From positions 384,001 through 448,000 of the forward strand of contig CAVQJC010000020.1 in the NCBI GenBank assembly GCA_963712745.1: 64,000 bases of DNA, in the 5' to 3' direction. Position numbers and translations under genes: made by a program. The notes beneath the pieces were generated by a model. The model worked only from the letters and a program-made list of their open reading frames with translations, did no database searches and was not told the origin of the DNA. Position 1 is the first letter of the stretch. Each line of letters opens with the position of its first letter. Below, in pieces: positions 1 to 64,000 of the stretch. The stretch is from an uncultured Chloroflexia bacterium. Its GTDB lineage: Bacteria > Chloroflexota > Limnocylindria > Limnocylindrales > CSP1-4.

Positions 1-1131
1 GTGGGCCAGGCCCAGGCCGGCCCAGGCCTCGGCGAACCGCCGAAGCACATCGGTGGCCGACTCGATGAGCGCCTGCACGATCGCCCCAGGCGAGGTGCCG
101 GCTTCGATGGCCGCGGCCACGGCTTCCTGTTCGAGGGCCATGACGGCGCCGGTGGGAGTGTCGCTCAGGTCCGCCATCAGCGCCTCCAGCCCGCCCTCGA
201 CCCCCGCCGCAGCCTGGGCCAGCAGCGGGCCTATGGGTGTCCGCGTCATGGTGATGTAGCGACCAGGCAGCAGGTAGGCGTGGACGATGGCACCCGCGGC
301 CCCGGCCACCTCGCGAACCTCGGCCAGGCCCGCGGCGCCGGCCATGTGCTCGTAGGTGCCCACGATGTTGACCAGCCCGGAGCGGTCGGGCCCATCGGCC
401 CCGAGCAAGGAGCAGCAGTTGTCCATCGCTCCGAGCACGGCCACGGCACCGGGCGCAAGGCCCAGTCGGCTGACCTGTGGGGCTCGCACCTCGAAGGCCG
501 CGGTCGGCAGCTCGATGGGCGGGAAGGCGCCTGCCGGCAGGCCAGCAGCGTCGAGGATGTGGTCGCTCCAGCCGTCCTGCTCGAGGTCGAAGAGCATCGT
601 CCGCGACGCCCAGGAGCGGTCCTCGACATCGGCCCCGCAGAGCTCCTGCAACGCGTACCCGCGGAGCGACCGGTAGCGGTCGACGCGCTCGGCGACGGCT
701 GGGTGCGCCCGTTGCCACCACATTGCGTGGAGCAGGAATGAGGCCACGGCCGGATCGGAGCCGGTACGGTCGAAGAGTTCCTTCGCGTCGAGGCCCGTGA
801 GCTCCGCTGCCGGAGGACCTTCCAGCGGTCGGGTGTCGGCAGGAGCCAGAGCGGGTCCGAGCGGCCGGCCGTCGCGATCCAGCGGCGCCATGGCGGTGCC
901 CAGGCAGGAGAACACCAGGGTATCGACGCGATCCTGCGGCCGACTTGCAGCCAGGTCGGCGATAAGGTTCACGACCGTCGCGAGGACGGCATCGAGGGGA
1001 TAGGCCTGCTCGCCCGGCTCGGTCGCCTGCCTGGGTGTGGCAGTGTCGTGCACGTCGAGGACTCGTCCGTCCCAGTCGGCCAGGAGCGCCTTGATGCGCG
1101 AGGAGCCGATATCGAGCGCCAGCACGCTCAC
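1..1131 (-). CDS. FGGY-family carbohydrate kinase (runs off window; frameshift near 1045)
   Basis: Manual translation gives VSVLALDIGSSRIKA (phosphate-1 loop), WASRTMLFDL and GAMDNCC; GTG start overlaps the upstream TGA; absent from the ORF track. Confidence 0.85.
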   Translation of the reverse strand, partial: MSVLALDIGSSRIKALLADWDGRVLDVHDTATPRQATEPGEQAYPLDAVLATVVNLIADLAASRPQDRVDTLVFSCLGTAMAPLDRDGRPLGPALAPADTRPLEGPPAAELTGLDAKELFDRTGSDPAVASFLLHAMWWQRAHPAVAERVDRYRSLRGYALQELCGADVEDRSWASRTMLFDLEQDGWSDHILDAAGLPAGAFPPIELPTAAFEVRAPQVSRLGLAPGAVAVLGAMDNCCSLLGADGPDRSGLVNIVGTYEHMAGAAGLAEVREVAGAAGAIVHAYLLPGRYITMTRTPIGPLLAQAAAGVEGGLEALMADLSDTPTGAVMALEQEAVAAAIEAGTSPGAIVQALIESATDVLRRFAEAWAGLGLAH

Positions 1132-1856
1132 TCCACATCGGCCCCGACGGACAGCCGGAGCTTGGCCGTCGCCTGGTCCATGTGCTCGTCCATGATCGCG
1201 CGCGCCGCGTCGGGGTCACCGGCCCTCACGGCCTCGAGGATTCGTTCGTGGTAGTGCAACGCGAGGCGCGCGATGCCGGGCACGCGCAGGGTGAGCAGGC
1301 GCACCTCGATCATGATCTCCACGAGCGAATCGAGGACGATCACGAACAGCTCATTCTGGGTCGCTCGGGCGAGGACGGCATGGAACTCCACGTCGCTGTT
1401 GATGTAGACCTCAGGAGCATCGACGTGCTCACGCATCTCGTCGAGGATCTTCTCCAGGTCGAGCAGGTCGGCATCGGTCCGGCGAGCCGCGGCCAGGTAG
1501 GCGATCTCGTTCTCGATGGTGTGACGGACCTCGCTGACCTTGTCTACGCCGGCGTCGCCTGCCTGCATCATCAGCAGCAATCGCATCGACTCGCCTGCCG
1601 ACTCGGGCGTGGGTGCACGCACCACCGTGCCGCGTCCCACGGCCACGTCCACCAGATGCTTGGCCGCGAGGGCCCGCACGGCCTCGCGCACGACCGTGCG
1701 GCTGACCCCGAACTGGCTGGCCAACTCCCGCTCCGAGGGCAAGCGATCGCCCGGCCCCAGACGGCTTTCGAGGATGAGACGCTCGAGCTCCTGTTCGACG
1801 CGCTGAGCCAGGGTCGCGTCGCGCGCGAGCTCGTCGACCAGTCGACCCGAGGTCAC
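1128..1856 (-). CDS. GntR/FadR-family transcriptional regulator
   Basis: GDRLPSERELASQFGVSRTVVREA HTH plus FCD domain (DVEFH, HERIL). Confidence 0.92.
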   Translation of the reverse strand: MTSGRLVDELARDATLAQRVEQELERLILESRLGPGDRLPSERELASQFGVSRTVVREAVRALAAKHLVDVAVGRGTVVRAPTPESAGESMRLLLMMQAGDAGVDKVSEVRHTIENEIAYLAAARRTDADLLDLEKILDEMREHVDAPEVYINSDVEFHAVLARATQNELFVIVLDSLVEIMIEVRLLTLRVPGIARLALHYHERILEAVRAGDPDAARAIMDEHMDQATAKLRLSVGADVE

Positions 1857-2925
1857 GACTCGGCGCCACCTCCCGTCGGGGCCGCGGCAGCCGCAGGTGG
1901 CGGCCGCCGCCGGGGCCTCCTCGGCCACCGGCGCCCGGAAGCGCACACGCTGGGCGTCGATGAACATGGCGAAGAGGATGATCAGGCCCGATGACGTCGA
2001 TCCAGAAGACCTCGACGCGCATCAGGTTGAGACCGCGCTCGATGGTCGAGAGCAGCAGCACGCCGCCGAGCACGCCGAGCATCGTGCCGCGACCACCCTG
2101 CAGGCTGACGCCGCCGATGACGCAGGCGGCGAAGATGGTGAAGATGTAGCCCTCGCCGGGTTGATCTGGACCGAGGCGATGCGGCCGGCCAGCATGATGC
2201 CGGCCAGCGCGGCCAGGAAGCCGCTGATCATGTAGACCTGCCGGATGCGCCGGTTGGCGTCGATGCCCGAGGCGATGGCCGCCTGCCGGTTGCCGCCGAC
2301 CGCGTAGATGTCGCGACCGAACTTGCGGTAGGTCAGGACGACGTGGCCGATGATGAAGACGACCAGCATGGCGATCACGGCCACAGGCACGTTGCCGAGC
2401 CAGGGCACGGCGACGGTCTCGTGGCCCAGCCAGTAGAAGATGTCCGCGCCCTCATGGTGATGGCGTTGACGGCGTTGCCCTTGGTGAAGGCCAGCATCAG
2501 GCCGCGCAGGATGAGCAGCATGGCAAGGGTCACGATGAAGTTGTTCATGCGCCCATAGGTGATGAGCGCACCGATCACGTAGCCGATGCCGACACCCATC
2601 GCCAGCATCAGGACGATGGACACGATGGCGGTACGCCGAAGCCGCTGCCGAACCAGGGCGCCACGGTCGGCACCATGATCCAGAGGCCGAGCAGCGCGGA
2701 GAGGCCCAGCGTCGACTCCTGCGAGAGGTCGAAGTTGCCGGTGATGAGCACGAACGTCTGACCCACGGCCACAACGCCGAGGACCGCGGCGGCCGAGAGG
2801 ATGTTGACGATGTTGATGGGCGTGAGGAAACGGTCCGACCCGATGACGAAGAAGATGAAGACCCCCAGCAGGATGAACCAGATGAGGTTGTCCAGGATGG
2901 TCGGTACGTACCTACGCCACTGCAT
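1853..2925 (-). CDS. Monosaccharide ABC transporter permease (RbsC-like), frameshifted
   Basis: Fragments GQTFVLITGNFDLS, FIVTLAM, FGRDIYAVGGN in successive frames. Confidence 0.88.
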
Positions 2926-4463
2926 GTGCAGCCTCCCCTGCGCCACCCTCGATGGCCGCCAGGATCGTCGCTGGGGTCATCTCGTCCTGTGCCCTTGCTG
3001 GAACTCCTGGTGATCTCGACCGCGGTAGAAGACGACGATGCGGTCGCAGGTGTCGATGAGCTCGCTGAGCTCGTCGGAGACGATGGCCACGGCCACCCCG
3101 TGCCGCGGTGAGCTGATCGACGATGCGCAGGATCTCCACCTTGGCCTGCACGTCGACGCCCTGGGTCGGCTCATCGAGGAGCAGGACGCGTGGCTCGGTG
3201 GCGGCCAGCTTGGCCACCACCACCTTCTGCTGGTTGCCGCCGCTGAGGCTCTCGACGTGGGTCGATGTGGACGGGGTCACGATGCCGAGCCGGTCGACGT
3301 AGCTCGTCGACCAGCTGAGCGTTCCTCGCCGCCGTCGATCATGCCCAGCCAGCGAGTGAGTCGACCGATGACGGACATGCTGATGTTGTCGCGCACGCTG
3401 CGGATGGCGACGATGCCGAGGCCGTGGCGGTCGCGTGGCAGATAGGCCAGGCCCTGCTCCAGCGCGTGGCTGGGTGCGTCGGGATGGAAGGGCTTACCGT
3501 CGAGTAGTGACCTCGCCGTCGCCCAGGGCCTCGAGCGCGTAGAGCCCACGCGCCAGCTCGCCCGGGCCGCTACCCTCCAGACCGGTGAGACCCACGACCT
3601 CGCCCGGCGTGCAGCGTGAGGTCGACGTCCTGGTAGGCGCCTGGGTCGGCTCACGCCCTTGATGCGCAGCACCGGTTCGCCGACGTCTCGGCGAGTGCCG
3701 TTGGAAGCGCTCGACGCTGGTACCGCTGATCATGCGGATGAGGTCCGGCTGGGTCAGCTCGGCGACCGGCACCGGTTCCGACCTCCTCGCCGTTGCGCAG
3801 CACGGTGGCACGGTCGGCGATCTCGAAGACCTCTTCGAGGTAGTGACTGATGTAGATGAAGGAGGCACCCGCTTCACGCTGTCGACGCACGAAGTCAAAG
3901 AGCAGTGCGACCTCGTGCTTGGGCAGCGGCGCGGTGGGCTCGTCCAGGATGATGACGCTGGCGTCGGCGAAGAGCGCGCGCGCAGATCTCGATGATCTGC
4001 CGCTCGGCGACGGTCATCGTCGCTCCATGCGACTTGCTCGACGTCGATGTCCAGACCGAATCGCTCCAGTCGCTCGGACGCTTCTCGCCGGAGTCCACGC
4101 CAGTCGACGAAGCCGCCCTGGCGCGTGGGCATCTGGCCCATGAAGAGGTTCTCGGCGACCGAGAGCTCCGGGCACGAACCGCGCGTGCTGGGCCACGATG
4201 GCGATGCCCACCTCCTGGCTGCGCGAGCGTGGTCATGTGCTCGATGAGCTCACCGCGGACCTTGATAGTCCCCGAGTCCGGAGGGTAGAGACCCGTGAGG
4301 ATGTTCATCAGCGTCGACTTGCCCGCGCCGTTCTTGCCCACCAGGGCATGGATCTCCCCTCGACGGACGTCGAAGGAGACGCCGTCGAGCGCACGCACGC
4401 CCGGGAATGTCTTGACTGATGTCGGTCATCTCGACGACGTGCTCGCCGTTGACCTCTGTCCAT
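2912..4463 (-). CDS. Monosaccharide ABC transporter ATP-binding protein (RbsA-like), frameshifted
   Basis: GKNGAGKST Walker A; LSGGNQQK and [12 protein letters not shown] in the second domain. Confidence 0.9.
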
Positions 4464-4564
4464 CGCTGCCTACCCCGTCCTCTGTCGTCGGAGGGGCGCC
4501 CCGTTGCTGCGGAGCGCCCCTCCGAACGGTGGTTCACCCGAAAACGGATGGGTGCCGCTGTCGG

Positions 4565-5644
4565 CTACTCGCCACTCGGCCGCCGCGGCAGCCTCGACGT
4601 TGCCCCACAGGCGCGGATCGTCGACGTTGTCTGGCGCCGACCGACGTGGTGGACAGGAACAGCTGCGGTCCGATCTCGCTGTCCTCGATGCGGGCCGGCG
4701 ACCACAGGGCGCCATCCTGCTCGATGATCTGCGGAACTCGATCGTGCCTGGCCCATCAGCTCCTGCTCGATGAAGTCCGCAGCGACGACACCGAAGTCGG
4801 GGATGGGCTGGTTCGAGGCCTGGTCGGAGTAACCATCACGGATGGCATCGAGCGCCTGCAGGCAGGCGTCCACGCCGGTCAGGATAGATGTGGCCTTCCT
4901 CGTCGCGCGTGACGAGCAGTCCGAGCTCGTCCAGGGACCTGCAGGGTACCCGGGCGTGTACACGCAGTCGGAGTGCATGTAGATGCCGTCGAGCTCCTCG
5001 GCGGAGGCGACGTCACGCACGATGTCGACGCCCTTCGCGGCATCCCAGTCGCCGATCTTGGTGATGACCTCGATGTTCTCGGATACTGATCCACGATGTC
5101 GTGGAAGCCGCCGCCGCGCAGCTGGGCCACGTTCTGACCCATGTTACCGGTGATCTCCAGGACGTGCCCATGGGCTCGCCGTACTTCTCGGTCAGCAGGT
5201 CGACCATGGCCTGACCCGACTGCTGGCCGGCCAGGAAGTTGTCGCTCAGCACGGTCATGTTGATGGCGCAGCCACTGGGCGCGCGGTCGATGGTGTAGAA
5301 GGGGACGCCTGCGGCCTGGGCCTCGTCGACCGCGACGCAGACGCCGGCGCTGTCCTCGGGCACGTTCACGATGGCGTCCACGCCCAAGCGCCAGGTAGTC
5401 CCTGATCTGCTCGATCTGCAGGTTGGCGTCGCCGTTGGAGGTGATGGTCTGGGATCTCCCAGCCCTTGGCCGCCCCACCGTCGACCATGCCCTGCTGGAT
5501 CTGCAGCTGAGCGCCGACGAGGTCCGGCGCCGAGTAGCCGATGAGAACCTGGTCATCCTGTGCGATCGCCGGTGCGGCACCCAGGGCGCCCACCAGCAGT
5601 ACGGTCGATGCCGCGATCGCAAATGTCTTCCTCAACTCCTTCAC
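4565..5644 (-). CDS. Sugar ABC transporter substrate-binding protein (RbsB-like), frameshifted
   Basis: Signal peptide ending APAIA-QDD; SDNFLAGQ and LRGGGF motifs. Confidence 0.85.
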
Positions 5645-5965
5645 GTCCTTTCTGCGCCCGTAGGAGGCGCGGTACGTCAGGTGTAGGGCCAATCTCTCTG
5701 GGCCCACCCCGATGAAGCTCTCTCTGCTCCCTCAGATCGTCTCCTCAGGATCGGTCAGTGCCTGCTGCCCTCCTCTCGCTGCGCCAGCGCACGGGCGCGC
5801 GGCATCGCCTCCACGGTGTGGTGAGCGTCGATGTGGCGGGTCGAGCGTTCGCGCGCGATGCAGCGGCCACCTCCTCTGGCGGCCCGATGCTCGTGTCCGC
5901 GATGTCCCACAGCGCCTCCTCGCTGATGCTCCCGTCCGGCAGCCCCCGCTGCCGGCATCCCGCGT

Positions 5966-5985
5966 GTGGTCAGATGGCATACCAC
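5966..5985. promoter_or_regulatory. Candidate FadR/GntR operator upstream of the sugar ABC operon
   Basis: GTGGT-N10-ACCAC inverted repeat containing TGGCATACCA, in a non-coding gap. Confidence 0.4.
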
Positions 5986-6040
5986 CATACAGGGAACCTC
6001 GGAGTCAATCACGTCCGATCCGCTGGGGGATCGGACGGCG

Positions 6041-6955
6041 TCAGCCGGTAACACTGGTGGGCCGTCCCTGGAACAGCTCGAAGCGCAGCCCATCGGGGCC
6101 CACGAAGTAGATGGCGTGGGCACCCTTGTTGATGCCGGCGGTAACGGCAGCGGGCGGACCCACGAACTCGACGCCGGCTGCGGTCATCTCGTCACAGGTG
6201 GAGTGGATGTCATCGACCATGAAACAGCAGTGCAGGGCGCCGACATTGTGGTTGGCCGGATCGGCCGAGATGGCATCAGGCTTCGCGAACTCGAGCAGCT
6301 CGAGCCCGACGGCCGACCCCGGGAAGGTCAGGAAGGCCACCTGCAAGCGCGCCCCGGCTTCGCCGGCGGACCCCGCGTAATACACATCGTCGTACGCCAT
6401 ACGCTCGTCGAGTCCGAATCCAAGGACGCCCACCATGAAGTCGATGGTCCGCCCGAGGTCCGCCACCTGGTACCCGACGTGGTGGATCCGCTGGAGCCGG
6501 CCGCCGCCGGCCGAACCATCTTCGGCGACCAGCTCGATCAGCAGGTCCGCCGGGCCGCGCAGGTACGCCCCGGACCAGCCGGACCAGGGGCCGTGCTCGA
6601 TACGCCGCGGCTCGGTGAGCACGGTCACGCCCTGCCCGCGGGATCGCTCGAGCACGGCGCTCAGGTCGTCGACCTGCCAACAGACGTGCGGGCTACCAGG
6701 CCGACCGAAGCCGGCACCACTGGGCTTGCCCGGCGGGCTGAGGTACTGGAGCACCTCGAGCGGTGTGGCGTCACCATCGATGAGGGCGAAGCCGATGCGG
6801 ATGCGGCAGTCCGGCAGCCCGTTCACATCCGAGAGGTACGGCTGGTCGCTCAGCTGGGTGCGCCCGTGCTCGATGCCCAAGTCCTCGATGTAGAAGCGCA
6901 TGGCCGCATCCAGGTCATCGACGGCGCAGCCGACATGGGCGAGTCCGGTGATCAT
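6041..6955 (-). CDS. Tandem VOC/glyoxalase-family protein (epimerase/isomerase-like)
   Basis: Two repeats, each with H...E...H...E metal ligands (HVGCAV/LEVLQY/HVCWQV/LIELV; HHVGYQV/LELLEF/HCCFMV/FELFQ). Confidence 0.85.
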   Translation of the reverse strand: MITGLAHVGCAVDDLDAAMRFYIEDLGIEHGRTQLSDQPYLSDVNGLPDCRIRIGFALIDGDATPLEVLQYLSPPGKPSGAGFGRPGSPHVCWQVDDLSAVLERSRGQGVTVLTEPRRIEHGPWSGWSGAYLRGPADLLIELVAEDGSAGGGRLQRIHHVGYQVADLGRTIDFMVGVLGFGLDERMAYDDVYYAGSAGEAGARLQVAFLTFPGSAVGLELLEFAKPDAISADPANHNVGALHCCFMVDDIHSTCDEMTAAGVEFVGPPAAVTAGINKGAHAIYFVGPDGLRFELFQGRPTSVTG

Positions 6956-6967
6956 CGATGGCTCCTT

Positions 6968-7762
6968 CTAGAACGCCGCGAGGTTGCCGCCATCGACCAC
7001 CAGCACGTGCCCGGTCGTCCAGGCGGCGGCATCGGAGGCGAGGAAGATGACCGGGCCGACGATGTCCTCGACGTCCGCCAGCCGACCCAGCGGCAGCCGG
7101 CTCAGGAAGTACGCCTCCGTCTCCGGTTTGGACTCCATCAACTCGAGGACCAGCGGGGTCTTGATCTGTGCCGGGGCGACCGCGTTGACGCGGATGCCGT
7201 GGTGTGCCCACTCGACGGCGAGGTCGCGGGTGAGGGCGATGACGCCGCCCTTGCTGGCGGAGTAGTTGGCGTTGCCCGTGGTGAGCCCGACCAGCGCCGC
7301 CACCGAGGCGATGTTCACGATGACCCCTCCCGACCCACGGTCGATCATGTGCCTGCCGACCTCCTGGTCGAACAGCCACACCCCTCGCAGATTGATGTCG
7401 ATGACGCGGTCCCATTGCTCGATGCGCATGTCCTCGGCGGAGTTGCGATCCCCCACGCCGGCGTTGGCCACGAGGATGTCGATCTTGCCAAGCGCATCGA
7501 TCGCCTGCTCGACGGCCGAGCGGACCTGCTGCTGGTCGCTGACGTCGCAAGTCAGGCTGACCGCTCTCCCTCCCGCCGCGTTGAGGTCGTCGGCGGCACG
7601 GCCGGCGCTCTCGGCATCGATATCCACTACCGCCACGTCGGCACCGAACTGGGCGAGGCCCTCCGCTATCCCCCGGCCCAGACCCTGGCCAGCGCCGGTG
7701 ACCAGCGCGGAGCGCCCGGCGAGGCTGAAGACGTCTCGCAGGTCCCTGATCTGCATGGGCAT
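6968..7762 (-). CDS. SDR-family oxidoreductase
   Basis: TGAGQGLG, NAG, YSASK. Confidence 0.93.
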   Translation of the reverse strand: MPMQIRDLRDVFSLAGRSALVTGAGQGLGRGIAEGLAQFGADVAVVDIDAESAGRAADDLNAAGGRAVSLTCDVSDQQQVRSAVEQAIDALGKIDILVANAGVGDRNSAEDMRIEQWDRVIDINLRGVWLFDQEVGRHMIDRGSGGVIVNIASVAALVGLTTGNANYSASKGGVIALTRDLAVEWAHHGIRVNAVAPAQIKTPLVLELMESKPETEAYFLSRLPLGRLADVEDIVGPVIFLASDAAAWTTGHVLVVDGGNLAAF

Positions 7763-7767
7763 GGCTC

Positions 7768-8883
7768 CTACTGCTGCACCAGACCCGGCGCGGCGGGGGT
7801 CTCGGGGAGCTCCCAGTCGTCGTGTGGCGTGACCAGGATCTTGATCTCATCCTTGTCCTCAACCAGGGCCTCGAACCCTCGGGTGATGGCATCATCGAGG
7901 TGGATGTGTCGGGTGACGAGCGGCCTGACATCGATGCGGCCATCGACGAGGTACTTCACGGCCGTGCGGAAGTCCTCGTCATAGGTATGGGAGACGGAGC
8001 CGACGATCTGCTTCTCTTTCTGAAACAGGTCGAGGGCGTCGACCACGTACGGTTCCCGTGGCACGCTGACCACGACGAGCCGGCCGCCGGGGGCGGTCGA
8101 GCGGAGTCCGGCCGCGAACGAGACGGCGCTGGCCCCCGTCTCCAGGACGACGTCGGCGCCCCTCCCCCCGGTCAGGTCGAGGAGCGCGTCGGGCCAGCCA
8201 GCATCGTCGCCGTCGAACGCCTCTGTGGCCCCCAGGTCGCGTGCGACCCGCAGGCGGCGCGGGTTGAGTTCGGCGACGTAGACATCCGAGGCACCGGCGA
8301 TACGTGCCACGGCCAGGCAGGCCAACCCGATCGGGCCCGCCCCGATGACCAGGACACGGTGTCCGGGGCGGATCCCGCCACGGCGGGCGGCATGCACGCC
8401 TACTGCTACCGGTTCGGCAAGAGCCGCGATGTCCTCGGGGAAGCCCGCCGGCAGCGGGAAAGCGTTGTGGGCCGGCATGTTCACGAAGCGGGCGAAAGCG
8501 CCATCGCTCGACATGCCGATAGCACCCGTCTGGGGACACAGCGAGAAGTAGTGGCGCTGGCAGTAATGGCACGCCCCGCAGGCAACGACGACCTCGCTGG
8601 CCACCGGCTGGCCGATCCGCAGTCCGTCGGCGCCCTCTCCGAGCCGAGCGATACGCCCAGAGAACTCGTGGCCCAGCACCAGCGGGGTCTTGCGCCCGGT
8701 CAGGGGATGAGGTTCGTCCACCGGAAAGATCCCGAGTCCGAACTGCCAGCCCTCGATGTCGGTCCCGCAGACCCCGCACCATGAGACCTCGATGGTGACT
8801 TCGCCCGGCCCAGGCGGCGGCGGCTCTGGCCAGTCCGTCTCGAGGCGGATGTCGTGCTGCCCGTAGAGCACGACGGCCTTCAT
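7768..8883 (-). CDS. Zn-dependent alcohol/polyol dehydrogenase (butanediol/sorbitol DH-like)
   Basis: MKAVVLYG start, CGVCGTD, GHEFSG, CGACHYC, GAGPIG. Confidence 0.92.
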   Translation of the reverse strand: MKAVVLYGQHDIRLETDWPEPPPPGPGEVTIEVSWCGVCGTDIEGWQFGLGIFPVDEPHPLTGRKTPLVLGHEFSGRIARLGEGADGLRIGQPVASEVVVACGACHYCQRHYFSLCPQTGAIGMSSDGAFARFVNMPAHNAFPLPAGFPEDIAALAEPVAVGVHAARRGGIRPGHRVLVIGAGPIGLACLAVARIAGASDVYVAELNPRRLRVARDLGATEAFDGDDAGWPDALLDLTGGRGADVVLETGASAVSFAAGLRSTAPGGRLVVVSVPREPYVVDALDLFQKEKQIVGSVSHTYDEDFRTAVKYLVDGRIDVRPLVTRHIHLDDAITRGFEALVEDKDEIKILVTPHDDWELPETPAAPGLVQQ

Positions 8884-9929
8884 CTGGCCGGTCCGCCCGC
8901 CCGAGCCTCGCGAATCATCTTGCGTACCCCGTTCCAGCCGTCGATGAAGGCGTCGCGAAAGTGCTGGACCGGGCCGAACCCCTCGAAGTCCTCGATCGGC
9001 AGCGCTGCCGGGTCGAGCGCCTGGCGCATCTCGGGGAAGGCCTCGGTCAACGTCCTGATGACGGCTGGGTCGACCGGGTCGGTGACCGTCACCTGCGCGG
9101 GCAGATCGTGTTCGACGAGCTCGGCCGCGGTGGACCAGTTGATGGTCGCGGCCATGCCCCCGCCGATGAGCCCACTGAAGTCGAGCTCGATGCGGGCACC
9201 ACCGTAGAGCAGCGTGACCGGGTACTCGCGCTCGCGCACGACCTCGTAGCAGGCGCGGGACACGATGACCCCGGCCAGCTCCATGGCCTCGACCGGCACG
9301 TCCAGCCCGTCGCGCGCGGCGAGCGACTTCAGGTGGTCGCCGAGGATGCCGGTGATGGGGCTCATGAAGAAGGGCGGACGCACGCCCGTCTTGTCGGTCA
9401 CCGCCAGCCAGCGCTCGCAGGTCTCGATGACCTGGGCGGTGCTGAAGACCTCGGTGACGATGACCTGGCTGCCCTCGGCCACGATGGTCTCCATGGCCTC
9501 GTAGCCGGGCACGGTGGCCGGGATCTTGGGCGTGGCGTTGGGGGCGATGGTGCGTGCCGCACGGGCCTCTTCGAGGATGACCGCGCCGTCGGTGTCGGAC
9601 TCGGGCGCACCCTGGATGGAGACGAAGCCCTCCCGGCCCTCGGTCTGCTCGTAGAGCGGGCCGAAGCGCTCGCAGATGCGGCCCACGAGCCGGCGCTGGA
9701 CGAGATCGGCCACGACCTCGTCGTCGTCGGACTCGGGCAGGCACGCGCGCACGATGGGCAGCACCTCACTGGGTGCGCGCTTGACGAGGTTGCCGCCGTA
9801 GCCGGGGTTGGTGGTGCAGCCCATGGCCCCGTGGGCGAGGGCCAGGTCCATCTCCTCGATGGTCGGGTTGTTGATCCAGAAGCGGCCGCCGGTCTCGGCC
9901 CGGACCCGCTCGAAGTAGTGCTCGCTCAT
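8880..9929 (-). CDS. Transaldolase/FSA-family protein with variant active site
   Basis: TTNP and Schiff-base Lys (PKIPAT) conserved. Confidence 0.85.
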   Translation of the reverse strand: MSEHYFERVRAETGGRFWINNPTIEEMDLALAHGAMGCTTNPGYGGNLVKRAPSEVLPIVRACLPESDDDEVVADLVQRRLVGRICERFGPLYEQTEGREGFVSIQGAPESDTDGAVILEEARAARTIAPNATPKIPATVPGYEAMETIVAEGSQVIVTEVFSTAQVIETCERWLAVTDKTGVRPPFFMSPITGILGDHLKSLAARDGLDVPVEAMELAGVIVSRACYEVVREREYPVTLLYGGARIELDFSGLIGGGMAATINWSTAAELVEHDLPAQVTVTDPVDPAVIRTLTEAFPEMRQALDPAALPIEDFEGFGPVQHFRDAFIDGWNGVRKMIREARAGGPAR

Positions 9930-10960
9930 GCGTCCTCCTCGTTGACCGCGACCAGCACCTTGGGTCGCTCGCGGCCGCGCTCCCTCGACCTCGCCAGCGC
10001 CGCCTCCACCTCGTCGAAGGGGTAGACGCGGTCGATGAGCAGCTCCGGCTTGATCTCGCCCGATTCGATGGCGGCCAGTCCGTGGGGGTACTGGCCGGGT
10101 CCGTTGAGCACGCCCTTGATGGTGATGTCGCGGACTGCGATGGCGGCTGCGTCTACCTCCACGAGCGTGGTAGGAACGCCCAGCAGTGCCACCCGCCCCC
10201 CTGGCGCCACGTGGGCCAGGGACGCCTGCACGCCGTCAGGCGTCCCGGCAGCCTCGAGGACCACGTCGAACTCCTCCACGGCAGCCTTGGTGCCGGCTAT
10301 CCAGGGGATAGCCCCGGCAGCCTCCACCGTGGGTGCCCGAACCTCGTTGCGCAGCAGCACGTGCGTACGGATACCGCGCGCCGAGAGGATCATCGCGCCG
10401 GCCAGGCCCAGCGTTGCCGAGCCCACGATGAGCACGTCCTCACCCGGCTGCGGATCGGTACGCCGGATGCCCTCGAGCGTGGTCACCATCGGCTCCACCA
10501 GCGCGGCATCGCGCGTGGTCACGTCGTCGGGGATGGGTAGCAGGTACCTGCTCGGCACCGCCACCACCGTGGCCAGGGCCCCGTCGAGCCCGTTGCGCAC
10601 CCCTATCTCGAGGCGCTGGACGCAGCGCACCACCAGGCCGTTCGTACACAGCTCACAGTCGGCACGGCCACAATCGATGATGGGATCGAGGATGACGCGC
10701 GTACCTGCGGCCAGCTCTTCGGTCGGCTGCAGCAGGGTGCCGGACCACTCGTGGCCCGGCTGCAGGGGGTACATCGCGAAGCCCTGGTGCAGGTAGGGCA
10801 TGCTGCCGTCGAAGAGGTCCAGGTCAGTGCCGCACAGACCGACGTACGACGGTGCCGCCAGCACGTATCCGGGCGGGACCGCAGGTAGCGGCTTGTGGAC
10901 GATCTCGAAACGGTCGGGCCCGGTGATGTGAACAGCGCGGACTGACGAGGGCAGGCTCAT
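9926..10960 (-). CDS. Zn-dependent alcohol dehydrogenase family protein
   Basis: GLCGTD, GHEWSG, Cys cluster; start MSLPSS overlaps the upstream stop. Confidence 0.9.
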   Translation of the reverse strand: MSLPSSVRAVHITGPDRFEIVHKPLPAVPPGYVLAAPSYVGLCGTDLDLFDGSMPYLHQGFAMYPLQPGHEWSGTLLQPTEELAAGTRVILDPIIDCGRADCELCTNGLVVRCVQRLEIGVRNGLDGALATVVAVPSRYLLPIPDDVTTRDAALVEPMVTTLEGIRRTDPQPGEDVLIVGSATLGLAGAMILSARGIRTHVLLRNEVRAPTVEAAGAIPWIAGTKAAVEEFDVVLEAAGTPDGVQASLAHVAPGGRVALLGVPTTLVEVDAAAIAVRDITIKGVLNGPGQYPHGLAAIESGEIKPELLIDRVYPFDEVEAALARSRERGRERPKVLVAVNEEDA

Positions 10961-11742
10961 CGCACCGTGTGACCCCCATCGACCACGAGCACGTGGCCGT
11001 TGACCAGCGAGCCGGCCTCGGAGGCCAGGTAGATGGCCGCACCCACTACGTCCTCCGGCGTGCCCATGCGCCCGAGCGGGATGTTGCCGAGGAAGAACTC
11101 CGCCAGCGCCGGGTCCTCCTCCATCTTCCGGGCGATGAGCGCCGTCTTCACGTGCGTGGGCGCGATGGCATTGACGCGGATGCCGAACCGCGCCCACTCG
11201 ATGGCGAGCGTGCGGGTGAGCGCGTTGAGCGCGCCCTTGGTGGCGGCGTAGTTGGCATTGCCGGTGGTGATGCCCACGATGCTGGTGATCGACGAGGTGT
11301 TGATGATCGAACCCTCGATGCCGCGCTCGATCATGTGCCGGCCCACGGCCTGGTCGAAGTACCAGGCGCCCGAGAGGTTGATGTCCAGCACGCGCTGCCA
11401 CTGCTCGAGCGTCATCTCCTCTGCCGGAGCGCGGTCACCGATGCCGGCGTTGCTCAAGAGGACGTGGATGTCGCCGAGCTCGTCGATGGTGGCCTGCACG
11501 GCAGCCTGCACCTGCGCGTGATCGGCCACATCACAGCCGACCGCGATGGCCCGGCCACCGGCGGCCATGATCCCGTCGGCGACTTCCTGCGCCGCACCCT
11601 GGTCGATGTCCACGACCGAGACCGCGGCACCGTACTGGGCGAATCCTTCGCACACCGCGAGGCCCAGTCCGGAGCCGCCACCGGTGACGAGCGCGGTCTT
11701 GCCCGCGAGGGAGAAGAAGTCGGTCAGGTCACGGGTCTTCAC
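10957..11742 (-). CDS. SDR-family oxidoreductase (paralog of 6968-7762)
   Basis: TGGGSGLG, NAG, YAATK; shares GxTTGNANY with the first SDR. Confidence 0.92.
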   Translation of the reverse strand: MKTRDLTDFFSLAGKTALVTGGGSGLGLAVCEGFAQYGAAVSVVDIDQGAAQEVADGIMAAGGRAIAVGCDVADHAQVQAAVQATIDELGDIHVLLSNAGIGDRAPAEEMTLEQWQRVLDINLSGAWYFDQAVGRHMIERGIEGSIINTSSITSIVGITTGNANYAATKGALNALTRTLAIEWARFGIRVNAIAPTHVKTALIARKMEEDPALAEFFLGNIPLGRMGTPEDVVGAAIYLASEAGSLVNGHVLVVDGGHTVR

Positions 11743-12451
11743 TGGACGTCCCCTCTGTGGCGCGCTCGCCGGCGAGCATCTCCTCTCGCGCGCGCATCTT
11801 GTCCACGATGTCCATGTGCGGACCGGTGATGTGCTGGTCGACCGCGAGCGACACCTGGTACGGGTCCCCGGTCTGGAGCACGGCGTAGAGATCACGGTGT
11901 CGACGCACCACGATCTCCGGCGTGGGTCGATAGAGGTCGCTGTAGAAGAGCACGCGACGGCTATGGACCTGGATGGCGGCCAGGTGCTCGATGAGCAGGG
12001 CATGACCGGACAGCTCGGAGAGCGCGGTGTGGAAATCCATGTCAGCCGCGACCATGCCCGGTACGTCGCCTGCGGCCGCGGCGCGCTCGATGGCCTCGAG
12101 CCGGCGGCCGAGCATGGCCATGGCGCCCTCGTCGAGGTGGCCCCGCTCCGACGCCAGCTGAGCGGCAAACGATTCGAGCGCTGCCCGCAGCGTGTAGATC
12201 TCTTCCGCGTCCCGTGCCGTGACCGTGGAGACCATGGCGCCCTTGTGCGTGCTGCGCGTGACCAGGCCGGTGCCGGCCAACTCCCGCAGCGCCTCTCGCA
12301 CGGTGCCCCGGGAGGTCCCCAGCTCCTCGGACAGACCGGCTTCGGTGAGCGGCCGCCCGGGTGCGTAGTCGCCCCGGATGATGCCCTCGCGGATGTGCGC
12401 CACCACCGCGTCCGCGAGGCTGGGCGGCCGGTCGAGCGTCTTCTGCTCCAT
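11729..12451 (-). CDS. GntR-family transcriptional regulator
   Basis: LTEAGLSEELGTSRGTVREAL HTH plus FCD domain. Confidence 0.92.
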   Translation of the reverse strand: MEQKTLDRPPSLADAVVAHIREGIIRGDYAPGRPLTEAGLSEELGTSRGTVREALRELAGTGLVTRSTHKGAMVSTVTARDAEEIYTLRAALESFAAQLASERGHLDEGAMAMLGRRLEAIERAAAAGDVPGMVAADMDFHTALSELSGHALLIEHLAAIQVHSRRVLFYSDLYRPTPEIVVRRHRDLYAVLQTGDPYQVSLAVDQHITGPHMDIVDKMRAREEMLAGERATEGTSSEDP

Positions 12452-12482
12452 GCCTTGCGCTCCCCTCGCTGGATGTCCGCAG

Positions 12483-12510
12483 TGGACTGGTTGTTGGATT
12501 GTACTACAAT
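12483..12510 (+). promoter_or_regulatory. Sigma70-type promoter overlapped by a palindromic operator
   Basis: TGGACT-N16-TACAAT; perfect palindrome ATTGTA-C-TACAAT at 12498-12510 between divergent genes. Confidence 0.65.
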
Positions 12511-12578
12511 GAGACAGCCCGGTACCAGAGGCCCCGCCGACCAGCGAGCCGCGACCGAGCCACGGAGGACAGCAGGCC

Positions 12579-13340
12579 ATGGCGAAGCTGAGGTTCTTTG
12601 GCACCGCGGGCTACGAGCTCGTGACAGCCGACGGCGTACGGGTGGTGATGGATCCCTTCATGGACTCGAACCCGGCCTGCCCCTTGAGCTGGTCGGACCT
12701 CGAGGCGGTCGACCTGGTGCTGGTCACGCACAACGCCTACGACCACGTGGGTGAGGCGGCGGAGATCCTCAAGCGCGACAAGTGCCCGGTCATCTGCGCC
12801 AAGGACGTGGCCCACAGCCTGACCACCGTCCATGGGGTCGATCCCGACCAGATCCGCGTGACCATCTGGGGCATCCCCATGGTGGTCGCGGGTGTCCCGG
12901 TACATCCGATCGAGAGCCACCACTGGTCGTTCTCGGTGACCCCATCGGGTGAGCTCCTGTCCGGGCCGGCCATGGGCTTCATCGTCGATGCCGGGCCGGG
13001 CGTACGCCTCTACCACCAGGGCGACTCGGCCATCTCCTACGACTTCCGCCTGTGGGGCGAGCTGTACCGGCCCACCCACGGGCTGATGGTGGTGGCGCTG
13101 CCGGAGGACTCGCTGCCGCACTTCGAGGTCTATCGCGGTGGCGAGGTCACCGTGCAGGAGGCAGTCATGGCCAGCCAGTGGCTCGGTCTCAAGCACGTCA
13201 TCGCCAGCCACTACCAGTGGCCTTCACACCCGGACGTCCAGCGGTTCGTCGAGCTCATGGCCGCCCACACCGCTGCCGGCGAGTGGCAGCCCACGGTCGT
13301 AGCACCGGAGCCCGGCCAGACCATCGAGCTCGAGCCCTAG
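12579..13340 (+). CDS. Metallo-beta-lactamase-fold hydrolase (UlaG/UPF0173-like)
   Basis: VMDPF, THNAYDH, YHQGDS, ASHY. Confidence 0.85.
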   Translation: MAKLRFFGTAGYELVTADGVRVVMDPFMDSNPACPLSWSDLEAVDLVLVTHNAYDHVGEAAEILKRDKCPVICAKDVAHSLTTVHGVDPDQIRVTIWGIPMVVAGVPVHPIESHHWSFSVTPSGELLSGPAMGFIVDAGPGVRLYHQGDSAISYDFRLWGELYRPTHGLMVVALPEDSLPHFEVYRGGEVTVQEAVMASQWLGLKHVIASHYQWPSHPDVQRFVELMAAHTAAGEWQPTVVAPEPGQTIELEP

Positions 13341-13349
13341 GAGAACGCC

Positions 13350-14441
13350 ATGACCGAAGCCGTCGCCAGACACCGCATCACCGCGGACGAGAACTGCGAG
13401 GCCGTCGCAGCCTTCGAGCGCGACACGCTCACGCCGCTGAGCGCGAGCCCCGGCCTCGACGCCGACCAGCTGAAGCAGATGTACCGGCGCATGCGCCTCA
13501 TCCGGGAGTTCGACACCCAGGTGAAGGAGCTCTGGAAGCAGGACTTCATCTACGGCCTGGCCCACTCCTACGTGTGCGCCGAGGCCATCGCCGTGGGCGC
13601 ATGCACGGCTCTGCGCAAGGGCGACTACATCACCAGCACCCACCGGGGCCACGGCCACACCATCGCCAAGGGCGGCGATCCGCGGCGGATGATGGCCGAG
13701 CTGATGGGTCGCGCTGATGGCTACAACAAGGGCAAGGGCGGTTCGATGCACATCGCCGCGGTGGACATGGGCATGCTCGGCGCCACCGGCATCGTGGGCT
13801 CGGCCATGCCCATCGCGGTCGGCTCAGCGCTGACGGCCAAGACGCTGGGCCAGGACTTCGTGACGGTCTGCTTCCACGGTGACGGCGCCACCAACCAGGG
13901 CGTGTGGCACGAGTCGATCAACCTGGCCGCGGCCTGGAACCTGCCCGTCATCTTCCTCTGCGAGAACAACCAGTGGGCCATCTCGATGCCCTACGAGCAG
14001 GCCGTGCGCAACCCCTCGGTGGCCGACCGCGCCATCGGCTACGGCATCCCGGGGGTCACCGTCGACGGCTTCAACGCCATCGCCGTCCACGATGCGGTCG
14101 CGGAGGCGGCTGAACGCGCCCGGAACGGCGGCGGGCCCACGCTCATCGAGGCCCGCTTCTACCGCTACATCGGGCACTTCGTGGCCGACGATGAGGCCTA
14201 TCGCGATCTCGAGTGCAACGAGCGATGGGAGCAGTTCGATCCCATCACCCGCCTGGGCGCGTACCTGGTCGAGTCCGGCGTGGCGGACCAAGCCTGGCTG
14301 GCCGAGGCCGCGGCGGAGGCGTCTGCGACCGTAGAGGACGCCATCGAGTTCGCCAAGGCAGCGCCAGAGCCGGCCCTAGACACGCTCTACGACGGCCTCT
14401 ACTCCGACGAGTTCATGGAGCAGCAGAGGATCGGGCGATGA
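13350..14441 (+). CDS. TPP-dependent dehydrogenase E1 alpha subunit (AcoA/PdhA-like)
   Basis: STHRGHGH, GKGGSMH, GDGA...ENN TPP motif. Confidence 0.93.
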   Translation: MTEAVARHRITADENCEAVAAFERDTLTPLSASPGLDADQLKQMYRRMRLIREFDTQVKELWKQDFIYGLAHSYVCAEAIAVGACTALRKGDYITSTHRGHGHTIAKGGDPRRMMAELMGRADGYNKGKGGSMHIAAVDMGMLGATGIVGSAMPIAVGSALTAKTLGQDFVTVCFHGDGATNQGVWHESINLAAAWNLPVIFLCENNQWAISMPYEQAVRNPSVADRAIGYGIPGVTVDGFNAIAVHDAVAEAAERARNGGGPTLIEARFYRYIGHFVADDEAYRDLECNERWEQFDPITRLGAYLVESGVADQAWLAEAAAEASATVEDAIEFAKAAPEPALDTLYDGLYSDEFMEQQRIGR

Positions 14442-15511
14442 CCGTGGCACAGACTCCCGCGGGCGAGGTCCAGACCCGCCGCATGAACGTCAAGCGCGCC
14501 ATAAACGAGACCCTGCGCGAGGAGATGCAGCGCGACCCCACCGTCATCATCCTGGGCTGTGACGTGGGGGTGCGTGGCAACCCCTTCGGCGTGACCAAGG
14601 GCCTGTACGACGAGTTCGGGGCCGGGCGCGTGCTGGATACGCCTATCAGCGAGGCCGCCATCGTGGGCTCCTCGCTGGGTGCCGCGGCCACCGGCCTGCG
14701 GCCCATCGCGGAGATCCTCTTCAGCGACTGGATCACCATCGGCATGGACCAGCTGGTCAACCAGATCGCCAAGATCCGCTACATGTTCGGCGGTGCCATC
14801 AGCGTGCCGCTGGTCATCCGCGCCCCGGTCGGCGCCGGTGGCGGCCAGGCGGCCCAGCACAGCCAGTCGTTCGAGAACTGGTTCAGCGCGGTCCCGGGTC
14901 TGCAGATCGTGATGCCGTCCACCCCGGCCGACGTCAAGGGCCTGCTGCGCACCGCCATCCGCAGCGACGACCCGGTGCTCTTCTTCGAGCACAAGCGCGG
15001 CTACGAGATCAAGGGCCAGGTCCCCGTCGAGGAATACACCATCCCCTTCGGCCTGGCCGACGTCGTTCGTGAAGGCAACGATGTGACCGTGGTAGCCATG
15101 TCGATCATGCGTCACAAGGCCATGGCCGCAGCCGAGGCGCTGGCCGCCGAGGGTATCGACTGCGAGGTCATCGACCCGCGCACCATCTTCCCCTTCGACT
15201 ACGACACCGTTCTGGCCTCGCTCGAGAAGACGGGCCGGCTGGTGGTGGTCCACGAGGCCAACCGCCGCAGCAACATCGGCGGCGAGATCGTCTCGCAGGT
15301 GGTCGAACGTGGCTTCAGCCTGCTCAAGGCACCGCCGCGCATCGTGGCCGGGCTCGACGTACCCATGCCCTACAACCGCGCGCTGGAGGCGCTCGTCATC
15401 CCCGACGAGGCCCGCATCAAGGACACCATCGCTCGCGGTCGTGGGCCGCTCGAGCCAGAGGAGGTCGAGAACCCGTGGCCACGTTCTTCCCGCTGCCCAA
15501 GCTGGGCATGA
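14438..15511 (+). CDS. E1 beta subunit (AcoB/PdhB-like); C-terminal end uncertain
   Basis: DTPISEAAI, AQHSQS, FFEHK, EVIDPRT. Confidence 0.92.
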   Translation: MTVAQTPAGEVQTRRMNVKRAINETLREEMQRDPTVIILGCDVGVRGNPFGVTKGLYDEFGAGRVLDTPISEAAIVGSSLGAAATGLRPIAEILFSDWITIGMDQLVNQIAKIRYMFGGAISVPLVIRAPVGAGGGQAAQHSQSFENWFSAVPGLQIVMPSTPADVKGLLRTAIRSDDPVLFFEHKRGYEIKGQVPVEEYTIPFGLADVVREGNDVTVVAMSIMRHKAMAAAEALAAEGIDCEVIDPRTIFPFDYDTVLASLEKTGRLVVVHEANRRSNIGGEIVSQVVERGFSLLKAPPRIVAGLDVPMPYNRALEALVIPDEARIKDTIARGRGPLEPEEVENPWPRSSRCPSWA

Positions 15512-15753
15512 ACCAGGAGGAAGGCGAGATCGTCTCCTGGCTCGTGGCCGAAGGCGACCCTGTCAGCGAGGGCCAGCCGATCGTCGAGATCGAGACCGAC
15601 AAGGCCACCGTGGAGCTGGAGTCGACCGCCTCCGGCGTGCTCGCGCGGATCGTCCACGGCGAGGGCGACATCGTGCCCATCAACGGCGTGATCGCGGTCA
15701 TCCTCGCCCCCGGCGAGGCCATGCCCGACGAGATCCCCGAGACCATCGCCTGA
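15475..15753 (+). CDS. Stand-alone lipoyl-domain protein
   Basis: LPKLG...EIETDKATVE, 92 aa then stop. Confidence 0.85.
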   Translation: MATFFPLPKLGMNQEEGEIVSWLVAEGDPVSEGQPIVEIETDKATVELESTASGVLARIVHGEGDIVPINGVIAVILAPGEAMPDEIPETIA

Positions 15754-15771
15754 GCAATCGAAGGGAACCTC

Positions 15772-17941
15772 ATGACCGCCGCAGCCGCCACCGCACCCGA
15801 TCTCACCCGTGTCGAGCTGACCGAGCGAGCGCCTGGCGGACACGCCCAGGCGAACGCTGGGCCTGGCCGTCCTCAGCATCCAGACCATCCGCCGCTTCGA
15901 GAAGTGGCTGCTCGACAACGCCAACCTCGTCCACGGGCCGCTGCACTCGAGCATCGGCCAGGAGGCGACGGCCACGGGGGCCGCGCTGGCCCTGCGGAGT
16001 AGCGACTGGCTGACCTCCACGCATCGCGCCCATCACGACGTGGTGGCCAAGCTACTGCTGTCGGCCACGGCGGCCGACTTCGACCCGCTCACGGCGGGCG
16101 TGGTGACCGAGGCCATGGCCGACCCGGTCCAGCGCACCATGGCCGAGATCATGGGCCTTGAGCAGGGCCTGTGCCACGGGCGCGGCGGCTCGATGCACCT
16201 GTGGGACCGAGAAGGCGGCGTCATGACCACGGCCATCGTGGGCGGCGGCATCCCGCCCGCCGGCGGCTATGCCCTGGCCTCCAAGCTGCGCGCCACGGGT
16301 GACGTCGGCGTGGCCTCGTTCGGCGACGGCGCCACCCAGATCGGTGCCTTCCACGAAGCGGCCGCGCTGGCGCGCGCCTGGGAACTCCCGCTCATCCTGC
16401 TGCTCGAGAACAACCACTACTCCGTGGCCACCACGGTCCGTGAGTCAGCCGGCTTCACACGCCTTGCGACGCGCGCGCGCGGCTACGACATGCCCGCCAT
16501 CGTGGTCGACGGCATGGACCCCATCGCCACCATGGAGGCGATGGCGCAGGCTCGCGCGCATGCGGTCGAGCACGGGCCCATCCTGGTCGAGGCCATCTGC
16601 TACCGCTACTACCACCAGAACGGTCCCCTCCCCGGCTCGGCATTCAAGTACCGCAGCAAGGACGAGGAACGCGAGTGGAAGGGCCGGGACCCCGCGGTCG
16701 CGTTCCCGCGCCGGCTCATCGAGGCCGGCCTGCTCAGCGCCGAGCAGGTCCAGCACGTACAGGGCCTGGCCAACGCGCTCGTCGCCCGTTGCGTAGCCGC
16801 CCTCACCGTGGAGACCGAGGAAGGCCCGGCCATCCCGCAGGAGCTGTACCCACCACTCGAGGACACCTCTCGAGGCATGCTCGGGCCGGGCCTGCCGGAG
16901 CTACCGGCCGAACGGCTCGATGAGACTCCCCTCGTCGATGGCGAGCCCATCACCTATACCGAGGCCATCCAGGGTGTCATCGGCCGCTCGGTCGAACGCG
17001 ACCCGGAGGCCATCTTCATGGGCGAGGAGGTCGGGCACCTCGGTGGTGGCGTCATGGGCCTGACCAAGTCGGCCGTGGCCTTGCGACCGGAGCAAGTGAT
17101 CTCCACGCCCATCTGCGAGAACGGCTTCGCCGGCGCGGCGCTGGGCGCGGCGCTGGCGGGCATGCACCCGATCATCGAGTTCATGTACCCCGACTTCACC
17201 CTCGAGGCCACCGACCAGCTCTTCAACCACATCGCCAAGAGCCGCTACATGTACGGCGGGGATCACGAGGTGCCGATCATCGCGCGCACCCAGATCAGCC
17301 GGGGCCGCGGCTATGGGCCGCAGCACTCGTGCGACCCGGCGGCCCTGTTCACCTCGTACCCCGGCTGGCGGGTCGTCGCGCCGACCACGCCGGCCGACTA
17401 CGTCGGCTGCTGGAACGCGGCCATGCTCAGCCGAGATCCGGTGCTCGTCATCGACGACCACCGCCTGGCCAAGACCAGCGGCGTGCTCCCGGCCGCGGGC
17501 TTCGACCACGTGGTAGAGATCGGCCGGGCGCGGCTCGTGCGACCGGGACGGGATGTGACGGTGCTGGCCTGGGGCTACGCGGCCTTGCGCGTGGCGGAAG
17601 TCGTGGCGGCACTGGCAGAACGCGGCATCGAGGTCGAGGTCATCGATCCACGCTGGCTTGACGCTGCCAGCTTCGATCGCGCGACCGTGCTCGAGTCGGT
17701 GGGCCGAACCGGTGCGCTGGTCATCGCAGAGGATGCTCAGAGGACGCTGTCGATGGGCGCCCGCATCCTCGACTACCTGCAGCCGAACCTGCATTCGCTG
17801 CTGCGCACTGCGCCGCTGCGAGTGACCGGACAGGATGTGTACTCGCCGGTGAGCAAGCCGCTGGAGACCGTCGTGCACCTCCAGGACGCCGACATCGAAG
17901 CGGCCATCGTGGCTGCCGCCGAGACGAAGGAGACCACGTGA
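15772..17941 (+). CDS. Fused E1 alpha/beta TPP-dependent dehydrogenase (frameshift near 15850)
   Basis: GPLHSSIGQEA, GRGGSMH, GDGA...ENN, then STPICENGF and GPQHS beta domain. Confidence 0.9.
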
Positions 17942-18177
17942 GCACCCCTATCAAGTTGCCGAACCTCGGCGCCGAGACCGACGAAGCCCGCGTCAGCAGC
18001 TGGCTCAAGGCCGTCGGCGATACCGTCATGGAGGGCGAGGTCATCGCCGAGATCGAGACCGAGAAGGCCAACGTCGACCTCGAAGCCCCCGCCAGCGGCC
18101 GCCTCACAGAGATCCTCGTGCAGGCCGGATCCGCGGCCAAGGTCGGCACGGTGCTGGCGACACTCGAGGAGTCGTAG
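17938..18177 (+). CDS. Stand-alone lipoyl-domain protein
   Basis: LPNLG...EIETEKANVD, 79 aa; GTGA-coupled to the E1. Confidence 0.88.
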   Translation: MSTPIKLPNLGAETDEARVSSWLKAVGDTVMEGEVIAEIETEKANVDLEAPASGRLTEILVQAGSAAKVGTVLATLEES

Positions 18178-18179
18178 CG

Positions 18180-18320
18180 CCGTCAGCCGCTCGGGCTGGC
18201 CGTCAGCCGCTCGGGCTGGCCGTCAGCCGCTCGGGCTGGCCACACGGTCGGGCTGGCCGTCAGCCGCTCGGGCTGGCCACACGGTCGGGCTGGCCACAGG
18301 GTCGGGCTGGCCACACGGTC
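18180..18320. repeat. Mixed 20/17-bp tandem repeat array
   Basis: Units CCGTCAGCCGCTCGGGCTGG and CCACACGGTCGGGCTGG sharing core TCGGGCTGGCC. Confidence 0.9.
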
Positions 18321-18347
18321 GCGTCGAGGCCCATCGAGCGCAGACAG

Positions 18348-18509
18348 TTCGCAATGATCGAACACGACCCAGCCGTCTCGCGGGTTCACGGCAGGCGCAT
18401 GAGTCATTCCATGCGCCACGCGCGTGGAATATGCCCAAGTGTGCGTCGCGGGACCCCGAGCGGCGCGTTCGGCCGGCCAGGGTGATCGCTTCGCTTCGAT
18501 CATTGCGAA
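18348..18509. repeat. 162-bp imperfect palindrome (MITE/REPIN-like)
   Basis: Perfect 15-bp terminal IR TTCGCAATGATCGAA/TTCGATCATTGCGAA; centre ATTCCATGCGC-CAC-GCGCGTGGAAT. Confidence 0.75.
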
Positions 18510-18929
18510 GAACCGGACGCCACACGACACGGCGGGTTCGGACCTGGCGGAACACGGTCGCTCAGGAACAGACGTGTTGGGCCCGGGCCGCCAAGGAGCG
18601 GACGCCACGGGCGAGGCCTTTCGGCAACGAGCCGCTCGACAAGGGTGCCTCCCCGGTGGGTCGGGGGCGGGCACTTCCACACGGTCGTTCAACGCGAGGC
18701 GGCCCGTTGCAGGGTTACGGGCGAGATGCGGACGCCAACGTGCCCGACACCGGTGCCACCGGCCACGGAACCAGGCGCGATGCCCGTGGTGCAGGGTGGA
18801 GGTGCGGGCGATCCAGCACACCACGACCGGGATCGCGACCCAGCAGAACGAGATCGAGCCCATCCAGCATGATCTGTTCAACGACAGTGTGAAGTGGGGT
18901 TACTCAGACGACAGGAGCGAACCTGGCAG

Positions 18930-19078
18930 CCAGCACGGCGCCCAACCAGCGCCCGTCGCTCCAGCACGGCGCCCAACCAGCGCCCGTCGCTCCAGCACGG
19001 CGCCCAACCAGCGCCCGTCGCTCCAGCACGGCGCCCAACCAGCGCCCGTCGCTCCAGCACGGCGCCCAACCAGCGCCC
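18930..19078. repeat. 31-bp tandem repeat, about 4.8 copies
   Basis: Unit CCAGCACGGCGCCCAACCAGCGCCCGTCGCT, identical copies. Confidence 0.95.
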
Positions 19079-19176
19079 ACGTGGCGCCCCGCCGGCCCCG
19101 TATCCCCGGCTCGCCACCGCGCTATCGCGCTTTCACCCCTGACGGCCCCGAGGCCTGCTCGCTATCGCCCGCCGCG

Positions 19177-20010
19177 CTACCGCCCCCGCAAACCCCGCTC
19201 GCCGAGGAAGAGGTGCTGCACCAGCAGGAAGAACAGCACCGCCGGCAGCGTGAGCATCACCGCTCCCGCCATCAGCAGTGGCCAGTCTGTGGGATCGAGC
19301 TGCTGCAGCTGGCGTAGCCCCAGGGGCAAGGTGTAGAGGCCCTGGTCGCGCAGGTACAGCAGCGGGCTGATGAAGTCGCTCCAGTAGAGGATGAAGGTCA
19401 GCACCGCCACAGCGATGGTCGAAGGCACCGCATTGGGCAGCGCGATACGTCGCCACACCGTGAAGACCCCGGCCCCATCGAGGTGGGCCATCTCGAAGAT
19501 GGCCGGCTGCGCCCGCCGGAAGGTCCAGTAGTAGATGAGCACGAACAGCGGGCTCGAGCCGGCCAGCGATGGCACCACCAGCGCCAGCAGCGAGTCGGTC
19601 AGGCCGATCCAGTTGAAGAGCAGGAAACGGGTCAGCCAAAGGGCCGTGATGGGCACCATCAGCAGCGCCACCGAGAGCACCACCAGCACGGCCCTCGAGC
19701 GCCGCTCGAGCAGAGCCATGGCGAACCCGCCCATGGATGCGGTGATGACGGTGAGCGGCACGGCCAGCGCCACCACCGCCAGCGAATTGAGCAGGTAGCG
19801 CCCAAAAGGCAGCAGCTCGAAGACGGCCGCGTAGTTGTCCGCTGAGGGCGAGGCCGGCAGCCACTCGATGGTCCGCGGCGGTGCCAGGCCCGGCTCGCGC
19901 AGCGAGGCGGTGATCATCCACAGCAGCGGCAGCAGAAAGAGCCCGGCCACCAACAGCGGCACCACATGGCCGGTCACCGCCCCCCTGCCCCGGCCGCGTC
20001 GCTCAGACAT
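19177..20010 (-). CDS. Carbohydrate ABC transporter permease (MalG-like)
   Basis: EMAHLDGA EAA-like loop, WSDFISPL, TLPLGL. Confidence 0.92.
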   Translation of the reverse strand: MSERRGRGRGAVTGHVVPLLVAGLFLLPLLWMITASLREPGLAPPRTIEWLPASPSADNYAAVFELLPFGRYLLNSLAVVALAVPLTVITASMGGFAMALLERRSRAVLVVLSVALLMVPITALWLTRFLLFNWIGLTDSLLALVVPSLAGSSPLFVLIYYWTFRRAQPAIFEMAHLDGAGVFTVWRRIALPNAVPSTIAVAVLTFILYWSDFISPLLYLRDQGLYTLPLGLRQLQQLDPTDWPLLMAGAVMLTLPAVLFFLLVQHLFLGERGLRGR

Positions 20011-20887
20011 CGGCCGTGTACCCGCGACGACGGAAGAGCAGGTAGATGCCGCCGATGATGGCCGCCGACAGCATGAACGTCACCAACATCAGCGCAGAGC
20101 CTGCCCCGAATCGGAAGCGGTCGAAGGCCTCCTCGTAGGTCAGCAGCGGCAGGAACAAGGTCGAGTAGTAGGGATCGCCACCGGTCATCACGAACGAGGG
20201 CGTGAAGGTCCACTGGAACGTAAGGATGACGTCGCGGAAGGTCAGCAACGCCAGCCACGGCAGCAGCAGCGGCAGCGTCAGGTAGCGGAACGAGGCCCAG
20301 CGTCCGGCACCGTCGACGGCTCCCGCATCGAAGTACTCGCGGGGCAGCCCGCGCAGGGCCGCCAGCAGGACCACGAAGCCCTCGCCGATCTGGAACAGCG
20401 ACATGACCACGAAGGGGTAACGAGCGGTCTCGGCGTCGGCCAACCAGCCTGGCTGCGGCAGACCCAGCGCCCCGAGCGCGACGTTAACGGGCCCGAACAG
20501 AGGATTGAAGATCCACAACCAGATGAGCGCGAAGGCGACGTCGGGAATGACCGTGGGCAGGTACGCCGCCGTGCGATAGCCAGAGGCGCCTCGACGCGGC
20601 CGCTGTAGCAGCAGGGCCAGGCCGAGCGCCCCGAGGATGCGCAGCGGCACCGCCAGCAGGATGAAGACGAGCGAGTTACTGATGGCCGTGGCCACCAGCG
20701 GGTCGGCCGCGAGCAGGCGGAAGTTGGCGAAGCCGACGAACACCGGCGGAGAGAGCGCGTCGTAGGACGTGAACGCGAGCACGGCGGACATCAACGCCGG
20801 CAGCCCCACCAGCAGCAGCGTGCCCACGAGATACGGCAGCAGCAGCAGCCACAGGCCGGCGCGCCAGGACATCAGCGAGCGCTTCAT
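20003..20887 (-). CDS. Carbohydrate ABC transporter permease (MalF-like)
   Basis: FVGFANF, DAGAVDGA, VMTGGDP. Confidence 0.92.
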   Translation of the reverse strand: MKRSLMSWRAGLWLLLLPYLVGTLLLVGLPALMSAVLAFTSYDALSPPVFVGFANFRLLAADPLVATAISNSLVFILLAVPLRILGALGLALLLQRPRRGASGYRTAAYLPTVIPDVAFALIWLWIFNPLFGPVNVALGALGLPQPGWLADAETARYPFVVMSLFQIGEGFVVLLAALRGLPREYFDAGAVDGAGRWASFRYLTLPLLLPWLALLTFRDVILTFQWTFTPSFVMTGGDPYYSTLFLPLLTYEEAFDRFRFGAGSALMLVTFMLSAAIIGGIYLLFRRRGYTADV

Positions 20888-20930
20888 CGGACGCGGACCC
20901 CGACCTCGATCACCACCGGGGCAGTGTGCC

Positions 20931-22223
20931 CTAGCCTTCCTCGCCCGCGAAGAATGGCAGCGTGCGCGTGATCATGGCGTCGATGGCCTCGTCCACCGTG
21001 GCCTGTCCGTAGAACGCCCGCTCCAGCTCGTCGCCGGTGAGCTCTTCGACGTCGACCCAGCTAGCCATCACCGGCACCGTCCGCAGCGTATCGACCGTCT
21101 CGAGCCAGACCGCGGAGTTGGCCGGCGCCGCGTTCGGGTCCAGGAAGGCCTCGGACGAGGCGACCTCGATGAGCGAGGGTACCGTTCGGCCCGACGCCGC
21201 CACGATGGCCTGCCCCTGCGGCGAGTTGGCGAACTCGATGAAGGCCCAGGCCGCGTCCTTGTCCTCGGTCGCAGCGGCCATGCAGTAGGCGTCCGAGTGC
21301 AGGATGCCGGCCCGCTCGATCCCGACCGGCAGCGCCGCCACGTCCCAGGCGAGATCGTCGACGCCGCGCGCAGTAGGGGTTCCTCGCCGGCTGTTGAGGA
21401 ACATCGCCGTGCGCCCGTTGAGGAAGCGGCTCTCGGAGTCCTCGGCTGCCTCGGTCAGCGCGTCGGGGGCCACGCCGTACTCGGTCTGCAGGGCCACGAA
21501 CCATGCGACGGCTTCTCGCGCCGGTCGCGAGTCGAGCGCCAGGCGGATGGGCCGCAGGCCCGACTCGAGCACCACCAGCTCGCCACCGTTCTGCCAGACG
21601 AAAGGAGCCAGCCGGAAGATCGAGGGCTCGATGCCCAGGCCGTATTGATCCGTGACCCCATCCCCATCGAGATCCTGGGTCAGCGCTTGGGCCGTGGCCA
21701 GGAACTCCTCCCAGGTCCAGTCATCGGACGGGTAGGCCAGCCCGGCCGCGTCGAAGAGGTCGCGGTTGTAGTAAACGACGAGGCTGCTGATGTTCTGGGG
21801 GATGCACATCAGCTGGCCGCGCCAGCGGAAGGGGTCGGTCGCGACCGGGAAGAAGTCGCTGTCACTGATGACGTCACTGCGTCGCAGGTACGGCGCCAGT
21901 GGTTCGAGCACTCCCCTGGCCGCGAACGGCGCGTAGCGGCGGTAGTTGATGAGCACCACGTCCGCCGGGTCGCCCGCCGCGAAGTCCGCGCCCAGCCGCT
22001 GCCGATAGTCCGATGCGCTGGGGATGTGGATGAGCTCGACCTCGATCTCCGGTTGCGACTCCTCGAAGGCGGCCACCAGCGACTTGTAGGCAGCCAGCTC
22101 GGCCGGATCGCCGAAGACCATGAAGGACACGCGGCGGTCCTGGGCCACCGACCCGCTCACGAGCACGGCCAAGCCGAGCACGACGACGGCCAGGGAGCGG
22201 GCGAGCAGCGGGAGACGAACCAT
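20931..22223 (-). CDS. Carbohydrate ABC transporter substrate-binding protein
   Basis: Signal peptide; VVYYNRDLFDAAGL, WTWEEF, FLNGRTAM. Confidence 0.92.
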   Translation of the reverse strand: MVRLPLLARSLAVVVLGLAVLVSGSVAQDRRVSFMVFGDPAELAAYKSLVAAFEESQPEIEVELIHIPSASDYRQRLGADFAAGDPADVVLINYRRYAPFAARGVLEPLAPYLRRSDVISDSDFFPVATDPFRWRGQLMCIPQNISSLVVYYNRDLFDAAGLAYPSDDWTWEEFLATAQALTQDLDGDGVTDQYGLGIEPSIFRLAPFVWQNGGELVVLESGLRPIRLALDSRPAREAVAWFVALQTEYGVAPDALTEAAEDSESRFLNGRTAMFLNSRRGTPTARGVDDLAWDVAALPVGIERAGILHSDAYCMAAATEDKDAAWAFIEFANSPQGQAIVAASGRTVPSLIEVASSEAFLDPNAAPANSAVWLETVDTLRTVPVMASWVDVEELTGDELERAFYGQATVDEAIDAMITRTLPFFAGEEG

Positions 22224-22245
22224 GCGGCCCGATAGGATAGCCGCC

Positions 22246-22665
22246 ATGTCCGACACCGGCTCCGACCTCTCCGGCTCCGACCTCTCCGGCTCCGACCCCT
22301 CCGGCCAGGCGCGTTCATCGTGGGCGCCCGTGCTCATCGGTGCCGGCTTCGTCTATGCCGCGCTGGGGGCGCTCCTCGTCGTCGTCTTCTTCCTCGGCGG
22401 CATCCAGTCCTCGCTCTTCCCCACCGGCTGGCTCTTCCCCGCCGTCCTGCTCGTGACTGGCGCGCTGATGGCTGCCCGCCGCCGCTTCGACATCGTGGCC
22501 ACGCTGTGGGGCAGCCTGACGCTGGCGGTGTTCCTGCTGGGCGTGCTCGTCTACGTCAACGCGCTGGACCTCGGGCTCGACGATGCGGCCGCCTTCGACG
22601 CCACCCTCATCGTGGCCGGCTTCGGTCTTCTCGTGCTCGTGCTGCGGCCGGCGTTCCGCGACTGA
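22246..22665 (+). CDS. Hypothetical 4-TM membrane protein
   Basis: Four hydrophobic segments; N-terminal GSDLS repeats from a 15-bp DNA repeat. Confidence 0.75.
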   Translation: MSDTGSDLSGSDLSGSDPSGQARSSWAPVLIGAGFVYAALGALLVVVFFLGGIQSSLFPTGWLFPAVLLVTGALMAARRRFDIVATLWGSLTLAVFLLGVLVYVNALDLGLDDAAAFDATLIVAGFGLLVLVLRPAFRD

Positions 22666-22689
22666 CAGCGAGGCCGCCGGACCTCCGTA

Positions 22690-22718
22690 CTGTCACCGAA
22701 ACGTGATATCGGTGACAG
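22690..22718. promoter_or_regulatory. Perfect 10-bp inverted repeat (operator or terminator)
   Basis: CTGTCACCGA-N9-TCGGTGACAG in the gap before the 22.8-32.8 kb operon. Confidence 0.55.
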
Positions 22719-22843
22719 CGCACTGTCCCGAACCGGTGTAGGCTCGCGCGAAATCGGGGAAGGTCGTCCTCGAACGGCCGCCCTCGCCAGACCCGGGAAA
22801 GCCCAGCCCGACAGCGCAAAGCGCGAGAGAGGTACCTCAACCG

Positions 22844-23494
22844 ATGCTGACGCCGGACACCCCACGACGTCGCCTTCGCGGGCTCGCTGCGGCCACGCTG
22901 GCCGCCACCATGCTTGCCCCCGCGAGTGCTGCCATGGCCATCGATGCCGGATCTGCCGAGATGGAGACCGGCGGGGCCGACGCGTCCGCGAGCGCCGCCA
23001 CGGCCGATGAGCTGCGCTCCCTGGTCGATGACCTGAGCCTGGCCAACGATGCCCTCCTGGCTGACAAGCACACGTTGCAGGTCGAGATCGAGGCACTCGC
23101 CGTCGAGCGCGACCGGCTGCTCGAATCGCTGACCCGCTTCGACGAGCTCTACGATCCGCTCGAGTCGGACCGCCAGCTGCTCTTCGAGCTGCGCAAGGGC
23201 CTGCCCGAGACACGCCCCGAGGCCGAGGCGCAGCTGGCGCGCATCCGCTCGCTGGCGCTCTCATCCGATCCCGCCAGGCTGGGCCAACTCGTCGACCGCA
23301 TCGACGACACCGCGCCCGCCTTCCTCGACTGGCGCTTCGGCGAGTTCGAGGACACCGCGCAGTTCAGTGCGGCCTACATCGACATGGGGGCCAATGCCTT
23401 CGACTCCTCCATGGAGGACTTCCGCTCCGAGGCGCTGATGTCGGTCGCCAACCGGCTCGACGGGCTCCTCACCATCCTCGACCGGGTCCGCTAG
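22844..23494 (+). CDS. Secreted coiled-coil hypothetical protein
   Basis: RRR plus hydrophobic signal peptide; heptad-like acidic helix; GAGAGG RBS. Confidence 0.8.
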   Translation: MLTPDTPRRRLRGLAAATLAATMLAPASAAMAIDAGSAEMETGGADASASAATADELRSLVDDLSLANDALLADKHTLQVEIEALAVERDRLLESLTRFDELYDPLESDRQLLFELRKGLPETRPEAEAQLARIRSLALSSDPARLGQLVDRIDDTAPAFLDWRFGEFEDTAQFSAAYIDMGANAFDSSMEDFRSEALMSVANRLDGLLTILDRVR

Positions 23495-23531
23495 CGCGGC
23501 CTGCCCCTCCCGTTACCCCACAAGGAGAACG

Positions 23532-25742
23532 ATGACCGCTCCCCGAACGTCGTGGCGCGTTGCGCTCGGCGCCTCACTCGCCCTTGCCCTGAGCATCTCC
23601 GTCCCGGCTGCCGCCGAGGAGGAAGAAGGCCCCATCGGGCATGACCCCTCCAACGTCATCCCGCTGCTGGGCGCCGAGCCCATGGACCTGCTCGGCCCCG
23701 CGGGCCAGCTGCTCACCGGACAGGCCTGGCTGATGGCCCAGGGCATCGACCCGGGCCAGGGCCCGAGTACCGCGGTCGACCCGCTGCTGGGTCCGAACCT
23801 GGGCACCAGCGGAGGCGGCTCGAACCGTACGCAGGCCGCAGGAGCCGGCGCACCGGTCCCCTTCCGCGAGCCGGGGCCGGCCTTCAGCCGCAACATCCTC
23901 GTCACTCGCGACTTCAGCAATTCGCCCTTCCAGACCGAGCCGCACATCGAGGCCAACCCCGAAGACCCTGAGCATCTCGTGCTCGGCGTCATCGACTACG
24001 CCTTCCCGGCCAACTCGGTCTACGTGAGCTTCGACGGCGGCGAGCGCTGGGAGGGGCCCAACCAGGTGCCCTACCTGCAAAAGGACCTCGGGGCCGGCGG
24101 CGATCCAGTCATGGCCTTCGACCGCGACGGCAACGTCTACATGGCCTATATCTCCATCGGCATCGACGAGTTCAACCTGGGACCGATCGAGGTGGCGGCA
24201 CAGGTCTCGAGCATCGCCGTGGCCAAGTCGGAGGACGACGGCTTCACCTGGCCCACGCAGATCTCCTCGGCCCGCAGCACCGTAAACACCGACGGTCTCG
24301 AGACCGACCGGTTCGGGCGGCTCCGCGGCCTGGTCGACCTCAGCTTCCTGGACAAGCCCTGGCTCACGTCCGGGCCTCATCCGGAAGATCCCGACAAGGA
24401 CGTGCTCTACGTCACCTACACCAACTTCGACCTCTCCTACGAGATCCTCTACATCGGCGAGATCCCCAACCTGCTGCCGACCGAGATGCGCACCACCATC
24501 GAGCTGGTCAAGTCCGAGGACGGCGGGCTCACCTGGAGCGACCCCATGGGGGTGAGCCCGACCGTACGCCGTGCCTACGGTGAGCGAGGTGACGACAGCG
24601 GCGCCACCGGCGTCTTCGGCACGCTGCGCGTGGTCCAGGGCAGCCAGCCTGCGGTCGCTCCCGACGGCACCGTGCACGTGGCCTGGATGGACAGCACCGA
24701 CGACCGCTCCCAGGAGGGCGCCGGCGAGATCTATGTGGCCAGCAGCACCGACGCCGGCGAGACGTGGTCGACGCCGGTCCTGGCCTCGGTCTTCAACGAG
24801 ACGGAGTTCCGGCCGCGCAACGCCTTCTTCCGCTTCTGGGCCTCGTCGTTCCCGCAGATCGCGACCGGACCCGAGGGCGAGGTCTACATCGCCTATGTCG
24901 GACGGCCGCAAGACAAGCCCAACGACGATGGCGATGTCTTCCTGGTCACGTCGCTTGACGGCGGCCAGAGCTGGTCAAGACCCAAGGTCCTCAACGACGA
25001 CGACACCGAGCGTGTCCAGTTCTTCCCGTCCATCGATGTCGACCCCAACGGCACGCTCCACGCGATGTGGGGCGACATGCGTCACGACCCGGCGCAGACG
25101 CGCTACCACATCTACTACACGCGCTCCGACGACCAGGGCGAGACCTTCGGCTTCACCAACGAGGAGCTGGGTCTCTCCGTCGGTGATACGCGCGTCACCG
25201 ATTTCGCCTCCAATCCCAACTACGCCTTCCCGCGCGGGCTATTCATCGGCGACTACTTCAGCCTCACCGCCACCGAGGACGACGTGCACATGGCCTGGCC
25301 GGATGCGCGCCTGGGCGAGTTCGGCCCCATCAACCAGAAGATCGCCGTGGCCCGCACCAAGCAGGTCGACGCACCGGATATCTTCATCAACCCGGCGTCT
25401 GGCCCGGGCGGCCAGCAGGTGACCCTGCAGGGCTTCGCCTTCCAGCCGGACATGGGCGTCTTCGTGCAGCTCGGTGACAGCACCATCTCCACCCTGCGCA
25501 CCGACCTGGACGGCGAGTTCACCGCCCAGATCTACATGCCCATCACCAGTGAGGGCCCGCAGACCATCTCGGTCTTCGACGAATCGGGCAACGGAGCCCG
25601 CACCTCCTTCTTCACCGACTTCGGCTTCGGCAACATCAAGGACACCATCGAGGACCTGGCCCAGCTCCTGGTCGAGGCGGAGACGGTGGACAGCGGGCCC
25701 GCTGAGCCCGTCGAAGCTAGCCCCTCACCGGACGAGGAGTAG
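23532..25742 (+). CDS. Secreted BNR/Asp-box beta-propeller (sialidase-like fold) protein
   Basis: Six Asp-boxes: SFDGGERW, SEDDGFTW, SEDGGLTW, STDAGETW, SLDGGQSW, SDDQGETF. Confidence 0.85.
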   Translation: MTAPRTSWRVALGASLALALSISVPAAAEEEEGPIGHDPSNVIPLLGAEPMDLLGPAGQLLTGQAWLMAQGIDPGQGPSTAVDPLLGPNLGTSGGGSNRTQAAGAGAPVPFREPGPAFSRNILVTRDFSNSPFQTEPHIEANPEDPEHLVLGVIDYAFPANSVYVSFDGGERWEGPNQVPYLQKDLGAGGDPVMAFDRDGNVYMAYISIGIDEFNLGPIEVAAQVSSIAVAKSEDDGFTWPTQISSARSTVNTDGLETDRFGRLRGLVDLSFLDKPWLTSGPHPEDPDKDVLYVTYTNFDLSYEILYIGEIPNLLPTEMRTTIELVKSEDGGLTWSDPMGVSPTVRRAYGERGDDSGATGVFGTLRVVQGSQPAVAPDGTVHVAWMDSTDDRSQEGAGEIYVASSTDAGETWSTPVLASVFNETEFRPRNAFFRFWASSFPQIATGPEGEVYIAYVGRPQDKPNDDGDVFLVTSLDGGQSWSRPKVLNDDDTERVQFFPSIDVDPNGTLHAMWGDMRHDPAQTRYHIYYTRSDDQGETFGFTNEELGLSVGDTRVTDFASNPNYAFPRGLFIGDYFSLTATEDDVHMAWPDARLGEFGPINQKIAVARTKQVDAPDIFINPASGPGGQQVTLQGFAFQPDMGVFVQLGDSTISTLRTDLDGEFTAQIYMPITSEGPQTISVFDESGNGARTSFFTDFGFGNIKDTIEDLAQLLVEAETVDSGPAEPVEASPSPDEE

Positions 25743-25746
25743 GTCG

Positions 25747-28215
25747 ATGCCCACACTCGCAGACGGGCGCCGAGCAGCGCCCATCCGGCTGGCGCTCGTG
25801 GCTGCCCTCAGCGCGGGCCTGCTGGCGAGCCTGACGCCGCTGGTGGCGTCAGCCCAGGAGGACGCCTACGCGCCGCCCCACGGGCAACCGGGCCCGGCCG
25901 CCGACCGCCTGCTCTACAACTCGGTCTTCGTCGACCAGGCACCCATGGCCGTCGAGGCCGGCGATGTGGACCTGTACCTCTTCGGCCTCAAGACCGAGGC
26001 CGCCCAGGACCTGCGCGGCACCGATGGCGTGGAGCTCATCGATGCGCCGGCCACGCAGGTGTCGCTCATCCTCAACCCCGCCCCGGCCGGCGAAGGCGAG
26101 CTCAACCCGTTCTCCATCAAGAAGATCCGCCAGGCCATGCAGCTGCTGGTCAACCGGGACGCCATCGCCCAGGACATCTACCGCGGCGCCGGTCAGCCCA
26201 TGCTCACGCACGTGGGCCCCAGCGACCCCGACTTCCTGACCATCTACGACATCGATCGCGGATCGGGCATCGACTACGCCCCCGAGCTGGGCCGCGAGCT
26301 CATCGCCGAAGCCATGACAGAGGCCGGTGCCGAGCTCGTGGACGGCATCTGGCACTACGACGGCCAGCCGGTGCGGCTGAAGCTCGTCGGGCGCGTCGAG
26401 GACGAGCGGCGTGAGATCGCCGACCTCGTCCGTAACGAGCTGGAGCAGGCCGGCTTCGCGGTGGCCATCACCTACGACCAGTTCGGTCCGGCCCTGCAGA
26501 AGGTCTACTCCAGCGATCCGGCAGCGTTCGAGTGGCACATCTACACCGAGGGCTGGGGCCGCAGCGCCCCGCGACGCTACGACGTTGGCTCGGTCAACGC
26601 CTATATCGCGCCCTGGCTGGGCCAGATGCCCGGCTGGCGCGAGGAGGGCTACTGGCAGTACGAGAACGAAGAGTTGGAAGTCCTGGACCAGACGGTGGGG
26701 CGCGGCGAGCTCGACGCCCTGGGCCAGACGCTCTATCGCGGCGAGTTCCACAGCCTCGAGGAGCGCAACGACATCTATCGCCTCATGACCGCGGCCGGCC
26801 TCGACGAGTCCGTGCGCATCTGGCTGGCCACGGTCGACAACAGCTTCCCCGCAGTCGACACGCTCGAGGGAATGACGCGTGACATCGTGGCCGGGCCGCG
26901 CAACCCGTGGGCCCTGCGCGAGGCCTTCGTGCCCGGCAGTGGCGACGTACGCGTGGGTCACCAGTGGGTCTGGACCGACCGCACCACCTACAACCCCGTC
27001 GGTGGTCTCGGCGACGTCTACTCCACCGATCTCTGGCGCAACCTGGCCGACCCGCCCATCTGGAACGATCCCTTTACCGGCATCCCCAAAGGCTTCCGGG
27101 CCGATTACGAGGTCGAATCGGCCGGCCCGGACGGCACCCTCGAGGTGCCGGCCGACGCGGTCACCTGGGACGTCGAGTCCAAGACCTGGACGCCGGTCGA
27201 ACCGGGCACGACAGCCGTGAGCAAGGTCACCTTCGACTACTCGAAGTACACCGGCTCCAACTGGCACCACGGCCAGCCCATCACCATGGCCGACGCGGTC
27301 TATTCGATCGCACAGTCGTTCGACCTCGCCTACGACCCCGAAAAGGCGCGCATCGAGACGGCCCTGGCGGTGACGTCACGGCCGATCCTCGAGACGTTCA
27401 AGGGCTTCCGCCTGGCCGATGACGGAAGCCTCGAGGTCTACGTCGACTACTGGCACTTCGACGACGACCACATCGGCGCGTATGCCAGCTCGGTCGGCTT
27501 CGACATGCCCTGGGAGCTGAAGGCGGCCATGGACGACCTCGTCTTCGAGCAGCGCCGCGCGGCCTACAGCGACACCGCGGCCAGCCGCTTCAGCGTTCCC
27601 TGGATCAGCCTCGTGCTCAAGCGCGATGCCGGCCTGGTGGACCGCACGCTGCGCGGCTTCGAGCGGGACGGATTCGTGCCGCCGGGCGTCTTCGAGTTCG
27701 GAGGCACCTCGCTGGTCACGCCCGAGGAGGCGGTGGCCCGCTACGAGGCCGCCCAGGACTGGTTCGACGACAAGGACCACCTGGTCATCAGCCAGGGTCC
27801 GTTCTACCTCGAGCAGTTCGATCCACCGGCCCAGTTCGCTGAGCTCCTCGCCTTCCGCGACCCGAGCTACCCCTTCAAGCCCGGCGACTTCTACCGTGGC
27901 GAGCCGCCCACCCTGGCCATCGACGACATCAGCACCGCGCCGGTGGTCGCCGGCGAGGATGCGGTCATCACCGCCACCGTCAGCGGACCGGGCAGCGTGG
28001 GCCTGCAGTACCTGCTGCTTGACCCGGCGCTGGGCGCGGTCGAGGCATCCGGGCGGGCCGAGGAGACCGGCGAAGGCACCTTCACGGTGACCATCCCCGC
28101 TGAGGTCACGCAAGACCTCTTCCCGGGGGGCTTCTACGAGCTCTACCTCGCAGCCGATAGCGATTCGCTGGCGCTCATCAGCGAACGCAAGGTCGACCTC
28201 GAGGTGGACCTCTAG
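25747..28215 (+). CDS. Large Opp/Dpp (family 5)-type ABC substrate-binding protein
   Basis: NPFSIKKIRQAM, WHHGQPITMAD, GPFYL; precedes Opp-type permeases. Confidence 0.87.
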   Translation: MPTLADGRRAAPIRLALVAALSAGLLASLTPLVASAQEDAYAPPHGQPGPAADRLLYNSVFVDQAPMAVEAGDVDLYLFGLKTEAAQDLRGTDGVELIDAPATQVSLILNPAPAGEGELNPFSIKKIRQAMQLLVNRDAIAQDIYRGAGQPMLTHVGPSDPDFLTIYDIDRGSGIDYAPELGRELIAEAMTEAGAELVDGIWHYDGQPVRLKLVGRVEDERREIADLVRNELEQAGFAVAITYDQFGPALQKVYSSDPAAFEWHIYTEGWGRSAPRRYDVGSVNAYIAPWLGQMPGWREEGYWQYENEELEVLDQTVGRGELDALGQTLYRGEFHSLEERNDIYRLMTAAGLDESVRIWLATVDNSFPAVDTLEGMTRDIVAGPRNPWALREAFVPGSGDVRVGHQWVWTDRTTYNPVGGLGDVYSTDLWRNLADPPIWNDPFTGIPKGFRADYEVESAGPDGTLEVPADAVTWDVESKTWTPVEPGTTAVSKVTFDYSKYTGSNWHHGQPITMADAVYSIAQSFDLAYDPEKARIETALAVTSRPILETFKGFRLADDGSLEVYVDYWHFDDDHIGAYASSVGFDMPWELKAAMDDLVFEQRRAAYSDTAASRFSVPWISLVLKRDAGLVDRTLRGFERDGFVPPGVFEFGGTSLVTPEEAVARYEAAQDWFDDKDHLVISQGPFYLEQFDPPAQFAELLAFRDPSYPFKPGDFYRGEPPTLAIDDISTAPVVAGEDAVITATVSGPGSVGLQYLLLDPALGAVEASGRAEETGEGTFTVTIPAEVTQDLFPGGFYELYLAADSDSLALISERKVDLEVDL

Positions 28216-28261
28216 GCTTGGGAACGTCTACATAGCCGCACGCAGGGAGGGCTGATCGAGC

Positions 28262-29320
28262 GTGGGCCCATCCCTGCTGCGCCCGATCCTCGTGCGGGCC
28301 GCCAGCCTCGGCGCGGTGCTCATCATCGTGCTCGTGCTGCTGGTGCTCGTGCTGGGCGCGACCGGCTACTCCGACGACATCCTCGAGGCCCAGGTCGGCG
28401 AGGAGCTTCGGACCATGCGCACCGGGCTCTCGGAGACGGTCACCGACCCCGATGCGGTCGAAGAGATCATCGCCGCCCGGCGCTCGGAGCTGGAGGCCTC
28501 CTACGGACTGGACAAGGCCTGGTACGAGCGCCTGCCGGCGGTGGTCGCTCAGGTGCTCGTCTTCGACCTGGGGGAGGCACGCTCGATCCGCGCCGCGGAC
28601 GGTTCCAACAGCGTGGGTGACATCATCGTCGAGCGCCTGCCGCGCACGGTGATGCTGCTGACGACCTCGCTCATCATCACCGCCGTCATCGGCCTGACCG
28701 TGGGCGTGTGGCTCTCGACGCGGCCGGGCTCGCGGGCGGACCGCTTCGTCTCCTACGTGGCCGCCATCACCAACGGCTTGCCGGCCTGGTGGGCCGGCAT
28801 CCTGCTCATCCTCATCTTCAGCTTCTGGCTGCGCATCCTGCCCTCGGGTGGGATGTACTCCACTCCTCCGCCGGAGGGTGCCATCGCCTCGGCACTGGAC
28901 CTGGCCTGGCACGCGCTGCTGCCTATCCTCACGCTGGTGCTGGTGAGCATCGGGCCATCGATCTATGTCACTCGCACGATCACCCTCGACACGGCCCTGC
29001 AGGATCACGTCACGGTGGCCCGGGCCAAGGGCCTGCCGGAGGGGCTCATCCGCCGGCGCCACATCCTGCGCGTGGCCGCGCCACCCATCGTGACCGGACT
29101 CATCCTTGGTCTTGCCGCCACGCTCGGCGGATCGATCCTCATCGAGACCGTCTTCGCCTGGGAGGGCATGGGCCAGCTCTACTTCAAGACGTTCAGCGGC
29201 CAGCCTGACGAGTCGATCATCATCGGCCTGACCTTCATGTTCACGCTCATCTACGTGGGCGCACGCCTGCTCCTCGAGATCCTCTACGTCTTCCTCGATC
29301 CGCGGGTGCGCTACCAGTGA
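28262..29320 (+). CDS. Opp/Dpp ABC permease (OppB-like)
   Basis: ERLPRT, ARAKGL, IETVFAWEGMG. Confidence 0.92.
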   Translation: MGPSLLRPILVRAASLGAVLIIVLVLLVLVLGATGYSDDILEAQVGEELRTMRTGLSETVTDPDAVEEIIAARRSELEASYGLDKAWYERLPAVVAQVLVFDLGEARSIRAADGSNSVGDIIVERLPRTVMLLTTSLIITAVIGLTVGVWLSTRPGSRADRFVSYVAAITNGLPAWWAGILLILIFSFWLRILPSGGMYSTPPPEGAIASALDLAWHALLPILTLVLVSIGPSIYVTRTITLDTALQDHVTVARAKGLPEGLIRRRHILRVAAPPIVTGLILGLAATLGGSILIETVFAWEGMGQLYFKTFSGQPDESIIIGLTFMFTLIYVGARLLLEILYVFLDPRVRYQ

Positions 29321-30740
29321 GGCGCCGCAGCATCCTGCGCCAGGTGCTCGACAGCACGGCCGGCAAGATCGGCGTGACCATGGCCATCATCCTGCTGGGC
29401 GTCTCGTTGCTGGTGGTGGTGGCCTTCCCGCTTGACTTCGGGACCTCCCGCTGGTCGAACCCCGCCGTCTGGGCCGACTACCCCAAGGCCGTGCCGCCGG
29501 CCTGGACGGCCGCGCTCACCGGCGACGCGGTGCCGCATCAGATCGATCGAGGCCTCCGAGCCGACGACCTCGACCGAACGGGGGGCCGCCCGCGTCGACG
29601 ACTACGACCTCGCCTTCGACTACCAGGCGGATGAGCCGCCCAGCTTCCTCTCGTTCAGCCTGGGCGAGGTCGACTTCGCCCAGCGCCCACCGTCGCTGAG
29701 CGTCACGCTGCTGCGGCCGGACGGCGCCTCGGTGCCCCTGCTCCGCACCACCATCCGCGGTCCGCGCCCAGGCGAAGACCCGCCCTACAAGCGCCACCAT
29801 GAGACACCCCTGCGGGTGCTGTTCACGGCCGAGCCGGAGACGGCCCAGGCGGCCTCGGAGATGCTGTCGGAGACCTACGGCGTGGACATCCCCGCCTCGG
29901 TGCTGCAGGACGACGTGGCCGCCGCGCTGTTCGGTGCGCCCGACGAGAACGGCGAGCTGCAGCCGCTGCACGGGCGAGTACACCACGCAGGTGCGCATGG
30001 CGCTGGCCGAGGAGACCGATTCGGTGGCCTGGGTGCGGACCGTGGTGGGTGGCACGGTCTATGGGCTGCTGGGCACCGACGGCTCCGGGCGTGACCTGAC
30101 CGAGGGGCTCGCCTTCGGGCTGCCCATCGCCCTGCTCATCGGCATCTCGGCGGCCACCGTCAGCACCGTCATCGGCACGGGCCTGGGCATGCTCAGCGGC
30201 TACAAGGGCGGGCGCATCGACCTGGTCATCCAGCGAGCGGCGGACGTGGTCAACAACGTCCCGCTGCTGCCGCTGCTCATCTTCTTCGTCTTCGTCTTCG
30301 GGGCGCAGCTGTGGCTCATCCTGCTCTTGCTGGTGGCTTTCAGCTGGCCCGGGTTGACCATCCTCGTGCGCTCGATGGTCCTGGGACTGTCGGGCAGCCA
30401 GGAGGTGGAAGCGGCGCGCGCACTGGGGGCATCGAGCCGGCACATCCTCGTCAAGCACATCTTCCCGCACACCGCGCCCTACGTCTTCACCCAGCTCATC
30501 TTCTTCGTGCCCGCGGTCATCCTGGCCGAGGCCGGCCTCTCCTTCCTGGGCCTGGGCGATCCGTCGCTGCCGACCTGGGGCCAGATCCTGGAGGACGGCT
30601 TCCGCACCGGCGCCGTCTTCCTCGGCTACTGGTGGTGGGTGGTCGCGCCGGGCCTGCTCATCGTGCTCACGGCCATGACCTTCATGCTCCTGGCGCTGGC
30701 CATGGAGCCTGTGGTCAATCCCAAGTTGCGGCGCGACTGA
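29317..30740 (+). CDS. Opp/Dpp ABC permease (OppC-like, large extracellular loop), frameshifted
   Basis: LLGTDGSGRD, EAARALGAS, EAGLSFLGLG; indels near 29545 and 29975. Confidence 0.88.
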
Positions 30741-31718
30741 TGGCTCTGCTGGAAGTGCGCGACCTGGCCCTCGAATACACCACCGGGCGCGGTCCGTTGC
30801 GAGCCGTCGACGGCATCTCGCTGGACCTCGAAGAAGGCCAGGCGCTGGGCATCATCGGCGAGTCCGGCAGCGGCAAGACGAGCATGGCCGTGGCCCTGAT
30901 GCGCCTGCTGCCCAGGAACGCGACACTGGTCGGCGGCTCGATCCGCCTGGGCGGGGATGACCTCATCGGGCTCTCCGATGACGACTTCCGCACCCAGGTC
31001 CGCTGGAGCCGCATGGCCATGGTCTTCCAGGGCGCGATGCACTCGCTCAACCCGGTGATCCGGGTGGGTGACCAGGTCGGCGAGCGACTGCGCTCGGATG
31101 GCATGAGCAAGTCCGACACGCGCGCTCGTACGGCAGAGCTGCTGACCCGGGTGGGCCTGCCCGCGGCCACCGCCGAGCGCTACCCGCACGAGCTCTCGGG
31201 GGGCATGAAGCAGCGCGTGATGATCGCCTCCGCGCTGACCCACGACCCGCCCCTGCTCATCCTCGATGAGCCCACCAGCGCGCTCGATGTGAGCATCCAG
31301 GCGCAGATCATGAACCTGCTCAAGGAGCTGAAGGCCGAGCGGCGTATCTCCATGCTCTTCATCACCCACGACCTGGCCCTGGCCTCTGACCTGTGCGACG
31401 AGATCGCGGTCGTCTACGCCGGCCAGGTGCGTGAGCTGGGCTCCGCCGAAGACGTGCTGGCCCGTCCAGCCGACCCCTACACACAGCGCCTGCTGGCGAG
31501 CATCCCCAGCCTGCACGACCCCACGCCGCCCGAGTTCCTGCCGGGCGCCCCGCCCGACCTGCGCGACCACATCGATGGTTGCCGCTTCGCCGCCCGCTGC
31601 CCGCTCGTCTTCGAGCCCTGCAGCGAGGAGCCGCCCTACGTCGAGGTCCGGCCCGGGCCAGTGGTCACGCTGCTGGAAGCACGACCGGCGCCGAACGCGC
31701 CCGGAGGCTGCGCCATGA
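30740..31718 (+). CDS. Opp/Dpp ABC ATPase (OppD-like)
   Basis: GESGSGKT, YPHELSGGMKQR, C-terminal Cys motif. Confidence 0.92.
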
Positions 31719-32814
31719 GCGGCTGGACGGAAGCAAGACGGGCCGGTGCTGCGGGTCGAGGACTCTGTCGGTGCGCTTCTTCGTGCGCCACTCGTTCTTC
31801 GCCACGCGCCCCATCGACGCGGTGAGCGCGGTCTCGCTGGACCTGGAGAAGGGCGAGACGGTGGCCGTGGTGGGCGAATCGGGCAGCGGCAAGACCACGC
31901 TGGGCCGGGCCACGCTGGCGCTGGCGCCCATCTCCGCGGGACGCATCGTCTTCGAGGGCGCGGACCTCAGCGAGCTCGACGGGGCGGAGCTGCTGGCCTT
32001 CCGCCAGCGCGCGCAGGCCATCTTCCAGGATCCGTTCTCCAGCCTCAGCCCGTACATGCGCGTGGGCGAGCTGGTGGAGGAGCCGCTGGTCATCCATGGC
32101 CCATCGGACCGCGCCCAGCGCGAGCGGCTGGTGATGGCAGCCCTCGAGCAGGTGAAGCTCCACCCGGCCGGCGAGTTCGCCGACAAGTACCCGCACACGC
32201 TCTCCGGCGGCCAGCGGCAGCGCGTGAGCATCGCCCGTGCCATGGTGCTCGAGCCCGACTACCTCGTAGCCGATGAGCCCGTCTCGATGATCGACGCCTC
32301 CAGCCGGGCGGAGATCCTGTACCTGCTCGCCGAGCTGCAGGAGGCCGCGAGCCTGACCTTCCTGTACATCACCCACGACCTGGCCAGCGCCCGACACTTC
32401 GCCGACCGCATCGCGGTCATGTACGCCGGGCGCATCGTGGAGCTGGCCCCGGCCGGCGCGCTCATCGAGGACGCGAGACACCCCTACACCAGGGCCCTGC
32501 TGGCAGCTGTGCCGGAGCCCGACCCCGCCAATCGCCTGCGGCAGCGACCGGTCGTCGGTGGCGAGCCGCCCGATGCCGGCGCGCTGCCACCCGGCTGTGC
32601 CTTCGCGCCGCGCTGCCCGCTGGCTATCACCGGCACCTGCGAGCGGGTCGTGCCGCCGCTGATCGAGCTGGATGACGGGCACGAGGTGGCCTGCCACCTC
32701 TACCCCTCGGCGAAGGCCGGCGCCGTGGATGAAGCGGCGTCGGTGGCCACCGGCTCAGCCGGTTCCAGCACCTCGAGCGCGGCCTCGATGAAGGGATCCT
32801 CCGACTCCGGGTAG
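31715..32814 (+). CDS. Opp/Dpp ABC ATPase (OppF-like), N-terminal frameshift
   Basis: GESGSGKT, LSGGQRQR, CAFAPRCP...VACH. Confidence 0.9.
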
Positions 32815-34067
32815 GCCAGCCAGTCGGCCTCCACGGTCACGTCGGGCGTGACGCCCACGCCCTCCAGCGTCTCCCCAGAGGGCAGCTGGAAGCCGTACGC
32901 GACGAGCTGCAGCAACGAGCCCTCGGGGAAGTCGACGGTGGTGGCGCCGTGGGTCTGGCCCGACGTCTGCGCGCCCACGATGGTGGCGCGACCCTGGTCC
33001 TGCAGGATGGCCGCCAGCTGCTCGGCATCGGCCTCCGTCTGCTCGTCCACGAGCACGACCAGCGGCACGTCCGCGTAATCGTCCGCGAGGTCATCGGGCT
33101 TGATGCTGATGGGCTCGTTGCCGACACGGGAGTGGTACTCGCCCACCTCACCCTCGACGAAGGTGCCGAGGGTCTCGATGACGACCGCGGGCGCCCCCTG
33201 GTTGGAGGCACGCAGGTCCAGGATCAGCCCGTCGAGCGGGTCACCGCGGCGGAGCTTGGTCAGTGCCTGCTCGATACCGTCGGCGGCTTCCTGGCCGGAC
33301 AGCGCGAGCACCTGCAGGTAGCCGACCGAGGGTGCGGCCTCGAGCCGTCGAGCCTCGGGCAGGATGAGTGGGTTGATGCGGCGACGCTCGAGCGTGACGT
33401 CGCGCGGCTCCTGGCCCGGTGAGACGACCGTGAGCGTGACGTCGGTGCCCTCAGGGCCGCGGATGTCTGCGATGCGGGCGCAGGAGTCACCCTCCACGCC
33501 GACGATGCTGTCGCGGGCACGGATGCCGGCGTCCTTGGCCGAACCGCCCTCGAAGACGTAGACGATGCGCAGCCCGGGGCTGTCCTCACCCGCCGCGCTG
33601 GTGTCGAGCAGCGCACCGATGCCGCCATAGGTGGGGTCGTAGGTGGCCGAGTCGCCGAGATCGTCGGGCGCGTAGAAGTTGGTGAAGGGATCTTCGAGCA
33701 GTCCCACCATCTCGCGCAGGAGTTCGTAGACCTCGTGCGCGTTGTCGGTGCCGATCACCAGCGGGGCGTACTCGTCACCGATGGCCTCCCAGTCGAGCCC
33801 GTTGGCCCCGGGGTCCACGTAGTAGTCGCGGATGCCTTCCCACACGCCGTTGAAGAGCTCGATGCGGAAGTCCTCGGGCAGCCACAGCGCGGAGTCGGTT
33901 ACGGGCTCGGCCGAGGCTTCGGGCTCGACGCATTCATCGGCAGGCGTGGTGCGTTGACTCGGGGCTGGGCTCTCGTCCTGCGCGGACACCACTGGGGTCG
34001 CCGCTATTAGCAGGACCAGGAGAGCCAGGAGGGTCAGCGGCAGGGAGCGGTTGGTCTGGAGATGCAT
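32700..34067 (-). CDS. S41/CtpA-family protease homolog with PDZ domain, catalytic residues degenerate
   Basis: Signal peptide; LEDPFT, GGIGA PDZ, LILDLR, GVGVTPDV. Confidence 0.88.
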   Translation of the reverse strand: MHLQTNRSLPLTLLALLVLLIAATPVVSAQDESPAPSQRTTPADECVEPEASAEPVTDSALWLPEDFRIELFNGVWEGIRDYYVDPGANGLDWEAIGDEYAPLVIGTDNAHEVYELLREMVGLLEDPFTNFYAPDDLGDSATYDPTYGGIGALLDTSAAGEDSPGLRIVYVFEGGSAKDAGIRARDSIVGVEGDSCARIADIRGPEGTDVTLTVVSPGQEPRDVTLERRRINPLILPEARRLEAAPSVGYLQVLALSGQEAADGIEQALTKLRRGDPLDGLILDLRASNQGAPAVVIETLGTFVEGEVGEYHSRVGNEPISIKPDDLADDYADVPLVVLVDEQTEADAEQLAAILQDQGRATIVGAQTSGQTHGATTVDFPEGSLLQLVAYGFQLPSGETLEGVGVTPDVTVEADWLAYPESEDPFIEAALEVLEPAEPVATDAASSTAPAFAEG

Positions 34068-34211
34068 CGTTCCTCTCGCGGGCAGGATGGTGGTCCCTCC
34101 GCCGCGATGCTACCCCGAGTCGACCGGACCGTCCTGAACCCGCCTGACGTCCTGCGCGGATGCGACCGTTGGGGTCGGCGGGGCCTCGCATCCGGCGAGC
34201 GTCGCGGCCGT

Positions 34212-35811
34212 CTAGGGCAGGTTGCAGAGCTCCAGGCCGGTGCAGGCGGCATCAAGGCGCACCATGGCCACCTGGTCGGGCTGCGGGTAGACCTGGTTGA
34301 GCTTCGCGCCGCCACCATACTTCACGGTCCAGACGATGAGCTGACCAACCTCCCCGATCTGATCGGTGTTATCGCCGTTGATCTGGGCATTGTCGCTCGG
34401 CGCGTAGACCACGCCCGCGATGGCCAGGTTGCCGTTGCCGGGCAGGTTCAGCGTGTTGTTGCCGGTGGTGCACTTGGCGACGTCGAGCGGCGTCCGGTCA
34501 TCGAAGCAGGCCTCGTCGCGAGGGACGACGATGGTCAGGAGCAGGCCTTCGGTCGACGTCACCTCGTCTCCGGCCCAGTCGACGGCCGGCAGCGAGCGGC
34601 AGCTGTCCGCGCTGCAGGTCTCGTCACCCTGGTTGAGCCTGATCGCGACCGAGTTGTTGCCCGCGAAGTCGGCATCCTGTGGCACGACGAGCACGACCCC
34701 GTGGGCGTCTCGCACCAGGCCGCCCATGAGCGTGCCACCCACGTCCAGTCCGGCGCCCCCGAAGTAGTAGGCCCCAGGCAGGAGGTATGCCACCTCGGTG
34801 TTCTGCGAGACGTTGAACCCATGGTTGTCGTCGTACCAGCCGGGCAGGTAGCAGGTCACCTCAAGTCCCGGGTCCCCGAGGATGGACTGGTAGTCGGCCG
34901 GGAAGCCCTCCTCACCGGGTTCGGGACAGGCGCCCGGCCCGTTTCCGGGGACCGCGTCCCAACGCCCGTCCTCCTGGTCGTTGTAGACCGGAGCGCCATC
35001 GAAGCTGGGGACCATGTAGCCGGGATCCGGGATGAGCCGGCGAAGGAGCTTGCCCTCGGGAAGCCCGTTCAGCTGGTTCCATGGATCGGGGCTGATGTCA
35101 TCGAGGTGCTCGATGCGAAAGCCCGAGGCCAAGGTGATCGTGCCCCCGGAGTTGGTGAAGACGCTGGTGTTGGAGCCGACGTCACCCTTGGGCACGACGA
35201 CCCACGTATTGGTCCCGTCGATGCTCAGGTTCTCACGGTTCTGGTCGATGGAGTTCGGAAGTGGATGCGGTGGGCGCAGCGTCTGGATGGCGTACTTGCT
35301 GGCGAAGCTCAGTCCCGCCACCGCCGAGGCGTCGATCTGCCACTCAGGTCGGCCCGCGAGTGCAGCGAAGGTCAGACGATACGTGGGGTTCTTGATGGTG
35401 ACCTGCACCGAGCGACGCGGGTCGCAGTCGACGCAGCTGGGCGAGGGCGTCTCGATAGAGACCCGGAACGGCGTTCCGGGCAGTGGGCAGTCCTTGACGT
35501 CACCGCTGGCGGCACAGCCGCCGCCCAATGGCGTGCCGCTCGCGCCGAGCCGGTCGACGAGGACCTCCATGGCGTGGCTCCTGCGCTCGCATGCGGTCGT
35601 TGTCGCTGATGAGGCGGGACGTCGCCTGCTGGAGGTCCTGGCCGCCGGCCAGTGCCGCGGCCTCTGCCGTGGTGACGTAGTAGCGCTCCGCGGAGAGCGC
35701 ACCGGTCACGTCGACGGCCAGCGCCGCTACCAGCAGCAGCGCGCTCATGAGCAGCGCTGTGACAGGCAGGACCTGGCCCCGTTGGCTGCGGTCTACTGAA
35801 CGTTTGATCAT
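34212..35811 (-). CDS. TadG-like large minor pilin/adhesin (frameshift near 35575)
   Basis: RGQVLPVTAL prepilin helix, AEAAALAG; PGxY repeats, GVVYAP, C-terminal RLDAAC. Confidence 0.8.
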
Positions 35812-36344
35812 GTCGGTTCCGGCTCCATGCGGAATTCTGCAGTGGTCGAGATCCGCCCGTCCCCCGGCACCAGCGGGAAGAAGACCGGGATCTGGTGGTC
35901 GATGGAGACCTGCACCCAGGCTTCATCCTGGTTGGTCAGCGGCGGACAGGGCTTGCCGCTGTCTCGTTCCCAATTGACGGTCACCTTGTTCGTGGTGCCT
36001 GAACCACCGTTCGCCCACAGGTCGGCGGAGTAGCCGAAAAGCGTGGAGTTCGCAGCGATGGCGTTCGCGGTCTGGGTGACCGCGGCACTGTTGCCGTCAC
36101 AGAAGAGCTGGGTCGCTGCCCAGCGTCCGGTATCGCGTGCGACCTGCGTGAGCGTCTGCTGGGACCAGAAGACCAGCCCGAACTGGATGATGCCGGCGAT
36201 CACGAAGAGCAGCACGGGGATGACCAGAGCGAATTCGGTCAGTGCCTGGCCGCCTGGGCCACGACCCCGGTCGGTCTCCCGGGCACGACTCGTCTCGTCG
36301 GTCCCCCCTCTCTTGTGTGGCGTGCGCCACGGTGTCGAATGCAC
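35808..36344 (-). CDS. TadE-like minor pilin (true start probably near 36293)
   Basis: GQALTEFALVIP...ARDTGRWAA. Confidence 0.85.
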   Translation of the reverse strand: MHSTPWRTPHKRGGTDETSRARETDRGRGPGGQALTEFALVIPVLLFVIAGIIQFGLVFWSQQTLTQVARDTGRWAATQLFCDGNSAAVTQTANAIAANSTLFGYSADLWANGGSGTTNKVTVNWERDSGKPCPPLTNQDEAWVQVSIDHQIPVFFPLVPGDGRISTTAEFRMEPEPT

Positions 36345-36668
36345 GTTGGCTCCCTCCGGAGCGGTCCAAGACTGCGATGACAGGGCGGGCGACGGTGCGC
36401 CTCGGTCACGCGGGTCGCCATCGCTCCGTCGACACTAGGCACTGCCGGGCGTGCCCGCCATCGGCCCATAGGGGCCACCCCCCATGCCTTGATGGCCTAT
36501 CCGGCGCTGGCGACGTCGCCGGCTCGTCACACGCGCGCTGGGCCGCTGACCGACAATTGACGCGGCATCGCCCCTGGCGGGTGGTGGTCCGAACGGCCCT
36601 TGGCATCCGCCGAGGGCGCCGAATACGTTCGAAGCGCCGGAGGTACCGGCAGAAGGGAGTCTGGTCGG

Positions 36669-37240
36669 TGTTCGAAACCTCGGTCGCGGACACGGTCTTC
36701 CTGATATGCGCCCTGCTTGGCGGCGGCCTGCTGCTGATCACCGTCCTGCTCGATGACATCCTCGGCGGCCTTCTGGAAGCCTTCGACTTCGATCTGGGCG
36801 GCAGTTCGCTCATGCCCATCCTGCTGGCCTTCGTGGCCATGTTCGGCGTGGGCGGACTCTTCGGCACGCAAGTGCTCGACCTCAGCGCCGGGATGGCGTC
36901 GGTCGTCGGGGTCATCGCCGGCATCGGCGGAGGATTCCTGGCGTGGGCCATGTTCAGGTTCCTGTACAGCTCCGAGACGGGGCCGCCGTTCTCGCAGGAA
37001 GACCTCATCGGCCGTGACGCCTATGTTTCGGTGGCCATCCCTGGCACCGCCTGGGGGACCATCTCGATGGAGGTGGAGGGCACGACTCAGGAGTTTCGGG
37101 CGACAGCCTCGACCGACATCGCGCGGGGTCAGGTCGTGCGCATCTCCGGCGTGGCCGGCAATGGGCTGATCGTGGAGCCAGCGGCCGCGTCCGCTCCTGC
37201 GGAAGCCCCCTCTGATGAGACCGAAGAAGAAGCCCGATAA
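36669..37240 (+). CDS. NfeD-like membrane protein
   Basis: Three TM helices plus OB-fold C-terminus; directly upstream of flotillin. Confidence 0.85.
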
Positions 37241-37303
37241 CGGGTCCATAGCTGCCGGGTCCTGACCAACGGGGCCCGCGCTCTCGCAGGAAAGGATGGA
37301 GTA

Positions 37304-38743
37304 ATGCCCAGTTTCGGATCCGAAGCTGTCTTCGCCTTCGCAGCCATCGTCGTGCTGGCGCTCATCGTGGCCTACGCCTCGACGCGCTACAAGGTGGCCG
37401 GTGCCAACGAGGCGCTCGTCCGATCTGGTCGCCGCGGGCAGGACGAGGACCTCAAGGTCGTGCGCGGCGGCAGCATCATCGTGTTGCCACTGTTCCACGA
37501 GCTCGGCGTTCTCAAGCTGGACGCTCGGCAGATCAACGTGGCCTTGAGCGACGCCGTCACCAGCCAGGGCATCAAGGTCGCGCTCGAGGGCGTGGCCACC
37601 TTCAAGGTCGGCGCCGACGAGACGTCCATCCGCAACGCTGCCGAGCGGTTCCTGAAGACCGACATCCGCGAGGTCGACGACATCGTCAAGAACGTGCTCG
37701 AGGGTTCGCTTCGCTCGATCGTCGGTACGCTGACGGTCGAGGAGCTCAACCTCGACCGTCAGAAGTTCCAGCAGGCGGTCCAGTCGGCGGCCATCGGCGA
37801 CCTGGCCACGTCTGGCCTGGTCATCGACAGTTTCACCATCCAGGCCATCGGTGGCGAGGCACTCGCGTACATGGAGCTCATCGGCCGCCAGGAGTTGGCG
37901 CGCCGCGAGCGCGACGCGCGCATGGCGCAGGCTGATGCGGACCAGGAGGCCCGGGTCCGAGAGGCAGAAGCCGAACAGATCAAGCTCAACGCCGAGCGCG
38001 GCGTGCAGCTGCGTGAAGCCGACGTCAAGCAGGAGACCGACTCCGCGCGGGCCCGCGCCGGTCAGGCCGGCCCGCTGGCGGAGGCCAAGGCTACCCAGGA
38101 GGTGGTCCAGGAGCAGACCAAGCTGGCCGAGCTAGCTGCTGATCGAAAGGCCAAGGAACTGCTGGCAAGCACGGTCAGGCCGGCCGAGGCCGACGCTGAG
38201 GCAGTGGTCAAGCGCGCCGAAGGTGACCGCGCCGCTGCCATCGCCGCCGCCCAGGCCGAGGCTGAGAAGGTCAGGCTGCACGGCGAAGCGGAGGCCACCA
38301 TCATCCACAAGACCGGCGAGGCCGAGGCGGCCGCACTCGAGATGCGAGCCGAGGCCTACCGCCACTTCAACGACGCGGCCATCCTGGCCACCATCCTGCG
38401 CGACCTGCCCAAGGTCGTCGCCGCCGCGGCCGAGCCCATCGGCAACATCGACAACCTGACGGTGCTCTCCACGGACGGTGCCTCGGAGATCGTCAGGACC
38501 GCCACCAGCAACCTGACCCAGACGGGAGCCGCCATCAAGGGGCTCACCGGCATCGACGTGGCCCAGGTCTTCGGCAACGCCCTCGACAACGCCAACCTCA
38601 CCGGATCAGACCAGGAGCGCGCCATCCGGGCGCGGACGGAGCCCGACACCAAGGCCGAGGTCGACGTGACTGTCACCACCGACCCGGTTGCCGACGCGGC
38701 AGAGGCGGTGACGCCCCCGGAGGACAAGCCCAAGAAGGCGTAG
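37304..38743 (+). CDS. Flotillin/SPFH-domain protein
   Basis: NEALVRSG, RNAAERFL, LEGSLRSIVG, AEA-rich coiled coil. Confidence 0.93.
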   Translation: MPSFGSEAVFAFAAIVVLALIVAYASTRYKVAGANEALVRSGRRGQDEDLKVVRGGSIIVLPLFHELGVLKLDARQINVALSDAVTSQGIKVALEGVATFKVGADETSIRNAAERFLKTDIREVDDIVKNVLEGSLRSIVGTLTVEELNLDRQKFQQAVQSAAIGDLATSGLVIDSFTIQAIGGEALAYMELIGRQELARRERDARMAQADADQEARVREAEAEQIKLNAERGVQLREADVKQETDSARARAGQAGPLAEAKATQEVVQEQTKLAELAADRKAKELLASTVRPAEADAEAVVKRAEGDRAAAIAAAQAEAEKVRLHGEAEATIIHKTGEAEAAALEMRAEAYRHFNDAAILATILRDLPKVVAAAAEPIGNIDNLTVLSTDGASEIVRTATSNLTQTGAAIKGLTGIDVAQVFGNALDNANLTGSDQERAIRARTEPDTKAEVDVTVTTDPVADAAEAVTPPEDKPKKA

Positions 38744-38763
38744 CGCACCGTTCCAGGACGCCC

Positions 38764-38798
38764 GAACGGGCGCTCACCCCTGAGGTGGTCGCCCGTTC
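38764..38798. terminator. Hairpin between convergent genes
   Basis: GAACGGGCG...CGCCCGTTC followed by TT. Confidence 0.6.
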
Positions 38799-38842
38799 TT
38801 CACGTCGTTGCCCACGGTCGGCTAGACGGAGCACTGGATTCC

Positions 38843-39123
38843 TCACGAACACTGCTCGACGCCGGTGCATGCCGCGTCGAGCCGCAGTAGCCCGACCTGC
38901 TCGAAGTTGGGGTAGTTCAAGTTCACTCCGAGCCACCGCTCCACTCTAGCGTCCACCCCACGATCTGGCCGTCGATCGCGTTCGAGTCACTGCCGCCCCG
39001 GACGCCAATCCCCTTGGTGGGCGCGTAGATCACACCTGATATACAAGGCGGAGTTGCCGGCGAGCTTGATGTCCGGTTCATTCTTGTCTTCATCTTTGCA
39101 CTCGATGGGGATCACGCCGTTCA
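38843..39123 (-). pseudogene. C-terminal fragment of a TadG-like paralog of 34212-35811
   Basis: Manual translation: LAGNSALY/GVIYAPT/GQIVGWTLEWSGG/RLDAACTGVEQCS-stop; no N-terminus. Confidence 0.75.
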
Positions 39124-39787
39124 GGAGAAGTTCCCGGGCGCGTCCTTCCCCTCCGAGAAGACGAAGACCGGCGGCGGGTCAGGAAAGTTGGCCTCACTCA
39201 GGTCGATGCCGGCGAGGTCCCGGTCGGGTCCCGGGTCGAAGGCGATCGGTAGCAGGATGCCCTGGCCGGGCTGCGCGACCCGGGCCGTGATGGCAGTGGC
39301 GTCAGCGGCGACGTCCCAGTCGTCCTGGCCGATCGACCCGCAGGAAGTACGCGGGTGGACGGCTGGTGATACTCACCTCCACGCCCTGCGCGGTCGCCGA
39401 AATCTCGCTCTGGGGAGTGACCGCCGCGACGAAGGCGGTGTCGTAGCCGGTCGTGGGCCGCACATAGTCGGCCGTCCACGAGCAAGGCACCTGGCCTGAG
39501 GGCGTGCAGCCGTTGTCGGCAACAGCTGCTTCGATGGCGTCGTGCACGTCCTTACCGGTGCCAGTGGTCCGGTCGGAGAGGTGGTGCTCAGCGATGATGT
39601 GGGTACCGGCCAAGGCGCCGAAGTCAGCGGCATTCTGCGCTTCTCGACGGTTCATGAAGACGATGCCGCCGTCGAGCACGAAACCGGCAGCGACAAGCAG
39701 CGCCACCAGGCCGCCCGCGAACAGGGCCAACGCTTGCCCCCGTTCGCGACGTCGCGGCTCGTCTGTAGTCGTATCCGGTGGTGCCAT
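39121..39787 (-). pseudogene. N-terminal part of a TadG-like paralog of 43773-44867, truncated at PGNFS
   Basis: RGQALALFA, RREAQNAADFGALAG, WDVAADATA, LLPIAF, APGNFS-stop. Confidence 0.75.
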
Positions 39788-39823
39788 CTTCCTGCCTACC
39801 TTCTGGAGCCTGTATGGGTGCAT

Positions 39824-39990
39824 CAGTGCATCGTCATCTTGGTGATCGACCGCAGGGTGATGGGGCCGATGATGTCGCCGATGATGGGCGTGATGGGCTG
39901 GACGTCCGCGCTCACATCCACGATGAGCAGGTCACCGCTCCCGCAGTTGCCCCCGCACCACCCATGTCGGCAGCTCGAAGTCGTGGTGGG
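39824..39990 (-). pseudogene. C-terminal fragment of a TadE-like pilin
   Basis: CGSGDLLIVDVSADVQPITPIIGDIIGPITLRSITKMTMH-stop; no room for an N-terminus before the upstream stop at 40030. Confidence 0.7.
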
Positions 39991-40029
39991 ACGCAGGGGC
40001 ACGTCGAGACTGAGGTATCGGCGCTCGGT

Positions 40030-40645
40030 TCAGGCGCATGACTTCGGCGCAGGTGATTCGCCGTCGAGCTCTTGGTCGCTCGGGATGTAGAGGGTGACCG
40101 CTCCCGGCGGCTGCATGCTTCGGTCACCGTGACCGAAGCGGAACAGTCGGTTCGACGTCCGGATCGAGGTCGGTCGCCAACTGTCGTCAGTCGAACTGTC
40201 GTCGAGACGTCGCTGAGTGAGGTCAGACCTTCGGCCTCGTCCCTGAGTGGAGCCTCCGCGCTGTCGGGCACGGTGCATTGCGGAGGCGCCTGGGTGGGCC
40301 ATGGAAACGGTGTTGCCGATGGGTCGGTGGCAGTGTTCATCACCCGGCTGGTCGCCGTCGCCTCGAGCGTCAATGAGCTCCCAAAGATGGGCGACAGGAT
40401 CGGCGTCAGGAAGTCGAACTGGTCGGCCACCACCACCTCGTACATGTCGCCGGTGGTGCAGTCTTCGACACTGCCCCTGGGAAAGCCACCCGAGTAGCAG
40501 GTGAACGTCGTGATCAGCCCGCCGATTCCTGCGCCCGCCTCGTTGCGAACGCGCCAATCGGCACTGTTCGTTCCGTCGCATCGGACACTGTCGCGCGCCG
40601 CAGTGTCGCATCGAGGGTTGTTGGCCGCGAAGACGGCGCCCTCCC
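40030..40645 (-). pseudogene. TadE plus PASTA-like pilin lacking the N-terminal helix
   Basis: Begins at REGAVFAA; FDFLTPI...LTLEATAT...CTVPD like 45463-46389. Confidence 0.72.
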
Positions 40646-40945
40646 GGCTGGTTCGGGACGAGCCCGCCGTAGAGCTCACCGTCGACGTCCATGCCGCCCT
40701 CGAACTTGTAGACCCCGCTGGTGAGGTAGACCTTCATCGCCCCTGGTTGGAGACCTCGAACCGGTCGTTGTTCTTCTTTGCCTGGTACACGCCGGGGGCG
40801 TAGCAGACGACGTCGACAGGCACCGTGTCGAGGTCGGTGACGTCGGCCGGGCAGGCGATCTCGCCGTCAGCCTGGTCGGCGAACAAGGGAGCACCCACGA
40901 AGGATGGGCCAGGTGGCTGCGGATCGGTGATCTGGACGGATGGGA
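40640..40945 (-). pseudogene. Internal fragment of a TadG-like paralog of 34212-35811
   Basis: ITDPQPPGPSFVGAPLFADQADG...CYAPGVY...YLTSGVYKFEGGMDVDGELYGGLV. Confidence 0.72.
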
Positions 40946-40987
40946 CCCGCAGCGGGGCCGAGCGATGAGAACCGGTAGGCCGTGACC

Positions 40988-42472
40988 CTACTCCACGAGG
41001 CCGGCGGCGCGCAGCTTGAAGATGTAGTCGGTGTTCATGAGGGCCTCGATTGAACCCTCGTCGCCGTTGAGCGAGTAGTCGTAGGAGATGGCCTGGTCGA
41101 TCGTCATCTCGCTCTCGCTGGAGCTGCCGTTGATCGTGACAAGGCCCGTGGCCGAGTAGATGGTGCCGCGTGCGGCGAAGTCGGCAGAACCGCCGTTGAG
41201 CGTGATGGCGGTCGTCCGTGGCTTGCTCGGGCGGGGTGGTCCGGTCGTTGAAGAGGATGATGCCGTTGTAGACGGAATCGGGCGCTCATGTGGCGTCGAG
41301 GGGCAGGATCTCGAAGTTGGAGTCGCCGCCATTGAGCGCGATCGGTACCCACTTCTGGCTGGGGTGGTCCGTGTTGTAGAACATCACCCCACCGCGCGCG
41401 CTGTCGTCGGGGCCGAAAGCACCCCATTCATCGACGGTAAGCACGCTCGCATCGCCTCCTGCCGCCAGCCCGCCGCCGGCGATGTCGTAGATGCCGGGCA
41501 GCAGATGGAAAGTCGCGTCGTTGATGTCGAGGCCACCTGGATACAGGCCGGGTGACAGTTGCCAGGTGGTGCCCTCGTACTTCGCGTTCTGGAACGCACA
41601 CAGCTGCGGCTTCTCCCACGTGGGTGGCTTCTTCGAGGCGCCAGGGCAGCCGTCCGGGATGTCTTCGCTGGGGCCATCCACCTGCACCGGCGGGATCGGC
41701 CAGTGATGGTCGCTCGGGCGGGTCCAGCCAGGCGAGCGGATCGTCGAGGGGGAGCGCGCCCATGTTGTATTCGCACTCGATGGCACCGTCGTCCTCGTCG
41801 GGGATGATGCTGTTGGGCTTTGGGCCGACGACGTTGCAGGCATAGCCATTTGTGTCGACGTCGATGACCCGACTGTGCCGCCACCGCCAGATCGCAGGGC
41901 GCCTGCATCGCAGGTGGAGTTCACCTGGATGTCGCCGTAGGCCTCCACTCGGCCGGTGCCGGTCACCTTGAGCGCGTCACAGTCGGATGGGTTCAGCGAC
42001 AGCAGCGCAAAGTCGCCGCCGGCACCGTCGCCGTTGAGTGCCACCGCGCGAGCCCTCACGTTCCAGTTGGCGATGCCGGCCAGGCCGGCGAAGATGGACG
42101 GCCGGGTCGATGAGATCTGCACCTCGATGTAGCCGGGCCGCCGGGTGTTCGGCCCTGAGATCGGCGGGATGTATACCGCCACCGAAGCTGCGTCAACGCC
42201 GTCCGCAAACCCGTTCGCGGTAGCGATGTCGATGCGCCGCCGCGCGTGCGCTCATGCGTGCTCCGGTCGTGTTGCTGGTCAGGTACCGAGCCCCGGCGAG
42301 CGCGGCGGCGTCGGCCGCGTTCTGCTGGTCCCGTCGCTCCACGAAGCACAAGGCCTCCATCGAAGGCCAGCGCCGCAGCAAGCAGCACTGCCGTGATGCT
42401 CAGGGCGAAGACGGCGAGCGCCTGCCCGCGGGACGATCGGTCAGTGGTTGATGACAAGGGTCGACTCCGCAT
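40988..42472 (-). CDS. TadG-like large minor pilin, multiply frameshifted
   Basis: RGQALAVFAL, QNAADAAALAG, IQVNS, PGLYPGG, GTIYSA, AGLVE-stop. Confidence 0.78.
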
Positions 42473-42982
42473 TCATGGCGATCGAGGGAATGAGCTCGGT
42501 ATCGAACATCATCTTGATGATGGGGTCGTAGGAGTAGTATGCGTATACGGTCACGTAGTTGCCGCGGTAGTTGTCGCCCTGGACGACGCTCGTGTCGCCC
42601 GGTCGATCGGGCAACGAGGTGCTCAGCGCCGCGGTCCACATCGGCGTGGGCACGGTCAGGTCGCCGAGGCCGGCGATGCCGACGGCCGCGTTCTGAACTG
42701 CCGCGATGACGCCCTCGCCCGCGACGGTCTCACACGGATTGGTCGCGCCCTCGGGCATCGGGCCCTGGGGCAGCTCGATTGCGCACCATGGACGATGGCG
42801 TACCGTGCGCCCTCGCGGGTGGCGTTGTTCAGCGTCTCGAGGTTCAGCACGAAGCGTCCGGCCTCGAAGATGCCCACGAGCAGGATGAAGAGCAGCGGGG
42901 CCACGATGGCGAACTCGACAAGGGCCTGGCCGCGTGAGCGAGCGGACGCGGGGCTTGCGGACGGCAGCAGATGCGGTTTCAC
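42441..42982 (-). CDS. TadE-like minor pilin, frameshifted
   Basis: [13 protein letters not shown]...NNATREGARYA. Confidence 0.85.
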
Positions 42983-43619
42983 GTCGGGTCCACCGAGAAG
43001 TCGGAGATGGCGAAGATGGAAGAGCGGGTGAATGTCACATCCTGGGGCAGGCCCAGGCGCGCGCCACCGATGTCCACGCCGAGCGGCAGGATCACATCGA
43101 ACGTGTAGGTCAGGTCCACCTTGACACGGCAGGGCCCAAGGTCCACCTCGCCGGCCTTGCGCACAGCCTGGTCGCAGTTCGTCTTGAGCGTGCCATCGGC
43201 CGCGATGGCTGAGTTGCCGTTCTCATCGATGAGGTCGATGGAGATGGCGGGGTTCGTGCACTCTGTCGTCGTACCCACGAAATCGGTCAGGTTCCGACTG
43301 GCGATGCAGGCACGTGCCTTCATGCCCGCCTCGGTCTTGAAGCGCGCCGAGTCACCGTCGGCCAGGTTGCCAGACCAGTTGCTCGATTGCCAGGCTCCGT
43401 AGTCGGCCGCCTCGCGGGCCGCGAATTCGACGGCCATCATCGAGGTGAACACCCTGGAGAAGTCCAGGATCGCGACGAGCATGAACGCGAGGATGGGCAG
43501 GATCAGCGCGAACTCGGCGAGGGCCTGACCGTTCCGACGCTCATGCTCGCGTACTGGCCAGGGCGATCGGGCGGGGCCGTTTGGGCGTAGCCTCAGCCGC
43601 AGTGCAGCGATACTCGCAC
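42979..43619 (-). CDS. TadE-like minor pilin (start uncertain)
   Basis: GQALAEFALILP...DFSR...AAREAADYG. Confidence 0.82.
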
Positions 43620-43716
43620 CCCCTCGGTATCGCTCGGAGCCGGAGGGTCGCCCCGGGCGTACTAGTACGTTGTGGCTATTTCACCACCGGACCAGCGTAC
43701 TACTGGGGAGCGCAAC

Positions 43717-43749
43717 GAAGATGGCACCGCCACCGAAGGTGGTGCCTTC
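43717..43749 (-). terminator. Hairpin after the TadG-like gene
   Basis: GGCACCACC-TTCGGT-GGCGGTGCC on the minus strand, just past the stop at 43773. Confidence 0.55.
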
Positions 43750-43772
43750 TGACACAGCCGAGACGGACCGCG

Positions 43773-44867
43773 TCAGCGGCGGAGCTGGACCTCGCCGGTG
43801 ACATCGATCTTGAACGCGCCGCCCGGTCCCTTGCAGTACTTCTGACCGTCGACGGCACACCAGGGCGCCTCGACGCTGGCGCCCTTCAGCCACTTGGCGT
43901 GCTGCGAACCGTCCTCGTCGATGAACACGATGGCCCCGAAGCCGACGATGTCGTAGTAGGCCTTGGAACCGGTGCCCTGCAGACCGCCGGTGTAGATGGG
44001 CACCCACACGGGCAGCTCGTTGTCGATGTAGAAGCTGAGGTCAGCCCATTCGTTCCCGGTGAGCGCCCCGATCTTGTTCTCGTTGGTCTCGCCGTTGGGA
44101 CCAGGCTCGTCGACCGGACCGCAGCAACCGTGGTCTTCGGAGGGCGGCCCGATCAGCGAGTCGAGGAACGGCTGGTTGACCTCGCAGCCGCTGTTCGGGT
44201 CCATGCGCAGGCTGTAGGACCAGTCGCACTTGCCGCCGCTCCCGTTAAGCCCGAACGAGAGCCAGCCGAAGGAGCCGGGTCCGATCTGGTGGCCCGGTGT
44301 CAGTGGCTGGCGGATGCAGCTGTGGAGCACCTTGGGGTCGCAGCTCGCCAGGGCATTGAAGAAGACGTCCTCGATGCCGATGGGCAGGACACCGCCGCCC
44401 TTGCTCTGGCCTGGTGTCATGGCCGTGGCCGACGCGCCAGCGACCCAATCGGCGACACCGATGATGCCCAGCAGGAACGGCTCCCAGTCGGCCTTCGCCT
44501 TCACGACGACACCGAAGGCAGCGTCAGGGATGCGGGAGGCGCCGACGACGGGCCCGAGCGCAGCCCCGGTCTCGTCCACGTACTCGGCCTCCACGAGGGT
44601 GGCGTCGTTGGCAGCCAGAGTGGTGAGGATGGCGTTCTCGACGTTGCCTGCCGTGCCCGTTCCGAAGGGCCGGCCGGTGAGCGACTGGCCGATGATGCGG
44701 GTGCCGGCCATGGCCGCGAAATCGGCCGCGTTCTGGGCCTGTCGACGCTGGGCGTAGGCGTATCCGCCATCGACCACGACGGCGGCACCAAGCACGATAG
44801 CGGTGAGGGCCAGCGCGAAGAGGGTGAGTGCCTGGCCACGCTGTGGGTCGCGGTAGGCTGCCTGCAT
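43773..44867 (-). CDS. TadG-like minor pilin
   Basis: RGQALTLFAL, QNAADFAAMAG, PGSFGWL, YYDIVGF. Confidence 0.88.
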   Translation of the reverse strand: MQAAYRDPQRGQALTLFALALTAIVLGAAVVVDGGYAYAQRRQAQNAADFAAMAGTRIIGQSLTGRPFGTGTAGNVENAILTTLAANDATLVEAEYVDETGAALGPVVGASRIPDAAFGVVVKAKADWEPFLLGIIGVADWVAGASATAMTPGQSKGGGVLPIGIEDVFFNALASCDPKVLHSCIRQPLTPGHQIGPGSFGWLSFGLNGSGGKCDWSYSLRMDPNSGCEVNQPFLDSLIGPPSEDHGCCGPVDEPGPNGETNENKIGALTGNEWADLSFYIDNELPVWVPIYTGGLQGTGSKAYYDIVGFGAIVFIDEDGSQHAKWLKGASVEAPWCAVDGQKYCKGPGGAFKIDVTGEVQLRR

Positions 44868-44877
44868 GGCTGGACTC

Positions 44878-45463
44878 CTAGTTGATGATCATCGTGGCGG
44901 ACGCACTCAGGGGCACCGTCCCGATGAATGTCTGCAGCAAGGGCGTGAAGGTCTGGTAGTCGTACTCGACCCGTACCGACACGACGTCGCCGGTGGAGCC
45001 GAGCGCGTTGCCCAGCCCATCCGCGCAGCGGTTGCCGTCACCATCGATATCGTCCGTCCACGCGCCATCCGGAGTCGGGTCGTACAGGCTGTCCTCGTTG
45101 CAGCTGACATATACGTCGGAGATCGGACCCAGCCCGACCGTCATGCCGTTGACCGCGCTCTCGATATGTGACTTGAAGGCGTTCACGTCGGTGGGGCAGA
45201 CATGCGCCCCGGGGCGTGAGGTCGTGATCTGGCTCTCGTCGGGGACGCAGGCGGGTGCCGAGATCGACGATCCAACTGGCCTCGGCCGCCGCCACCCGGG
45301 CGCCCTCGCGCGCCGCCTGCGAGATGGTGGCGTTGGTGTACACCAGGCGACCGATGTCGAAGAGCCCGAAGATGATCAGCAGGAAGACGGGCATTACCAC
45401 AGCGAACTCGACGAGCGTCTGGCCTTGCTGGTCCGCGCCTCGGTCCAGCCGCAGCACCGACAT
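44878..45463 (-). CDS. TadE-like minor pilin, frameshifted
   Basis: GQTLVEFAVVMP...AAREGARVAA; GDVVSVRVEYDY. Confidence 0.85.
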
Positions 45464-46389
45464 CAGTTGTTGCTCACGATCATGTTCGACGAACAGAGCA
45501 CGCTGGTACCGGCGGGGAGCGTCTGGTTCTGGATCTTCTTGTTGTCGCTGTTGTTGGTCAAGGTGCCCGTGAAGCCGGCATCGACGTGCCAGATCGTGAG
45601 GGCATCGATGTCATTCCAGTACGTGTGGTAGTAGTCGGGAACCACGCAGGTCGGCGGCGGCGTGGGCGTGGGGGTCGGTGTCGGCGTCGGTGTCGGCGTC
45701 GGGGTGGGTGATGGCGACGGAGTCGGGTCGTCGTCATCCGGGGTCGCTGTGGGAGTCGCGGTCGGCGTTGGCGTCGGAGTGGGGGTGGGGGTCGGGGTCG
45801 GCGAGGCGATGGGCACGGGCGTGGCGGCGGACAGGATGGTCACATCCGGGGGATTGAGGACGGGCCCGGTGGCGGAGGCCGTCAGCGTGACCTGACCACC
45901 GAAGAGGTCACCCACGATGGGCGTCAGGAACGAGAAAGGCTGGCTCACCTCCACGCTGACCTGGTTACCGATGCCCACCGCGAAGTCCGCGGCCTTGTCG
46001 CAGTCGATGGCCTTGGAGGCGGCCGGTGACCAGCAGGCAGGTGCGTTGACCAGGAGCGTTCCCTCACCACCCTGCAGCTGGACGTTGGCCTCACGCTCGG
46101 CGGCCGCAGCCGCCGCGGCCTCGAAGGCATCGACATCGAAGGTGGAATCGGATGCGTGCACGCTGGCGTAGTAGGTGGCCTCGCGCGCCGCGTTGTTGAC
46201 GGCGATGTAGGTGAAGAAGAGACGCCCGAAGTCGACGGCCAGCAGCAGCAGCACGAGCATCACCGGTAGCACGAGGGCGAACTCCACGAGCGCCTGCCCC
46301 GGAGCACCCTGGCCTCGAGACGGTGAGGCCGATTTCGGACCTCTTGGGGTATGACCAGAAGGCAGTCTCAACGATCGACTCCACAGCAC
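45463..46389 (-). CDS. TadE-like pilin with Pro/Thr linker and PASTA-like C-terminus (start uncertain)
   Basis: [12 protein letters not shown], (PT)n tract, CVVPD...QTLPAG. Confidence 0.85.
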
Positions 46390-46613
46390 GAGTTCGATAC
46401 ACCCACCGATGCTCGGAGTCGCAGGCTGGGTGACCGTATGCCGCTGATGCTATGGGGCTCACGAGAGGATGGCGCCCGTGAATTACGGTCCACCGCTCCC
46501 CGTACTTGTGCCGACCCGGACACGCCCAGAGTCCATCGCACCGCACCAGAGTCCACCCATCCCGGCAGGCGCGGATAGGCGACGCGCTTGGCGGCCGCAG
46601 CGATGATGCCGGT

Positions 46614-47198
46614 TCAGCGGTCCTCGTAACGCAAGCCGGCCGCGACCCGCTCGGCCGTCTCGGCCACGCGTACGGCGCGCGTGGACTCACGCTTGGCCGT
46701 GACGACCCACAGCAGATAGGCGCGCTTGGCGGTCGGCGCGAACCGCTCCCACTGCGTCCAGGTCTCCGCCCGCTCGCTGAACGCCGCCGCCAGATCGTGG
46801 GGCACGATGAGCGCTTCCACCGGTTCGAGGGTGCTCCAGGACCCATCGGCCTTGGCGGCGGTAATCGCGGCCCGGCCGGCCTCGGTCATGCGGCCCTCGG
46901 CCTCCAGGCGCTCCACGCGCGCCTTGTTCGTGCGCGCCCACAGGCTGCCCTTGCGGCGCGGCGACCACCAGAGCATGCCGCGCTCGTCATCAAGACTGCG
47001 GTAGGTGCTGTCGATCCAGCCGAAGCAGAGCGCCTCGCAGACCGCCTCCTCGTAGGCGATGGCCGGCTTGCCGGTGCGCGGCTTGTACGAGACCAGCCAC
47101 ACACCCTCACGCCGGCCGTGATGCTCGAGGAGCCAATCGTGCCACTCGGCCGCAGTGGAGAGGTGGAGCCGCTCGGCCTCGTCCATGACGGTGCCCAT
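46614..47198 (-). CDS. YdeI/OmpD-associated family protein
   Basis: EAVCEALCFGWIDS, PRRKGSLW, VPHDL, AKRESTR. Confidence 0.9.
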   Translation of the reverse strand: MGTVMDEAERLHLSTAAEWHDWLLEHHGRREGVWLVSYKPRTGKPAIAYEEAVCEALCFGWIDSTYRSLDDERGMLWWSPRRKGSLWARTNKARVERLEAEGRMTEAGRAAITAAKADGSWSTLEPVEALIVPHDLAAAFSERAETWTQWERFAPTAKRAYLLWVVTAKRESTRAVRVAETAERVAAGLRYEDR

Positions 47199-47202
47199 GC
47201 GC

Positions 47203-48026
47203 TCAGCCGCCGGTCGGGGCCGCCACCGCGCGTCCCTCGCCCCACACCTCCGGCCCACAGATGAACGTCTCCGTCTCCGGTCGGGTGCGTGAGGCCCAGT
47301 CGTCGAGATCGGCGGCGGAGGCCGGCAGGCGGCCGTCGAGCAGGGCCAGTTCGATCCACTCGGCCACGTCGGACAGGCGCTCCCAGGGTTCGTAGGCGAT
47401 GTTCTCGACCTCGCACCAGCCGGCCAGCGAACTCTTGGCGAAGATGATGTCGGCGTGATGGGCAGCGTAGCGGTCACTGGGACCGTCGCCTACGAACACC
47501 ACGGCCCGCCCGGCGTCGCGGTGCACGCGGATCCGCTCCCGCTTGCAGGTGCCACAGACGAGGCAGGCGGGGTGCCCGTAGGGGAAGCTCACGCCAGCCC
47601 CACCCTCTCCCAGGACGGAGGCGTTGGTGGCGATGGGCAGGTCGGGCACCGGCAGCCGTGACGAGCATCCGCCCGACGTGGAATCCGACGCCGTCGCTGA
47701 CGACCTCGATCGCCCCGCCGGCAGCGCGGACGACCGCGACCAGCTCCGAGAGGCTCTCATCGAGCGCCAAGGCGTCGACCTCGCTGCAGCAGCAGCTGCG
47801 GATCGCGCGGCAACACCTCCATGTCCCAGCTGATGAGCTCGCGCGAGCCCTTGCTGCCATCGACGTAGAGCTCGTCCATGTGGCGCACCAGCGCCTGGTC
47901 CTCGACGAGCTTCTGGAGCAGGGCGTCGCCCACGTCCTGGAGGCTGATGGTGCCGTCGAAATCGAGCAGCACGCTGAGCGGTGCGCCGGCGGCGTCGAAC
48001 GCGGGCTGCTGGGAAGCGTGGCTCAT
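47203..48026 (-). CDS. HAD-IB phosphatase (MtnX-like), frameshifted
   Basis: LLDFDGTI, VVSDG, CGTCK, VGDGPSD. Confidence 0.85.
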
Positions 48027-48045
48027 GTGGCTCCCGACACGACGA

Positions 48046-48067
48046 AGCCGGGCCGCCCGGCCCGGCT
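48046..48067 (-). terminator. GC hairpin
   Basis: AGCCGGGCCG-CC-CGGCCCGGCT downstream of the small gene. Confidence 0.55.
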
Positions 48068-48087
48068 CACCGTTGACGTGGCAGAGG

Positions 48088-48249
48088 CTAGACGCCGGCC
48101 TCCTGCTCCAGCTCGAGCGCTTCCTCGTCTGCCTCCTCGGTCAGCTTCAACCAGATGAAGAGTCCGGCCAGGATGACCAGTGGCACGATGACGGCCGCGG
48201 CGATGAGCACGCCGAGCACCGCTCCGATGAACTTGATGATGCTGCCCAT
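48088..48249 (-). CDS. Small membrane protein (53 aa)
   Basis: GAGGAGG RBS; long hydrophobic stretch plus acidic tail. Confidence 0.7.
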   Translation of the reverse strand: MGSIIKFIGAVLGVLIAAAVIVPLVILAGLFIWLKLTEEADEEALELEQEAGV

Positions 48250-48414
48250 GGATCGACCTCCTCGAACGGCACGCCCTCCTCGTGCTGGCCGTGCCCGTGT
48301 GCGCTGTTCGTGTCCCCTGACGATGGCACGGGTGCCCGCATCGTGCAAGTGCCGTTCGGGTGCCCGATGGGATCGAGACCGGCGGCCCGCCGCCGGAGCG
48401 GCCGTGGCTGCGGG

Positions 48415-48955
48415 CTAGGCGGGCGACTGCGGAGGGGCAGCCGGGGCTGTGGGCGCGTCCTCACCGCGCAGGCCGGGGCCCTGGCGGACCATGCCCTCCA
48501 GGTCGTCGGACGTGAACTCGGCGAGCTGGTGCTTGCTGCCCTGGCGGGTGTTCATCAGCAGGCGCAGGACGTAGGCACCGTCCTGCTCGAAGAAGAACAC
48601 GTCCTTGGGCTTCTGGTCGTCGATGTAGCGGCCGATGACTCGCATCGTGCGCTCGTAGGGACCGGCCATGCGGCGAGCCATCGTTCTGGGGGCCGTTGCG
48701 ACGGCGGGCCTGCGAGTCCTCGAGGAAACGAGCGATGTCCTCGTCAAGGAACGTGTAGGTCTCCTTGGTGATGGTCATCGTCGGGTCGGACCACGCGGAT
48801 GAGTCCAGCGTCGTGCCCACGATGCCCTGGACGATGAAACCGTCGGGTGCTTCCGCCAGCAGGATCTCGTGCAGGCCGCGCTGGTCGATGAAGGCGCCGA
48901 TCGAACGCAAGACCTCCTCATAGTCCTGGCGCGGACTGCCTTCGTAGATACGCAT
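48415..48955 (-). CDS. Hypothetical protein with internal domain duplication, frameshifted
   Basis: YEEVLRSIGAFID versus YERTMRVIGRYID; GGAGG RBS. Confidence 0.75.
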
Positions 48956-49121
48956 CGAGGGCCTCCGTGGATCTCCCCAAGTCTTCGATTTCGAGTCCCA
49001 ATCGAGAGCGCAGGCGCACGGCACCCGAGGAACGGATGGCCTGACGATAGACCGGTGGCTCGCCGATGGCAATGAACGACCGGCGGTCGGGTACCGGTAC
49101 TGAGGTCCGGGTAGGCTGGAG

Positions 49122-50040
49122 CTACCCGTATGCAGCGAGGGCCACGGCGATCCGTCCGGCCAGCGCCGCGTCCCGCCGGATGATCTCAAGGTTGGCGCGC
49201 ACGCTGCGCCCCTCGGTGATCTCAGCCACGCGCGCCAGCACGTACGGCGTGCTGGCCGGTCCGTGGATGCCGGCCGCGTGCGCATCTGCCTCCGCCTGCT
49301 CCACGGCTGCCGCGACCTCCGCGGCCGGCAGGGCGACATCCGCGGGCAGCGGCAGCGTCACGAGCACACCCGTGTCCAGGCCCAGGCGGCGCTGGTTGTC
49401 GATGAGGGCGGCGGCCGCGGCCGCGTCATCGACCCGCAGGGGAGCCCGATGGCCGCTGCTGCGGCTGTAGAACCCCGCCACCTCGTCGCTGCCGAAGGCG
49501 ACCACGGGCACGCCCCTGCGTCTCGAGGGCCTCGAGCGTGCGACCCACGTCGAGGATGGACTTGGGACCCGCGCACACGACTGCGACCGGCGTGCGGCCC
49601 AGCTCGCCGAGATCGGCACTGATGTCCATCGACGACTCTCCTCCCCGGTGCACGCCGCCGATGCCGCCGGTAGCGAAGACGCCGATGCCGGCCCGGTGGG
49701 CAGCGATCATGGTGGCCGACACGGTGGTGCCACCCCAGCCCGGATGCGCCAGCACGCCGGCCAGGTTCTGGCGCGAGACCTTGGGGATGTTCTCGGCTTC
49801 GGCCAGCTGGGCAAGGTCATGGTCGTCGAGACCGATGAGGATGCGGCCGTCATGGGTCGCGACCGTGGCCGGTACGGCACCGGACTCGCGCACGGCCTGC
49901 TCCGCCCTGCGGGCAGCCAAGAGATTGTCGGGGCGCGGCAGACCGTGGGTCGTGATGGTCGATTCGAGGGCCACCACGGCACGTCCTTCGTCCAGCGCAG
50001 CCCGGACCTCGGGCTGGAAGCGGAGCAGCTCGTCGTTCAT
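49122..50040 (-). CDS. psuG: Pseudouridine-5'-phosphate glycosidase (frameshift near 49515)
   Basis: VALESTITTHG, TTVSATM, FATGGIGGVHR, DISADL. Confidence 0.93.
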
Positions 50041-50064
50041 CGAAGCAAGCCTAGCCCGTGCCAC

Positions 50065-51009
50065 TCAGCCGAGCCGCAGCTCGGGACGGCCGCGGCGGAG
50101 CGCCTCGCCGGCGGCGCGGTGGCCGGCCATGGCCGCCCGTCGCAGCGCGACCACACTGCCCGTAGCCTCACGCCCACCAGAGCGCAGCAGGGAGTAGAGG
50201 AACCCCGCCGCGAAGGCATCGCCTGCACCGGTCGTGTCGATCCGCTGGCCCACGCGGGTGGCCGCCACGTCCACCTGGCGGGTGGCGCCACCGTCTTGCC
50301 ACAGGACGCGGCAGCCCCAGACGCCGTCCTTGACTACGGCCAGCGGCGCCTGGCCGAGCAGCCTGGCCCACGAGCGGCGACCGTTGCGGCGGAGCAGTGC
50401 GGCGGCCTCGTCCCGGTTGGCGAAGAGGATCCGGGGTTGAAGGTCGGCGATGCGCGCACGCGACCGGCGCACGCCGTAGGTCAGCAGCGGGCCTTGCGAG
50501 GAGAGGTCGGAGCTGATGAGCGCTCCGGCCTCGCGGGCCAGCCTCGACGCCTCCACCGCGGCTTCCCCGATGGGCTCCGCGAAGAGCGAGTAGGCCGGCA
50601 CGTGCAGCACGTCGGCGCGGCCGAACCAGGATGCCTCGAGCTCGGCCGCGGTGAGCAGGTCGGCGGCCCCGCGCTCGGTCACGAACGAGCGCTCGCCCCG
50701 ATCATCGATGAAGGCCGCGAGGCGGCCGCTGGGGCCGGGGTGGCGGGCAGCGTGCACCTGCACCCCGTCGGCGCGCAGCGAGGCGAGCAGGCGGCTGGCC
50801 CAGGTGTCATCGCCCAGGCTGGTGACGAGGGCAGCGGACCCGCCCGCGCGCACGAACGCCGCGGCCGTGTTGGCTGCCGAGCCGCCACGCCGAAAGGCCA
50901 GCGTGCCGGGCACGTCGGTGCCCCGCTCGAGCGGGCGCTCGGGAGAGACGACCACGTCCAGCAGAAGGTCGCCGAGGGCCACGAGTCGGGGTCGCTGGGA
51001 CGGGCTCAC
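50065..51009 (-). CDS. PfkB-family kinase (likely pseudouridine kinase by context)
   Basis: GGSAAN, DTTGAGDAF; adjacent to psuG. Confidence 0.88.
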   Translation of the reverse strand: MSPSQRPRLVALGDLLLDVVVSPERPLERGTDVPGTLAFRRGGSAANTAAAFVRAGGSAALVTSLGDDTWASRLLASLRADGVQVHAARHPGPSGRLAAFIDDRGERSFVTERGAADLLTAAELEASWFGRADVLHVPAYSLFAEPIGEAAVEASRLAREAGALISSDLSSQGPLLTYGVRRSRARIADLQPRILFANRDEAAALLRRNGRRSWARLLGQAPLAVVKDGVWGCRVLWQDGGATRQVDVAATRVGQRIDTTGAGDAFAAGFLYSLLRSGGREATGSVVALRRAAMAGHRAAGEALRRGRPELRLG

Positions 51010-51062
51010 AGGCGCGCAGCATACGCGCCCCGCTGGCGGAACGGCCGCGCGCAGGCGCCATC

Positions 51063-51110
51063 TCTGGCCACGCCCCCGGTCATCTGGCCACGCCCCCGGT
51101 CATCTGGCCA
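51063..51110. repeat. 20-bp tandem repeat, about 2.4 copies
   Basis: TCTGGCCACGCCCCCGGTCA units. Confidence 0.85.
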
Positions 51111-51288
51111 AGCCTGGTGCAGATGTGTTCGCGTCGTGGGTTGCGGCAGGGTCCGGTCGGCGGTGCTCGCCAGTAGAATAGGGTCAGACCCCACCTGAGC
51201 CCAGCCCGACGGCTACGCCCGTTCGGACCCACGTCAGACCCGCGCGGCCGACCCGCTGCCCGGTCCTGAGCTTCGAGGAGCACGATCT

Positions 51289-53388
51289 TTGGACGGCACT
51301 GCCACGCCTTTCGATCAGCAGAAGGCTATCAACACCATCCGCGCCCTGTCGATCGACGGCGTGCAGCAGGCCAATAGCGGCCATCCCGGAGCGCCCATGG
51401 GTGCGGCGCCGATGACCTACGTGTTGTGGACCGAGTTCCTGAAGCACGCGCCCACGCGCCCGGAGTGGCTCGATCGTGACCGCTTCGTGCTCAGCGCGGG
51501 CCACGCCAGCATGCTGCTCTACTCGATGCTCCACCTGAGCGGCTACGACCTGCCGCTCGAGGAACTCAAGCGCTTCCGGCAGATGGGCTCGCGCACGCCG
51601 GGTCACCCCGAGTTCGGCATGACGCCGGGCGTGGAGGCCACCACCGGCCCACTGGGCCAGGGTTTCACCAACGCGGTGGGCATGGCCATCGCCGAGCGTC
51701 GCCTGGCCGCTGAGTTCAACAGGCCGGGGCACGAGATCATCGACCACTGGACCTACACGCTCTGCTCCGACGGCGACCTCCAGGAGGGCATCACCGCCGA
51801 GGCTGCCAGCCTTGCCGGGCACCTCAAGCTGGGCAAGCTGGTCGCGCTCTACGACGACAACGACGTCCAGCTCGACGGGCCCACCTCGTGGGCCTGGTCG
51901 GAGGACGTGCTGGCCCGCTTCGAGGCCTACGGCTGGCATGTCCAGCGCGTCGACGACGGCGAGGACGCGGAGGCCATCGCCGCTGCCATCACGGCCGCGC
52001 GGGCGGACGAGCGCCCCTCCATCATCAGCGTGCGCACGACCATCGGCTTCGGCTCGCCCAACAAGGCCGGCACCTCCAAGGTCCACGGCGCCCCCCTGGG
52101 TCCAGACGAGGTCAAGCTGGTGAAGCAGGCCTACGGTCTGGACCCGGACACCACCTTCGACATCGCACCCGAGATACTGAGCCACTTCCGCGCGGCGGCC
52201 GAGAACGGCGAGGAGCTGGTGGCCGCCTGGGAGGAGCGCCTGACCGCCTATGCCCAGGCCTTCCCGGCCGAGGGTGCGGAGCTGCGCCGGCGGCTGGCCG
52301 GCCGGTTGGCCCAGGGCTGGGACGCGGACCTGCCGGCCTACACCACCGCCGACGACGGCATCGCCACGCGGAACGCTTCGATGAACGCCATCAACGGCCT
52401 CAAGGACGGCGTGCCCGAGCTCATCGGCGGCTCGGCGGACCTGTCGGGTTCGAACCTGACAGACATGGCCGAGGCCGGCGTCTTCAGCGCCGACCAGAGT
52501 GGCCGCAACATCCGCTACGGCGTGCGCGAGCACGCCATGGGTGGCATCGCCAACGGCATCGCCTATCACGGCGGACTGCTCCCCTTCGTGGCCACGTTCC
52601 TGCCGTTCAGCGACTACATGCGCGGCTCGGTCCGCCTGGCGGCTCTGTCCGGCCTGCAGGTGGCCTACGTCTGGACGCACGACTCGGTCGGCGTGGGCGA
52701 GGACGGTCCCACCCATCAGCCGGTCGAGCACTACGCCGCCCTGCGGGCCATCCCCAACCTCACCTTCATCCGGCCGGGCGATCCCAACGAGGCCTCCGCG
52801 GCCTGGGCGCTGGCGGTCGAGAACCGCGGTGGACCGACGGCCATGGCTTTCACCCGCCAGAAGCTGCCGGTGCTGCCGGGCACGGCCGAGCTGAGCCGTG
52901 GCGGAGTACGCGCCGGCGGCTACGTGCTGGCCGAGGCCACTACGGCCGATGGGACCGTGACCGGCCCCGAGCTCATCCTCCTGGCCACCGGCTCGGAGCT
53001 GCACCTGGCCATGGCTGCGCGCGAGATCCTGGCCGCCGAGGGACTCAAGGTGCGCGTCGTCTCGATGCCCAGCTGGGAGCGCTTCGAAGCGCAGCCGGCG
53101 GCCTACCGCGACGAGGTCCTGCCGCCGTCGGTGACGGCACGCGTGTCCATCGAGGCCGGCGTCTCGCTGGGCTGGGACCGCTGGGTCAACACGCGCCACG
53201 GCGCCATCATGGCCATCGACCGCTTCGGCCTCTCGGCACCGGCGGGGCAGATCTTCGAGAAGTTCGGATTCACGCCGGAGAACGTGGCCAACGTCGCGCG
53301 CGGCGTCCTGGCCGGCGAGGTGCGAGGCGTCATCTCACCCGACGCCGAGCATGCCGGCGCCACCCTCAATGCTGTGGAGGCCCGCTAG
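51289..53388 (+). CDS. tkt: Transketolase
   Basis: [37 protein letters not shown]. Confidence 0.97.
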
Positions 53389-55101
53389 ATGGACACGACA
53401 CTGAAGCTGCCCGCGGCGCTGCAGGGCACCGTCGACGAGGCCGTCGCCCGGGCGGTCGGCGACCGCTGGGCGAGCCGAATGTGGGCGCGGGACACCAGCC
53501 TCTGGACCGACGACGCGGAGGTCGCGGCCAAGATCGCCAACCGGCTCGGCTGGCTCGACGCACCCGCTGCCTTCACCGACGAGGTGGCCGAGCTGACCGC
53601 CTTCGGAGAGAAGATCGAGCAGTCGGGATACACCGACGTGCTCGTCTGCGGCATGGGTGGCTCGTCACTCGCGCCGGAGGTGCTGTCCCGGACCTACCCC
53701 GATTCCGACAAGGGCCTCCGGGTCCACGTCCTCGATTCGACCGACCCGGCCGCCATCGCGGCCTACGACGAGACGCTCGACCCCGGGCGCACGCTGCGCA
53801 TCGTGGCTACCAAGTCCGGCAGCACCACCGAGACGCTGGCCTTCCTGGCTCACTACTGGCAACTCGAAGAGCATCGCGTCGGTCGCTTCCCCCACAGCAA
53901 GGCCGGCAACGAGTTCGTCTCGATCTCCGATCCCGGTGCTCCGCTCAAGGCCATCCCCCACTCCAACTACTTCCGCGAGACGTTTCTCAACCCCGCCGAC
54001 GTGGGCGGCCGCTACAGCGCCCTGACCTACGTGGGCCTGGTGCCGGCGGCGCTGCTGCAGCTCGACCTCGATCCCTTGCTCGAGGACGCGCGCATCATGG
54101 CCGAGGCGTCGAAGGCCGATTCGGGCGACAACGCAGCCCTCGTGCTGGGCGCGGCCATGGCTGCGCTGGCGAAGGCTGGACGCGACAAGCTGACCTTCGT
54201 CATCGAGCCCGACCTGGCGGCGCTGGGCGGCTGGCTGGAGCAGCTCATCGCCGAGTCGACCGGCAAGCAGGGCATGGGCATCGTGCCCGTCGATGGCGAG
54301 CCGCTGGGTGATCCCGAGGTCTATGGTGACGACCGCGTCTTTGTCCGCCTGGGTCCGGCCAGCGACAGCGACTGGCATGCCGAGGTCGACGCCAGGCTGG
54401 GTGCGCTCATCGAAGCCGGACATCCGCTCATCGACATCCGCCTCGACGACGCTTCCTGGGTCGCGGCCGAGTTCTTCCGCTGGGAGTTCGCCACCGCGGT
54501 CGCCGGCATCGGTCTCGGCGTGAACCCCTTCGACGAGCCCAACGTCACCGAGTCCAAGCAGAACACGGCCGCTGTGCTCGAGGTCTACGCCAAGGAACGT
54601 GCGCTGCCGGACCCGCCGCCGAGCGCCACCCGCGGGCCGCTGCGAGCCTGGCGTGCCGGCGGCGGAGAAGCCGACTTCATCGGACTGCTGCGCGAACACA
54701 TCGGGCGCGCCCCCGAGAACGGCTACTTCCAGATCGGCGCCTACATCGCGCCGACGGCGGCCCGCAGCGAGCTGCTGGCGGCCCTGCAGGCGGGCCTGCG
54801 GGACGGTACGGGCAAGGCTTCGACGCTGGGCTACGGCCCACGCTTCCTGCACTCCACCGGCCAGCTGCACAAGGGTGGTGCCCCCATCGGCTGCTTCATC
54901 CAGCTCACCAACGGCCACCCGGTCGACATCGACATCCCCGGACGGCACGAGTCTTTCGGTGTACTCGTCGATGCCCAGGCCATGGGCGACCTGGCGGCCT
55001 TCGGGGCACACGGGCTTCCGGCCCTGCGCATCGACCTCGGCGACGACCCCGAGGCGGGCCTGACCGAGTTGCTCGGGGCGCTGGCTCTGGCCTTGGCCTG
55101 A
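53389..55101 (+). CDS. pgi: Glucose-6-phosphate isomerase (type found in Tal-Pgi fusions)
   Basis: GMGGSSL, KSGST, VGGRYS, EQLIAESTGK, NPFDEPNV. Confidence 0.92.
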   Translation: MDTTLKLPAALQGTVDEAVARAVGDRWASRMWARDTSLWTDDAEVAAKIANRLGWLDAPAAFTDEVAELTAFGEKIEQSGYTDVLVCGMGGSSLAPEVLSRTYPDSDKGLRVHVLDSTDPAAIAAYDETLDPGRTLRIVATKSGSTTETLAFLAHYWQLEEHRVGRFPHSKAGNEFVSISDPGAPLKAIPHSNYFRETFLNPADVGGRYSALTYVGLVPAALLQLDLDPLLEDARIMAEASKADSGDNAALVLGAAMAALAKAGRDKLTFVIEPDLAALGGWLEQLIAESTGKQGMGIVPVDGEPLGDPEVYGDDRVFVRLGPASDSDWHAEVDARLGALIEAGHPLIDIRLDDASWVAAEFFRWEFATAVAGIGLGVNPFDEPNVTESKQNTAAVLEVYAKERALPDPPPSATRGPLRAWRAGGGEADFIGLLREHIGRAPENGYFQIGAYIAPTAARSELLAALQAGLRDGTGKASTLGYGPRFLHSTGQLHKGGAPIGCFIQLTNGHPVDIDIPGRHESFGVLVDAQAMGDLAAFGAHGLPALRIDLGDDPEAGLTELLGALALALA

Positions 55102-55152
55102 GCCTGGCCCACAGTCGCGGCCGCGGCCGCCACAGACGAGGACACGAGAACG

Positions 55153-56052
55153 ATGGATCTGGTACTGGCAGGACTCGGGCGCATGGGCGCCAACATGGCC
55201 CGCCGCCTGCATCGGGCCGGCCACCACGTGGTCACCTACAACCGCTCCCCGGACAAGGTGAGCGACATCATGGCCGAGGGGCTCGACGGTGCGTTCACGC
55301 CGGCCCAGGCCGTGGCCAAGCTGCCCACGCCGAAGGTCGTCTGGCTGATGGTGCCCGCCGGCGATGCCACCGAGGCCACGATGGAGGAGTTCGCGGCGCT
55401 GCTCGCGGCCGGCGACACCATCGTCGACGGCGGCAACGCCAACTTCAAGGACAGCAAGCGCCGGCACGCGCTGCTGGCCGAGCGCGACATCCACTTCGTC
55501 GACGCCGGCATCAGCGGCGGCGTGTGGGGCCTCGAGAACGGCTACGGCACCATGGTCGGCGGAGACCGTGAGGCGGTCGCACCGCTGGAACCCGTCTTCA
55601 CCGCGCTCGCGCCCGAGGGCGGCTATATCCATTGCGGGCCGTCCGGCTCGGGCCACTACACCAAGATGGTCCACAACGGCATCGAGTACGGCCTGATGCA
55701 GGCCTACGCGGAGGGCTTCGAGATCCTCCATGCGGGCGAGTATCCGCTCGACCTGGAGGCCGTGGCCAAGGCCTGGCAGCACGGCACCGTCATCCGCTCG
55801 TGGCTGCTGGAGCTGGCTGGCAACGCCTTCGCCGAGCGTGGCGAGTCGCTCGAGGGCGTGCGTGGCTGGGTGGCCGACTCGGGCGAGGGCCGCTGGACGG
55901 TACAGGAGGCGATGGACCTGGACGTGCCGGCCCCGGTCATCACGCAGTCACTCATCACCCGCTTCCGCTCACGCCAGGACGAGTCCTATACGGCGCAGGT
56001 GCTGGCCGCGCTGCGCGAGCAGTTCGGCGGCCACGCCATCAAGGAGAAATAG
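55153..56052 (+). CDS. gnd: 6-phosphogluconate dehydrogenase, short decarboxylating type
   Basis: GLGRMG, KMVHNGIEYG, DSGEGRW, FGGH. Confidence 0.95.
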   Translation: MDLVLAGLGRMGANMARRLHRAGHHVVTYNRSPDKVSDIMAEGLDGAFTPAQAVAKLPTPKVVWLMVPAGDATEATMEEFAALLAAGDTIVDGGNANFKDSKRRHALLAERDIHFVDAGISGGVWGLENGYGTMVGGDREAVAPLEPVFTALAPEGGYIHCGPSGSGHYTKMVHNGIEYGLMQAYAEGFEILHAGEYPLDLEAVAKAWQHGTVIRSWLLELAGNAFAERGESLEGVRGWVADSGEGRWTVQEAMDLDVPAPVITQSLITRFRSRQDESYTAQVLAALREQFGGHAIKEK

Positions 56053-56064
56053 GAGCGCCGGACC

Positions 56065-57741
56065 ATGGCTAGCCCAGGGGCGACGAAGACGAATGCGAAG
56101 CGCGCCGGCGATGGCCGCGCCCGGCACGTGATGCACCGCGACGCCGCCGAGGACGCCGCCAACGCCAACCCGCTGCGCGCGGGCACACGCCTGGAACGAG
56201 TACCCGACCCGGCCATCGTGGTCGTCTTCGGCGCTACCGGCGACCTCTCCCACCGCAAGATCCTGCCCGCCTTCTACAACCTGCGCCGGGCCGGGCTGCT
56301 GCCCACTGAGACGAGCATCGTGGGCTACTCGCGGCGCGCCTACACCGACGCAGCCTTCGCCGAGGAGATGCGCGAGGCTGTCGCCGAGCACTCGCGCAAC
56401 GAGGTCGAGACCGCGCTGTGGAACGACTTCGCCCAGACCATCCACTACCAGCAGGGCGACTTCAGCAAGGCCTCCGACTACACCCGTCTCGCGGAGCGAC
56501 TCGACCAGATCGACGCGGCGGCCGGGTGTCGCGGCAACCGGCTCTTCTACCTGGCCACACCGCCCAGCGCCTACGAGGAGATCGTGGCCAACCTCGGCGC
56601 CGCCGGCCTGGCCGACCCCGAGGGCGCGTGGAGCCGCATCGTGATCGAGAAGCCCTTCGGCCACGACCTCGAGTCGGGGCACGCGCTCAACGACGCGGTC
56701 ATGCGCTCGTTCGACGAGTCGCAGGTCTATCGCATCGACCACTACTTGGGCAAGGACACCGTCCGCAACCTGCTCGTGTTCCGCTTCGCCAACGGCATCT
56801 TCGAGCCGGTCTGGAACCGGCGCTACGTGGACCACGTCCAGATCACCGTGGCCGAAGACCTGGGGGTCGAGACCCGTGGCGCCTTCTATGAGGAGGCGGG
56901 CGCGTCGCGTGACATCCTCCAGAACCACATGCTTCAGTTGCTCAGCCTGGTGGCCATGGAGCCGCCCATCAACTTCGAGGCTGATGCGCTGCGTGACGAG
57001 AAGGTGCGCGTGCTGCGCGCCATCGACACCGACTGGACAGCGGCGCGTATCCACGCCGACGTGGTCCGCGGCCAGTACGAGGCCGGGTGGGTAGCGGACC
57101 GCAAGGTCAGGAGCTACCGCGATGAGGAGCACGTCTCGCCCGAGTCGAGCGTCGAGACCTACGTGGCCTTGCGCCTGGAGGTCGAGAACTGGCGCTGGGC
57201 TGGCGTGCCCTTCTACCTGCGCACGGGCAAGCATCTGCCACGACGGGCGACCGAGATCGCCATCCAGTTCAACCGGCCGCCGCTGACGCTGTTCAAGGAC
57301 AGTGCCTCCGACCCCGAGCCGAACATGCTGGCCATGCGCATCCAGCCCGACGAGGGCATCATGCTGCGCTTCGCGGCCAAGGTGCCCGACCTGGGACTGG
57401 ACGTGCGCAGCGTGAACATGGACTTCACCTACGGCTCGACCTTCCTTTCGGACGCGCCCGAGGCCTACGAGACCCTCCTGCTCGATGCCATGCTCGGCGA
57501 CGCCTCGCTTTTCACCCGCGCCGACGAGGTCGAGGCCGCCTGGAGCCTGGTCACCCCGCTCAACCAGATGTGGCAGGAGTGGGGGGCCGATGGTGGTGAC
57601 GGCAAGGGCAGGTCGAGGGCCAAGTCTCGGCCCCTGGGCAAGCTCGACGGCGCCCTGCAGCCGTACGAAGCGGGCACATGGGGCCCCGAGGCCGCGGACC
57701 GGCTGCTGGGACGGGATGGCAGACGATGGCGTCGCCTGTAG
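56065..57741 (+). CDS. zwf: Glucose-6-phosphate dehydrogenase
   Basis: GATGDL, EKPFG, RIDHYLGK, GVPFYLRTGK. Confidence 0.97.
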   Translation: MASPGATKTNAKRAGDGRARHVMHRDAAEDAANANPLRAGTRLERVPDPAIVVVFGATGDLSHRKILPAFYNLRRAGLLPTETSIVGYSRRAYTDAAFAEEMREAVAEHSRNEVETALWNDFAQTIHYQQGDFSKASDYTRLAERLDQIDAAAGCRGNRLFYLATPPSAYEEIVANLGAAGLADPEGAWSRIVIEKPFGHDLESGHALNDAVMRSFDESQVYRIDHYLGKDTVRNLLVFRFANGIFEPVWNRRYVDHVQITVAEDLGVETRGAFYEEAGASRDILQNHMLQLLSLVAMEPPINFEADALRDEKVRVLRAIDTDWTAARIHADVVRGQYEAGWVADRKVRSYRDEEHVSPESSVETYVALRLEVENWRWAGVPFYLRTGKHLPRRATEIAIQFNRPPLTLFKDSASDPEPNMLAMRIQPDEGIMLRFAAKVPDLGLDVRSVNMDFTYGSTFLSDAPEAYETLLLDAMLGDASLFTRADEVEAAWSLVTPLNQMWQEWGADGGDGKGRSRAKSRPLGKLDGALQPYEAGTWGPEAADRLLGRDGRRWRRL

Positions 57742-58988
57742 TCCCCATCCGCTTCGACGAGGCCGGTTCCTGGCGCTGGCACGTCCGCACCGACTCCATC
57801 AAGGCCACCACGGACGCACTCTCCAGCCTCTGGGGCCGGGTGGCGCAGGAGGCCCGAGGCGAGGCCATCGGCGGCGAGGCCGGTCACGCCTTCGCCCACG
57901 GTGACCCGCGGCTGGCCGCACACTTGCCCGGCGACGATGACGGCGGCGTGCGGGTCCGCACGCGTACCTCGGTTCTCACACTGGTAGTGGTGGCGCCACG
58001 TCCGGAGCTCGTGGACCGGGCCATGGCCACCGTCTCCACCCTCGCTTCACGCCACCCTTCGCGGGCGGTCGTGCTCTCCCCTACCGATCCCGACGGTCCA
58101 TCCAGCTTCGAGGCCCACCTCTACGCCTCGTGCCAGCTGCCCGAGCGCGGCTCCAGTGAGATCTGCACCGAGGAGATCCTCATCAGGGTCGGTGGCGAGC
58201 TGGCCCAGCACCTCTCGAGCACGGTCGCACCACTGCTCATCCATGACCTGCCGGTCGTGCTCTGGTGGCCCGACGACGTGCCCTTCGGCCGGCCCGACTT
58301 CACCGAGCTGGCCGACGAGTGCGACCGCCTCTTCGTCGACTCCGGCCACTTCCGCGGCCACGGCCTCTCGCGACTCGTGGGCATGTCCGACGCGGTCTAC
58401 TCCGGCCTCGTCGTGCACGACGTGAGCTGGATGCGGCTGATGCTCTGGCGCGAGCTGCTGGCCACCTGCTTCGACCATCCTCTGCTGGTCCGCGAGCTCA
58501 AGCATCTGCACAGCATCCGCATCGACGTGGCCCGGCCGGCGGGTGAGGTGCGGCTCTCACGGGCGCTGCTCTTCGTGGGCTGGCTCGTGTCGCGGCTGAG
58601 GCTGCAGGTCGTGGAGCCGCTGCGACCTGGGCCGGACGAGGCCTGGAGGGCCCGGCTCCGCACGGGCAGGCGCGACATCGAGGTCGAGATCCGGCCCGTG
58701 GAAGTCGAGTACAGCGGCGCCGTACGCGCCGCTGGCTCGGTGGTGCGGGCGGAGTTGGAAGCGGGACGGAAGGACGCCCACACGCAGGTCAACATCACCC
58801 GCCAGGCCGATCATCTGCTGGCCACGGCCGACTGGAACGGGGCCTCGGTGGTACGCCGCGCGAGCATGCTGGAGGCCTTCGACGAGGCACCCTACCTGGC
58901 CGACTCGCTCGACCGCACCGGGCACGACCGGCTCTTCGCCCAGGCCCTGGAGAAAGCGGTGTCGCTGATCGAGGATCACACTCGATGA
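57726..58988 (+). CDS. opcA: G6PD assembly protein OpcA
   Basis: HPSRAV, PLLIHDLPVVLWW, DVSWMRL; follows zwf. Confidence 0.9.
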   Translation: MASPVVPIRFDEAGSWRWHVRTDSIKATTDALSSLWGRVAQEARGEAIGGEAGHAFAHGDPRLAAHLPGDDDGGVRVRTRTSVLTLVVVAPRPELVDRAMATVSTLASRHPSRAVVLSPTDPDGPSSFEAHLYASCQLPERGSSEICTEEILIRVGGELAQHLSSTVAPLLIHDLPVVLWWPDDVPFGRPDFTELADECDRLFVDSGHFRGHGLSRLVGMSDAVYSGLVVHDVSWMRLMLWRELLATCFDHPLLVRELKHLHSIRIDVARPAGEVRLSRALLFVGWLVSRLRLQVVEPLRPGPDEAWRARLRTGRRDIEVEIRPVEVEYSGAVRAAGSVVRAELEAGRKDAHTQVNITRQADHLLATADWNGASVVRRASMLEAFDEAPYLADSLDRTGHDRLFAQALEKAVSLIEDHTR

Positions 58989-59740
58989 TGCGCACCTCGG
59001 TGGTGGTCTGCGAGGACACCGCCGGCATCGCTGCGCGCGCGCTGGACCTCGTGGTCGATGGCTTGCGCGCCGGGACTGGGGCACGCGGTGTGGCGCATCT
59101 GGCGCTCACCGGCGGTTCCTCGGCCGCGGCCCTCTTCGCACTCCTGCGCTCGGACGCGCGGGCACGACGGGTCGACTGGACGCGGGTCCACGTCTGGCAG
59201 GGCGACGAGCGCTTCGTACCGCTGGACCACCCCGACCGAAACTGGGCCGCCGCTCTGCGCGACTGGCTCGAGACGGACGGTGGTGCCGGTACGGGCCGGC
59301 ATCCCATCCCGGTCGACGAGGCTATCGCCGGCGGCCACGATGCGGCCTGGGCCGCAGCGCGCTACGCGGACGAGCTCGGCGGCACGCTGCCCGTGCGCGA
59401 CGGTGCGCCATCGTTCGACGTCATGCTTCTGGGCATGGGCGGCGACGGCCACATCCTCTCCACCTTCCCGGGCTCGCCGCCGGTGGCAGAGTTCCGGGTC
59501 CCGGCGCTGCCGGTGGCGGCACCCACGCACATCGAGCCGCACCTGCCGCGGGTGACGCTGTCGCCGTTCCTGTTGCGCTCGGCGCGGGACATCGTGGTCA
59601 TGGTCCCCGGCGCCGGCAAGGCCGGGACCGTCGCGGACGTGCTGGGCTCGCCCTTCGAGCCTGCGCGACTGCCGGCCCAGCTGGCGGTCCGTCCCTCCGC
59701 AGTGTGGCTGCTGGAACCGGGGAGCGCCGCCGAGCTGTAG
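58985..59740 (+). CDS. pgl: 6-phosphogluconolactonase
   Basis: LTGGSS, GDERFVP, LGMGGDGH, RVTL. Confidence 0.93.
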   Translation: MMRTSVVVCEDTAGIAARALDLVVDGLRAGTGARGVAHLALTGGSSAAALFALLRSDARARRVDWTRVHVWQGDERFVPLDHPDRNWAAALRDWLETDGGAGTGRHPIPVDEAIAGGHDAAWAAARYADELGGTLPVRDGAPSFDVMLLGMGGDGHILSTFPGSPPVAEFRVPALPVAAPTHIEPHLPRVTLSPFLLRSARDIVVMVPGAGKAGTVADVLGSPFEPARLPAQLAVRPSAVWLLEPGSAAEL

Positions 59741-59786
59741 GGCTCTGTAACGCGCATGTCATCGCCAGTGCGCGATAATCACGCGC

Positions 59787-60212
59787 ATGAGTCCAGATAA
59801 GCAAGGTACCGACGAGGTCCGCCTCCGTATCGGTGAGGCAGCCAAGCAACTGGGGGTCAGCCCGGATACCCTGCGCCGCTGGGCGGAGGCCGGTCGCATC
59901 GAGGTCGAGCTGACGCGAGGCGGCCAGCGCACCGTACGCCAGGGCGATGTCTCGAGGCTCGCCGCCGAGCGCCGTCGCGAGGGCGCCGACCGCCCCATCG
60001 TGGCCCAGTCCGCCCGTAATCGCTTCGCCGGCACCGTCACGCGCGTGGAACGCGGTGGCGTGGCCGCGGTGGTGGAGGTCCAGGCCGGGCCACACCGGCT
60101 GGTGAGCCTGATGACGCGCGAGGCTTCGGAAGAGCTGGACCTTGCGCCCGGCGACGAGGTCGTGTGCGTGGTCAAGGCCACCGACGTCATCGTGGAGGTG
60201 CCGTCGAGCTGA
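59787..60212 (+). CDS. MerR-type HTH plus TOBE molybdate-responsive regulator
   Basis: IGEAAKQLGVSPDTLRRW; SARNRF...VKATDV. Confidence 0.92.
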   Translation: MSPDKQGTDEVRLRIGEAAKQLGVSPDTLRRWAEAGRIEVELTRGGQRTVRQGDVSRLAAERRREGADRPIVAQSARNRFAGTVTRVERGGVAAVVEVQAGPHRLVSLMTREASEELDLAPGDEVVCVVKATDVIVEVPSS

Positions 60213-60256
60213 AGGCCACCCCGCGCCGCTCGCCGGGCGCGCGGTGGTGGCTTGCG

Positions 60257-61012
60257 GTGCTCTTGAGCCTGACCGTGCTTTCCGTGGTGGTGGCCTGCCG
60301 CGAGCACGAAGAGGACGGCCTGACGGTCTTCGCCGCCGCCTCGTTGCACGACGCCATGGCCGGTCTCGAGCTGGCCTGGGCCGCAGAACGCCCGGACGCG
60401 CCGCTGACCATCGCCACCGAGGCCTCCAACGTCCTCGCCGCACAGATCGGCGAGGGCGCCGGGGCAGACGTCTTCATCTCGGCGGACAGGCGCCGACCGC
60501 GCGAGCTGGCCGAGGCCGGCCTGACCGGGAGCCAGCCGGTGCCGTTCGCGCGCAACCGCGTGACCATCGTGGTCCCGGCGGCGGACGGACACGTACGCCA
60601 GCCGGCCGACCTGGCCATCCCCGGCACCCGTCTCGTGGCCATCGGACGGGGCGTGCCCATCACCGGCTACGCCGACGAGGCACTGGCGCGACTGGCGGCC
60701 ACGATGGACGACCCGGAATCCTTCAGCCAGGCCGTCGGCGCCAACGTCGTCTCGCGCGAGGACAACGTACGGGCGGCCCTGGCCAAGGTCGCGCTGGGCG
60801 AGGGGGATGCCGCGGTCGTCTATCGCACCGACGCGGCCAGCAGCGAGGCCGTTCGTGAGATCCCCTTTCCAGCGGAGGTCACGGTAACGGCCGAGTACGC
60901 CGCGGTGGCCGTGAGCGAGCGCAAGCTCGCCACCGAGTTCGTGGAGTGGCTGGGCAGTGCGGCGGCGGTGGAAGTGCTGCAGACCGCGGGCTTCGAGGCC
61001 GGCGCGCGGTGA
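60257..61012 (+). CDS. modA: Molybdate ABC substrate-binding lipoprotein (start approximate)
   Basis: VVAC lipobox, VFAAASL, ADVFISA, VYRTD. Confidence 0.9.
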   Translation: MLLSLTVLSVVVACREHEEDGLTVFAAASLHDAMAGLELAWAAERPDAPLTIATEASNVLAAQIGEGAGADVFISADRRRPRELAEAGLTGSQPVPFARNRVTIVVPAADGHVRQPADLAIPGTRLVAIGRGVPITGYADEALARLAATMDDPESFSQAVGANVVSREDNVRAALAKVALGEGDAAVVYRTDAASSEAVREIPFPAEVTVTAEYAAVAVSERKLATEFVEWLGSAAAVEVLQTAGFEAGAR

Positions 61013-61854
61013 GCAGCCCGGTCCTGGTGCGCTCGTCATCGCCACCTCGGCCGTCGTGGTCGCAACGACCCTCACGCTGGGTGGTGGCGCTGGCGGTGGT
61101 GGGCCTGGCCTTCCTTGCGCTGCCGGTCCTGGCGCTCCTGCTGCGCGCCATCGAATCGGGCGCCCTCGCCTCCGCGTTGGCCGGCCGGGCCGTGCTCGAC
61201 GCGCTCATCCTGAGCCTGTCCAGCACGGCCGTCGCCCTGCTCATCGTGATCATCTTCGGCACGCCTCTGGCGTACGTGTTGGCCCGCACCACCTTCCGCG
61301 GCAAGGTGCTGGCGGAAGCGCTGGTAGACCTGCCCATCGTGCTGCCGCCGTCGGTGGCCGGCCTGGCCCTGCTCTTCGCCTACGGCCGCAACGGTATCGC
61401 CGGCGCCTCGCTCGAGCTGCTGGGCCTGACCCTGCCCTTCACCACCCTGGCGGTCATCGTGGCCCAGGTCTTCGTGGCCAGCCCCTTCTACATCCGGGCC
61501 GCGCGGGCCGGCTTCCGGGCGGTGGCCCCCGACGTGGAGGAGGCAGCGCGCGTTGACGGGGCCTCGGAGAACACCGTGCTGGGGCGCATGACCCTGCCCC
61601 TGGCCGCGCCGGCCATCGGAGCCGGGCTGGTACTGGCCTGGGCCCGGGCACTGGGCGAGTTCGGGGCCACCATCCTCTTCGCCGGCAACATCGAGGGCCG
61701 CACCCAGACGTTGCCCTTGCTCGTCTACAGCGAATTCCAGGCCGGTCTCGACAGCGCCATGGCTGCGGCCACCATCCTGGTGCTGGCGGCGCTGGGCGTG
61801 CTGGTGGCAGTGCGGGTCATGCGCTGGCCCTCGGGCGCCGGCTGGTTCGCCTGA
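61009..61854 (+). CDS. modB: Molybdate ABC permease
   Basis: DLPIVLPPSVAG, ARALGEFGAT. Confidence 0.95.
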   Translation: MSSPVLVRSSSPPRPSWSQRPSRWVVALAVVGLAFLALPVLALLLRAIESGALASALAGRAVLDALILSLSSTAVALLIVIIFGTPLAYVLARTTFRGKVLAEALVDLPIVLPPSVAGLALLFAYGRNGIAGASLELLGLTLPFTTLAVIVAQVFVASPFYIRAARAGFRAVAPDVEEAARVDGASENTVLGRMTLPLAAPAIGAGLVLAWARALGEFGATILFAGNIEGRTQTLPLLVYSEFQAGLDSAMAAATILVLAALGVLVAVRVMRWPSGAGWFA

Positions 61855-61881
61855 GAACCAGAGCGGCGTCGGTGACCGCGC

Positions 61882-62772
61882 TCAGGCCGGTAACGAGATG
61901 AGGACCACGCCCAGCAGGGCCATGGCCACGCCGGTCGCTCTCAGCCGGCTCAGCCGCTCGTGGAGGATGGCACGCGCCAGGATGGCGGTGACCACCGGGT
62001 AGAGCGACGCGAGCACGATGACGACGGGCAGCTCACCCTCGCCGCTGGCAAGCAGGAAGAAGAGATTGCCGCCGAGGTCGCCGAGACCGGCCAGGCAGCC
62101 GACCACGAGGGCCGCCCGGCCCAGCCGGAAGCCGGGGAAGCGACCCAGCGGCGCCAGCACGAGGGCGGCGGCGAGGACCGCGGCCACACCCGCCAGCTTG
62201 ACCATGAAGAGCGGCCACCAGACAGCACCTCCGGCATCGTGCGAAGCGTCCACCAGGAGGAAGAAGCCGCCGAAGCCGAGGGCGGCGCCGATGATGAGCA
62301 GCCATTCCTGGCCGCGCGATCCGTGGTACGTGGGCATCACCGGAGACCCCAGCCGCCGGTCGGGCATGGAGATGAGCACGATCGACGCGAGCGCCACGCC
62401 CATGCCCACCAGCGCGAGCAGGCCCACGCTGTCGCCGGTAAGCAGGGCGAAGGCCGCCGGCCAGGCCGCGGCCAGCAGCGCCGCCAGCGGAGCCACCAGG
62501 CCCATCGTCCCGCGCGAGAGCGCGAGGTAGAAGCAACCCAGGCCGAAAGTACCGGAGATACCCCCAAGCGCGGCCCACAGCAGTGCCTCGCCACTCGGTA
62601 CGGGTTCACCGCTGAGGAACAGGAGTGCTGCCGCCACGAGCAAGCCCACTACTTGTGCCAGGAGCACGGCCACGAAGTTGTTCGAGAGCCGCGTGGCGAT
62701 GCCGCCGGCGAAGTCGCCCACACCCCACGAGGCCGCAGCGGCGAGCGAGAGCAGCGGCGCCAGCAGGTTCAG
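61882..62772 (-). CDS. EamA/DMT-family transporter
   Basis: About 10 TM helices, WGVGDFAGG, ASLYPVVT, LHERL; reading frame open to 62772. Confidence 0.88.
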   Translation of the reverse strand: MNLLAPLLSLAAAASWGVGDFAGGIATRLSNNFVAVLLAQVVGLLVAAALLFLSGEPVPSGEALLWAALGGISGTFGLGCFYLALSRGTMGLVAPLAALLAAAWPAAFALLTGDSVGLLALVGMGVALASIVLISMPDRRLGSPVMPTYHGSRGQEWLLIIGAALGFGGFFLLVDASHDAGGAVWWPLFMVKLAGVAAVLAAALVLAPLGRFPGFRLGRAALVVGCLAGLGDLGGNLFFLLASGEGELPVVIVLASLYPVVTAILARAILHERLSRLRATGVAMALLGVVLISLPA

Positions 62773-64000
62773 TCGGTGTCCCCGTTCCCGTCCTTGCCGC
62801 TGGCAGCCTGCCGCAGGGCCGTCAGCGGGTCGGGCTCATCGGCCTCGGCCTGGGCGGCCCTGGCCGCGCGCAGGGCAGCCATCCGGCTCGGGCGCTGCCC
62901 TGTCTCGGGTCCGACCTGGCGCGGAGCCACGGGGTCAGGGTTGGGACGAGGGTCCGGCTCGAAGCGCAGGGTCGGCGCAGGTGCTTCGGCCGGCTTCGGC
63001 TGCGCTCCGGCCTGACGCGGCATGGCCAGGACACGCTCACCCGACGGCGCCGGCAGCACGACCAGCTCATCGGCGAGCGCGTCGAAGCGGCCGCTGCAGG
63101 TCAGATACAGCACCTGGAAGCCCTGCTCATGGGCGAACCGCTTGACCAACCGCATGGCACGTTCGGCTCGGGCTGCGTCGAAGGTGACGAAGGGGTCGTC
63201 AAGGATGAGCGGGGGGCGCCGGTCGAGCGTGACCAGGCGCACCAGCCCCAGGCGGGCCGCGAGGAAGAGCTGGTCGGCGGTCCCCTGCGAGAGCTTCTCG
63301 ACCTCGACCAGCTCGCCCGTCTCGGGGGCACGCACCCGGAACGAGAGGTTGGTCTCGTCGACCTCGATGTCATCGTAGCGGCCTCCGGTGACCTCGGCGA
63401 TGGTCGGGCCCATGCGCTCTTCGAGGAAGCGGGCAGCGGTCTTGAGCGTGGCCTGTTCGGCCGCCTCGACGGCGGCCAGGGTGCCCTCGTAGACGAGCAG
63501 CCGGCGCTCCATCTCGAGCTGGCGTCCACGGGCGGCGGCCAGGCGTTCGGCCAGCTCGGCCACGAGCTCGGCGTCGACCTGGTTGGCATCCACGCGGCCC
63601 TGCGCCTGATCCTCCTCGGAACGGGCCGCGTCGCGCGCCGGTGTCGTCTGGGCCACGAGGCGCTCGGCCGCAGAGCGCGCCGCCAGCGGGTCCTCGGCCA
63701 GCGGACCCATGGCCGCCAGCGCATGCTCGGCCCGCTCGGCCTCATCGGCGGCCTGGTCGCGTGACTCCTCCAGCCGGCGCAGGTTCGGTTCGTCCACCCC
63801 GAGCCCGCGCAGCTCCCCTTCGATCTGGGCCAGCTGCTCGGTGCGCTCCTCCGCGATCGCCGTCAGTGCCTCGGCAGCGGCCAGGTCGGCCACCCCCAGG
63901 CTGTCCAGCGTCGACTCGAGTTCGCGACGCTTGCGTCGGTACAGCTCCTGCTGATCGCGCTCGTGTTCCAGGCGCTCCGCCACGGCCGAGTCGGCCAGCT
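62769..64000 (-). CDS. SMC/SbcC/YhaN-like AAA ATPase, C-terminal part
   Basis: Coiled coil; LSQGT signature; LILDDPFVTFD Walker B; YLTC. Confidence 0.88.
   Translation of the reverse strand, partial: LADSAVAERLEHERDQQELYRRKRRELESTLDSLGVADLAAAEALTAIAEERTEQLAQIEGELRGLGVDEPNLRRLEESRDQAADEAERAEHALAAMGPLAEDPLAARSAAERLVAQTTPARDAARSEEDQAQGRVDANQVDAELVAELAERLAAARGRQLEMERRLLVYEGTLAAVEAAEQATLKTAARFLEERMGPTIAEVTGGRYDDIEVDETNLSFRVRAPETGELVEVEKLSQGTADQLFLAARLGLVRLVTLDRRPPLILDDPFVTFDAARAERAMRLVKRFAHEQGFQVLYLTCSGRFDALADELVVLPAPSGERVLAMPRQAGAQPKPAEAPAPTLRFEPDPRPNPDPVAPRQVGPETGQRPSRMAALRAARAAQAEADEPDPLTALRQAASGKDGNGDTD

Follow-up and report, generated by a model that had tools for sequence, protein, structure and literature searches.

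The question raised by this locus is how two TPP-dependent E1 enzymes, each accompanied by its own free lipoyl protein, can operate in a cluster that encodes neither an E2 acyltransferase nor an E3. Within the window (i.e., the whole 64,000-nucleotide stretch of DNA that was analysed, from a bacterium of soil and sediment), the cluster runs on the forward strand from an MBL-fold metal hydrolase of a UPF0173-like subfamily (12579..13340; Lactamase_B_2, 59 bits) to a TPP-binding E1 alpha subunit (13350..14441; E1_dh, 298 bits), an E1 beta subunit (14438..15511; Transket_pyr 147 bits, Transketolase_C 131 bits), a free 92-aa E2-type lipoyl protein with a GTG start, Lip1 (15475..15753; Biotin_lipoyl, PF00364, 70 bits), a fused E1 alpha-beta (15772..17941) and a free 79-aa E2-type lipoyl protein, Lip2 (17938..18177; PF00364, 73 bits). 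This gene order and the domain calls, proposed in a sequence-only reading of the window, were confirmed by the open reading frames and their Pfam domains, as was the lack of any E2 acyltransferase or E3 in the cluster (Pfam; tblastn with eight E2 queries). A GntR/FCD-family regulator diverges from the operon on the reverse strand (11729..12421; Pfam GntR 61 bits, FCD 76 bits) and adjoins the MBL gene in close loci too. Beyond it lie reverse-strand catabolic genes (6041..11742; Pfam, NCBIfam) for a two-domain VOC/glyoxalase-fold protein, an SDR, a Zn-ADH, a transaldolase-like protein, a further Zn-ADH and a further SDR. On the 3′ side of the Lip2 gene, a repeat-rich non-coding spacer of ~1 kb (18178..19176), with tandem repeats at 18168-18330 and 18899-19084 (units of 17-20 nt and 31 nt), precedes ABC sugar uptake genes in convergent orientation, which encode two permeases and a binding protein of the SBP_bac_1 family (19177..22337, reverse strand; Pfam). 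The spacer gave zero Rfam matches at E<=0.1 and no E2 catalytic remnant by tblastn at E<=10, and it is absent from the relatives L005 and L009, in which Lip2 abuts the permease gene. Since the genes around the operon encode a transaldolase-like protein, four dehydrogenases and an ABC sugar transporter, its setting appears to be sugar or polyol catabolism.

The six genes occur in identical order in 10 of the 11 close loci of related Chloroflexota (L005-L012, L014 and L015), so the arrangement is not due to chance; the remaining locus, L013, has five of the six, with the Lip2 match absent. In addition, synteny of the transaldolase-like, ADH and SDR genes is kept in L005-L015, and the ABC sugar uptake genes are syntenic across the close loci. 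All six genes are under purifying selection, with dN/dS well below 1 over the 7-10 pairs compared per gene: 0.09-0.18 for the MBL hydrolase, 0.11-0.23 for E1 alpha, 0.10-0.21 for E1 beta, 0.13-0.20 for the fused E1, 0.27-0.50 for Lip1 and 0.10-0.46 for Lip2. The E2-less state is conserved among relatives, with its genes under selection. One irregularity nevertheless invites the explanation that the E1 and Lip genes became functionless after a catalytic gene was lost and are turning into pseudogenes. Indeed, the listed start of the fused E1 is the GTG at 16040 (633 aa), the frame is actually open from 15821 to 17941, full-length relatives measure 720-744 aa, and an additional C stands at ~15826 in the window; a paralogous module (the second one in L060) likewise contains a catalytic ORF shortened to 144 aa. 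Such decay is most improbable, since the four enzyme genes have dN/dS of 0.09-0.23 and both carriers of at most 0.50, and since the extra C is absent from all five aligned relatives. Because nine fused-E1 relatives have an in-frame ATG start and the window has this extra base, the real gene spans 15772-17941 from the ATG at 15772, with a one-base frameshift in the assembly; as other genes of the same assembly are frameshifted too, sequencing error is likelier than decay.

Both E1s carry the alpha and beta domains of the family (E1_dh, Transket_pyr and Transketolase_C in Pfam), together with a GDG...NN motif for TPP and, in the YRY..H loop, the active-site His, as read from the sequences; in the fused E1, H265, Y261 and R262 are invariant across 22 homologues. 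Among PDB sequences, they match E1 subunits of PDH and BCKDH best. E1 alpha reached 340 bits against TIGR03182, under the cut-off of 394, and sequence models do not discriminate acetoin-type from pyruvate-type E1s. The accompanying lipoyl proteins are genuine free proteins and not truncated E2s, conserved as modules with their E1s. The lipoyl Lys noted at first reading, K43, is invariant in the aligned relatives of both proteins (11/11 rows for Lip1, 12/12 for Lip2), the acidic, proline-containing tail of Lip1 is conserved (P79, E81, P84, D85 and P88 nearly invariant), and Lip2 has 97 short homologues, mostly of 79 aa. Both score best with NF011457, the AcoC model, at its N-terminus; of its 372 positions, Lip1 aligns to 7-81 only and Lip2 to 3-79 only. 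Pfam found no E3_binding (peripheral subunit-binding) domain in any cluster protein, and it assigned PF00364 to Lip1 and Lip2, not the H-protein fold PF01597, for which only a few of the short homologues have a precomputed match.

It could be argued that the E1s are non-oxidative, transketolase- or carboligase-like enzymes for which the lipoyl proteins serve as redox partners or regulators and not as acyl carriers; the fold is common to transketolase and DXS, to which weak NCBIfam matches were found, and the cluster contains a transaldolase-like gene. However, each E1 stays paired with its own lipoyl protein in several gene contexts, and in some relatives an E2 catalytic gene comes right after the carrier, which makes sense only if the carrier is acylated, so that we regard this explanation as very unlikely.

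These relatives also bear on the origin of the E2-less state. With the eight E2 queries at E<=10, tblastn found no E2 catalytic domain in the window or in the 12 window-type loci (L005-L015 and L065); among the 14 sequences searched in all, only L054 gave catalytic-domain matches. This locus, the closest out-group cluster (genome G245, a sister genus), has the six genes in the same order and, immediately after them, a PF00198 catalytic-domain gene that stands alone, and the paralogous fused-E1/Lip modules L060 and L061 likewise have such a gene. In all three, the ATG of a PF00198-only ORF of 237-240 aa overlaps the stop of the lipoyl ORF and the E3_binding domain is not present, and the fused E1 and the 79-aa lipoyl protein are 63-68% and 53-70% identical, respectively, to those of the window, whose lineage differs in having no catalytic gene at this place. 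The catalytic ORF of L054 also matches NF008907 (E1o fused to succinyltransferase) weakly. In the wider fused-E1 family (35-45% identity; 80 metagenome loci), a full-length E2 mostly comes next. Since L054 and the paralogous modules keep the catalytic gene, the design is that of a split, originally CoA-dependent E2 of which the catalytic half was lost here. The ancestor would have consisted of a free lipoyl protein and a free catalytic-domain protein, without a domain for binding E1 and E3, a form that persists in the sister genus and in the paralogous modules. The earlier proposal is thus borne out as regards the conserved E2-less state of the window lineage, and is not supported as regards a design invented to work without CoA. 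Homologous clusters that include an E2 gene or lack the hydrolase, which would speak against that proposal, do exist in part: L054 has the former, and no MBL match was obtained in L060 or L061.

What else the genomes encode suggests how the carriers could be served. In the window genome, the four PF00198 matches lie elsewhere than in the cluster, in full-length E2 frames of which one is frameshifted; one TIGR01350 match above the cut-off (C14:54865-56271) represents E3, with none in the cluster, and one PF21948 match a lipoate ligase. Physical dispersal is exemplified by G474, of the same genus, in which one E1ab-Lip pair lacks a catalytic gene and a separate contig bears a Lip-E2cat pair, around which no E1 match was obtained over ~10 kb. 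A stand-alone E2 catalytic gene was not found in the window-type genomes G000, G621, G546 and G632 (assemblies 83-86% complete); the E2s found in the first three are only 32-38% identical, in frames of 384-576 aa, and G632 gave zero matches, which counts against unloading by such E2s. We nevertheless tentatively favour, at somewhat less than even confidence, a disaggregated E1/lipoyl system in a sugar or polyol catabolic cluster, whose carriers are unloaded by E2 cores encoded elsewhere. The split alpha and beta E1 and the fused E1 would each cleave a 2-oxo acid or an intermediate of the alpha-hydroxyketone or ketose type, a substrate class that we infer, and each would reductively acylate its own diffusible carrier, Lip1 or Lip2. 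The acyl groups would most likely be passed to CoA by a full-length E2 core acting in trans, and a single dihydrolipoyl dehydrogenase, also in trans, would re-oxidise the carriers.

The hydrolase at the head of the operon complicates this picture. Its gene ends 9 bases 5′ of E1 alpha in all window-type loci and likewise in the sister genus; because it is kept at this position, a role within the E1 pathway is suggested, which counts against unloading by distant E2 cores. In the corresponding rival, the MBL hydrolase would serve as an acyl-dihydrolipoyl thioesterase and free the acid from Lip1 and Lip2 without CoA, in replacement of the lost E2 catalytic domain. Several observations are in line with it, namely the tight linkage of the MBL gene to the E1 and Lip genes in all window-type loci and L054, the lack of an E2 catalytic gene in the cluster and of a stand-alone one in the four window-type genomes, and the presence of other E2-less fused-E1/Lip modules next to hydrolase genes (Amidohydro_2 in L067, GDSL in L148), which fit hydrolytic release and again count against the favoured explanation. 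A precedent for a hydrolase fold combined with a lipoyl domain is also found in NF011457, whose positions 94-369 match an alpha/beta-hydrolase protein. However, MBL and stand-alone E2 catalytic genes share one operon in L054, the L060 and L061 modules have the catalytic gene without MBL, and relatives of the same HxAxDH subfamily (36-45% identity) sit in seven loci, none beside a free lipoyl protein. These contexts do not bear out the hydrolase as a partner specific to lipoyl carriers, and together with a score of 25 bits against the glyoxalase II model TIGR03413 (cut-off 200.8) they make the thioesterase explanation rather unlikely.

The hydrolase itself lacks the hallmarks of a glyoxalase II: its motif 2 is HxAxDH (H51, A53, D55 and H56; 10/10 aligned sequences) instead of HxHxDH, its TIGR03413 score is far below the cut-off, and no glyoxalase II entry is present among the 28 Foldseek matches listed. 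It reached 103 bits against the UPF0173 equivalog NF001911, under the cut-off of 144, and its PDB sequence matches are TM_1162, 7e3v and Igni18. Using a structure model of pLDDT 90.9, the nearest folds among the Foldseek matches listed are UPF0173 proteins (TM-scores 0.80-0.82, normalised to the hydrolase as query) and the UlaG lactonase. These best sequence and fold matches (TM_1162 and Igni18 of UPF0173, and UlaG) are 22-25% identical to the hydrolase, and TM_1162 has the residues HGHGDH where the window protein has HxAxDH. The abstract on Igni18 presents it as a possible multifunctional archetype, so the family points to no defined physiological role. In three of the seven loci mentioned above, as well as in L054, the hydrolase gene adjoins a D-apionate-lactonase-like gene. 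We therefore consider the hydrolase more likely to act on a lactone or ester, as a substrate or product derived from the sugar, than on an acyl-lipoyl group.

A second route to CoA-free release can be drawn from general hydroxy-thioester chemistry, in which a polyhydroxy-acyl thioester, made by the E1s on the carriers, would be attacked by its own hydroxyl and a lactone freed, which the MBL hydrolase would then open. The sugar and polyol context (transporter, dehydrogenases and transaldolase-like gene), the UlaG fold and the lactonase-type neighbours (ApnL-like and Amidohydro_2 in L054, Amidohydro_2 in L067) agree with such self-lactonisation; however, the C2 glycolyl unit expected from ketose cleavage cannot lactonise, and L054 retains the E2 catalytic gene, which leaves this route decidedly improbable. 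Overall, we hold hydrolytic CoA-free release to be less probable than a discharge through E2 cores located elsewhere in the genome.

Several known systems resemble this arrangement in part. PDH- and BCKDH-type complexes are like it in their E1 alpha and beta domains and in the E2-type lipoyl domain with the conserved lysine, and an E3 is encoded in the window genome as well; the difference is that their E2 is a joined core, whereas the window has free 79- and 92-aa lipoyl proteins, a cluster devoid of binding domain and catalytic core, one operon with two E1/carrier pairs and a sugar-catabolic setting. In the acetoin dehydrogenase system (AcoA, AcoB, AcoC and AcoL), an E1 alpha/beta cleaves an alpha-hydroxyketone onto a lipoyl group. 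The AcoC model NF011457 joins a lipoyl domain, matched at its N-terminus by the window proteins, to an alpha/beta-hydrolase-fold domain; the window cluster has no such second domain and no AcoL, and its hydrolase is separate and MBL-fold. Moreover, the sugar transporter and the polyol dehydrogenases make acetoin improbable as the substrate. Corynebacterial OdhA borrows lipoyl domains in trans, its catalytic domain being fused to E1 and the lipoyl domain carried by another E2; the likeness is that lipoyl and E2 catalytic domains reside on separate polypeptides, and the difference is that in the window the lipoyl protein is free and the catalytic domain absent. Finally, systems of the QncN, QncL and QncM type, described along with SclQ1-4 in PMC6335953, combine a PDH/transketolase-like E1 with a lipoyl domain to turn a ketose phosphate into a glycolicacyl unit. 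These systems are biosynthetic and retain an acyl carrier protein as well as an acyltransferase domain; the window has neither (no PF00198 or carrier-protein domain in a scan of all cluster ORFs), and its context is catabolic.

Altogether, it is conceivable, if doubtful, that the lineage, having lost the E2 catalytic domain, cleaves C-C bonds oxidatively without CoA, in that the two E1s load their carriers with sugar-derived acyl groups and the MBL hydrolase releases these by hydrolysis as free acids or lactones, and that other lineages do so similarly through an Amidohydro_2 protein (as in L067) or a GDSL hydrolase (as in L148). If true, this would represent a lipoyl-dependent, CoA-free oxidation of ketoses or keto-sugar acids, with carriers acting like the H protein of glycine cleavage.

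The gene cluster, as assigned with Pfam on the plus strand of a source assembly of 20 contigs (84.6% complete), comprises an MBL-fold hydrolase (12579-13340), E1alpha (13350-14441), E1beta (14438-15511), a free 92-aa lipoyl protein (Lip1, 15475-15753), a fused E1alpha-beta ending at 17941 and a free 79-aa lipoyl protein (Lip2, 17938-18177). Both lipoyl proteins match PF00364 over the full profile length (70 bits for Lip1 and 73 bits for Lip2), the lipoyl lysine K43 is invariant in 11/11 and 12/12 aligned rows, respectively, and a large protein collection holds 97 short homologues of Lip2, mostly of 79 aa. With one genome scanned for each species, 11 close loci were obtained, their fused E1s being 77-90% identical to that of the window. 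The E2-less cluster described in the sequence-only reading is real, since all six genes keep their order in 10 of these loci, since eight E2 queries gave no tblastn match to the E2 catalytic domain (E<=10) in the window and 12 window-type loci, and since dN/dS against close relatives remains well below 1 for the MBL hydrolase (0.09-0.18), E1alpha (0.11-0.23), E1beta (0.10-0.21), the fused E1 (0.13-0.20), Lip1 (0.27-0.50) and Lip2 (0.10-0.46). Among the close loci, L013 is the one with no Lip2 match, and L065, a metagenome contig, shows the same gene order up to the contig end. Note that an insert of about 1.5 kb separates the fused E1 from Lip2 in one relative (L010, 12097-13665).

We considered whether the lipoyl ORFs are E2s truncated by an assembly deletion, which is ruled out by identical stops in 10-11 independent assemblies; a deletion after Lip1 is likewise ruled out, as the downstream gene begins at most 18 bases from it. 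One read piece of run X4 (18002-18215) runs across the Lip2 stop. Beyond this stop lies a spacer of about 1 kb with tandem repeats at 18168-18330 and 18899-19084 (units of 17-20 nt and of 31 nt, the latter in about five copies), followed by convergent ABC sugar-uptake genes (Pfam). The spacer is absent from L005 and L009, two close loci in which Lip2 abuts the permease gene, and Rfam gave no match over 12000-19400, so that it is not a known RNA. It is not a hidden E2 remnant either, given the lack of any catalytic match at E<=10; a single E2 alignment crosses the Lip2 stop (17950-18303), extending into the tandem repeats, and was taken as low-complexity. A promoter and terminator scan found a single promoter-like site (12483-12510, consensus match only) and no terminator 3' of Lip2 by consensus.

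The fused E1 deserves a separate comment. As listed, it starts at GTG 16040, encodes 633 aa and matches E1_dh only from profile position 64, while full-length homologues, of roughly 1700 found for the fused E1 in all, span 720-744 aa; the frame is open from 15821, and its translation holds the missing N-terminal part of E1alpha. Nine relatives have an in-frame ATG start, and DNA alignment revealed in the window an extra C at about 15826 (region 15820-15835) that is absent from 5/5 relatives and puts ATG 15772 out of frame, which is why gene callers begin at 16040. Since other genes of the same assembly also have broken frames, we regard the extra base as more probably a sequencing error than the mark of a dead gene. 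Four read runs, present as short, low-depth contigs, gave no reported piece over 15826. An RNA run contains a 183-nt piece (17137-17319) identical to the window, in which DNA carry-over is possible, so that neither expression nor habitat is claimed from it. As a further observation on frames, short overlapping ORFs with pieces of BPD_transp_2 (ABC permease) and ABC_tran (ATPase) occupy 2022-5707 on the minus strand, representing either frameshifted genes or poor assembly.

The arrangements found in relatives place the E2-less state in a series. L054 (genome G245), from a different genus in the family, has these six genes with a D-apionate-lactonase-like gene before them and, directly after them, a 237-aa catalytic-only E2 ORF whose ATG overlaps the Lip2 stop. 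Paralogous modules in L060 (G349) and L061 (G245), with fused E1s 63-65% identical, present the order fused E1, 79-aa lipoyl protein and catalytic-only ORF (about 240 aa); in each module the lipoyl and catalytic genes meet at the same start/stop overlap, with no E3-binding domain in the modules and no MBL match near them. L060 has an additional E1alpha/E1beta/Lip module with a truncated catalytic ORF. In the wider fused-E1 family (35-45% identity, 80 metagenome loci), the fused E1 is mostly followed by a full-length E2. From these three kinds of arrangement, we infer that the E2 passed from a whole protein to a free carrier plus a free catalytic protein and then to the carrier alone, the window lineage being the final stage. 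Thus, the expectation that homologous clusters would neither include an E2 nor lack the hydrolase stands for the window-type clusters and fails in the nearest out-groups (L054, L060 and L061). Two other arrangements were encountered. The window's own genome has a second twin-E1 cluster (L063, contig C11 158000-177000, at ~7358-13283 of the locus) with the order E1alpha, E1beta, E1alpha, E1beta and E2, the lipoyl, E3-binding and catalytic parts of this E2 being spread over three frames. In Roseovarius (L016, 11914-13242), E1alpha/E1beta are followed by a 442-aa protein with two lipoyl domains and a weak E3-binding match, in which Pfam detected no PF00198 domain.

How would carriers without a cognate transferase be unloaded? 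Elsewhere in the window's own genome, four PF00198 matches were found, all in full-length E2 frames or frame series, together with a single true dihydrolipoyl dehydrogenase and a single lipoate ligase domain. In four window-type genomes (assemblies 83-86% complete), no stand-alone catalytic gene was found and the only E2s are 32-38% identical and in long frames, one of the four having no match. In G474, a genome of the same genus, the parts are spread over two contigs: one has a fused-E1/Lip pair, the other a lipoyl protein with a catalytic-only E2 ORF (L155, contig C14, 9794-10714, with no E1 match within ~10 kb). These scattered pairs show, at the level of gene arrangement, that lipoyl, E1 and catalytic parts can be encoded apart, and they probably work apart. 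We therefore favor a reading, among those weighed here, in which the acyl carriers would be unloaded in trans by E2 cores encoded elsewhere; the whole picture including this step is held tentatively, as something short of probable.

The sequence-only reading had instead assigned unloading to the MBL enzyme, which would hydrolyse the acyl-lipoyl group. Its gene opens the E1 operon in the two genera alike, and two other E2-less modules have hydrolases nearby, namely L067 (SDR, Lip, GFO/MocA oxidoreductase, Amidohydro_2, fused E1, SDR, VOC and ADC-like) and L148 (GDSL hydrolase and ROK protein before the fused E1 and Lip); however, these are small numbers and hydrolases are frequent in sugar clusters. 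Moreover, L054 contains both the MBL hydrolase and the E2 catalytic gene, which rules out a clean either/or swap of one for the other, and no free lipoyl protein lies beside the MBL relatives at 36-45% identity (7 places in a sample of 401 Chloroflexota genomes). The coexistence and the carrier-free relatives lower the thioesterase proposal despite the conserved operon-head position, and we rank it after trans unloading, as unlikely. A complex prediction for the hydrolase with Lip1 (score 0.00, mark 0.32) was counted neither for nor against.

The hydrolase itself best matches, in sequence and fold, the UPF0173 proteins TM_1162, 7e3v/7e3w and Igni18, with UlaG lactonase and NAPE-PLD next; the 28 fold matches listed include no glyoxalase II entry, the hydrolase reaches 25 bits with the glyoxalase II model (cut-off 200.8), and the ESM Atlas returned generic MBL clusters only. 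Motif 2 is HxAxDH in 10/10 aligned members, in which D25, H115, D149 and H211 are also invariant. Neighbors of the MBL relatives in L048, L051 and L052 (the last judged by BLAST only) include an alcohol dehydrogenase, an ApbA/PanE-type reductase, a FAH-family hydrolase and a D-apionate-lactonase-like protein, with a DUF1537-type kinase close by; in L047, the relative comes after E1alpha, E1beta and a full-length E2. The D-apionate-lactonase-like gene (~655-707 aa) lies beside the MBL gene at L048 6554-8518, L051 6633-8606, L052 4769-6793 and L054 7367-9490; the ~655-aa protein reaches 310 bits with NF049900, below the cut-off of 750, and Atlas clusters agree with it. The window's genome gave no homologue of this protein. 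The MBL hydrolase thus keeps company with sugar-acid genes and the apionate-lactonase-like gene, not with lipoyl carriers. Release of the carriers by self-lactonisation, with the MBL enzyme as a lactonase, ranks third and is quite improbable.

Upstream of the operon, the minus strand encodes a GntR/FCD regulator, two SDRs, two Zn-dependent alcohol dehydrogenases, a transaldolase-like protein and a two-domain VOC protein. This context of four dehydrogenases and a transaldolase-like gene, with a CUT1-type binding protein and, at the edge of the window, an FGGY kinase, points to a putative sugar, polyol or sugar acid substrate; the models used gave no assignment from E1 sequence. The same genome has, at C11:200159-201181, a paralogue 54% identical to the transaldolase-like gene, with an Amidohydro_2 match (C11:204941-205588) ~4 kb away, and a 767-aa protein with BNR/sialidase-like repeats (23439-25742 of the window) precedes a peptide-type ABC binding protein and permeases. 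For QncN/L/M and SclQ1-4, E1-type enzymes are described that load a lipoyl group with a C2 unit taken from a ketose phosphate (PMC6335953). A chemically neat guess is that a ketose-like 3-oxo sugar acid would be cleaved first, by one E1, and that the remaining 2-oxo acid would then be decarboxylated by the other, which would account for two E1/carrier pairs. For D-apiose, passages of the ApnO paper give one route via transketolase and three that are oxidative, and the words 'lipoyl', 'thiamine' and 'dehydrogenase complex' do not occur in the paper.

By its parts the cluster falls within the 2-oxo acid dehydrogenase family, yet it lacks three of the features that define this family, namely a catalytic core, a docking domain and an E3 encoded in cis. 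Textbook members need an E2 core, which provides the lipoyl arm, E1/E3 docking and acyl transfer to CoA. The AcoC model of the acetoin system (lipoyl domain plus alpha/beta-hydrolase fold) is a useful parallel to the lipoyl/hydrolase pairing, and GcvH and LbpA are also free lipoyl carriers but differ in fold from Lip1 and Lip2. Searches of the open literature turned up neither E2-type free lipoyl proteins described as partners of E1s nor catalytic-only E2 genes. Altogether, distant relatives have an intact E2, sister lineages have a split one that lacks a docking domain, and the window lineage, where selection on the genes persists, has the carrier alone. This series forms a natural test of how much E2 an E1/lipoyl system requires and of whether acyl-lipoyl groups can be discharged in the absence of a dedicated transferase, and it points, with the D-apionate-lactonase-like gene in one related cluster, to TPP/lipoyl chemistry in sugar or sugar-acid breakdown.
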